Source of the DNA: Thermoanaerobaculia bacterium | Lineage (GTDB): Bacteria > Acidobacteriota > Thermoanaerobaculia > Multivoradales > JAIOJS01 | Length of the DNA stretch: 30,136 nucleotides | Reading direction: 5' to 3' | Assembly: GCA_033722255.1 (NCBI GenBank) | Contig: JAWVZJ010000001.1 | Span: forward strand, 1 to 30,136 | Shown: positions 1 to 30,136 of the stretch, piece after piece | How the letters are laid out: the number at the start of each line of letters is the position of its first letter | Position numbering within the stretch: the stretch's first letter is position 1 | Translations under genes and position numbers: made by a program | Notes under the pieces: model-generated | What the model was told of the DNA's origin: nothing | Databases searched by the model: none | Seen by the model: the letters and a program-made list of their open reading frames with translations, nothing else

Positions 1-1631
1 CCCAGGCGCCCCTCCGCCGCCTTCACCAACGACGGATCCAGGCCGAGCCGACGAGCCAGGGCCAGGGCCTCGCTACCCCCGGGAGCGCCGGGCCGGAGCC
101 GGAAGAGGGGCTCCCCGGTCTCCTGGTCGAACTCCATGGCGGCACAGAAGGCACCGGGGCTGTCCATCGCCTCCGCCGCCACCGGGGTGAGGTGGGTGGT
201 GATCACCACCAACCCTCCGCGCTCCAGGAGACCCTCCAGGAGGGCTCCGGCCAGGGCCGCCCCCTCTTCGGGGTCGGTCCCGGATCCCAGCTCGTCCAGC
301 AGGATCAGGCTCCGGGGAGCGGCGGCCCTCCACGCCTCGTGGAGCCGGAGGAGGCGGCCCGAGAAGGTGGACCGCTCGGCCAGCAGATCCTGCTCGTCTC
401 CCACGGTGCCCACCACGACGGAGAGGGGAGGGATCCGGGTCCCGGCCGCCGCCGGGACGGGAAAGCCACAGGCGTGGATCAGGGCCAGGAGACCGGCGGT
501 CTTCAGGGCCACGGTCTTGCCGCCGGCGTTCGGTCCGGTGATCACCAGGACCCTGCGTTTCGGTTCCAGGGAGAGGGAGAGGGGGACCACGGGTTCCCGG
601 TGTCCGGCCGCTCCCAGGGCCCGTTCCCGGCGATCCGCCAGGGAGGGATCCAGCAGGGGGTGTCTGGCGTCGACCAGCTCCAGCTCCCGTTCCTCAGAGG
701 CGTCCGCCAGCCGGGCGTCCGTCTCCTCGGCGAAGCGGTGGGAGGCCTGGAGGAGGTCGAGCTCGGCGAGAAGCTCCCCGTGGGCCTCGATCTCGCCCCG
801 GCGATCCCCGAGATCGCCGATGAGCTCCCTCAGAATCCGTCGCTTCTCCTCCTCCGCCGCCGACGAGGCCTCCTGGAGCTCGTTGTTCGCTTCCACCACC
901 GGCATCGGCTCGAAGTAGAAGCTCCTCCCCGAGCTCGATTTGCCGTGAACCAGTCCCGGGATCCGCCCCTTCGCGCCGGCTTCCAGGACCAGCACCAGCC
1001 GACCGTCCCGTACCGGGATCGTGTCCTCGGACAGGACATCCCCGTGCTCCCGCTTGAGGTCCCGGAGCCGGTCGTAAAGCCGATCCCGCTGACGGCGAAT
1101 CCGGCTCCGGAGCTCGGAGAGCTCCGGGGTGGCATCCTCTCGGATCTCGCCCCGGCGATCCAGGGAGCTCCGGATCTTGTCGATCAGAGGGCCGAGGTCC
1201 GTCAGCGGGTCCACCCGTTCCAGGAGCGACTCGGCAGGAGGGTCGAGCTCCCGGATCCTCCGCACCGCGGTCCGGGAGGCTTCCAGGAGGCTGGCCAGGG
1301 CGAGGATCTCCCGGCCCGTCGGAGGGTGGGGCGAGGAGGGGCGAAGCGTCTCCAGGAGGGGACCGACGGGATCCTGGAAGGACGGGACGATGGAAGGACG
1401 CATGAGCCGCCGGGCCTCTCGGAAGCGTCGGCGTCGGACCTCCGGCTCTCGAGGGTCGCCCGAGGGGCTCGAGCCGAGGACCTCCCGACGTCCGAGATCG
1501 GTCACGCAGTAGGTGGCCAGGACCCGGAGGAAGGAGGGGAGCTCCAGGGCTTCCAGGGTGGCAGTGGAGGCGAGTCCCGGGCTCTCCGGAGGAACGGAGG
1601 AGCCCTCGGGACCGGTGGAACCGGAGATCAT
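1..1631 (-). CDS. mutS2: Endonuclease MutS2 (C-terminal part runs off the left edge)
   Basis: Not in the ORF track because there is no stop in the window. Manual translation from ATG 1631 gives N-terminal TLEALELPSFLRVLATYCVTDLGR, Walker A LVITGPNAGGKTVALKT (~490-550), Walker B LDELGSGTDPEEGAAL (~255-300), VVITTH, and AAMEFDQETGEPLFRLRPGAPGGSEALALARRLGL. Confidence 0.93.
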   Translation of the reverse strand, partial: MISGSTGPEGSSVPPESPGLASTATLEALELPSFLRVLATYCVTDLGRREVLGSSPSGDPREPEVRRRRFREARRLMRPSIVPSFQDPVGPLLETLRPSSPHPPTGREILALASLLEASRTAVRRIRELDPPAESLLERVDPLTDLGPLIDKIRSSLDRRGEIREDATPELSELRSRIRRQRDRLYDRLRDLKREHGDVLSEDTIPVRDGRLVLVLEAGAKGRIPGLVHGKSSSGRSFYFEPMPVVEANNELQEASSAAEEEKRRILRELIGDLGDRRGEIEAHGELLAELDLLQASHRFAEETDARLADASEERELELVDARHPLLDPSLADRRERALGAAGHREPVVPLSLSLEPKRRVLVITGPNAGGKTVALKTAGLLALIHACGFPVPAAAGTRIPPLSVVVGTVGDEQDLLAERSTFSGRLLRLHEAWRAAAPRSLILLDELGSGTDPEEGAALAGALLEGLLERGGLVVITTHLTPVAAEAMDSPGAFCAAMEFDQETGEPLFRLRPGAPGGSEALALARRLGLDPSLVKAAEGRL

Positions 1632-1695
1632 GAACGAACGAACGCCGCGGAGAGGATCACTCCCCGCGGCGATGGATCCGGGCGAAGAGCTCGCG

Positions 1696-1905
1696 TCAGG
1701 CCAGGCCCTTCCGGCGCTCCTCGGCGAGTTTCCGGAGCATCTTCTTCCGCGCCTGCATGGCCTTCCGCTTCCGCTTCGTGGACGGCTTCTCGTAGTACTG
1801 ACGCTTCTTCAGCTCTTTCAGCACGCCTTCCTTCTCGCACTTCCGCTTGAAGCGCCTCAGCGCGTTTTCGAAGCTCTCGTCATCCTTGACGTGAACTGTC
1901 GGCAT
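1696..1905 (-). CDS. rpsU: 30S ribosomal protein S21
   Basis: [48 protein letters not shown] is the typical bS21 sequence. ATG at 1905 has an AGGT-type SD. The ORF-track extension to 2004 is not the real start. Confidence 0.97.
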
Positions 1906-1938
1906 CGATTGATCACCTACCTTCCGTACAGCGTTCAA

Positions 1939-1963
1939 GAGCCCAGCTACGCGAGCTGGGCTC
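1939..1963 (-). promoter_or_regulatory. Perfect 10-bp hairpin at the 5' end of the rpsU leader
   Basis: GAGCCCAGCT (1939-1948), 5-nt loop, AGCTGGGCTC (1954-1963). It begins about 7 nt after the predicted -10 and has no U-tract on either strand. Confidence 0.5.
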
Positions 1964-1969
1964 GTTGGC

Positions 1970-1998
1970 ATTCTGGTGCAAATCACCGCTCCTGTCAA
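1970..1998 (-). promoter_or_regulatory. Sigma70-type promoter for rpsU-mutS2
   Basis: Minus strand: TTGACA (1998-1993), 17-nt spacer, CAGAAT (1975-1970). Confidence 0.7.
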
Positions 1999-2073
1999 CC
2001 CCACCCCCCTGGGTACGGGGTCCGAGAGGCCACGGCCTGAGTCCCGGCGCGCCTCCGGCCCGGGACGGGACGC

Positions 2074-2925
2074 TTACTCCTCCCCGGCCTCCACGTCGAA
2101 GTCGGCCTGGTACACCTCGTAGATGCCCGTCTCGTCGTCCTTCCGGAACCACACGGCGGCGGGCGACGACGTCCCCTCCTTCGGATAGAACCAGGCCACG
2201 GCGTTCTTGTCCGGGTATTCCTGGATGTTCCGCAGGTTTACCGGACCCAGGGCTTCCCGTACCTCCTCCCGGGTCATCCCCTTCTCCACGGCGGAGAAGC
2301 GCTCCTCGGTCATGAACCGCATCTCCCGGGCCTCTTCCAGGGCCGCCTGGAGCTCCTGGTTGTCGGGGTCGAGGGCCAGGGCCGATTCGTAGATGCTGAT
2401 GGCCCGCTTGTAGTCGCCACCCTTCTCGATCCATTCCTCGGCCAGCTGCATGTCCTCCTCGGTCTTCATCCGGATCGCGGCTTTCTGATCCGGGGTCAGG
2501 GGCTCTCCCTCCACGATGCCCAGGGAGTTGATGTGCTGGACCAGCCGCCCCATGAACTCCTCGCTCTGGTCCGCGATGTCCTGCTCGAGCCGGGCGATCT
2601 CCTGCTCCAACTTCTCCGGGGTGGGCTCGGCGGCTTCTGACTCCCCGGCCTCCCCTTCGGCAGCCTCCGTCGTCGCCGCCTCCTCGGCGGGCGGCTCCTC
2701 GGCGGTCGATTCCTCCTGGGCCGACAGCTCGTCGCGCTGTTGTCGGAGCTCTGCCAGCTCCTCCCGTTTGGCGTCGAGCTGAGCCTTCATCTCCTGGAGA
2801 GCGGCCCATTCCGCCTCCTGGGCCTCCGTCGCCGCCTCCTCGCCACTGGTACAGGCCAGGGCGCCCAGGACGAGAAGACCAAGAGCCAGGGAAAGAGCGA
2901 GCGTGATCGTCGGTCGTCGTCTCAT
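2074..2925 (-). CDS. Putative lipoprotein with coiled coil, acidic linker, TPR and C-terminal SmpA/OmlA (BamE-like) domain
   Basis: ATG 2925 with GGAGG SD. Signal peptide MRRRPTITLALSLALGLLVLGALA|C. TPR-like GDYKRAISIYESALALDPDNQE. SmpA/OmlA-like RFSAVEKGMTREEVREALG...AWFY. Confidence 0.72.
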   Translation of the reverse strand: MRRRPTITLALSLALGLLVLGALACTSGEEAATEAQEAEWAALQEMKAQLDAKREELAELRQQRDELSAQEESTAEEPPAEEAATTEAAEGEAGESEAAEPTPEKLEQEIARLEQDIADQSEEFMGRLVQHINSLGIVEGEPLTPDQKAAIRMKTEEDMQLAEEWIEKGGDYKRAISIYESALALDPDNQELQAALEEAREMRFMTEERFSAVEKGMTREEVREALGPVNLRNIQEYPDKNAVAWFYPKEGTSSPAAVWFRKDDETGIYEVYQADFDVEAGEE

Positions 2926-2981
2926 CGGTGATCCCTCCTTCGGCAAACGCCGGGCCCGATCCGGGTCCGATCGCATCCGGC

Positions 2982-2990
2982 AAATTACCA
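2982..2990 (-). promoter_or_regulatory. Possible extended -10 promoter for the lipoprotein gene
   Basis: Minus strand TGG-TAATTT, with a weak TTGTGG 18 nt upstream. Confidence 0.35.
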
Positions 2991-3077
2991 CGACGATGCG
3001 GAGGACCACAACCGGATCTCGTCGGTCGAGCCCCCCAAAACCCCCTGGAAATGCAGGGTTTTGGCGGAAGATCGGCC

Positions 3078-3106
3078 TTGACAGCGGCCCCGGACCGCAA
3101 AATAAT
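3078..3106 (+). promoter_or_regulatory. Sigma70-type promoter for the 3138 gene and slt
   Basis: TTGACA (3078-3083), 17-nt spacer, AATAAT (3101-3106). GGAGG SD at 3126-3130. Confidence 0.75.
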
Positions 3107-3137
3107 CGACTGTCTCTACTTCCCCGGAGGGTGAACC

Positions 3138-4853
3138 ATGGCGAGCTCCGACGACAAGACTCCCCTCGAAAACCTCCTGTCGGATTCCTTCGGCAGCGCC
3201 TTCGAGAGCGTCCGCCGCTCTCTGACGACCGAGATCCAGAGGCACACCGAGGCCCGGGAGAGGCAGGCTCGCTCCGGAGCCCTCCAGGGCCTGCGGGAAT
3301 CCCTGGCCCGTCTCGACGCCTGCCGGCGACAGACGGACCTTTTGACGGCCCTCCTGGAGGAGGCCGGTGGCTTCGCCAGCCGGACGGCCCTCTGGCTCAC
3401 GGCCCTCGAAGGGCCCCGGGGATGGGCGAGCTTCGGCTTCGGGGAGTCCTCAGCCATCGAGGACCTCGAGCTCGGGTACGGGGAGGAGCCCTGGCGATCC
3501 GTCGCCGAGGGATCGGGATGGGTCGAGATCGAAGGCCGGGACGCGGCGGCCCTGGCGGCGGAGCTGGATGCCCCGGTCCCGAAGCGGGCGATCCTGATTC
3601 CTCTGGTCCTCCGAGACCGGATCGCCGCCGTCCTGTACGCGGACTCCGTGGCCGACGACGAGGACTTCGAGCCGGATGCGCTGAAGATCCTCACCCTCGG
3701 AGCCGCCCTCCTTCTCGAGATCCAGGGACTCCGGAGTCGGAATCGCACCCCGACCCTCCACCCGAGAGGTACGGTGGCACCGCAGCTGGAGCTCTGGGAA
3801 GAGGAGGCGGAGGCCCCGACCCCCGACACGGTCCGGAGACCGCCGGAGGCCGAGGTCACGGAGGAGGTCGAGGAACCCGAGCCCGCCCCGCCGGCCGCAG
3901 AGATGGAGGAGATCCCGGAGGAGTCCGAAGCCCTCTGGGCCGAAGAAGAGGCCCCGCCGGAAGAGACCGCAGCCCTGGAGACCCCCGAGGAGGAAGCCCT
4001 GCCGGAGGCGGAGGTCGAGGCCATCCCGGAGGCGGAGCTCGAGGGAGAAGAGGCGTACGAAGCCTCCGAGATCGAAGGGTTCGAGGTGGAGGATCTGCCG
4101 GAGGTGGAGGAGGCCGCGGATCTGGACGAGGGAACTCCGACCGACGTGGCGGCGACCGAGGTCCCCGAAGAACCATCGGTGGGAGCGGAACCCACGGTCC
4201 GGATCAGCCCGGACGCCCTCTCGGAGGCCCAGGAGGCGGGAGTGGAGCCTCCGGTGGAGACACCTTCGGAGCCCCCTCCGCCGGCGGTGGAGGAGGAGAC
4301 GACCCAGGAGCTGGAGACGGTGGAAGAGCTCGAGGAACCGACCGAGGACATCTCCGAAGACCGGACCGTGCACCTCGATCGATCCACCGTTCCGGAGCCT
4401 CCCCCCGAGCCTCCCGGTCAGGTCGAAGCCCCTCCGCCGGAGCCTCCGTCCACCGAAGAGGGCCCACCCCCCGCCGAGCCCGCTCCCCCGCCGGAGGGAA
4501 CCTCCCCGGAGGTCGCCCCTCCCCCCGACCTCCAGGGACCCGGGCTGGCCTTCCGGGGCGAGGCCGAGGAGGAACCGACCGCGGTCGAGGAGGACGAGAC
4601 GGCGACGCTCCACGAGGAAGCGCGGCGTCTCGCTCGCCTGCTGGTGAGTGAGATCAAGCTCTACAACGAGGAAGAGGTCGAGGCGGGACGTCAGAACAAG
4701 GACCTCTACGAGAGGCTCCAGGAAGACATCGACCGATCCCGCCAAATGTACCGAGAGCGGGTCGATCCCCGGATCCGAGACGAGGTCGACTACTTCCGTC
4801 AGGAGCTGGTGAACATCCTGGGAGGCGGTGACCCCGATACCCTCGGCACCTGA
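3138..4853 (+). CDS. Uncharacterised protein: GAF-like N-terminal domain, long Glu/Pro-rich disordered linker, conserved-looking helical C-terminal domain
   Basis: 571 aa with good SD and promoter. GAF-like strands (RTALWL...AILIPLVLRDRIAAVLYAD). About 260 aa of E/P-rich linker. C-terminal ARRLARLLVSEIKLYNEEEV...LYERLQEDIDRSRQMY. Confidence 0.8.
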   Translation: MASSDDKTPLENLLSDSFGSAFESVRRSLTTEIQRHTEARERQARSGALQGLRESLARLDACRRQTDLLTALLEEAGGFASRTALWLTALEGPRGWASFGFGESSAIEDLELGYGEEPWRSVAEGSGWVEIEGRDAAALAAELDAPVPKRAILIPLVLRDRIAAVLYADSVADDEDFEPDALKILTLGAALLLEIQGLRSRNRTPTLHPRGTVAPQLELWEEEAEAPTPDTVRRPPEAEVTEEVEEPEPAPPAAEMEEIPEESEALWAEEEAPPEETAALETPEEEALPEAEVEAIPEAELEGEEAYEASEIEGFEVEDLPEVEEAADLDEGTPTDVAATEVPEEPSVGAEPTVRISPDALSEAQEAGVEPPVETPSEPPPPAVEEETTQELETVEELEEPTEDISEDRTVHLDRSTVPEPPPEPPGQVEAPPPEPPSTEEGPPPAEPAPPPEGTSPEVAPPPDLQGPGLAFRGEAEEEPTAVEEDETATLHEEARRLARLLVSEIKLYNEEEVEAGRQNKDLYERLQEDIDRSRQMYRERVDPRIRDEVDYFRQELVNILGGGDPDTLGT

Positions 4854-7095
4854 GATACCCTTCCGATCTCTCCGGACATGGCGCCTTTGCGCCCTGGTCC
4901 TGTGGGGAGGGCTCCTTCTGCCCGCCGGCAAGCCCGCCACGCTCCTTCCCGCGGAGCACGATTCTCCGAATCCCGTCTCGTTGCAGGAGCTCCGAACCCC
5001 TCCCCGGCTCCCGGACGCCGTCCGGAAGGGGGAGTGGGACCGGGCCCGAGAGCTCCTCGTCGCCCGGGCCGACTCCGGCGACCCCGGAGCCGAGCTCGCT
5101 CGAACGCTCCTGGGCCTCGCCGCCCACGATGCCGGGCGATTCGTGGAGGCTCGGCGGCTGCTCGATCGTCCGCCGCAGGAATCCCCCGGTCTCCTGGACG
5201 ACTGGGCCCTCTGGACCCTCTCCGACTGCCTGATCACCCTGGACGAGCCCCGGGGAGCCCAGGAGACCCTGGCCGCCCTCTCCCGTCGGCATTCCGATTC
5301 GTCCCTGGCCGACCGGGGTCGACTCCGCTCTCTGGAGCTGGCCCTGGAAACCGGTCGGGTCGATCTGGCCCGACGGCGCATCGAGGAGGGACGGGCACGC
5401 CGGCTTCCGGGCCGGCTCTCCCAGGCCCTGGAGCGAGGGGCGTGGGAGCTGGCCCTCCGGGAGGGCGATCGGCGGGGGCTGGAGGAGGCCGGGCGTCGGC
5501 TGGCCGCCTTCCATCCCTCTGCGGCCCGGGAGCTCGGGGTCCGGGAACGCCTGGGCCTGTCGGCGGAGGGGAGCTGGGGAACGCTTCTGACCTCGGAGGA
5601 GACGGAGAGCAGGGCCCGGATCCTCCTGGACCGGGGAGAGGTCGAGGATGCCCTCGTGACCCTGGAGTCCGTCGACCCCGCCGACAGGACCCCCTCGTGG
5701 CCGCTCCTCGCCGCCGAGGCCCGGATCGCCCAGAAGGAGGGATTTCGAGCCCTGGCGCTCCTGGCTCCTCTGGTCCCGGAGAGCCGAGAAGAGCAGGCCC
5801 GAGTCGCCTGGCTCCGGAGCCGGGCGTTTCTCGCCGCCCCCCGGGCCGATCCCCGCTCCCAAGGAGACCGGGAGCTCCGGAGAGCGGACCGGGAGCAGGC
5901 CCTCCGACTCCTCCGCCGGGCGGCCGACCTCACCGAGGATCCGAGGCTGGAGACCGAGGTCCTGGGCCGACTGTTCCACGAGCTCGCCTCCGACGAACGG
6001 ATCGACGAGGCCCTGGAGATCCGACGAAGGATCCTGGCCCTCGATCCGGACAGCTCGGTGGGGCGGAGGCTCCTGTGGTCCCGGTCCTGGAAAGCCATGG
6101 AGGAGAGGAACTTCGCCGACGCCATCCACCTCTTCACCGAGCTCTCCGGCGATCCCGCCCGACAGGACCGATGGAGCCGGGGAGCCCGCTACTGGATCGC
6201 CCGTAGCTGGGAGGAGATGGGACATCGACACCGGGCAGAACGAGCCTATCGGGCCCTCGCCGAGACCGATGTGTCGGACTTTTACCGCCACCACGCCCTT
6301 CGCCGGCTCGGCCGGTCCTCCCCCGCCCCCTCCGGATCCGCCGCGGCCCCCTCCTGGCCCACGGATCCCTCCCTGGCCCGGGCCCGTTTCCTCAGCGACG
6401 TCGGCCTCGACGCGCTGGCTCTCCGGGAGCTGGAAGATCGAAGAGCCGAGGCCGACCCCCGGGCCGCAGCGGCCCTCCAGGCCCTGATCCTGGCCCGGGG
6501 AGACGATCCCCGGTCCAGCATGGCGCCCCTCCGTCGGGCCTTCCCGGAAGTGGCCACGCCGGTCCAGGCTCGCGTGCCCCGGACGGCCCGGGAGCTCTAC
6601 TACCCCCTCCGCCACCGGGAGGCGGTGGTCCGCTGGGCCCAGAGCCGGGACCTGCCGCCGGCCCTGGTGTTCGCCGTCGTTCGCCAGGAGAGCGCCTTCG
6701 ACGTCCGGGCCCGGAGCCGGGCCGGGGCCCGGGGTCTGATGCAGATGATGCCGGCCACCGCCCGGGAGCTCGCTGGAAAGCTGGGGATCCCCTTCTCCGG
6801 GGAGCGCCTCTACGATCCGGACTACAGCCTCCGGCTGGGGACTCGCTACCTCCGGGACGTCCTCGAAATGTTCGACGGCGACGTGGAGCTCGCCCTCGCC
6901 GGGTACAACGGCGGACCGTATCGGATCAAGCGGTGGTGGCGTCAGGCCGCGGGCAGGGTGGATACCGACCGGTTCATCGACGGCCTCCCCCTCTCCGAGA
7001 GCAGGGCCTACGTCCACCGGATTCTGCTCCTCTCCGACAGCTACGCCCGTCTCTACGGCCTCCCCGGAGCGGCGGCCTCTCCCCCGGCCGGCTGA
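4828..7095 (+). CDS. slt: Soluble lytic transglycosylase (Slt70-like) with N-terminal TPR/superhelical region
   Basis: C-terminal SLT motifs VVRQESAF (catalytic Glu), GARGLMQMMPATA, LYDPDYSLRLGTRYL and ALAGYNGGP. Hydrophobic N-terminal signal. The GTG start overlaps the upstream gene by 26 nt, so the start is uncertain. Confidence 0.88.
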   Translation: MTPIPSAPEIPFRSLRTWRLCALVLWGGLLLPAGKPATLLPAEHDSPNPVSLQELRTPPRLPDAVRKGEWDRARELLVARADSGDPGAELARTLLGLAAHDAGRFVEARRLLDRPPQESPGLLDDWALWTLSDCLITLDEPRGAQETLAALSRRHSDSSLADRGRLRSLELALETGRVDLARRRIEEGRARRLPGRLSQALERGAWELALREGDRRGLEEAGRRLAAFHPSAARELGVRERLGLSAEGSWGTLLTSEETESRARILLDRGEVEDALVTLESVDPADRTPSWPLLAAEARIAQKEGFRALALLAPLVPESREEQARVAWLRSRAFLAAPRADPRSQGDRELRRADREQALRLLRRAADLTEDPRLETEVLGRLFHELASDERIDEALEIRRRILALDPDSSVGRRLLWSRSWKAMEERNFADAIHLFTELSGDPARQDRWSRGARYWIARSWEEMGHRHRAERAYRALAETDVSDFYRHHALRRLGRSSPAPSGSAAAPSWPTDPSLARARFLSDVGLDALALRELEDRRAEADPRAAAALQALILARGDDPRSSMAPLRRAFPEVATPVQARVPRTARELYYPLRHREAVVRWAQSRDLPPALVFAVVRQESAFDVRARSRAGARGLMQMMPATARELAGKLGIPFSGERLYDPDYSLRLGTRYLRDVLEMFDGDVELALAGYNGGPYRIKRWWRQAAGRVDTDRFIDGLPLSESRAYVHRILLLSDSYARLYGLPGAAASPPAG

Positions 7096-7120
7096 GTCCC
7101 GCCGGGAGGGGAGGAAGGGC

Positions 7121-7150
7121 TCGACCGGCCGGGAAGGGGACCGTTATACT
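7121..7150 (+). promoter_or_regulatory. Possible promoter for tRNA, zinc-ribbon gene, rnhA and yggS
   Basis: TCGACC (7121-7126), 18-nt spacer, TATACT (7145-7150), ending 24 nt before the tRNA 5' end. Confidence 0.45.
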
Positions 7151-7174
7151 ACCGAGCCCCGCCCCGGCGGACCC

Positions 7175-7250
7175 GGGTCCATAGCTCAGCGGTGAGAGCA
7201 TCCGGCTCATAACCGGACGGTCCCTGGTTCGAATCCAGGTGGACCCACCA
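7175..7250 (+). tRNA. tRNA with CAT anticodon, most likely tRNA-Ile2 (lysidine-modified); elongator Met is the alternative
   Basis: Acceptor stem GGGTCCA/TGGACCC, D stem GCTC/GAGC, anticodon arm TCCGG-CTCATAA-CCGGA, T loop GGTTCGAATCC, encoded CCA. It is not an initiator (G1-C72 paired, no GGG/CCC anticodon stem). GGCTCATAACCG resembles Ile2 isoacceptors. Confidence 0.95.
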
Positions 7251-7277
7251 CAGGGGGGGATCGAGGGAAGGAGATCT

Positions 7278-8018
7278 ATGCCCCGGAAACTCGACACCAT
7301 CGTTCGACTCCAGCAGGCCGTCAACTCGCTCCAGGAGGCCGAGCGGCAGCTGGCGGGAGTTCCGGACTGGATGGAGGAGCTCCACGAAGAACACAGCGCC
7401 AAGAAGGAGGAGATCGAGGCCCTGGAGTCGGACGTCGAAGACTCGGCCCGGGCCCGCCGCAAGGCGGAAGCCGCCACCCAGGACGCCGAGGCGAAGCTCG
7501 AGCACTTCCAGGAACAGGTCAGCCGGGTCCGGACCCAGCGGGAGTACGCAGCCCTCCTGCAAGAGATCGACACGGTGAAGGGACAGATCCGGGACCTGGA
7601 AGACCAGATCCTGGAGGAGATCGAGGAGCAGGAGCAGGCCCAGGAGGCTCTGGAGGAAAAGCAGTCGACCTTCGAGGAGCTCGACGAGCGGTACTCCGAG
7701 GCTCTGGCCAAGTGGGAGAAGGAGAAGCCGGAGGTGGCCGACCGGGCGAAGATCCTCCGCCGGGAGGTCGAGGAGCTCCGGGAGTCCCTGCCCCGGAATC
7801 TGGTGGCCCTCTTCGACCGGATCCTCTCCAACCGGCCGGGCGACGCCATCGCCCCCGTCCGTCAGAAGGAGGGCGCCGGCGGAAACATCTACCACTGCGG
7901 AGCTTGCAACTACCGGGTCCGGCTCCAGGTCGTGGGAGACATCAAGACCCGGGGGGCGCTGGTCCAGTGCGACGGCTGCAAGAGGATTCTCTACGTACCG
8001 GAGGGGGAGGAGGAGTGA
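7278..8018 (+). CDS. C4-type zinc-ribbon domain coiled-coil protein (DUF164; CT398/HP0958-like)
   Basis: ATG 7278 with AAGGAG SD. Long acidic coiled coil, then HCGAC...QCDGCKRILY. Confidence 0.9.
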   Translation: MPRKLDTIVRLQQAVNSLQEAERQLAGVPDWMEELHEEHSAKKEEIEALESDVEDSARARRKAEAATQDAEAKLEHFQEQVSRVRTQREYAALLQEIDTVKGQIRDLEDQILEEIEEQEQAQEALEEKQSTFEELDERYSEALAKWEKEKPEVADRAKILRREVEELRESLPRNLVALFDRILSNRPGDAIAPVRQKEGAGGNIYHCGACNYRVRLQVVGDIKTRGALVQCDGCKRILYVPEGEEE

Positions 8019-8455
8019 GCGGTCCCCGGGCCTGGGTCGACGGCGCGGCCCGGGGCAACCCGGGGGAGGCGGGATTCGGTGTCGTCGTCGAGATCGACGA
8101 AACTCGATTCGAGATCGGAGGCTACCTGGGTCGGGCCACGAACAACGTGGCCGAGTACGTGGGAACCATCGCGGCCCTGGCCTGGGCCGAGCAACTCGGG
8201 CTGGAGAATCTGATCCTCCACAGCGACAGCGAGCTGGTCGTGCGCCAGCTCTCCGGCGAGTACCGGGTCAAGGCCCCGCATCTCCGGCCCTTCTACCACC
8301 GGGTTCTCGATCTTCGGGACCGGCTTCCGGGCCTGGAGATCCACCACGTCTCCCGGAAGGAGAACCGGGCGGCCGACGATCTCGCCAATCGAGCCATCGA
8401 CGAGCGGATGGAGCTCCCGGAGTGGTTGGACATCCCGAAGCCGGACGCCTCGTGA
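8015..8455 (+). CDS. rnhA: Ribonuclease HI family protein
   Basis: GTGA overlap with the upstream stop. WVDGAARGNPG, TNNVAEY, SDSELVV and AADDLAN give the D-E-D-D catalytic set. Confidence 0.9.
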   Translation: MSGPRAWVDGAARGNPGEAGFGVVVEIDETRFEIGGYLGRATNNVAEYVGTIAALAWAEQLGLENLILHSDSELVVRQLSGEYRVKAPHLRPFYHRVLDLRDRLPGLEIHHVSRKENRAADDLANRAIDERMELPEWLDIPKPDAS

Positions 8456-9150
8456 GCCTCTCCATCGCCGAGCGCGTCGCCCGGGTCGAGGAGAGGATCC
8501 AGGCGGCCTGTCAGGGCGCCGGTCGCTCCCGGGACGAGATCACCCTGGTGGCCGTCAGCAAGAGACAGCCCCTGGAACGGATCCGAGCCACCCGGAAGGC
8601 GGGCATCCGGATCTTCGGAGAGAGCCGGGTCCAGGAAGCCGAGGAGAAGCTGCCCCGTCTCCCCGAAGAGCTGGTGTGGCATTTCGTGGGACCGTTGCAG
8701 TCCAACAAGGTCAAGAGGGCCGTCGAGCTGTTCCGGACCTTCCACGCCGTGGATCGGGAGAAGATCGCCCGGTACCTCGACCGGGAGGCCGAGAAGAGAG
8801 GTCTCCACCTCCGCGGCTTTCTCGAGGTCAACGTCGGCCAGGAGGAGTCGAAGCACGGTTTCGCTCCCGACGGCTTCGTCGAGCGGGTCGCCGGTCTGGT
8901 CCGTCGTCACGAGAACCTCGAGCTCGTGGGCCTGATGGCGATCCCGCCCCTCGAAGAGGATCCGGAGCGGACCCGGCACTGGTTCCGGAAGCTCCGGGAG
9001 CTCCGCGACGAGCTCGCTACCCACCCTGACTGGTCGGATTTCCCAGGGCTCCTGTCCATGGGCATGTCCGACGATTTCGAGATCGCCATCGAAGAGGGCG
9101 CGACCCACATCCGGGTGGGAACGGCCCTGTTCGGTTCCCGGATCGACTGA
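8452..9150 (+). CDS. yggS: YggS/PROSC PLP-homeostasis protein
   Basis: GTGA overlap. LVAVSKRQP (PLP Lys), FGESRVQEA, WHFVGPLQSNKVK, LSMGMSDDFEIAIEEGATHIRVGTALFG. Confidence 0.95.
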   Translation: MSLSIAERVARVEERIQAACQGAGRSRDEITLVAVSKRQPLERIRATRKAGIRIFGESRVQEAEEKLPRLPEELVWHFVGPLQSNKVKRAVELFRTFHAVDREKIARYLDREAEKRGLHLRGFLEVNVGQEESKHGFAPDGFVERVAGLVRRHENLELVGLMAIPPLEEDPERTRHWFRKLRELRDELATHPDWSDFPGLLSMGMSDDFEIAIEEGATHIRVGTALFGSRID

Positions 9151-9168
9151 CCCGGGACGGTTCCCGGG
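9151..9168. terminator. Short GC hairpin between convergent yggS and divIVA
   Basis: CCCGGGA-CGGT-TCCCGGG directly after the yggS stop. There is no U-tract, so terminator function is unproven. Confidence 0.3.
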
Positions 9169-9215
9169 GCTCTGCGACGCCGACACCCGCTGATCGATCG
9201 GGGCCGACCCGCTCC

Positions 9216-9761
9216 TCAGGAGCCCTTCGCCTCCTCGTCGCCCCGGGGCATTCTGTGGATCGTGGCCCGGGGAGAGGGATCGTCCACCCCCTCCTCCTCC
9301 AACATTCGGGCGTAGAGCTCGACGGTCCCCTTCAGCTTCACGTGGAGCTCGTGGCGACGGGCCCGGAGCTCCTCGATCCGAGACTCGACCTCCTGCGCCC
9401 GGTCGATCGCCTGCTGGACGATCTTGTCCGCCGTCATCTCCGCCTCCTTGACCAGGAGCTGGGCTTCCCGATGGGACGTGGCCATGATCTCGTCCGAGAC
9501 CTTCTGAGCCCGCAACAGCGTCTCCTGGAGCTCCTCCTCCCGCTCCCGGGCGTCGGCCAGACCGCTCTCGAGCCGACGTTTCTCCCGTCGGAGCTCGTCG
9601 ATAGCCGTCAGGGCGTCTCCGAGCTCCTCCGCCACCAGGTCCCGGAACTCCTCCACCGCCTCCGGATCGTAGCCCCGGAGCTTCCGGTCGAAGCGGATCT
9701 TGCGAATCGCCAGGGGCGTGAGGCCACCGGATTCGGGACGAGACTCGTGGTCGTCGGACAT
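9216..9761 (-). CDS. divIVA: DivIVA domain-containing protein
   Basis: LTPLAIRKIRFDRKLRGYDPEAVEEFRDLV is the DivIVA N-terminal motif, followed by a coiled coil (ETLLRAQKVSDEI...REAQLLVKEAE). Confidence 0.88.
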   Translation of the reverse strand: MSDDHESRPESGGLTPLAIRKIRFDRKLRGYDPEAVEEFRDLVAEELGDALTAIDELRREKRRLESGLADAREREEELQETLLRAQKVSDEIMATSHREAQLLVKEAEMTADKIVQQAIDRAQEVESRIEELRARRHELHVKLKGTVELYARMLEEEGVDDPSPRATIHRMPRGDEEAKGS

Positions 9762-9799
9762 GGGGTCACCCTTTCTCTCTCGTGACGTATCGGACTCCC

Positions 9800-9808
9800 A
9801 TTATCCCA
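9800..9808 (-). promoter_or_regulatory. Extended -10 promoter for divIVA
   Basis: Minus strand TGG-GATAAT, about 40 nt upstream of the ATG. No clear -35. Confidence 0.45.
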
Positions 9809-9976
9809 CAGAACGCCCGGGTCGACTCCCAAACCCCGTGAACACTGGGGGTTCTCCGTCGACCAGAGGTCGAGTCGTCGTCCCGTCGGTCCATCCCCGG
9901 CTGGAGGTCCCCGGCCGAGGGCATCCGGGCGAACCCTGGCCGGACACCGAGGACCGTCCCCCGGGGACCGGCACCG

Positions 9977-11701
9977 TCACTCGGTCGGGGCCAGTTTCTC
10001 GGCCTGGGGATACACGGGGTCGATGTCGACCGGCACTTCCTCCAGGCGATCGATGGCGGCCAGGAGCTCCGGCGACGGCTTCCCGTACTCCTCCAGGAAC
10101 AGGGCCGTGCCTTCGTAGTCGCCCAGGGCCTCCAGCATCACCAGATCGTGCACGATCTCCCGGATCGCCCCGGGGAACTCTTCCCGGACGATCCGGTAGA
10201 GGCCCTCCTCCGTGACCTCCAGGGCACCCTTCTCCTTCAGGTAGTTGAACTGAGCGATCACCCCCTGTCCGTGGGCCTCGTGGACCCCGAACCGGGCCGA
10301 GCGGAAGAGGCCGGCCAGGTAGGTCGGGGGGAGAGTGGTCAGGAGCTCCTCGGACATCTCCCCCTTCTCGATCAGGGCCAGGATGTCGTAGATCCCCATC
10401 ACGTCGGCCTTCGCCTCCTCGATCGTCGAGTAGAGCTCCTCGAGCTCGAGGCGGACCTCGGTCTCCCGACCGTCCTTGGTGATCTTTCCCGGCCCAAGCC
10501 CGTGGGACAGCTCGTGGTGTAGCACCTCGGAGAAGAAGGCCTCGAAGGAGAGCTGGTCCCTCTGCTCCTCCACGAGGACCCGCTCGGCGATCGGCTCCAG
10601 GATCTGGTCGTACTTGGCCCGGATGATGTTCCGCAGGAGTACCTTCTTGGACCCTTTCTCCTCCCGGACTCGTTCGTCGTTGGGGAGATTGAAAGCGATG
10701 GTCTGGACGCCGGCCTTCGTATCTCCTCCGGTGAAAACCAGGTCCACGACCCGGATCGGGCTCTCGCTTCCACGGTCCAGGTTTTTGTGCTCGGCCGGGA
10801 TGGGCAGGTTCCTCTCCAGCCAGGGAAGCTGGTCCTTGTACCGGTCGAGTCTCGCCGACTCCTCCGGCACGTCGACGGTCAGAAACGCCTCGAACGCCGC
10901 CTTGTAGCCGAAAAGTCCGTCCTCGTAGACCTCGTAGGGACCGATGGTGACCTCCACCGGCGAGGCCAGCTCCATCCACGCGAGATCGCTCTCGTAGTAG
11001 TCGTCGGTCCCGAATGCCTCGGCCCGGGTCCGGAGAAAGCGGGACAGAGTCTCGTGGGAGGTGAGCTCCGCCGCCGCCCGCAGGCGCTCGGCGGCGGGCT
11101 CCAGCCACTGCCGGTACTCCTCGGAGTAGGGGACGGCCGTCAGATCCCCCTCCTCGGTCCGACGGATGACCGTTGTCAACGACGTGAAGGGCTCCTCGTC
11201 CTCCGGATGCTCCTCGATCCAGGTCTCGAACTCCTCCTTCGACATGTCCACGGGGTAGTACCCCGCTCCCTCGGGATGGGGCATCTCCCCGATGAACGGC
11301 TCCATCTCCTCCAGGCGGTCCCAGGGACCGAAGTTGATCCGGAAATACTCCCGGGCCGGCTCGGCCCGGGGGCCCTCGTACTCGTCCAGTCGTGCCCGGA
11401 GGTCCGGATTGCCGACCCAGACCTGCCGCAGGAAGATCTCGTCCAGCAGTCGGGCCGCTTCCACGAGCTCCCCGAGGACTTCCCGGTCCTCCTCCGACAG
11501 GGCCGATAGATCCGCCTCCAGGGTCGTGGGGGCGAAGCGGTCCCGGCGTTCGGCCACGTCCTCGGCGATCTCCAGAGCCGAGGCTGCCGCCGGCTCCGGA
11601 GCCCGGTCTTCGCCGGACCCGGCCTCTTCACCCGGGGCACAGGCCGAGCAGAGGATTGCGACACAGCAAAGGACCAACGATCTCGACAGATTCTTCTTCA
11701 T
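9977..11701 (-). CDS. Peptidase family M49 (dipeptidyl-peptidase III-like) lipoprotein
   Basis: ATG 11701. Lipobox ILCSA|C. HELSH (10502-10516) and EEAKAD (10403-10420) zinc motifs. GVQTIAFNLPNDERVREEKGSKKVLL segment typical of bacterial/plant DPP III-like proteins. Confidence 0.87.
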   Translation of the reverse strand: MKKNLSRSLVLCCVAILCSACAPGEEAGSGEDRAPEPAAASALEIAEDVAERRDRFAPTTLEADLSALSEEDREVLGELVEAARLLDEIFLRQVWVGNPDLRARLDEYEGPRAEPAREYFRINFGPWDRLEEMEPFIGEMPHPEGAGYYPVDMSKEEFETWIEEHPEDEEPFTSLTTVIRRTEEGDLTAVPYSEEYRQWLEPAAERLRAAAELTSHETLSRFLRTRAEAFGTDDYYESDLAWMELASPVEVTIGPYEVYEDGLFGYKAAFEAFLTVDVPEESARLDRYKDQLPWLERNLPIPAEHKNLDRGSESPIRVVDLVFTGGDTKAGVQTIAFNLPNDERVREEKGSKKVLLRNIIRAKYDQILEPIAERVLVEEQRDQLSFEAFFSEVLHHELSHGLGPGKITKDGRETEVRLELEELYSTIEEAKADVMGIYDILALIEKGEMSEELLTTLPPTYLAGLFRSARFGVHEAHGQGVIAQFNYLKEKGALEVTEEGLYRIVREEFPGAIREIVHDLVMLEALGDYEGTALFLEEYGKPSPELLAAIDRLEEVPVDIDPVYPQAEKLAPTE

Positions 11702-11723
11702 GAAAACATCTCTCTTTCCGCGT

Positions 11724-12365
11724 TCAGGGGTCGGTGTCCGACGGGTCGGGTTCCTCGATCCAGGACCGGGCGGCCAAAGCCATGATCTCACGTCCCTCCA
11801 CCAGCCGGGTTCGGTCTCCCTCCCGGAGGAACACGAGCTCCACGTCCCCTTCGACGCCACGCTCCCGAAGAAGCGTCTCCAGCGCCGGTCTCAGGCTCTC
11901 CCGCTCGTAGATCCAGTGTTCCGACGGGAGGCGCCGGGTCCTGGAGCCACGTCCCCCTCGGCCGAAGCGATCCGGAACCGTGATCTGGGCGACCCGCATC
12001 CGATCCGGAGGGCCCAGGAGGATGAGGGCCCCACCCCGGTCCGTCAGCGCCCCCCGGGTCTCCTCGTCTCCGTAGAGGCGGTCCGCCGCCACCACCCGCT
12101 TCGACATGAAGGACTCGATCTCTCCTCGACGGGCCCAGAAGTCCTCGACGAAGGCCTCGAGATCCCCCAGATCCCGGATCCGCCGGGCCTCCCTCCGCTC
12201 CTCCGGCAACAGGAGCCAACGAACCGGCCCCTGGCTCCACCGCTCGCTGACCGTCGAGGCGGGACCGGTGGTCCGGGGACGGCAACCGACCCCCAGGAGG
12301 AGGAGCAGGATCGCTCCCGTCGCCAGCGTTCCCGGTCGGTGCGTCGGCTTCGTGGCTCCGCCCCC
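11724..12365 (-). CDS. Divergent GWxTD-domain-like lipoprotein (start codon unresolved)
   Basis: The open frame extends upstream of the ORF-track TTG (12209) through WSQGPVRWLL to the lipobox ILLLLLGVG|C (Cys 12282-12284). Core motifs FVEDFWARR, RVVAAD, GALTDRG and LILLGPPD. There is no ATG/GTG/TTG in frame before the lipobox. Confidence 0.62.
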   Translation of the reverse strand, partial: GGGATKPTHRPGTLATGAILLLLLGVGCRPRTTGPASTVSERWSQGPVRWLLLPEERREARRIRDLGDLEAFVEDFWARRGEIESFMSKRVVAADRLYGDEETRGALTDRGGALILLGPPDRMRVAQITVPDRFGRGGRGSRTRRLPSEHWIYERESLRPALETLLRERGVEGDVELVFLREGDRTRLVEGREIMALAARSWIEEPDPSDTDP

Positions 12366-12650
12366 TCAATGAACCGCCTGGTCGGCGTTCGGCTCCGGGG
12401 CCTCCTCGATGGGACCGTGGGTCTCCTCGTAGCGGGAGAGGTTCGACGAGAGGGCCCGGACGATCCGCTTCATGTGGCCGGGGCTGGTGATGATCCGAGC
12501 CGTGACCGCCCCCTGGGGAGGAACCAGGTTGATGAAGTCCAGGATGAACTCCTCCCGGGTGTGGGTGATCCGGAGGAGATTGGAGTATCGGCCCTTCAGC
12601 TCCTCGTCGGTGATCTTGATGTTCAGTTCCTGCTGCGGGGCGTCCGCCAT
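12366..12650 (-). CDS. DUF3467 domain-containing protein
   Basis: QELNIKITDEELKGRYSNLLRITHTREEFILDFINLVPPQGAVTARIITSPGHMKRIVRALSSNLSRYEETHGPI matches the family pattern. ATG 12650 with GAGAGG SD. Confidence 0.82.
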   Translation of the reverse strand: MADAPQQELNIKITDEELKGRYSNLLRITHTREEFILDFINLVPPQGAVTARIITSPGHMKRIVRALSSNLSRYEETHGPIEEAPEPNADQAVH

Positions 12651-12693
12651 GGATCGGTCCTCTCTCGGGATTCGCGCGACGTGGGAGAGCTCG

Positions 12694-12702
12694 ATTCTAA
12701 CA
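12694..12702 (-). promoter_or_regulatory. Extended -10 promoter for DUF3467, GWxTD and M49 genes
   Basis: Minus strand TGT-TAGAAT, 43 nt upstream of ATG 12650. Confidence 0.45.
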
Positions 12703-12853
12703 GCCGTCGCGCCGCTCCGGGCGTTCATGAGGATGAAAGCCGGGAGCTGACCAGTCGATGACCCTGGGCCGGCCCTTCGGGTCCGAGGTCCGGGACCCGG
12801 AGGGGACGGCGCGGGCTATGAGATCTTTGGTCGTGGGGCCGGGAGGGATCCGG

Positions 12854-14128
12854 TCAGCCGGTCTCGTCCCACTCGACCCCGGGACCGAACTCCCACCGAT
12901 GTCGCGGCTCGTACACCCCGGTGGAGGACCGGGAGGCACTGACGGTAAAGGTGAAGACGCCCCGGCGGTAGTCGTAAGGAGCTCCGTCCCGGGCGTGGAC
13001 GGCCAGATCCACTGCATACTCTCCCGGGGCGAGGCGCAGATCGGGACAGTGGATCTGGACCCGGGTGGAGCCCGAGAGGCGCCCCGGGCGGTATCCCTCC
13101 AGCTCGGTGTTGGTACCCCAGACCTCCACCCCCCGGGGAGTCCGGATGGCGATCCCGAACACGAAGTCCTCCAGCTCCTCCTCGGCCTCCACGTCCAGGG
13201 CGAAGACCGCGGAGCTCCCGGTAGACAGGGCATAACCCTCCGCCCCGTCGACGAGAAGCCGAACCTCCCGGAGCCGGGCCCGTCCGGAACCCCAACGATC
13301 CGGCCTCTCTTCGGCTTCGGCTTCGGCTTCCGTCTCGGCCTCCTCCTTCTCCTCCCGGTGCCGCCGGCCCTCGGCCTGGGCCACGGCGTCCCGGTAGGCG
13401 TCCACGACCCGGCGAGGCTCTCCGATCATCCGGCTGAAGCCGTCCTCCATCCAGAGGATCCTGTCGCAGAGATCCTCCACGAGGGGAAGGGTGTGGCTGA
13501 CGAAGAGGAGGGTCTTCCCCCGGGCCAGCATCGCTTCGATCCGGTGTACGCAGCGATGGGCGAAGGCCTCGTCCCCGACGGCCAGCACCTCGTCCACCAG
13601 GAGCACGTCGGGATCGGTATGGACGGCCACGGCAAAGCCCAGACGAACGTACATGCCGGAGGAGTAGTTCTTCACCGGCTCGTCGATGAAGTCCTCGAGA
13701 CCCGAAAAGGCCACGATCTCGTCGAAGCGGTCCGCCACCTCGGACCGGGAGAGGCCGAGGACCGCGCCGTTGATGTACACGTTCTCCCGACCCGAGATCT
13801 CCGGATGGAAACCGGCCCCGAGCTCGATCAGGGCCGAGACCCTGCCGTCCACTGCGATCCGACCCTCCGTGGGCTCCAGGATCCCGGCGATCAGCTTCAG
13901 GAGCGTCGACTTCCCGGAGCCGTTGCTCCCGATCAGGCCGAAGGCCTCCCCCGGAGCGACCGAGAATGACACCTCCCGGACGGCGGGAATCACCTCTTGG
14001 GGCTCCAGGTCCCGGACCAGGCTCCGCTCCAGCAGGGCGCTCTTGAGGGTCCGGAACCGGAAGCCCGAGGCCATTCTCCGATAGAGCTTGGACACTCCCT
14101 CCACCGTGACCACGGCGTCTCCGCTCAT
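12854..14128 (-). CDS. wzt: Polysaccharide ABC exporter ATP-binding protein with C-terminal carbohydrate-binding (Wzt_C) domain
   Basis: ATG 14128 in an ATGA overlap with wzm. Walker A GSNGSGKS, ALIELGAGFHPEISGRENV, YSSGM, LLVDEVLAVGD. C-terminal RWGSGRARL...FVFGIAIRTPRGVEVWGTNT. Confidence 0.92.
   Translation of the reverse strand: MSGDAVVTVEGVSKLYRRMASGFRFRTLKSALLERSLVRDLEPQEVIPAVREVSFSVAPGEAFGLIGSNGSGKSTLLKLIAGILEPTEGRIAVDGRVSALIELGAGFHPEISGRENVYINGAVLGLSRSEVADRFDEIVAFSGLEDFIDEPVKNYSSGMYVRLGFAVAVHTDPDVLLVDEVLAVGDEAFAHRCVHRIEAMLARGKTLLFVSHTLPLVEDLCDRILWMEDGFSRMIGEPRRVVDAYRDAVAQAEGRRHREEKEEAETEAEAEAEERPDRWGSGRARLREVRLLVDGAEGYALSTGSSAVFALDVEAEEELEDFVFGIAIRTPRGVEVWGTNTELEGYRPGRLSGSTRVQIHCPDLRLAPGEYAVDLAVHARDGAPYDYRRGVFTFTVSASRSSTGVYEPRHRWEFGPGVEWDETG
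13309..13330. repeat. In-frame hexamer tandem repeat (CTTCGG x3.7) encoding the EAEAEAE linker in Wzt
   Basis: CTTCGG CTTCGG CTTCGG CTTC, read directly. Confidence 0.75.
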
Positions 14129-14919
14129 GCCGCCTCCACCAGGGTGTTCCGCAATCGAGCGAACACCCAGCAGCCGAATCCCCAGGCGAGGAGGGAGGTG
14201 CCCAGGGCTCGAAGCCAGAGGGAGACCGCAGGCCACACCCCGGCGAAGAGGAGGTCCTGATAGATCTGGATGTAGGGAGTGGCCGGGTTGGCGGCCACGA
14301 TCGCCCAAGCCCACGGCACCTGTCGGATGCTGGAGAGGGGATAGAGGATCGGCGTCAGGAAAAAGCCCAGAGTGAGGAGGTTCTGGAGAAGATCCTGGAC
14401 GTCCTTGAAATGGACGTTCAGGGCGGCCAGGGCGAGGGCGAGACCCGCGACGAAGGGAAGCTGCACCAACATCGCCAGGGGAAGCCCGAAAACGGACCAG
14501 CCACCGACCGGATAGTCGAAGAGCCGAGCTCCCACCAGGGCCACCCCCGCGATCGGGAGGGCCAGGACAAAGTGGACGAGCTGGGCCAGGACCGTCACCA
14601 CGGGAAGGACCTCGGCCGGGAAGACCGCCTTCCGGATCAACCCGGAATTCTCCAGCAGGCTCCCGGTGGCGTCCAGGAGGGAGCCCGAGAGCCAGATCCA
14701 GGGGAACAGGCCGGTGACCAGGAAGACGGAGTAGGGCTCGGCTCCGCCCCAGCGGGCCTGGAAGACGATGTCGAAGACCAGGGTGTAGACCGCCAGGAGG
14801 AGGAGGGGGTTGACCAGGGACCAGAAGAAGCCGAGGAAGGAGCCCCGGTACCGGGCTTTCAGCTCCCGGCCCGTCAGGATGAGGAGGAGGCCCCGGAAGC
14901 GGAGGAGACGAGCTAGCAT
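14125..14919 (-). CDS. wzm: Polysaccharide ABC exporter permease (ABC-2 type)
   Basis: RELKARYRGSFLGFFWSLVNPLLLLAVYTLVF, LIRKAVFPAEVLP, LNVHFKDVQDLL and FFLTPILYP, with multiple TM helices. ATG 14919 chosen; GTG 14964 is possible. Confidence 0.92.
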   Translation of the reverse strand: MLARLLRFRGLLLILTGRELKARYRGSFLGFFWSLVNPLLLLAVYTLVFDIVFQARWGGAEPYSVFLVTGLFPWIWLSGSLLDATGSLLENSGLIRKAVFPAEVLPVVTVLAQLVHFVLALPIAGVALVGARLFDYPVGGWSVFGLPLAMLVQLPFVAGLALALAALNVHFKDVQDLLQNLLTLGFFLTPILYPLSSIRQVPWAWAIVAANPATPYIQIYQDLLFAGVWPAVSLWLRALGTSLLAWGFGCWVFARLRNTLVEAA

Positions 14920-15012
14920 CAGATTGTCGCGGAGAGCCCTACGCCCCGATCCGAGGACGGGCACTCCGTCCGGTCACCGGCACCCGGGTGCTCGAGCTCG
15001 AAGAGGGGCCCC

Positions 15013-16209
15013 TCAGTTCTCGCCCTCGAGGCGACGCTGCCGCTCCTCGATTTCCCGCATCCGTTCCTGGAACGCCCTCTTGATCCTCTCGACGTGCCTC
15101 TCGTAGTTGAGGGGCTCTCCGTCCTTGATGATGTAGACCCGGGGGTACTTCTGGACGTCTCCCTTCTCGTCGAACTGAAGCGTTCCCGTGGCTCCGGGGA
15201 GCGATCGGATGCTCCGCATCCCTCCCCAGAACTCGTTGGGGGTGGCTCCGCCCTCGACCAGAGCCTCGACCAGGACCCGCATCGCGTCGTATCCGTGGGC
15301 CGAATACAGGTCCGGTGTCTCGCCGTACTTCTCCCGATAGGTGTCCACGAACGCCTTGACGTCGCCGCTGGCCTGGGAAAGGTCGAAGATCGTCTGGGTG
15401 AAGATGACCCCGTCCGCCTGGTCTCCCACCTCCCGGACGGCCCTGGAGGTGGCGAAGGCGGAGGTGGTGAGGATCTTGCCCTCGTACCCGTCGCCCCGGA
15501 GCTCCCGGATCATGTGCACGAGGTCCTTCCAGTATGCCGCCAGGTAGACGGCGTCGGGGGCCAGGGTCGTGACGCGATCGACGAGGCCGCTGACGTCGGT
15601 ATTGGACTGGAACTCCAGGGTCTCCAGAACTTCGCCACCGTGCCTCTCGAACTCGGTCTCGAAGACCTCCTGGATGCCCAGTCCGTACGGGGACTCGTTG
15701 GCCAAAATCACCGCGCTCTCGAGCTTCAGGGTGTTCGCGGCGAAGGACCCCATCTTGGTTCCCTCGACGAAGTCCGAGGGGAAGACCCGGAAGAAGTTCC
15801 GGGACACGCCGGAGAGCTCCGGATTCGAAGCCGAAGGCGAGACCAGGACCCGATCCTCCTCGTCGGCAACCTCCACCATCTCCAGGGCCTCGGCGCTGGT
15901 GACGCCACCGATCGCAGCCAGGGCGCCCTCGTCGTAGAGATCTTCCAGGAGCTCGGCCGCCTTTTCGGGATCGGTCTCGGAGTCGACGATCTCGAGCTCG
16001 ATCTCCCGCTCGAGGCGAGGATCCTCCCGGGCCTGCTCATAGGCGATCTCGATGCCCCGCTTGATCGCGGTGGCGTAGGCCTGCACGGGGCCCGTCAGGG
16101 GCAATACGGCCCCGAACGTGACCGGCTTCGGCGGTCCACAGGCCCCCAGGAAAAGGCCCAGGCCCAGGCCCACGCACAAGACGGCAGTCCAGATCGATCG
16201 ACGTTTCAT
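15013..16209 (-). CDS. Type I periplasmic-binding-fold lipoprotein (LivK/LivJ-like substrate-binding protein)
   Basis: Lipobox LFLGA|C. FGAVLPLTG, AAIGGVTS, LVSPSAS, FFRVFPSD and AHGYDAM. Charged helical C-terminal tail. Confidence 0.85.
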   Translation of the reverse strand: MKRRSIWTAVLCVGLGLGLFLGACGPPKPVTFGAVLPLTGPVQAYATAIKRGIEIAYEQAREDPRLEREIELEIVDSETDPEKAAELLEDLYDEGALAAIGGVTSAEALEMVEVADEEDRVLVSPSASNPELSGVSRNFFRVFPSDFVEGTKMGSFAANTLKLESAVILANESPYGLGIQEVFETEFERHGGEVLETLEFQSNTDVSGLVDRVTTLAPDAVYLAAYWKDLVHMIRELRGDGYEGKILTTSAFATSRAVREVGDQADGVIFTQTIFDLSQASGDVKAFVDTYREKYGETPDLYSAHGYDAMRVLVEALVEGGATPNEFWGGMRSIRSLPGATGTLQFDEKGDVQKYPRVYIIKDGEPLNYERHVERIKRAFQERMREIEERQRRLEGEN

Positions 16210-16248
16210 CTCCGAGTCCTTTCGCGGAACGAGGCTTCTCCGCCCCTC

Positions 16249-16278
16249 CTTCTAGCCCAGCCGGCGACGGAGTGTCAA
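16249..16278 (-). promoter_or_regulatory. Possible sigma70 promoter for the binding-protein gene, wzm and wzt
   Basis: Minus strand TTGACA (16278-16273), 18-nt spacer, TAGAAG (16254-16249). Confidence 0.5.
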
Positions 16279-16491
16279 GAACATCCGACCCTCCGGGAAT
16301 CGGGGCTCCGAGCCCCTCGCCCGGGCCCGTGTCGGCGGCCCCGGCGGCAGATCCGAGCCACTGTGGACGAGCCGAGCGGTGACGAAGCCACCGAAGCCGG
16401 CCGGGTGGGTCTCGTCAAACACGTCCCCCAGTGTACCGAATCCTCCCCGCCCGCACCGGGCTCGGCGTCCGGAGCTCGGTCGGAGGGACTC

Positions 16492-18651
16492 TCACGGGAG
16501 CTGGAAATACCGGGGAGAAGGCCCGAGGGTCACGTCCCGACCTTCCGGGATCGAGAGCTCCTCACCGTCCCGTCCCCAGGTCCGTTGCGGCGATTCCGGC
16601 AGGGTCGCTCGACCGGACCCCTCCCGGGACCAGCCCACGAAGATCTGTCTCCCCTCGTCCCGAAAGCGGTAGAGATAGAGTCCCTCCGGGGTGTGGTCGG
16701 GCCCCACGAAGGTGGCCCCCTCGAGCCGGGCCAGCGTGGCGAGGGCCCGATAGGCGGGGCGCACCCGGAGGCCGTCCTCACCTGGGGCGAGGAGACCGTA
16801 GCCTCGGGCCACGAGCTGCCACCAATAGACCCGTTCCACGTGGCCGGTTCCCAGGGCCAGGAGGTAGTAGCGGACCAGGTAGTCCGCCGCCGTCTCCTCG
16901 TCCACCGCGACGTGCCGGCCCGCCGGGGCGTGGGGACCTTCCCACAAGGGCCAGTTCACCTCGGTGATCCAGCTCCGTTCGGCCGCGCACCGGCCGGAGA
17001 TCGCCAATGCCTTGGCCAGCAGGACCTTGTCCACCGTGTCGAATCCGGCCTGGGTGTTCTCCGGCGCTCCCCGACGATCGACGTAGAGGAGGCTGGCCAG
17101 GGCGTCGAACCGGAGGTGGCTCCCGGGCCAGTTCAACACCGCGGCGGTGTAGTGAGGCTCGAAGTCGATCACCGCCGGACCCAGGATCTGCACGCCCCGG
17201 TGCCGCCGCAGAACCTCGCTGGCGGTCTCGGCCAAGCGCTGGTACTCCTCCAGGTTCCAGATCCCCCACTTGCTCCGGTTGATCGCCTGTCCCACCTGGA
17301 AGTGCCGACCATAGGGAGCGAACCGCTCGGCCAGCTCCTCGACGGCGCCCCTCCAACGTCGGAGATCCCGGACCAGCTCCCTCCTCTGGGGGAGAGAGTA
17401 GGCCAGATCGAAGCCCCGTCCGTGGAGCTCCCGGGCCAGGGACTCCTCGGCGCCGTGCTCCTCCGCCCAGGGATGGAGCCGGAGCAGCACCCGGCGGATC
17501 CCGAGCTCCTCCAAGGCCCGGATCAGGCTCTCCGGGTCCTCCGGCCGGGGTCGCACGCAGACTCCGAGACCGTCGAAGACCACGGACTCGGCGTGGAGCT
17601 CGGACTGGAGCCGCCGGTAGGCGCTCCAGAGCCCCGGGGCGGCGCCCAGGATGCCCCGGAGCGCCTTCAAGTGGATCCGGACGTCCCCCAGCCGGACCAG
17701 GAGCTTGTCCAGACGGCCGGCGTGTTGGTGCGGCTGATCCGAAAGCGGGTCCCAGACCGCCCGGTCTCTCCGGGACGCCCCGGAGGGTGGCCGGGGAAGA
17801 TGAGGATAGGCCTTCCGGGGCACCAGGAGGTCCCGGACCTTGCCCAGTCTCCCACGGATCCGACGCTTCCATCGGTGTCGGCCGTGAAACGAGCGGTGGA
17901 AGAGCCGGTACAGGATCCGGGCCCGGCGGGGCGGTTCCCCCCGGAAGTAGGCCGACAGGAGGAGGTTCTGATGCTCCGGGCGCTCCAGGGGCATCCGGCA
18001 GAGATCCCTCAACCTCCGGGAGAGACCGACCCGAGGAAGACGCCGGGCCCGGTTCAGATCCACGAGGAAGGGGTCCGGCGGCCGCTTCTCGAGATCCAAC
18101 AGCACATTCCCCGAGGAGTAGTCCCGGAACCAGAAGCCCCCCTCGTGGAGGGCCAGGGCCAGATCCGCCAGGACGCTCAGGAGCTCCACGGGATCCAGGT
18201 CCGGAAAGCTCTCGTCCTCCGTCCCCGCATTCAGGGCCCGGACGATGGACCGGGCCTCGACCAGCCCCTCCAGGTACCGGGAGACGTAGAACGCCGGACC
18301 GTCGATCCGATCGGTGTCGATCCAGACGAGAGGGTCCGGGGTGGGCAGCCCCTCCTCCTCCAGGGCCAGGGCCACTCGCCAGCTCCGCTCCGCCTTGCTG
18401 CCCCGGAGCCGCCGGTCGACTCGACGACGCAGCGTCTCGTGGCGGAACTGCTTGACCACCACACTCTCCACACCCCGGCCGGGAACCTCCACCTCCGTGA
18501 CCCAGAGATAGTTCCTTCCCCAGTGGAGGGTCTCCCGTGCTCGACTCGGATCCGCCAGCAGCGGGAGAGCTTCGGGAACCATCTGCCTCCACGGCCCTTC
18601 CCGGACCTCCCCCCGGAAACCGGGACTCCGGAACTCCAGGGAGTCGGTCAC
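16492..18651 (-). CDS. Fusion of an LPS/Kdo-kinase-like (WaaP/InaA family) domain and a clan GH-A-like TIM-barrel domain
   Basis: N-half: VVVKQF, SKAERSW...LPTPDPL, FRDYSSGNVLL, LVDLNRA. C-half: FQVGQAINR, ILGPAV, FDALASLLY, WITEVNW, VERVYWWQL, RPAYRAL. GTG start 1 nt after the rng stop. No signal peptide. Confidence 0.8.
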   Translation of the reverse strand: MTDSLEFRSPGFRGEVREGPWRQMVPEALPLLADPSRARETLHWGRNYLWVTEVEVPGRGVESVVVKQFRHETLRRRVDRRLRGSKAERSWRVALALEEEGLPTPDPLVWIDTDRIDGPAFYVSRYLEGLVEARSIVRALNAGTEDESFPDLDPVELLSVLADLALALHEGGFWFRDYSSGNVLLDLEKRPPDPFLVDLNRARRLPRVGLSRRLRDLCRMPLERPEHQNLLLSAYFRGEPPRRARILYRLFHRSFHGRHRWKRRIRGRLGKVRDLLVPRKAYPHLPRPPSGASRRDRAVWDPLSDQPHQHAGRLDKLLVRLGDVRIHLKALRGILGAAPGLWSAYRRLQSELHAESVVFDGLGVCVRPRPEDPESLIRALEELGIRRVLLRLHPWAEEHGAEESLARELHGRGFDLAYSLPQRRELVRDLRRWRGAVEELAERFAPYGRHFQVGQAINRSKWGIWNLEEYQRLAETASEVLRRHRGVQILGPAVIDFEPHYTAAVLNWPGSHLRFDALASLLYVDRRGAPENTQAGFDTVDKVLLAKALAISGRCAAERSWITEVNWPLWEGPHAPAGRHVAVDEETAADYLVRYYLLALGTGHVERVYWWQLVARGYGLLAPGEDGLRVRPAYRALATLARLEGATFVGPDHTPEGLYLYRFRDEGRQIFVGWSREGSGRATLPESPQRTWGRDGEELSIPEGRDVTLGPSPRYFQLP

Positions 18652-18652
18652 C

Positions 18653-20134
18653 TCAACGGACCTCGAGGACCTCGAAGCGCTCCCGGTGCAGCTCCGGGTC
18701 GCTCCGAACCACGATCGACAGACCCAGGGTCCGCTCCAACTCCTCCACGACCGCCTTCTCCTCCCCCCGGAGGGCGTTCGCCAGATCCGGGTGGGCCCGG
18801 AGCATCAGCTCCCGGGCTCCCCGGGGCGCTCCGTGGTCCAGGACCTCCTCCCGGAGCTCCATGGCAATCGTGGTCAGCGCCTTCACCCGACCGTCGCCCT
18901 GGCAGTACGGACAGGGAGAGGTGAGAAGCCGCTGCAGACTCGGCCGACTCCTCTTCCGCGTCATCTCCACCAGGCCGAACTCCGAAATCGACAGGACCCT
19001 CGAGCGGGCCCGATCCTTCCGGACCTCCTCCTCCAGGGCGGCGAAGACCTCCTCGCGGCTCTCCGCCTCCTCCATGTCGATCAGATCGAGGACGACGATA
19101 CCTCCGAGGTTCCGGAGGCGAATCTGTCGGACGGCTTCCCGGACCGCCTCCAGGTTCGTGCGCAGAATCGTGCGCTCCAGGTCTTCGCTCCCCACGAACC
19201 GGCCGGTGTTCACGTCGATGGCCACCAGGGCCTCCGTCGGCTGGATGACGAGATACCCGCCAGAGCGCAACCAGACCTTGGACCGGAGGGCGGCCTCGAT
19301 CTCCTCCTCCACGTCGGCCACCTCGAAGAGGGGACGTCGTCCCTCGTGGCGCCGGACCTTCCGGGCCAGGGAGGGGTCGACCTCCTGCAGGAACTCCGAG
19401 ACCCGCCGGTGGATCTCTTCACCCTCCACTCGGAGAGCCTCGAACCCGGGACCGAAGCGGTCTCGGACCACCCGCAAGGCCACGTCCAGATCCTCGTGGA
19501 CCAGGGCTGGGGCGCCCGCTTCCCGGATCCGATCCCGGATCCGATCCCAGCGACTCCTCAGCGACCCGGCGTCCCTCTCGAAGGACTCGGGGCGCTCCCC
19601 CTCTCCGGCCGTCCTCACGATCCACCCCCCCTCCGGGAGCCCGGCCACGATCTCCCGGAGGCGCTCCCGCTCCTCCGGATCCTCGATCCGGCGGGAGACC
19701 CCGAGGTGGGCGCCGTCGGGAACGAAGACGAGGTACCGGCCGGGCAGCGTGATCCGGGGGGTCACCCGGGCACCTTTGGAGGGCACCGGATCCTTTACCA
19801 CCTGCACCACGATCTCCTCTCCGGGCTTCAGTAGATCGTCGATGGCCTTCTCTGCTTCCCCCGGACCCTCCTGCGTCTCGTCCTCCGCCCCGGATCCCGA
19901 GCTCCGATCCCGGAGATCGTCCACGTGGAGAAAGGCGTCCCTCTCCAGGCCGATGTCCACGAAGGCGGCCTCCATTCCGGGCAGGACCCGGTTGACCCGG
20001 CCCTTGTAGAGGTTCCCCACCACTCCCCGGTCCCGGCGCCGCTCCAGGAACAGCTCCACCAGCCGGCCCTCCTCCAGGAGGGCCACCCGGGTCCGATGGG
20101 GATCTTGCTGGATCAGGAGCTGCGGCGCCGACAC
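18653..20134 (-). CDS. rng: Rne/Rng family ribonuclease (RNase G-like)
   Basis: GNLYKGRVNRVLPGMEAAFVDIG, TLPGRYLVF, LRSGGYLVIQPTEALVAIDVNTG, RQIRLRNLGGIVVLDLIDM, FGLVEMTRKR, CPYCQGDG. Confidence 0.95.
   Translation of the reverse strand: MSAPQLLIQQDPHRTRVALLEEGRLVELFLERRRDRGVVGNLYKGRVNRVLPGMEAAFVDIGLERDAFLHVDDLRDRSSGSGAEDETQEGPGEAEKAIDDLLKPGEEIVVQVVKDPVPSKGARVTPRITLPGRYLVFVPDGAHLGVSRRIEDPEERERLREIVAGLPEGGWIVRTAGEGERPESFERDAGSLRSRWDRIRDRIREAGAPALVHEDLDVALRVVRDRFGPGFEALRVEGEEIHRRVSEFLQEVDPSLARKVRRHEGRRPLFEVADVEEEIEAALRSKVWLRSGGYLVIQPTEALVAIDVNTGRFVGSEDLERTILRTNLEAVREAVRQIRLRNLGGIVVLDLIDMEEAESREEVFAALEEEVRKDRARSRVLSISEFGLVEMTRKRSRPSLQRLLTSPCPYCQGDGRVKALTTIAMELREEVLDHGAPRGARELMLRAHPDLANALRGEEKAVVEELERTLGLSIVVRSDPELHRERFEVLEVR
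19522..19548. repeat. In-frame 12-bp tandem duplication in rng (DRIR-DRIR)
   Basis: CCCGGATCCGAT x2 plus CCC, read directly. Confidence 0.7.
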
Positions 20135-20140
20135 GCGCCG

Positions 20141-20146
20141 ATTGTA
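20141..20146 (-). promoter_or_regulatory. -10 element 6 nt upstream of the rng start codon (possible leaderless promoter)
   Basis: Minus strand TACAAT-CGGCGC-GTG(20134). No SD and no recognisable -35. Confidence 0.45.
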
Positions 20147-20179
20147 GTCCCCCCCTGGTCCGCCCGCGCCCCCCGGTCG

Positions 20180-21331
20180 CTATCGATTCACGTACCGCCG
20201 GGCATCCACGTTGAGGGCCAGCCCCGTGGCGGCGAAGCAGAAGAAGGTGAACGACCCGCCGTAGGAGAGGAAGGGCAGGGGGATGCCGGTGATCGGCACC
20301 AGACCCACGACCATCGCCGTGTTGTAGAGGATGTGGAACGCCAGGATCGATCCCAGGGACACGATGAGGAGGATTCCCAACCGATCCCGCGCCCGGCCCG
20401 CCACCTCCGCCAGGCCCCAGAGAAACAACCCGAAGAGGGTCAGGACGAGGGCCACTCCGGCAAATCCCCATTCCTCGGCGAGGACCGCGAAGACGAAATC
20501 GGTGTGCCGGGCCGGGAGGAACCGGAGCTGGCTCTGAGTCCCCTGCATGTATCCCTGTCCCAGGAGACCTCCGGACCCCACGGCGATCTTGCTCTGCCGA
20601 ACCTGGTAGCCGGCCCCCAGGGGGTCCCGTTCTGGCTGGAGGAAGGTGAGGATCCGATCCTTCTGGTACCCCCGGAGCCCGATGTCGGTGTTCCAGGCAG
20701 CCCCTCCCAGAATCAGGGCCAGAACGCCGACCGCCAACAAAACTCGCCATCGGACCCCAGCGACCAGCAGGGCTCCCAGGAGCATGGGAACGAACATGGC
20801 GGCGCTTCCGTAGTCCGGCTGAAGCGCCACCAGAGTGACCGGTAGAACCACGATCGACCCGGCCACGCTGACCTCCCGGAGCCGGAGCCGGCTCCGGGGG
20901 ATCCCGGATAGATACTGAGCCAGCAGAACGGCGGTCGTGAGCTTCGCGAGCTCCGCCGGCTGAACCCCGAATCCGCCGATGGCGAGCCAGCTCCGGGCTC
21001 CTCCCCGAAGCTCACCGGCCACCAGGGTGAGGAGCAGGAGCACGACCCCGAGCCCGTAGATCGCCAGGGCATGGGTTCCGAGCCGGCGATAGTCCACCAG
21101 GAAGGCCGCCAGGAAGATCCCCAGCCCCAGGACGACCCAGAGGGCCTGACGGGGCAGGTAGTCGACCGAGAGCTCCGCCGAGGCGCTGTGGATCGTCACC
21201 AGACCCACGACCGCCAGGGCCAGGGCTTGCAGCAGGAGGCTCCACCGGGCGTTGCCCAGGGCCTGCAGGCCGGTCCGGCCCTCAACCGCGAACGGGGCGG
21301 AGATCGGTCCGCTTTTCGAGAAACTCTTCAT
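20180..21331 (-). CDS. rodA: Rod shape-determining protein RodA (SEDS family)
   Basis: GARSWLAIGGFGVQPAELAK, LQPDYGSA, GYQVRQSKIAVGSGG, LPARHTDFVFAVLAEEWGF, PITGIPLPFLSYGGS. Start uncertain (see findings). Confidence 0.95.
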   Translation of the reverse strand: MKSFSKSGPISAPFAVEGRTGLQALGNARWSLLLQALALAVVGLVTIHSASAELSVDYLPRQALWVVLGLGIFLAAFLVDYRRLGTHALAIYGLGVVLLLLTLVAGELRGGARSWLAIGGFGVQPAELAKLTTAVLLAQYLSGIPRSRLRLREVSVAGSIVVLPVTLVALQPDYGSAAMFVPMLLGALLVAGVRWRVLLAVGVLALILGGAAWNTDIGLRGYQKDRILTFLQPERDPLGAGYQVRQSKIAVGSGGLLGQGYMQGTQSQLRFLPARHTDFVFAVLAEEWGFAGVALVLTLFGLFLWGLAEVAGRARDRLGILLIVSLGSILAFHILYNTAMVVGLVPITGIPLPFLSYGGSFTFFCFAATGLALNVDARRYVNR

Positions 21332-23075
21332 AAACGGCTCGGGCGACGGGGGCCGCGGTCCGGGAGCCGGACCCCCCGTGTTCGACGAATACGACCACGA
21401 CCAGCTCCGGATCGTGGGCCGGCGCGTAGGAGGCGAACCAGGCGTGGTCCCGCTGCTCGAAGGGAAGGTCCTCGGACTCGATCCGGGCCTCCTGGGAGAC
21501 GACCTGCACCGTCCCCGTCTTGCCGGCGATCTCGAGGCCGGGCAACCGGGCCGTTCGTCCGGTTCCCTCGGACACGACCCGGCGAATGCCCTCCTGAGCG
21601 ACGTCCCACCAGCGAGGATCGATTCCCTCGATCCGGCTCCCGCCGCCGGGAGTACCGGCGACGATCCGGGGGATCGGGCGGTGACCCTCGGTGGCCAGCG
21701 CGGCCATCATCACCGCCACTTGGACCGGTGTCACCAGCAGGGAGCTCTGGCCGATCGCCACCGAGATCGTCTCCCCGGGATACCAGCGGTGACCCCGGAC
21801 CCGCCGGCTCCACTCGGGGCCCGGGACCAACCCCGCCCGTTCGCCGGCGAGATCGATCCCCGTGGCCTCCCCGAATCCGAACCGTCGGGCATACTCGCCG
21901 ATTCGCTCGATTCCGAGCTCCTTCCCCAGCGTGTAGAAATAGATGTCGCACGATTCCTCCAGGGCCTCGACCAGGTCGACCCAGCCGTGTCCCCCTCGCT
22001 TCCAACATCGGAAGCGGTGATCGTAGAACCGGGTGCTCCCGGAGCAGAAGACGCTGCGGTCGGGAGTGACGACCCCCTCCTGGAGACCGGCCAGGGCCAT
22101 CAGGGGTTTGAACACCGAGCCCGGCGAGAAGACGTTCTGGATCGCTCGGTTCTGAAGCGGCTGAAACGGGGCCGCGACCAGGCTTCGCCACTGCCGCGGA
22201 TCCAGACGTCGGGCGAAGAGGTTCGGATCGTAGGAGGGTCGGGACAGCAGCACCCGGACCGCTCCCGTCCCGGGCTCGAGGGCGACGACGGCTCCCACCC
22301 GGCCCTCCATGGCCCGTCCGGCCGCCTGTTGCAGATCGAGGTCCAGGGCCAGCCGGAGATCTCCTCCGGGTCGGGCCTCCCGGCGTCCGTACTCCTCCAC
22401 CGGTCGACCCCGGGAATCCACCACCACCACGCGGCGACCGTCCCGGCCCCGAAGCCGCCGTTCGTAGCGACGCTCGATCCCTCGACGGCCCACCAGCTCT
22501 CCGCGCCGATACTCTCCCTCCCGGAGGAGCTGATCGGGACCGATCTCCCCGATGTAACCCAGGACGTGGGCGGCCTGCTCCCGGTGACGGTAGAGTCGGA
22601 CCTGCTCCACCTCGATCTCGAACTCCGGATGCTTCAGGTCCGCCAGCTCGAGGCGAGCCACCTGGGCCAGGGAGAGATCCTCCGCGATCAGCACCGGATT
22701 CACCGGGTCGTTGCGCCTCTGCCGCCGGTAGTTGGCCCGGAGGCTCTCCGCCGGAGCTCCCAGGACCTCGGACGCGAAGGCGAAGGTGCTCTCGGGATCC
22801 TCCATGATCGCCGGGTCGACCCGGAGGGTGTAGCTGGGAACGTTCTCGACCAGAGGGCGTCCCTGCGCGTCGAAGATGATCCCCCGAGGGGCGGGGATCG
22901 GTAGCCTCCGGAGACGGTTGTGCTCCGCCGCCTCCCGGTACTCGGAGCCGTTCACGCCTTGGACCACCCAGTAGCTGGCCGCGATCATCGCCAACAGACC
23001 CACTCCAGCCCGGGCCAGGAACCGGACGCGGCGGATCAGGGCTTCCCGGTGCTCTCGAGAACGTAGGACTTCCAT
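21282..23075 (-). CDS. mrdA: Penicillin-binding protein 2
   Basis: IPAPRGIIFD, SPGSVFKP (SxxK), SCDIYFY (SxD), IAGKTGT (KTG), HAWFASYAP. Confidence 0.95.
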   Translation of the reverse strand: MEVLRSREHREALIRRVRFLARAGVGLLAMIAASYWVVQGVNGSEYREAAEHNRLRRLPIPAPRGIIFDAQGRPLVENVPSYTLRVDPAIMEDPESTFAFASEVLGAPAESLRANYRRQRRNDPVNPVLIAEDLSLAQVARLELADLKHPEFEIEVEQVRLYRHREQAAHVLGYIGEIGPDQLLREGEYRRGELVGRRGIERRYERRLRGRDGRRVVVVDSRGRPVEEYGRREARPGGDLRLALDLDLQQAAGRAMEGRVGAVVALEPGTGAVRVLLSRPSYDPNLFARRLDPRQWRSLVAAPFQPLQNRAIQNVFSPGSVFKPLMALAGLQEGVVTPDRSVFCSGSTRFYDHRFRCWKRGGHGWVDLVEALEESCDIYFYTLGKELGIERIGEYARRFGFGEATGIDLAGERAGLVPGPEWSRRVRGHRWYPGETISVAIGQSSLLVTPVQVAVMMAALATEGHRPIPRIVAGTPGGGSRIEGIDPRWWDVAQEGIRRVVSEGTGRTARLPGLEIAGKTGTVQVVSQEARIESEDLPFEQRDHAWFASYAPAHDPELVVVVFVEHGGSGSRTAAPVARAVYEEFLEKRTDLRPVRG

Positions 23076-23123
23076 CGCTTCTCTTCCTTCAACGACTTCC
23101 GGCGGTCCGTTGATTCCCCCCGC

Positions 23124-23639
23124 TCATCGCAGCCGCAGTCTCCGCATCCTCTTCTCCTTCCACCGTTTCCAGCGGGCTTCGAAACGCCGTCCCAGTGCCA
23201 GCAAGAGGGCCCCGACGAGGGCCGTGAGCCCGATTCGGACCAGAACCAAGCCTGGCTGGGGAAGCTCGGGGCGAGAGACCAGGAGGAGGGCCAGGAGCAC
23301 GAGGATCCCCTGCTGGAGCGCCGAGGCCAGGGCGAACAGGAGCACCCGCACCCGTTGCCGACCCATGACGATCCGCCCGGCCAGCACCGCCACCGTGAAA
23401 GCCACGAAGGTCCCGGCGAAGCCGTGAAGGCCCCAGAGCGACCCACTCAGGCCGTCCAGGAGGAGCCCCGCGACGAGACCGACGAGCTGGGAGGAGACCG
23501 GACCGTGTCGAAAGGCGAAGAGGACCACGACGACCAGGAGGGGATCGAAGAGGGCCGGGAACCGGGGCCAGAGGGCGACACCGACGAGGTAGGCGACGAC
23601 GGCACACAGGAAGGCGGCGGTCCAGCGGAACACGGTCAC
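23124..23639 (-). CDS. mreD: Rod shape-determining protein MreD
   Basis: Hydrophobic multi-TM protein (GLVAGLLLDGLSG...LWGLHG) between mreC and mrdA. GTGA overlap with mreC. Confidence 0.85.
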   Translation of the reverse strand: MTVFRWTAAFLCAVVAYLVGVALWPRFPALFDPLLVVVVLFAFRHGPVSSQLVGLVAGLLLDGLSGSLWGLHGFAGTFVAFTVAVLAGRIVMGRQRVRVLLFALASALQQGILVLLALLLVSRPELPQPGLVLVRIGLTALVGALLLALGRRFEARWKRWKEKRMRRLRLR

Positions 23640-24472
23640 GGCAGCTCCGGCTCTCCCAGGTCCGTCGGCAACGGCTCCTTGGGCAGCAGATAGACCGTGT
23701 CCACGACGCCGAAATCCACCCGGGGCAGAACCTCGATCCGATGGAACAGCCTGGGGCCGGGCTCCACCGAGATCACCACCCCCGTGGCGATCCCCTGGGG
23801 ATAGACTCGATCGATCCCCGCCGTCACCACCTCGTCGCCGCGACGCACGTCGGCGGAGAGGGGCACGTACTCCAGAGTGAGGGGATCGTTCCCCTGGCCC
23901 CGCAGGATCCCCTGTCGACGGGTCCGGGCGATCATGGCCCCCACGGCGGAGGACCGATCGGTGATCAACTGCACCCTGGCGTAGGGCTCGGCCACGGTCA
24001 CCACCCGACCCACGAGGCCTCGGGGAGCCACGACCGGTTGATTGGCCTGCACCCCCCGGGGGCCGACCCGGATCACGAAGTTCCGGAGCCAGGACCGGTA
24101 GTCCGCGAACACCACGTCGGCGACCTGGAGGCGGCGATCCCGGGCTCGGCCGTACTCGAGAGCCTCGGCGAGGCGATCCCGCTCCACCTCCACCCCTTCC
24201 AGTCGCAACAGCTCGCCCTCGAGGGCCTCCAACCTCTGCCGAAGGCGTGCGTTCTCCTCCTGGAGGCTCTCCCGGGTTCTCCAGGCCCGGGCCGTTGCCC
24301 GTGCCGCCTCCTCGACCCCGGCCACCGCCTCGGCCAGGGGTGCCACGACCCGAAGAACGGCCCGGGCCATCGGAGGAGCGTTCGGCCCCCGGCGGGGCGT
24401 CTGCCGGGTCAGGAGCACCAGCTGTCCCAGGAGGAGGATCAGGAGGAGCCAGCCGGCTCTCCGGTGCATCAC
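23636..24472 (-). CDS. mreC: Rod shape-determining protein MreC
   Basis: N-terminal TM, coiled coil LQEENARLR, GLVGRVV, LITDRSSAVGA, GDEVVTAGIDRVYPQGI. Start is GTG 24472 or ATG 24469. Confidence 0.92.
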   Translation of the reverse strand: MMHRRAGWLLLILLLGQLVLLTRQTPRRGPNAPPMARAVLRVVAPLAEAVAGVEEAARATARAWRTRESLQEENARLRQRLEALEGELLRLEGVEVERDRLAEALEYGRARDRRLQVADVVFADYRSWLRNFVIRVGPRGVQANQPVVAPRGLVGRVVTVAEPYARVQLITDRSSAVGAMIARTRRQGILRGQGNDPLTLEYVPLSADVRRGDEVVTAGIDRVYPQGIATGVVISVEPGPRLFHRIEVLPRVDFGVVDTVYLLPKEPLPTDLGEPELP

Positions 24473-24497
24473 GTCGGGAAATCCGGCGCCTCGGGCC

Positions 24498-25523
24498 TCA
24501 CACGATGGAGACCTTTCGGAGGAGGTCGATGTCCCCCAGGACCCGTCCAGCCCCCAGCACCACCGAGGCCAGGGGATCCTCGGCCAAGACCACCGGCAGC
24601 CCGGTCTCCTCCCGTAGGCGCTGGTCGAGGTTCCGCAGCAGGGCTCCTCCCCCGGAGAGCACGATGCCCCGGTCGATGATGTCCGCCGAGAGCTCCGGCG
24701 GCGTCCGTTCCAGGGCCTGCCGCACCGCCTCCACGATCGTGGAGACCGGCTCGATCAGCGCCTCCCGGATCTCCTCGTCGGAGATCACCAGGTTCTTGGG
24801 GACTCCCTCCACGAGATCGCGTCCCTTGATCTCCATGGTGAGGGCGTCCTTCAGCGGATGGGCAGATCCGATCTCGCACTTGATCAGCTCGGCGGAACGC
24901 TCTCCGATCAACAGGTTGTACTTGCGCTTCAGGTGCTGGATCACGGCGTCGTCCATCTCGTTGCCCGCTACCCGGACGGAGCGGCTGTAGACGGTTCCGG
25001 CCAGGGAAATGACGGCCACGTCGGTGGTGCCGCCCCCGATGTCGACGATCATGTTCCCCGAGGGCTCGGTGATCGGCAGACCGGCGCCGATGGCGGCCAT
25101 CATCGCCTGTTCGACGAGGAACACCTCCGAAGCCCCCGCCCGCTCCGCCGAGTCCCGGACCGCTCGCTTCTCGACCTGGGTGATCTCGCTGGGAACTCCG
25201 ATGACGATCCGGGGCCGGACCAGGCGCCGTCCTCCGTGGGCCTTCTTGATGAAGTGCTCGAGCATCTTCTCCGTGACCTCGAAATCGGCGATCACCCCGT
25301 CCTTCATGGGGCGGATCGGCTCGATGTTCCCGGGGGTGCGCCCGAGCATCTCCTTGGCCTCGGCCCCGACCGCCTCGATCTTGTTCGTCACCTTGTTGAC
25401 CACGACGACAGAGGGCTCCCGAACCACGATGCCCTTGGTCCGGGCATAGACCAGGGTGTTCGCCGTCCCCAGGTCGATGGCCAGGTCGTTCGAGATGTAG
25501 CGGAGAATCGAGCCTAGGGGCAT
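24498..25523 (-). CDS. mreB: Rod shape-determining protein MreB
   Basis: DLAIDLGTANTLVY, RPMKDGVIADF, MIVDIGGGTTDVAVISL, ERTPPELSADI, LSGGGALL. Confidence 0.98.
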   Translation of the reverse strand: MPLGSILRYISNDLAIDLGTANTLVYARTKGIVVREPSVVVVNKVTNKIEAVGAEAKEMLGRTPGNIEPIRPMKDGVIADFEVTEKMLEHFIKKAHGGRRLVRPRIVIGVPSEITQVEKRAVRDSAERAGASEVFLVEQAMMAAIGAGLPITEPSGNMIVDIGGGTTDVAVISLAGTVYSRSVRVAGNEMDDAVIQHLKRKYNLLIGERSAELIKCEIGSAHPLKDALTMEIKGRDLVEGVPKNLVISDEEIREALIEPVSTIVEAVRQALERTPPELSADIIDRGIVLSGGGALLRNLDQRLREETGLPVVLAEDPLASVVLGAGRVLGDIDLLRKVSIV

Positions 25524-25581
25524 GACGGAGCTCCTCGACGCATCGAAAGGGAGATGAGACCGGAGGGTGTGTGGCGGGTGA

Positions 25582-25610
25582 GTTTTACCACGACGTCCGG
25601 GAAGTGACCA
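25582..25610 (-). promoter_or_regulatory. Possible promoter for the mre operon
   Basis: Minus strand TGGTCA (25610-25605), 17-nt spacer ending in TGG, TAAAAC (25587-25582). Confidence 0.4.
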
Positions 25611-25646
25611 GGGGGCACAGCGACGATCGCGGAAACGGGATCGGGA

Positions 25647-27062
25647 TCAAATGCTCTCCACGAAGACCCGTTCCCGCTTCGTCACCTCGTTCCCCCAGGG
25701 GTCCTCGGCCCGGACCTCGATAAAGTCCCATCCCGTCTGCACCAGCTGGACGGTCTTGGTGAAGCCGCCGTCCGCGGCCACCGTGACCGATTCGCCGTTC
25801 ACCCAGACCGAGGCTCCGGGGTCGGTGCGTCCCCGGACGATGAAGATCGCGCCGTAGGACTGGACGTCGTCGATCATCAGCTCCGGCGGCTCCCGGTCTC
25901 CTCCCCGGGGACCTCCCGGAGCCACCCGGAAGCGGCGCGGCTCGCTCCAGGGCCCCCGGAGCCCGTCCGTGTTCTGTGCCGCCACCCGCCACAGGAAGCT
26001 CCCCTCTCCCCGGACCCCGAGAGTCGCCTCGGTCCTCTGCCGATCGTCGGCAGCGATCACGTTTTCGACGAAGAGGCGGTTCCGGGACACCTGGAGGGCG
26101 TAGCTGGCCGCCTCCTCCACCTGCTGCCAGCTCAGGGTGATCCGCTGGGTGCGTCCCGAATCGATGTCGGCGTTGTCGCCGGGGGCGGTCAGCTCCGGAG
26201 CCGGCGGGAGAGGCAGGGGCTCCGACAGGCTGTCGCCCCGCTGACTCACGGTCTGGAGGGCCCCCACCCTCCGGCGCTCACCTCCGGCGGAGGCGACGTC
26301 CATGGTCCCCCGGTAGGTGGTGAAACTGCCCTGCTCTCCCGTCTCGTCGACCACGACCACGGCCTCCGTCTCGTCCTCCACCCGGGCCTCGGCCCTGGGG
26401 GTGGCGATCTGGCTGGGTCGCTGGGCCGTGTTGAGATTGATCCAGCCGTACTGGAGCTCGACGGTCCGCTCCCCGGGGCCCTCTCCCGGCGCGCCGCTGA
26501 CCACGAAGAGGGTGTTCGGGCGAACCGTGTAGAGGGTGCCGTCGACGAACATGATCTCCGCCGTTCCACCGGCGCCGGTCTTCACGAAATCCCCGTTCTC
26601 GAGAGTCACCTGGGCCCGGGCCGACTCCCACCGCCCCCGCTCGCCCCGGCGGTAGTCGACCCGCCCGTCCACGGTGACGAACCGGGCCTGGCCGGCTCCC
26701 TGCCGGGCCGTGGCGTCCCGGATCGAGATCAACAGCTCCCGGCTTCGCCGACCCCGGGCCAGGGCCGCCGGGTACTCTCCGGCGTCGTAGGCGGAGCGAC
26801 CCTCCTCCATGAGCTCCCATGCGGTATCGTACTCCGCCTGGAACTCCTCCAGCTCCTGGGAGCCCTGGAGCTCCTGGAAGAGCCGGCGGTCCTCCTCCAG
26901 GATCCGGGCCGCCTCCCGCTGGAGGGCGTTCGACTCCCACCACCGGTACCCGAAGTAGCCGCCCACGGCCAGGATCAGGAGAAGGAGAAGAACACCCCAG
27001 CCCTGCAGGGTCTCGACCGAAACCTTGTACCAGTCGCTCTTTGGGCTCCGATCGGGGACCAC
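25647..27062 (-). CDS. Membrane-anchored FecR-domain protein with Fn3/Ig-like C-terminal domains
   Basis: GTG 27062 with GGAGG 12 nt upstream. [20 protein letters not shown]. FecR-like VDGRVDY...[31 protein letters not shown]. Fn3-like LSWQQV...YALQVS...WRVAA. Ig-like [15 protein letters not shown]...AEDPWGN. Confidence 0.78.
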
Positions 27063-27088
27063 GCTCGTCGAATTCCTCCGGGAGGCAC

Positions 27089-27097
27089 AATATACCA
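27089..27097 (-). promoter_or_regulatory. Extended -10 promoter for the FecR-domain gene
   Basis: Minus strand TGG-TATATT, 26 nt upstream of GTG 27062. Confidence 0.5.
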
Positions 27098-27118
27098 GAT
27101 CCGGGGATCCCCGGCGGG

Positions 27119-27147
27119 TTGCCGCCCGGAGAGGCGCCTGGTACAGT
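27119..27147 (+). promoter_or_regulatory. Sigma70-type promoter for ppiD
   Basis: TTGCCG (27119-27124), 17-nt spacer ending in TGG, TACAGT (27142-27147). Confidence 0.6.
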
Positions 27148-27207
27148 TTTCCTCTCTGTTCCGGGGGAATCCCGCCCTTCCTCCCATCTGTTTCGGAAAG
27201 GACTCCC

Positions 27208-29151
27208 ATGCTCAAGGTCTTACGCGACTCGATGAAGTACCTGGCCTGGATTCTCTGGCTCGTCATCGCTGTCTTCATCCTCTTCGTCTTCGTCGACTTC
27301 GGCGGCGGGATGCCCGCGTCCCGGCGACCGGGCCAGGCCGCGGCCACGGTGGGAGAGCAGGAGATCACCTACGGGGAGTTCGAGCGAGAGTACCGGAACC
27401 TGGAGGAACAGATGCGCTCCAACCTCGGGGACCAGTACACTCCGGAGCTGGCCGAGCAGCTCCAGATTCCCTCCCAGGCCCTCAACCGAGTCGTGAATCG
27501 GAAGATCCTCCTGGCGGCGGCCCGGGAGCTGGACCTGACGGTGACCGACGAGGACCTCGGGAGCTACATCGTCTCCCTCCCCGTCTTCCGGCAGAACGGC
27601 CGGTTCGTGGGAGAGGCGACCTACGACCGGATCGTCCGCCGTCTCGGCTACACGCCGGCGGGGTTCGAGCGGTCGATGCGGGAGCAGCTCCTGGTCGACC
27701 GTCTCATGGGGGCCCTGGAGAGCTCGGTGGTGGTCCCGGAGGAGCGGCTCGAGCAGCGATACCGGGAGCAGGTGGAGAAGGCTTCGATCCGATTCGTCGC
27801 CCTCCCGGTTTCCGAGGTGGCCTCCGATGTCTCTCTCACCGACGCGGAGCTCGAGGAGTACTTCCAGGAGCACCGGGAGGAGTATCGGATCCCCGAGGAA
27901 AGGACCGCGAACTATCTCCTCGTCGACCAGAACGTCCTCCGGGAGGAGCTCGAGGTCACGGAGGAGGAGATCACCTCCTACTACGAGGAGCATCGGGAGG
28001 AGTACCGCCAAAAGGAGCAGGTCCGAGCCCGTCACATCCTGGTCGGCACCGAGGACCGGAGCGACGAGGAGGCCAGGGAGCGGATCGCCGAGGCCCGGAC
28101 CCGCCTGGAGGCCGGCGAGGAGTTCGCCGCCGTGGCCCGGGATCTCTCGGACGACCCCGGGAGCGCCGCCCGGGGCGGAGACCTCGGCTTCTTCGGCCGG
28201 GGGCGGATGGTCCCGGCCTTCGAGGAGGCGGCCTTCGGAGCCGAACCCGGCGAGCTCGTGGGACCGGTGGAGACCCAGTTCGGCTATCACCTGATCGAGG
28301 TCCAGGAGAAGCGGGAGGAGCGGCTGCGATCCCTGGACGAGGTCCGGGAGCTGATCCGGAATCGTCTCCGGGCCACCACCGCCGGCGAGCGGGCTGAAGC
28401 GCTGGCCCAGCAGCTCCGGGACGACCTGGGCCAGAGCCCCACGCCGGCGCGGATGGAGGAGCTGGCCACCGAGAATCCGGCGGTGACCTTCGGGACGACC
28501 GAGCCCTTCCGGAGGCAGGGGACCGTCCCTCCCCTGGGGCCGGCTCCGGCGGTGAGCGACGCCGCCTTCGCCCTCCAGGAAGGAGGCGTGAGCGCGCCGG
28601 TGCGGGCCCCCCGGGGATGGGTCGTGATCCGCCTGAGCGAGGTCCACCCGCCACGGGCGCCGGAGCTGGAGGAGGTGGAAGAGCAGGTTCGGGAGGACGC
28701 GAGGCGGGCGAAGGCCGTGGAGCAGGCCGGAGAGAGATTGGCCGAGGCGGCGGGGGCCGAGTCCGGGACCCCCAGCCTCGACGCCGCCGCCGAGTCTCTG
28801 GGGCTGGAAATCCAGGAGAGCGATCCCTTCGGCCACGGAGGCACCGTCAGCGGCCTGGGCCGGGCACCGGAGGTCGCCGAGCGGGCCCTCTCCATGGGGG
28901 AGGGGGAGGTGGCGGGTCCGATGACCGCCGGAGACCGGGCCGTCCTCTTCGAGGTCGTGTCCCGGGAGACCTTCTCCCCCGAGGGCTTCGCCCGGGAGCG
29001 GGAGCGGATCGCCGAGCAGCTCCGGCAGCAGGAGCTCAATCAGCTCCTCTCGTCCCTGGTCAACCAGAAGCGGCGGGAGCTGGGCGTCACCTACGACCCG
29101 CAGCTCCTGGAGTCCTTCGAGCTCACGGAGCTGGCCGGGGAGCAGGGCTGA
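27208..29151 (+). CDS. ppiD: PpiD-type membrane-anchored chaperone / peptidyl-prolyl isomerase (SurA N-terminal + parvulin domain)
   Basis: ATG 27208 with AAAGGA SD. N-terminal [21 protein letters not shown]. Parvulin VRARHILV...[30 protein letters not shown]...[12 protein letters not shown]. Confidence 0.9.
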
Positions 29152-29155
29152 CACC

Positions 29156-30136
29156 GTGGGCGACGGGTCCCGCCCCGCGACCCGGGCCGTGACCGCCGGC
29201 GAGGAGACCGAGCCTCCCCGTCCTCCCGCTACCCCGGCCGTCTACCAGACGGCTCCCTTTCTCTTCTCCAGCACCCGGGAGCTCGAGGAAGCCTTCGCCG
29301 GGGAGGGAGACCACGGCCTCTACTCCCGATACTCGAGCCCCAACTCCGAGGCGGTGGAGGCGAAGATCGCCACCCTGGAGGAGGCCGAAGGCGCCGTGGC
29401 CTTCTCCTCCGGAATGTCCGCCATCGCCTCCGTCCTCTCGAGCCTCCTGCGCTCCGGCAGTCACCTGGTGGTGGCCCGGGAGCTCTACGGGGGGACCCTG
29501 GCCTGGCTCGAGCATCTCCGGGAGCGGCAACCGGAGATCGGGACCGAACGGGTGGCTCTGGACCGCCTCCGGGAGCGCCTTCGGGAATGCCCGGGACCCG
29601 ATCTTGTCTGGGTGGAGAGCCCCACCAACCCCCGGCTCCGGTGTATCGATCTCTCGAATCTGGCCACGGGCTGCCGGGAGGCCGGGGCGAAGCTCGCCGT
29701 CGACAATACCTTCGCCACTCCGGTCCTCCAGCGACCCCTCTCCCTGGGAGCCGACCTGGTGGTGCACAGCGCCACCAAGTATCTCGGAGGCCACAGCGAC
29801 GTGACCGCGGGAGTGGTGGCGGGTCGCCGGGGCCTGCTGGAGCCGATCCGCCGACACCGCCGGCTGGGAGGAGCGGTCCTGGATCCCCACGCCGCCTTCC
29901 TCCTCAACCGGGGGATCAAGACCCTCTTCCTGCGGGTCGAGCGCCAGAGCGCCTCGGCCTCCCGCCTGGCCGAGACGCTCGGGGAGCACGGAGCGGTGCT
30001 CCGGGTCTTCTACCCGGGTCTCGATCCCCTGGGCCGACGCCAGATGCGGGCCGGGGGCGGGATGCTCTCCTTCGAGGTCCGGGACGGGGAGACGGCGGCC
30101 GCCGTCGTGGATCACCTGCGACGGTTCCGGATCCTC
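29156..30136 (+). CDS. PLP-dependent transsulfuration enzyme (cystathionine gamma-synthase/lyase or methionine gamma-lyase family), runs off the right edge
   Basis: Manual translation from GTG 29156: PAVYQTAPF, YSRYSSPN, AVAFSSGMSAI, WVESPTNP, VDNTFATP, VHSATKYLGGHSD (PLP Lys). Not in the ORF track because there is no stop. Specificity cannot be assigned. Confidence 0.9.
   Translation, partial: MGDGSRPATRAVTAGEETEPPRPPATPAVYQTAPFLFSSTRELEEAFAGEGDHGLYSRYSSPNSEAVEAKIATLEEAEGAVAFSSGMSAIASVLSSLLRSGSHLVVARELYGGTLAWLEHLRERQPEIGTERVALDRLRERLRECPGPDLVWVESPTNPRLRCIDLSNLATGCREAGAKLAVDNTFATPVLQRPLSLGADLVVHSATKYLGGHSDVTAGVVAGRRGLLEPIRRHRRLGGAVLDPHAAFLLNRGIKTLFLRVERQSASASRLAETLGEHGAVLRVFYPGLDPLGRRQMRAGGGMLSFEVRDGETAAAVVDHLRRFRIL

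What the first reader, a model, noticed from the sequence alone, without database searches (positions are those of the whole stretch)
16492..18651. LPS-kinase-like domain fused to a glycoside-hydrolase-fold domain, coupled to rng behind the elongasome operon
Seen: one 719-aa ORF with a complete kinase motif set (VKQF Lys, RDYSSGN catalytic loop, DLN metal-binding). A very basic helix (RARILYRLFHRSFHGRHRWKRRIRGRLGKVR) follows, then a TIM-barrel-like GH domain and a beta-rich tail. There is no signal peptide, and the start is 1 nt after the rng stop. Established: WaaP/KdkA/InaA-type kinases phosphorylate LPS sugars and are usually single-domain. Inference: a cytoplasmic, membrane-associated bifunctional glycan-modifying enzyme. 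I know of no characterised protein with this architecture.
Basis: partly seen in the sequence, partly recalled or inferred. Interest (0 to 1): 0.75.

Follow-up and report, generated by a model that had tools for sequence, protein, structure and literature searches.

The report
LPS-core kinase fused to GH39-like barrel
This gene encodes a WaaP/KdkA-type sugar kinase joined to a PslG-like glycosidase-fold domain that has lost the usual acid/base residue. The same two parts sit together in lipopolysaccharide inner-core gene clusters of several phyla, so it probably marks an undescribed way of modifying the outer-membrane sugar core.

Summary
The 719-aa ORF is real but lies on the minus strand (16492-18651). 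Its GTG start is 1 nt after the rng stop, making it the last gene of mreB-mreC-mreD-pbp2-rodA-rng.

- **N half:** a Kdo/WaaP-superfamily kinase fold. K67, D177, N182 and D198 are 100% conserved in about 340 relatives.
- **C half:** a (beta/alpha)8 barrel plus beta-sandwich, closest to GH39 (5jvk Z 31, PslG Z 29). It has no Pfam or NCBIfam match.
- **Catalytic residues:** the clan GH-A nucleophile is kept (E564, 99%). The N-E-P acid/base is gone, with 0% acidic residues at positions 453-465. Invariant N458-R459-x-K461-W462 takes its place.

The family is large and uncharacterised. It occurs in Acidobacteriota, Gamma- and Betaproteobacteria, Lentisphaerae, Campylobacterota and Aminicenantia. The two parts occur fused in both orders, fused with a GT4, as adjacent genes, or with the barrel alone.

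Outside Thermoanaerobaculia the genes sit among LPS genes (waaA-lpxK-lpxL, GT9, WaaL, lptFG). The rng linkage is lineage-specific (64 of 75 loci).

Best reading: a cytoplasmic-face LPS inner-core modifying enzyme. The chemistry of the barrel is unknown.

The scan had already met this fusion on other DNA (e1-940713), with the same verdict.

The parts
16492..18651 (-). Whole gene, 719 codons plus stop. It is the last gene of the mre-pbp2-rodA-rng operon.
   Evidence: ORF list and translation. More than 1200 full-length homologues. Single copy in its own genome.
17929..18651 (-). N-terminal Kdo/WaaP-superfamily kinase domain (aa 1-241). Catalytic residues: K67 (18451-18453), D177 (18121-18123), N182, D198 (18058-18060).
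   Evidence: Pfam PF06293 gives a weak hit (E 3e-4 to 1e-3, just under the cut-off). Foldseek matches WaaP 6dfl (E 4.5e-9) and AFDB WaaP/KdkA (TM by hit 0.56-0.70). Alignment with E. coli WaaP and WaaY. 100% conservation.
17824..17928 (-). Very basic long helix (aa 242-276). It is the counterpart of the basic C-terminal helix of WaaP and is a likely membrane- or LPS-binding element.
   Evidence: AF2 models a helix at 242-276. Alignment with WaaP.
17716..17823 (-). Linker (aa 277-312) carrying the invariant W300-D301-x-x-S-D-Q306-P motif. Stand-alone barrel proteins start with this same motif.
   Evidence: W300 99%, D301 96%, Q306 100%. N-termini of stand-alone homologues. Low pLDDT at 301-305.
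17599..17715 (-). Amphipathic helix (aa 313-351) with a conserved Pro. In most stand-alone homologues it is a strongly hydrophobic, Pro-containing helix and so a probable membrane anchor.
   Evidence: AF2 helices at 313-322 and 324-351. Hydrophobicity survey: 80 of 106 stand-alone forms score above 1.6, against 1 of 215 fused forms.
16792..17598 (-). (beta/alpha)8 barrel of clan GH-A type (aa 352-620). Nucleophile candidate E564 (16960-16962) lies in W-I-T-E-V-N-W-P. The strand-4 region F451...G463 lacks any acidic residue, and invariant N458-R459 (17275-17280) sits there.
   Evidence: Z 31.1 to 5jvk and Z 29 to PslG. Foldseek E 1e-15 to PslG. hhalign against acidobacterial GH39 gives probability 90% and E 1.8e-7. 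Conservation statistics.
16495..16791 (-). C-terminal beta-sandwich (aa 621-719), as in GH39, GH30 and GH79 enzymes.
   Evidence: AF2 models strands from 621 to 718. Structural alignments run to residues 717-719.
18653..20134 (-). rng (RNase G), immediately upstream with a 1-nt gap.
   Evidence: Pfam RNase_E_G E 9e-96. Junction sequence. rng lies directly upstream in 64 of 75 related loci.
20180..25523 (-). Elongasome genes upstream in the same orientation: rodA 20180-21331, PBP2 21282-23075, mreD 23124-23639, mreC 23636-24472, mreB 24498-25523.
   Evidence: Pfam. The same order is seen in L001 and L002 and in 46-54 of 60-71 loci.

Best explanation
The gene encodes a cytoplasmic, membrane-peripheral, two-module enzyme of lipopolysaccharide inner-core assembly.

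**Module 1 (aa 1-276)** is an active ATP-dependent sugar kinase of the Kdo/WaaP superfamily. It forms a subfamily of its own, neither WaaP nor KdkA. It phosphorylates an inner-core sugar (heptose or Kdo) of lipid A-core at the inner face of the cytoplasmic membrane.

**Module 2 (aa ~295-719)** is a GH39/PslG-like clan GH-A barrel with a beta-sandwich. It keeps the strand-7 nucleophile Glu (E564). It has replaced the strand-4 acid/base Glu with a non-acidic segment carrying invariant Asn-Arg-x-Lys-Trp, and its barrel mouth is lined with invariant Arg/Lys.

I infer that module 2 is catalytic and handles an anionic or phosphate-activated glycoside on the same lipid-linked substrate. Candidates are a phospho-sugar, a Kdo-type sugar, or a nucleotide- or polyprenyl-phosphate-linked sugar whose leaving group needs no acid catalysis. 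The two modules would then carry out consecutive steps on one molecule.

**Shown:** the architecture, the motif conservation, the fold, the loss of the acid/base, the recurrent fusion and adjacency of the two modules, and the LPS gene contexts.

**Inferred:** the substrate, the direction of the barrel's chemistry (trimming versus transfer), and the membrane association.

In Thermoanaerobaculia the gene has been placed behind mreBCD-pbp2-rodA-rng. This probably co-expresses it with envelope growth. It does not show that the gene is part of peptidoglycan synthesis.
For: **Kinase**
- Fold matches to WaaP and KdkA.
- The catalytic Lys/Asp/Asn/Asp align with E. coli WaaP and WaaY and are 100% conserved.
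- The family's kinases hit the NCBIfam KdkA and WaaP models, weakly.

**Barrel**
- Z 31 and 29 to GH39 enzymes.
- hhalign to GH39 gives probability 90%. E564 sits on the GH39 nucleophile, and the GH39 W-N-E-P motif falls on G-Q-A-I-N-R.
- R391, N458, R459, K461, D496, E498, Y523, D525, R526, R527, E531, E564 and R594 are each 97-100% conserved, with no acidic residue at positions 453-465.

**Functional coupling of the two modules**
- Fused kinase-barrel forms in more than 1200 proteins near the target and more than 1100 near a proteobacterial member.
- The reverse order, barrel then kinase, in P0167.
- A GT4-kinase-barrel triple fusion, P0180.
- Adjacent separate genes in six acidobacterial genomes and in a Cocleimonas contig, in the opposite order.

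**LPS contexts**
- GT4-kinase-barrel-methyltransferase, divergent from GT9-WaaL-PHP-PfkB.
- WaaA-LpxK-LpxL-...-GT9-WaaL-barrel.
- GT9-WaaL-barrel.
- LptF-LptG-fusion.
- GT9, Sulfatase-family protein, barrel, kinase, HAD, LptFG, LpxL.
- These mirror the E. coli waaC-waaL and waaG-waaP adjacencies.

**Own genome.** It has WaaA and GT9 genes. Its other PF06293 hits are equally weak and lie in open frames of 420-1610 aa.

**Location.** No signal peptide or TM segment, and a kinase needs ATP, so the protein is cytoplasmic.
Against: - No experiment exists for any member of the family.
- The window protein's own PF06293 score is just below Pfam's cut-off.
- It is far below the equivalog cut-offs for WaaP and KdkA.
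- In this genome the neighbours are elongasome genes, rng and a Wzm/Wzt exporter, not core glycosyltransferases.
- Loss of the acid/base Glu is also what a non-catalytic binding domain would show.
- The exact register of strand 4 is uncertain by two residues. hhalign puts A456 at the Glu position, whereas motif reading puts R459 there.
- I could not inspect model coordinates, so 'Arg/Lys-lined mouth' rests on strand topology and not on measured distances.
- Most stand-alone homologues have a hydrophobic helix that could be a true transmembrane segment placing their barrel in the periplasm, like PslG (PMC6813494).
- Some contexts are uninformative.
Confidence: 0.6

Rival explanations
1. The barrel is a pseudo-glycosidase. 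It would be a non-catalytic carbohydrate-binding module that docks the kinase (or, when stand-alone, other core enzymes) onto the anionic inner core. Only the kinase would do chemistry.
For: The canonical acid/base Glu is absent in all of about 485 members. There is no sequence match to any GH family model. Many invariant Arg/Lys residues would suit binding of phosphates or Kdo carboxylates.
Against: The nucleophile Glu (99%), the strand-6 Tyr, the strand-2 Arg and further invariant acidic residues (D496, E498, D525, E531) are kept over 27-100% identity across phyla. This is more than binding usually demands. Stand-alone barrels sit in GT9-WaaL operons with no adjacent kinase.
Confidence: 0.2
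2. The protein is a WbdD-like terminator or chain-length regulator for the O-polysaccharide exported by the nearby Wzm/Wzt transporter. The Wzt_C domain of that transporter reads a terminal cap. The kinase would phosphorylate the non-reducing end and the barrel would trim the chain.
For: Wzm and Wzt (with Wzt_C) lie 1.5-3.6 kb downstream on the same strand. They recur within 9 kb downstream in 15 of 61 (Wzm) and 16 of 55 (Wzt) related loci. In G247 a methyltransferase follows the kinase-barrel pair, which recalls the kinase plus methyltransferase of WbdD (my own knowledge).
Against: About three quarters of related loci have no Wzm/Wzt nearby (L001 and L002). A 283-nt gap and a solute-binding-protein gene separate them here. 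No O-antigen glycosyltransferases are adjacent. The contexts in other phyla are lipid A/core genes. The target has no methyltransferase domain or long coiled coil.
Confidence: 0.08
3. The protein serves peptidoglycan growth or recycling with the elongasome. For example, it could be a cytoplasmic glycosidase plus anomeric sugar kinase acting on muropeptides or lipid-linked PG precursors.
For: The position as last gene of mreBCD-pbp2-rodA-rng is conserved, with rng directly upstream in 64 of 75 loci and a 1-nt gap here. There is a weak secondary Pfam hit to the APH phosphotransferase family.
Against: The synteny is confined to Thermoanaerobaculia and their kin. Elsewhere the genes sit with LPS genes, not PG genes. 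rng itself is a common passenger behind mre genes (my own knowledge of E. coli mreBCD-yhdE-rng). The kinase's nearest families are KdkA and WaaP.
Confidence: 0.06

Closest known systems
WaaP (RfaP), LPS core heptose(I) kinase (E. coli b3630; P. aeruginosa PDB 6DFL), and KdkA, Kdo kinase. Both belong to Pfam PF06293.
   Same: Protein-kinase-like fold. Shared catalytic Lys, Asp and Asp, and a basic C-terminal helix. A cytoplasmic enzyme of LPS inner-core assembly. The gene lies next to a GT4, as in waaG-waaP.
   Different: Only 18-19% identity to E. coli WaaY and WaaP. Scores are far below the NCBIfam equivalog cut-offs for both WaaP and KdkA, and slightly nearer KdkA. The alpha-C Glu of WaaP aligns with Ser/Thr. 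It carries a roughly 430-aa GH-like module that neither WaaP nor KdkA has.
PslG, the GH39 endoglycosidase of the Pseudomonas aeruginosa Psl machinery (PDB 5bx9, 4zn2, 9g17), and the GH39 enzyme of Bacteroides cellulosilyticus (5jvk).
   Same: (beta/alpha)8 barrel plus C-terminal beta-sandwich, with Z 29-31, rmsd 2.7-3.0 A and about 21% identity. The nucleophile Glu sits on strand 7. The enzyme is membrane-associated and encoded inside a glycan-biosynthesis gene set. PslG is inner-membrane associated and needed for Psl synthesis (PMC6813494).
   Different: PslG uses E165 as acid/base and E276 as nucleophile (PMC6813494). Here the acid/base is absent. There is no PF01229 match. PslG's catalytic domain is periplasmic, whereas the fused protein has no signal peptide or TM segment and is tied to an ATP-dependent kinase.
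WbdD, the kinase-methyltransferase terminator of E. coli O9a O-antigen (Wzm/Wzt pathway).
   Same: A cytoplasmic, membrane-associated multi-domain protein with a kinase-fold domain acting on a lipid-linked glycan. A Wzt with a cap-reading Wzt_C domain is nearby in this window.
   Different: No methyltransferase domain or coiled-coil ruler. The Wzm/Wzt neighbourhood appears in only about a quarter of related loci. The comparison with WbdD itself rests on my own knowledge and was not tested with a WbdD sequence.

Membership tests
Kdo/WaaP LPS-kinase superfamily (Pfam PF06293) | Protein-kinase-like bilobal fold | tested here: met
   Foldseek matches WaaP 6dfl_A with E 4.5e-9. AFDB WaaP and KdkA give TM by hit 0.56-0.70 over residues 3-273.
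Kdo/WaaP LPS-kinase superfamily (Pfam PF06293) | Catalytic Lys (strand 3), catalytic-loop Asp/Asn, and metal-binding Asp | tested here: met
   K67, D177 and D198 align with E. coli WaaP and WaaY. K67, D177, N182 and D198 are 100% conserved in 338-346 relatives.
Kdo/WaaP LPS-kinase superfamily (Pfam PF06293) | Score above Pfam's gathering cut-off (21.3 bits) | tested here: inconclusive
   The window protein scores 18.8-20.7 bits. The genome scan gives 21.2, or 21.6 with neighbours. Nearly all homologues carry a precomputed PF06293 hit, and split kinases score 41.9 bits.
WaaP equivalog (NCBIfam NF011703) / KdkA equivalog (NF002475) | Score above the curated equivalog cut-off (170 / 142 bits) | tested here: not met
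   The window protein has no hit at E up to 1. Family members score 15-33 bits against WaaP and 23-44 bits against KdkA. E. coli WaaP scores 465 bits.
Kdo/WaaP LPS-kinase superfamily | ATP-dependent phosphorylation of an LPS inner-core sugar | not testable with these tools
   Only gene context supports it.
Clan GH-A glycoside hydrolases (nearest: GH39) | (beta/alpha)8 barrel, with a C-terminal beta-sandwich in GH39, GH30 and GH79 | tested here: met
   Z 31.1 to 5jvk, Z 29.2 to PslG, and Z 24-25 to GH30 and GH79, with 330-355 residues aligned. Foldseek E 1e-15.
Clan GH-A glycoside hydrolases (nearest: GH39) | Nucleophile Glu at the end of strand 7 | tested here: met
   E564 aligns with the GH39 nucleophile in hhalign and is 99% conserved.
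Clan GH-A glycoside hydrolases (nearest: GH39) | Acid/base Glu in the Asn-Glu-Pro motif at the end of strand 4 | tested here: not met
   The GH39 W-N-E-P motif aligns with G-Q-A-I-N-R. Acidic residues are at 0% for positions 453-465 in about 488 members.
Clan GH-A glycoside hydrolases (nearest: GH39) | Sequence membership of a described GH family model (e.g. PF01229) | tested here: not met
   No Pfam or NCBIfam hit for residues 290-719 at E up to 10 and up to 1 respectively. A profile search of PDB sequences finds only a partial 5jvk hit, E 1e-4.
WbdD-type O-antigen terminators | Methyltransferase domain and coiled-coil ruler beside the kinase, encoded in an O-PS cluster | tested here: not met
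   There is no methyltransferase Pfam hit, and the model has no long coiled coil beyond the helix at 242-276. No glycosyltransferase-family hit among the window ORFs scanned. Wzm/Wzt lie nearby in about 27% of loci.

The most novel reading that the evidence does not exclude
The GH39-like barrel may not be a hydrolase at all. It could be a glycosidase-fold transglycosylase that uses a phosphate-activated donor, such as ADP-heptose, CMP-Kdo or a polyprenyl-phosphate sugar. The donor's leaving group would be held by the invariant Arg/Lys that replaced the acid/base Glu. E564 would form the covalent intermediate and pass the sugar to the inner core. The barrel would then be a non-Leloir-fold 'glycosyltransferase' working in tandem with the kinase. 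A related variant is that it removes the outer Kdo while the kinase phosphorylates the freed position, swapping a Kdo for a phosphate.
Probability: 0.15. Interest if true: 0.85.

Novelty: new variant of a known kind. Interest (0 to 1): 0.6.

Why it matters
Inner-core phosphorylation governs outer-membrane stability and resistance to cationic peptides. So far it is known only from single-domain kinases (WaaP, WaaY, KdkA) in a few model proteobacteria.

Here a kinase of that superfamily is tied to a glycosidase-fold domain that has no family assignment and an altered catalytic centre. The tie takes several forms: fusion in both orders, triple fusion with a GT4, or operon adjacency. The pair occurs in thousands of environmental proteins across several phyla.

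If the barrel is catalytic, it would define a new CAZy-type family with an acid/base-less mechanism and a new step in LPS core assembly. If it is a binding module, it would be a new way of targeting a core kinase. Either outcome is testable with standard LPS biochemistry.

Tried and rejected
- **Plus-strand reading of the given coordinates.** It is an open frame but the antisense of the real gene.
- **Sequence searches of the C half.** Pfam, NCBIfam and PDB sequences gave no family. A profile search of PDB gave only a partial GH39 hit.
- **NCBIfam on stand-alone barrels** that NCBI names 'glycosyl hydrolase' gave no model.
- **Literature searches.** The search for the fusion found nothing relevant. 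A second search served only to confirm PslG's catalytic residues.
- **Expression evidence.** Only DNA runs of a tidal-flat metagenome hold the sequence, so co-transcription with rng could not be checked and read laying was not used.
- **Promoter and terminator scan of 15900-20400.** No promoter-like site was found. The only terminator-like site outside the coding sequence is a weak hairpin about 190 nt downstream of the stop.
- **One Sulfurimonas homologue** was not on record for a context look-up.
- **Longer 'fusions' with RibF, TsaE or an RNase G fragment** (P0209, P0203, P0168) look like neighbouring genes merged by gene calling and were not used.
- **Residue-level structural superposition on PslG** was not possible because model coordinates are not exposed. 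The acid/base conclusion therefore rests on profile-profile alignment and conservation.
- **Genome G024 (unpublished)** was only one of the genomes counted in the surveys.
Full report
**1. What is in the sequence**

The coordinates 16492-18651 hold a 719-codon ORF on the minus strand. The plus-strand frame is also open, but it is the antisense of a high-GC gene.

The GTG start at 18651 lies one nucleotide after the stop of the upstream gene, with GAGG about 10 nt before it. Homologues align from residues 1-7, so the start is about right.

Upstream on the same strand lie rng, rodA, PBP2, mreD, mreC and mreB. Downstream there is a 283-nt gap. After it come a Peripla_BP_6 protein, Wzm, and Wzt with a Wzt_C domain.

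The window comes from a tidal-flat metagenome bin. No RNA data exist for it. Named relatives place it in Thermoanaerobaculia, phylum Acidobacteriota.

**2. The kinase half**

Pfam gives only a borderline PF06293 (Kdo/WaaP) hit. The AlphaFold model (pLDDT 87, pTM 0.70) gives clearer evidence:
- It matches WaaP (6dfl, E 4.5e-9).
- It matches AFDB models of WaaP and KdkA (TM by hit 0.56-0.70).

An alignment with E. coli WaaP and WaaY, taken from the annotated K-12 waa cluster, places K67, D177 and D198 on their catalytic Lys, Asp and Asp. In an hmmalign of 507 family proteins, K67, H169, D177, N182 and D198 are 100% conserved.

The position of WaaP's alpha-C Glu is Ser/Thr in this family.

NCBIfam equivalog models for KdkA and WaaP are hit only weakly, far below their cut-offs, with KdkA slightly ahead. 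The module is therefore a subfamily of its own.

The very basic helix 242-276 corresponds to WaaP's basic C-terminal helix.

**3. The C half**

Pfam and NCBIfam find nothing, and phmmer against PDB sequences gives no credible match. Structure comparison is unambiguous:
- VIA-align gives Z 31.1 to the GH39 enzyme 5jvk.
- It gives Z 29 to PslG, with about 350 residues aligned, rmsd about 3 A and 21% identity.
- GH30 and GH79 follow at Z 24-25.
- Every alignment spans both the barrel and the C-terminal beta-sandwich.
- The ESM Atlas search gave the same families.

I built a GH39 alignment from eleven acidobacterial genomes and compared it with the C-domain family by hhalign. The result was probability 90% and E 1.8e-7.
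- E564, in W-I-T-E-V-N-W-P, falls on the GH39 nucleophile.
- The GH39 W-N-E-P acid/base motif falls on G-Q-A-I-N-R, which has no Glu.

Across about 488 members there is 0% Asp/Glu at every position from 453 to 465. N458, R459, K461 and W462 are 99-100% conserved.

Other near-invariant residues lie at or just after predicted barrel strand ends: R391, Q422, R424, D496, E498, Y523, D525, R526, R527 and E531. R594 is equally conserved but lies in the helix after strand 7.

PslG uses E165 and E276 and is an inner-membrane-associated part of the Psl synthesis machinery (PMC6813494). The present domain keeps only the second of these two glutamates.

**4. How widespread, and with what partners**

Size of the family:
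- More than 1200 full-length relatives were found near the target.
- An exhaustive search of 50%-identity representatives found 1554 hits, 263 of them below 1e-30. Fused proteins of 700-750 aa go down to 27% identity, and there are stand-alone barrels of 410-470 aa.

Taxonomic range:
- A proteobacterial member has more than 1100 relatives of its own. Named sources include Gammaproteobacteria (Pseudomonadales, Candidatus Pseudothioglobus), Burkholderiales/Betaproteobacteria and Lentisphaerae.
- Stand-alone barrels occur in Sulfurimonas, Sulfuricurvum, Aminicenantia and Cocleimonas.

Among 301 Acidobacteriota genomes:
- the fusion is present in all sampled genomes of the window's own order;
- six genomes carry kinase and barrel as adjacent separate genes;
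- four carry the barrel alone.

Other arrangements:
- One protein has the reverse order, barrel then kinase.
- One is a GT4-kinase-barrel triple fusion.

Independent fusions in both orders, together with operon adjacency in both orders, argue strongly that the two modules work together.

**5. Gene context**

In 80 species-level loci of Thermoanaerobaculia and their kin:
- rng lies directly upstream in 64 of 75;
- rodA, PBP2 and mreB lie further upstream in 54 of 71, 50 of 65 and 46 of 60;
- Wzm and Wzt lie within 9 kb downstream in only 15 of 61 and 16 of 55.

Elsewhere the neighbours are LPS genes:
- LptF-LptG-fusion.
- GT9-WaaL-barrel.
- GT4-kinase-barrel-methyltransferase, divergent from GT9-WaaL-PHP-PfkB.
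- WaaA-LpxK-LpxL-...-GT9-WaaL-barrel.
- GT9, Sulfatase-family protein, barrel, kinase, HAD, LptFG and LpxL in Cocleimonas.

These recall the E. coli waaC-waaL and waaG-waaP adjacencies.

The window's genome has WaaA and GT9 genes elsewhere. Its other PF06293 hits are equally weak and lie in open frames of 420-1610 aa.

Some contexts say nothing either way.

**6. Location**

The target has no signal peptide or TM segment. With an ATP-dependent kinase on the same chain, the whole protein must be cytoplasmic.

The helix between the conserved W-D-x-x-S-D-Q-P motif and the barrel differs between forms:
- It is amphipathic in 214 of 215 fused proteins.
- It is strongly hydrophobic, with a central Pro, in 80 of 106 stand-alone proteins.

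I read this helix as an interfacial or re-entrant membrane anchor. A true transmembrane topology for the stand-alone forms cannot be excluded.

**7. Mechanism**

What is shown:
- an intact kinase centre;
- a GH39-like barrel with a nucleophile but no acid/base;
- invariant basic residues at or near the barrel's strand ends;
- obligate partnership of the two modules;
- LPS inner-core neighbourhoods.

What I infer: both modules act on lipid A-core at the inner face of the membrane.
- The kinase phosphorylates heptose or Kdo.
- The barrel processes an anionic or phosphate-activated glycoside, because a good anionic leaving group makes an acid catalyst dispensable.
- Whether the barrel trims or transfers is open.

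Rivals:
- a non-catalytic docking module;
- a WbdD-like O-antigen terminator for the neighbouring Wzm/Wzt;
- a peptidoglycan-related role suggested by the operon.

**8. Novelty**

The parts belong to known superfamilies. However, the barrel is an unassigned family with an altered active site, and I found no described kinase-barrel pairing. I rate it a new variant of a known kind.

The scan met the same fusion earlier on other genomes. One follow-up (e1-940713) reached the same verdict. I saw that note only after my own analysis.

Noticed in passing
window 12854-16209 (-): A Peripla_BP_6 solute-binding protein, Wzm, and Wzt with a cap-reading Wzt_C domain form a unit. No glycosyltransferase-family hit appeared among the ORFs scanned in the window. 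The same trio recurs downstream of the fusion in L004 and in about 10-16 of roughly 60 related loci.
   Followed up: partly
P0180 (1113 aa) and P0167 (745 aa), from the representative search: P0180 is a GT4 glycosyltransferase + kinase + barrel triple fusion. P0167 has the reverse domain order, barrel then kinase. Both come from single short metagenome contigs.
   Followed up: partly
Stand-alone homologues such as P0331, P0351, P0369 (Sulfurimonas/Sulfuricurvum): They begin with the W-D-x-x-S-D-Q-P motif. A basic stretch and a roughly 20-residue hydrophobic helix with a central Pro follow. This could be a re-entrant anchor or a transmembrane segment, and the topology is undetermined.
   Followed up: partly
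window 25647-29151: A FecR + Glucodextran_B-domain protein (25647-27368, -) lies directly upstream of mreB. Next to it is a divergent SurA-like PPIase (27025-29151, +). The same SurA and FecR neighbours precede mreB in L001 and L002.
   Followed up: no
L031:12166-13089 (+): In a Holophagae MAG that lacks rng upstream, a DUF374 (PF04028) gene starts within the last codons of the fusion gene.
   Followed up: no
window 20180-23075 (-): The ORFs called for PBP2 (21282-23075) and rodA (20180-21331) overlap by 50 nt. A similar overlap is annotated in L001 and L002.
   Followed up: no
G000:C124:6850-7167 (-), locus L095: The same genome has a separate protein that passes the Pfam GH39 cut-off (E 6.5e-11). 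Ordinary GH39-type sequences therefore coexist with the acid/base-less barrel.
   Followed up: no
window 4828-7095 (+), 9216-9761 (-), 9977-11860 (-): Other envelope or division genes lie in the window: a TPR + SLT lytic transglycosylase, a DivIVA-domain protein and an M49 peptidase.
   Followed up: no

What the first reader, a model, noticed from the sequence alone, without database searches (positions are those of the whole stretch)
16960..17298. GH-like domain keeps the nucleophile motif but lacks the acid/base glutamate
Seen: the strand-7-like motif WITE (16960-16971) is intact. The strand-4-like motif reads QVGQAIN (17278-17298) where clan GH-A enzymes have E-x-x-N-E-P. Established: retaining GH-A catalysis needs both Glu residues, and myrosinases lack the acid/base Glu and act on activated substrates. 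Inference: a transglycosylase/transferase using an activated or phosphorylated donor (possibly made by the fused kinase), an enzyme borrowing a displaced acid (IDFEP is a candidate), or a binding-only module.
Basis: partly seen in the sequence, partly recalled or inferred. Interest (0 to 1): 0.6.

Follow-up and report, generated by a model that had tools for sequence, protein, structure and literature searches.

The report
Glycosidase-fold family lacking its catalytic acid
A whole uncharacterised family of bacterial proteins has the shape of a sugar-cutting enzyme but has lost one of the two residues such enzymes need, and it often sits among lipopolysaccharide-core genes beside or fused to a sugar kinase, so it may be a new kind of sugar-transfer enzyme or a sugar-binding pseudo-enzyme.

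Summary
Observation confirmed, and it holds family-wide. The C-terminal domain of the 719-aa ORF (16492-18651, minus strand) is a GH39-like barrel (pLDDT 96.6; nearest PslG and 5jvk, Z 31-33.5). Profile alignments put Ala456, not Arg459, on the acid/base Glu; one hit is the engineered E160A mutant 2bfg. In 444 intact homologues this position is A/T/V/S/C, never E/D. Glu564 is invariant, as are R391, N458, R459, W462, D496 and K542. The fused kinase is WaaP/KdkA-like, so it more likely phosphorylates LPS core than makes the donor. Many homologues lie in LPS-core clusters (waaF, hldE, waaL); here the gene follows rng. Some persist without the cognate kinase. A sister clade (17 sequences) has also lost the nucleophile yet keeps the NRxKW/DFE/RxxxPE/K set. 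Best guess (0.37): a retaining transferase whose donor and/or acceptor is a phosphate, so no protein acid is needed. Rivals: binding-only module (0.30), Asp496 as relocated acid/base (0.20), kinase-made donor (0.05). No activity or active-site geometry was measured. First readers of this scan noted the fusion and missing NEP in five other genomes; I found no paper on the family.

The parts
16492..18651 (-). 719-aa ORF: WaaP/Kdo-type kinase fused to a GH39-like domain; no signal peptide or transmembrane helix seen; starts 1 nt after the rng stop
17830..18651 (-). Kinase domain with intact catalytic residues K67, D177, N182, D198; nearest solved relative WaaP (6dfl)
16495..17760 (-). GH39-like (beta/alpha)8 barrel plus C-terminal beta domain, residues 298-719
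17728..17754 (-). N-terminal W300-D-x-x-S-D-Q306-P-H hairpin, conserved in the main family and absent in the nucleophile-less clade
17479..17481 (-). Arg391 at the end of strand 2 (444/444); Asp in the nucleophile-less clade
17263..17298 (-). Strand-4 motif Q-V-G-Q-A-I-N-R-S-K-W-G (family form [QE]-x-G-[QHNS]-[AT]-x-N-R-x-K-W-G)
17284..17286 (-). Ala456, the position of the acid/base Glu of clan GH-A
17158..17169 (-). I-D496-F-E498 at the end of strand 5; D496 444/444, E498 439/444; also kept in the nucleophile-less clade
17059..17088 (-). Strand-6 motif L-Y523-V-D-R-R-G-A-P-E531; Y523 aligns with the H-x-Y tyrosine of GH39
16948..16971 (-). Strand-7 motif W-I-T-E564-V-N-W-P; E564 is the nucleophile position (444/444 in the main family)
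18653..20134 (-). rng (RNase G/E), last gene of the mreBCD-pbp2-rodA run directly upstream; this linkage is common in Thermoanaerobaculia only

Best explanation
The domain is an active, cytoplasmic, LPS-core-associated retaining glycosyltransferase (transglycosylase) built on a GH39-like barrel. Glu564 attacks an equatorially linked (beta-D or alpha-L) sugar whose leaving group is a phosphate; candidates are an undecaprenyl-phosphate sugar, ADP-beta-heptose or CMP-beta-Kdo. The covalent glycosyl-enzyme is then discharged onto the LPS core, most simply onto or beside a phosphate placed there by a WaaP/KdkA-like kinase. A phosphate leaving group or acceptor needs no protein acid and is repelled by a carboxylate, so Glu was replaced by Ala, and Arg459/Lys461/Arg526 would hold the phosphate. 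Shown: fold, residue pattern, conservation, gene context, kinase type. Inferred: everything about donor, acceptor and catalysis.
For: E564, Y523 and R391 are 444, 443 and 444 of 444 at about 30% mean identity. A sister clade shows the fold tolerates their loss, so they are under functional rather than structural selection (inference). The acid/base position is always small and neutral, next to invariant R459/K461. Homologues sit in LPS-core clusters: beside GT9 in 55 of 79 loci of the Campylobacterota-like clade, with hldE in 32 and waaL in 15; GT9-WaaL-GT4-kinase-GH-methyltransferase in Aminicenantes; lpxL-GT9-GT4-GT90-GH-kinase-gmhA-hldE-hldD-gmhB-waaA. The domain persists with all motifs where the cognate kinase is not found (4 of 23 genomes) or is truncated and lacks its catalytic Asp (L208, L209), so it has a role of its own. 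Weak hints on chemistry: in 3 genomes of one genus a related kinase without the GH-like domain is next to an ArnT-like GT-C; in 2 loci the fusion is followed by an ArnC/DPM1-like GT2. Precedents: removing the acid/base carboxylate admits phosphate in GH3 and GH84 (PMC8950772); double displacement from a nucleotide sugar in WbbB (PMC9587256); sugar-phosphate substituents on Kdo exist (PMC8042644).
Against: No activity, ligand or coordinates were obtained. A clade of 17 homologues has His or Cys at position 564 yet keeps the basic and acidic constellation and LPS context, so the lineage can work without this chemistry. An E-to-A GH39 is the mutant used to stop turnover of ordinary glycosides. 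WbbB still needs a general base (Glu158) for a hydroxyl acceptor. No single donor-making gene travels with the family. In this organism the gene sits behind rng, not in an LPS cluster.
Confidence: 0.37

Rival explanations
1. Binding-only pseudo-glycosidase: the barrel recognises lipid A-core or a lipid-linked glycan and presents it to the kinase or to other core enzymes; Glu564 only hydrogen-bonds a sugar (as in Klotho or chitinase-like lectins; own knowledge).
For: Repeated coupling to the kinase: kinase-GH and GH-kinase fusions, tandem and convergent genes. A kinase-fused clade has lost both catalytic glutamates, Y523 and W611 but keeps Q422, N458, R459, W462, D496, F497, E498, R526, P530, E531, K542 in 17 of 17.
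Against: Intact domains survive without a cognate kinase. E564 shows no substitution in 444 main-family sequences. Some genomes carry both the main form and the nucleophile-less form (G654, G711), which suggests different jobs.
Confidence: 0.3
2. Relocated acid/base: Asp496 at the end of strand 5 reaches into the space vacated by Ala456 and acts as acid/base with Glu564 as nucleophile, giving a hydrolase or transglycosylase on an LPS glycan.
For: D496 is 444/444 and follows directly on strand 5, the neighbour of strand 4. The residue at 456 is always small. E498 tolerates D or A in 5 cases, so D496 is the better candidate.
Against: D496 and E498 are equally invariant in the clade that has lost the nucleophile, which fits a binding or salt-bridge role with R459/K461/R526. 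I know no clan GH-A precedent (own knowledge). Distances could not be measured.
Confidence: 0.2
3. The conserved chemistry is something else (for example inverting transfer or phosphoryl transfer using D496/E498 with R459/K461), and position 564 only tunes specificity.
For: Only the NRxKW/DFE/RxxxPE/K set is common to both clades; position 564 is E, H, C or Y.
Against: The main family keeps the GH39 nucleophile environment (E564, Y523, W/H611) almost without exception.
Confidence: 0.08
4. The kinase makes a free sugar-1-phosphate that the GH-like domain uses as donor (maltokinase/GlgE logic; own knowledge).
For: Fusion in two orders; some kinases of this fold are anomeric sugar kinases (own knowledge).
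Against: The kinase is closest to WaaP and KdkA; free-sugar kinases rank far lower (glucosamine kinase rank 21, TM 0.32). The GH-like domain persists without the cognate kinase.
Confidence: 0.05

Closest known systems
GH39 PslG (5bx9/4zn2) and Bacteroides cellulosilyticus GH39 (5jvk)
   Same: Barrel plus beta domain; TM 0.69 and Z 31.0 (PslG), Z 33.5 (5jvk); strand-7 T-E motif.
   Different: 16-21% identity; no acid/base Glu in this family; extra N-terminal hairpin and helices; no signal peptide; kinase partner.
GH39 beta-xylosidase XynB, E160A mutant (2bfg)
   Same: Ala at the acid/base position with the nucleophile and H-x-Y tyrosine aligned.
   Different: 2bfg is an engineered mutant; here the change is natural and family-wide, with added invariant Arg/Lys.
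Myrosinase (GH1, 1e4m)
   Same: Clan GH-A enzyme without the acid/base Glu that still uses the nucleophile (own knowledge); fold match Z 21.3.
   Different: Gln plus ascorbate and an activated S-glycoside there; Ala/Thr and an LPS context here; different family.
GH3 beta-glycoside phosphorylases (Nag3, BglP) and GH84 Asp-to-Asn phosphorylase
   Same: Replacing the acid/base carboxylate lets phosphate into the site (PMC8950772).
   Different: Other folds; GH3 uses a His/Asp dyad; no His at the acid/base position here.
Retaining beta-Kdo transferase WbbB GT99
   Same: LPS enzyme using double displacement from a beta-linked nucleotide sugar (PMC9587256).
   Different: Described there as a modified glycosyltransferase architecture with an Asp nucleophile and a required Glu base; not a GH-A barrel.
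WaaP / KdkA LPS-core kinases
   Same: Nearest relatives of the N-terminal domain.
   Different: Scores are far below the equivalog cut-offs; a distinct D-[LV]-N-R subfamily; substrate untested.

Membership tests
Clan GH-A / GH39 | (beta/alpha)8 barrel with GH39-type beta domain | tested here: met
   pLDDT 96.6; top Foldseek and VIA hits are PslG and 5jvk
Clan GH-A / GH39 | Nucleophile Glu at the end of strand 7 | tested here: met
   E564 aligns with XynB H-I-T-E-Y-N; 444/444
Clan GH-A / GH39 | Acid/base Glu in N-E-P at the end of strand 4 | tested here: not met
   Ala456; 0 of 444 have E/D
Clan GH-A / GH39 | Match to the Pfam or NCBIfam GH39/GH5 models | tested here: inconclusive
   No hit for the query or three stand-alone homologues; the family HMM reaches GH39 structures only at E 0.0015
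Clan GH-A / GH39 | Retaining hydrolysis of an equatorial glycoside | not testable with these tools
   needs an assay
Clan GH-A with relocated acid/base | A carboxylate about 5 A from the nucleophile | not testable with these tools
   model coordinates are not returned; D496 is the conserved candidate
Myrosinase-like GH1 | GH1 sequence family with Gln at the acid/base position | tested here: not met
   Ala/Thr at the position; GH39 structures outrank GH1 by about 10 Z units
Kdo/WaaP kinase family (PF06293) | Kinase fold with Lys, catalytic Asp-x4-Asn and metal-binding Asp | tested here: met
   K67, D177, N182, D198 conserved; WaaP is the top hit; the query itself scores 18.8 against a cut-off of 21.3, homologues carry PF06293
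WaaP or KdkA proper | Equivalog score above cut-off | tested here: not met
   No hit for the query; a stand-alone homologue scores 40 against 142 (KdkA) and 33 against 170 (RfaP)

The most novel reading that the evidence does not exclude
A new class of retaining glycosyltransferase on a clan GH-A barrel that passes a sugar from a phosphate-linked donor, via Glu564, to the (phosphorylated) LPS core without a protein acid/base, with a derived clade that became a kinase-attached pseudo-enzyme.
Probability: 0.33. Interest if true: 0.85.

Novelty: new variant of a known kind. Interest (0 to 1): 0.62.

Why it matters
Clan GH-A catalysis is defined by two glutamates, and natural exceptions are few. 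This is a broad family (219 representatives at 50% identity with E under 1e-30) in at least three phyla. It is annotated as 'hypothetical' or 'glycosyl hydrolase', which is probably wrong. If it transfers sugars it would be a natural counterpart of acid/base-mutant glycoligases and an unrecognised LPS-core enzyme; if it only binds, it is a bacterial GH-A pseudo-enzyme. The natural series (intact, kinase-decayed, nucleophile-less) makes the question directly testable.

Tried and rejected
Pfam, NCBIfam and single-sequence PDB searches did not recognise the domain. A link to the downstream wzm/wzt (WbdD-like chain cap) was set aside as a family feature: wzm/wzt lie in only 9 loci, of 61 with at least 4 kb downstream. 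The rng/mre linkage (60 loci, of 76 with enough upstream DNA) was conserved only in Thermoanaerobaculia. Complex prediction of the stand-alone Aminicenantes kinase and GH-like protein gave no verdict and is not used as evidence. No relatives were found in viral contigs or plasmids. Paper searches found nothing on this family; the library is incomplete. Active-site distances could not be measured because coordinates are not returned. My regex architecture labels in the tree had misses, so I claim only two fusion orders, not a number of fusion events. The Campylobacterota assignment of loci L107-L186 rests on Atlas clusters, not on named records; the phylum of G301 is unnamed.

Full report
Observation. 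The two motifs lie in one ORF, 16492-18651 on the minus strand (719 aa). 16960-16971 reads WITE and 17278-17298 reads QVGQAIN. Pfam sees only a weak Kdo/WaaP kinase in residues 46-217. An AlphaFold model of residues 298-719 (140 sequences, pLDDT 96.6) is an eight-stranded barrel with a C-terminal beta domain. Its best structural matches are the GH39 proteins PslG (TM 0.69) and 5jvk (Z 33.5), ahead of GH30, GH79, GH42, GH51 and GH1.

Register. The family HMM aligns G-H-A-I-N-R with V-W-N-A-P-N of PDB 2bfg, the E160A acid/base mutant of GH39 XynB (PMC7242879). HHalign against a canonical relative with W-E-V-W-N-E-P-N gives the same register. Ala456 therefore replaces the acid/base Glu; Arg459 lies three residues on. 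In 444 intact homologues position 456 is A413, T27, V2, S1, C1. E564, R391, N458, R459, W462, D496 and K542 are 444/444; K461, Y523, D525 and N566 are 443/444; E498 is 439/444. By motif spacing R391 sits two residues later on strand 2 than the usual GH-A arginine (position 389 is mostly Leu); that comparison with XynB R52/H54 is from my own knowledge.

Distribution and partners. The domain is fused behind the kinase in Thermoanaerobaculia, stands alone in Aminicenantes and, by Atlas clusters, Campylobacterota, and is common in a third, unnamed phylum. The kinase keeps K67, D177, N182 and D198, and its nearest solved relative is WaaP. Kinase and GH-like domain occur as kinase-GH, GH-kinase, tandem and convergent pairs, and once in a GT4-kinase-GH fusion. 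In a 301-genome sample of the window's phylum, 23 genomes have the domain: 19 with the kinase fused or adjacent, and 4 (98-99% complete; three of one genus) with no match to the kinase profile. Two further proteins have lost the kinase N-lobe and catalytic Asp but keep every GH-like motif. There is no signal peptide or transmembrane helix, so a cytoplasmic location is inferred.

Gene context. In this organism the gene starts 1 nt after the rng stop; that linkage is seen in 60 loci of close relatives, while wzm/wzt follow in only 9. The genome does encode WaaA and GT9 proteins elsewhere. In the other lineages the context is often LPS core: GT9, WaaL, GT4, kinase and a methyltransferase in Aminicenantes; frequently directly upstream of waaF, with hldE, an hldD-like epimerase, gmhA, gmhB and waaL nearby, in 79 metagenome loci; lpxK, GT9, waaL and lptF/G in others. 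Several loci show no LPS genes.

A nucleophile-less sister clade. A divergent group, mostly GH-kinase fusions with an intact kinase, has His (15) or Cys (2) at 564, Phe at 523, Asp at 391, Gly at 611 and no N-terminal hairpin. It keeps Q422, N458, R459, K/R461, W462, D496, F497, E498, R526, P530, E531, K542 and W567 in 17 of 17. One member sits beside hldE, gmhA, hldD and gmhB-like genes (read from their sequences) and a WaaP homologue. Two genomes hold both forms. The simplest reading, an inference, is two sub-sites: a donor site (R391, Y523, E564, N566, W611) that the sister clade dismantled, and a charged acceptor or phosphate site (NRxKW, DFE, RxxxPE, K542) that both keep.

Mechanism. I favour an active retaining transferase (0.37). 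The donor-site residues are dispensable for the fold yet invariant in the main family, and the domain outlives its kinase. A phosphate leaving group or acceptor needs no protein acid, and removing the acid/base carboxylate is known to admit phosphate in GH3 and GH84 (PMC8950772). Candidate equatorial donors in LPS synthesis are undecaprenyl-phosphate sugars, ADP-beta-heptose and CMP-beta-Kdo (own knowledge). Sugar-phosphate substituents on Kdo exist (PMC8042644). Weak hints: a related kinase without this domain is paired with an ArnT-like enzyme in three genomes of one genus, and an ArnC-like GT2 follows the fusion in two loci. Against it: nothing was assayed, WbbB still needs a base for a hydroxyl acceptor, and no donor gene travels with the family. 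A binding-only module (0.30) is supported by the sister clade. Asp496 as relocated acid/base (0.20) cannot be excluded without coordinates, though its retention in the nucleophile-less clade argues for another role. A kinase-made donor (0.05) fits poorly with a WaaP-type kinase.

Verdict. Real, family-wide and apparently undescribed. By fold it is GH39-like, but it fails the defining acid/base test and should not be filed as a GH39 hydrolase. New variant of a known kind; interest 0.62. First-stage readers of this scan noted the fusion and missing NEP in other genomes; those notes are not independent evidence.

Noticed in passing
L204:7587-9833, L205:7434-9728, L206:7045-9318, L207:7329-9575, L238-L261: Sister clade of GH-kinase fusions with His or Cys (once Tyr, L266) at the nucleophile position and a remodelled polar centre (D391, D/N520, N521); could be a pseudo-enzyme or use different chemistry.
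   Followed up: partly
L208:7382-9094, L209:6516-8222: Fusions whose kinase has lost its N-lobe and catalytic Asp while the GH-like domain is intact; a Rce1-like CAAX protease gene lies directly upstream.
   Followed up: partly
L187, L188, L189: A related Kdo/WaaP-type kinase without the GH-like domain lies directly behind an ArnT-like (PMT_2) transferase in three genomes of one genus.
   Followed up: partly
window 12854-14964 (-): wzm and wzt with a Wzt C-terminal carbohydrate-binding domain, far from any visible O-antigen synthesis genes in the window; near this gene in only 9 related loci.
   Followed up: partly
window 15013-16209 (-): Peripla_BP_6 (LivK-like) lipoprotein without cognate permease genes in the window, between the fusion gene and wzm.
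   Followed up: no
window 16285-16303 (-): Terminator-like hairpin downstream of the fusion gene, suggesting the mre-rng-fusion transcript ends before the binding-protein gene.
   Followed up: no
window 11724-12728 (-): DUF3467 protein followed by a weak GWxTD-domain protein, kept with wzm/wzt in a few relatives.
   Followed up: no
L088:7084-7776 and equivalents in L081, L083, L084: Class I methyltransferase directly after the GH-like gene in Aminicenantes, recalling kinase-methyltransferase pairs such as WbdD or WarAB (resemblance from memory, untested).
   Followed up: no
P0372 (L100:1126-4467), P0415, L219:5456-7780: Further fusions: GT4-kinase-GH; a RibF-like domain before kinase-GH; and a neighbouring Rce1-like plus O-antigen-ligase fusion protein.
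   Followed up: no
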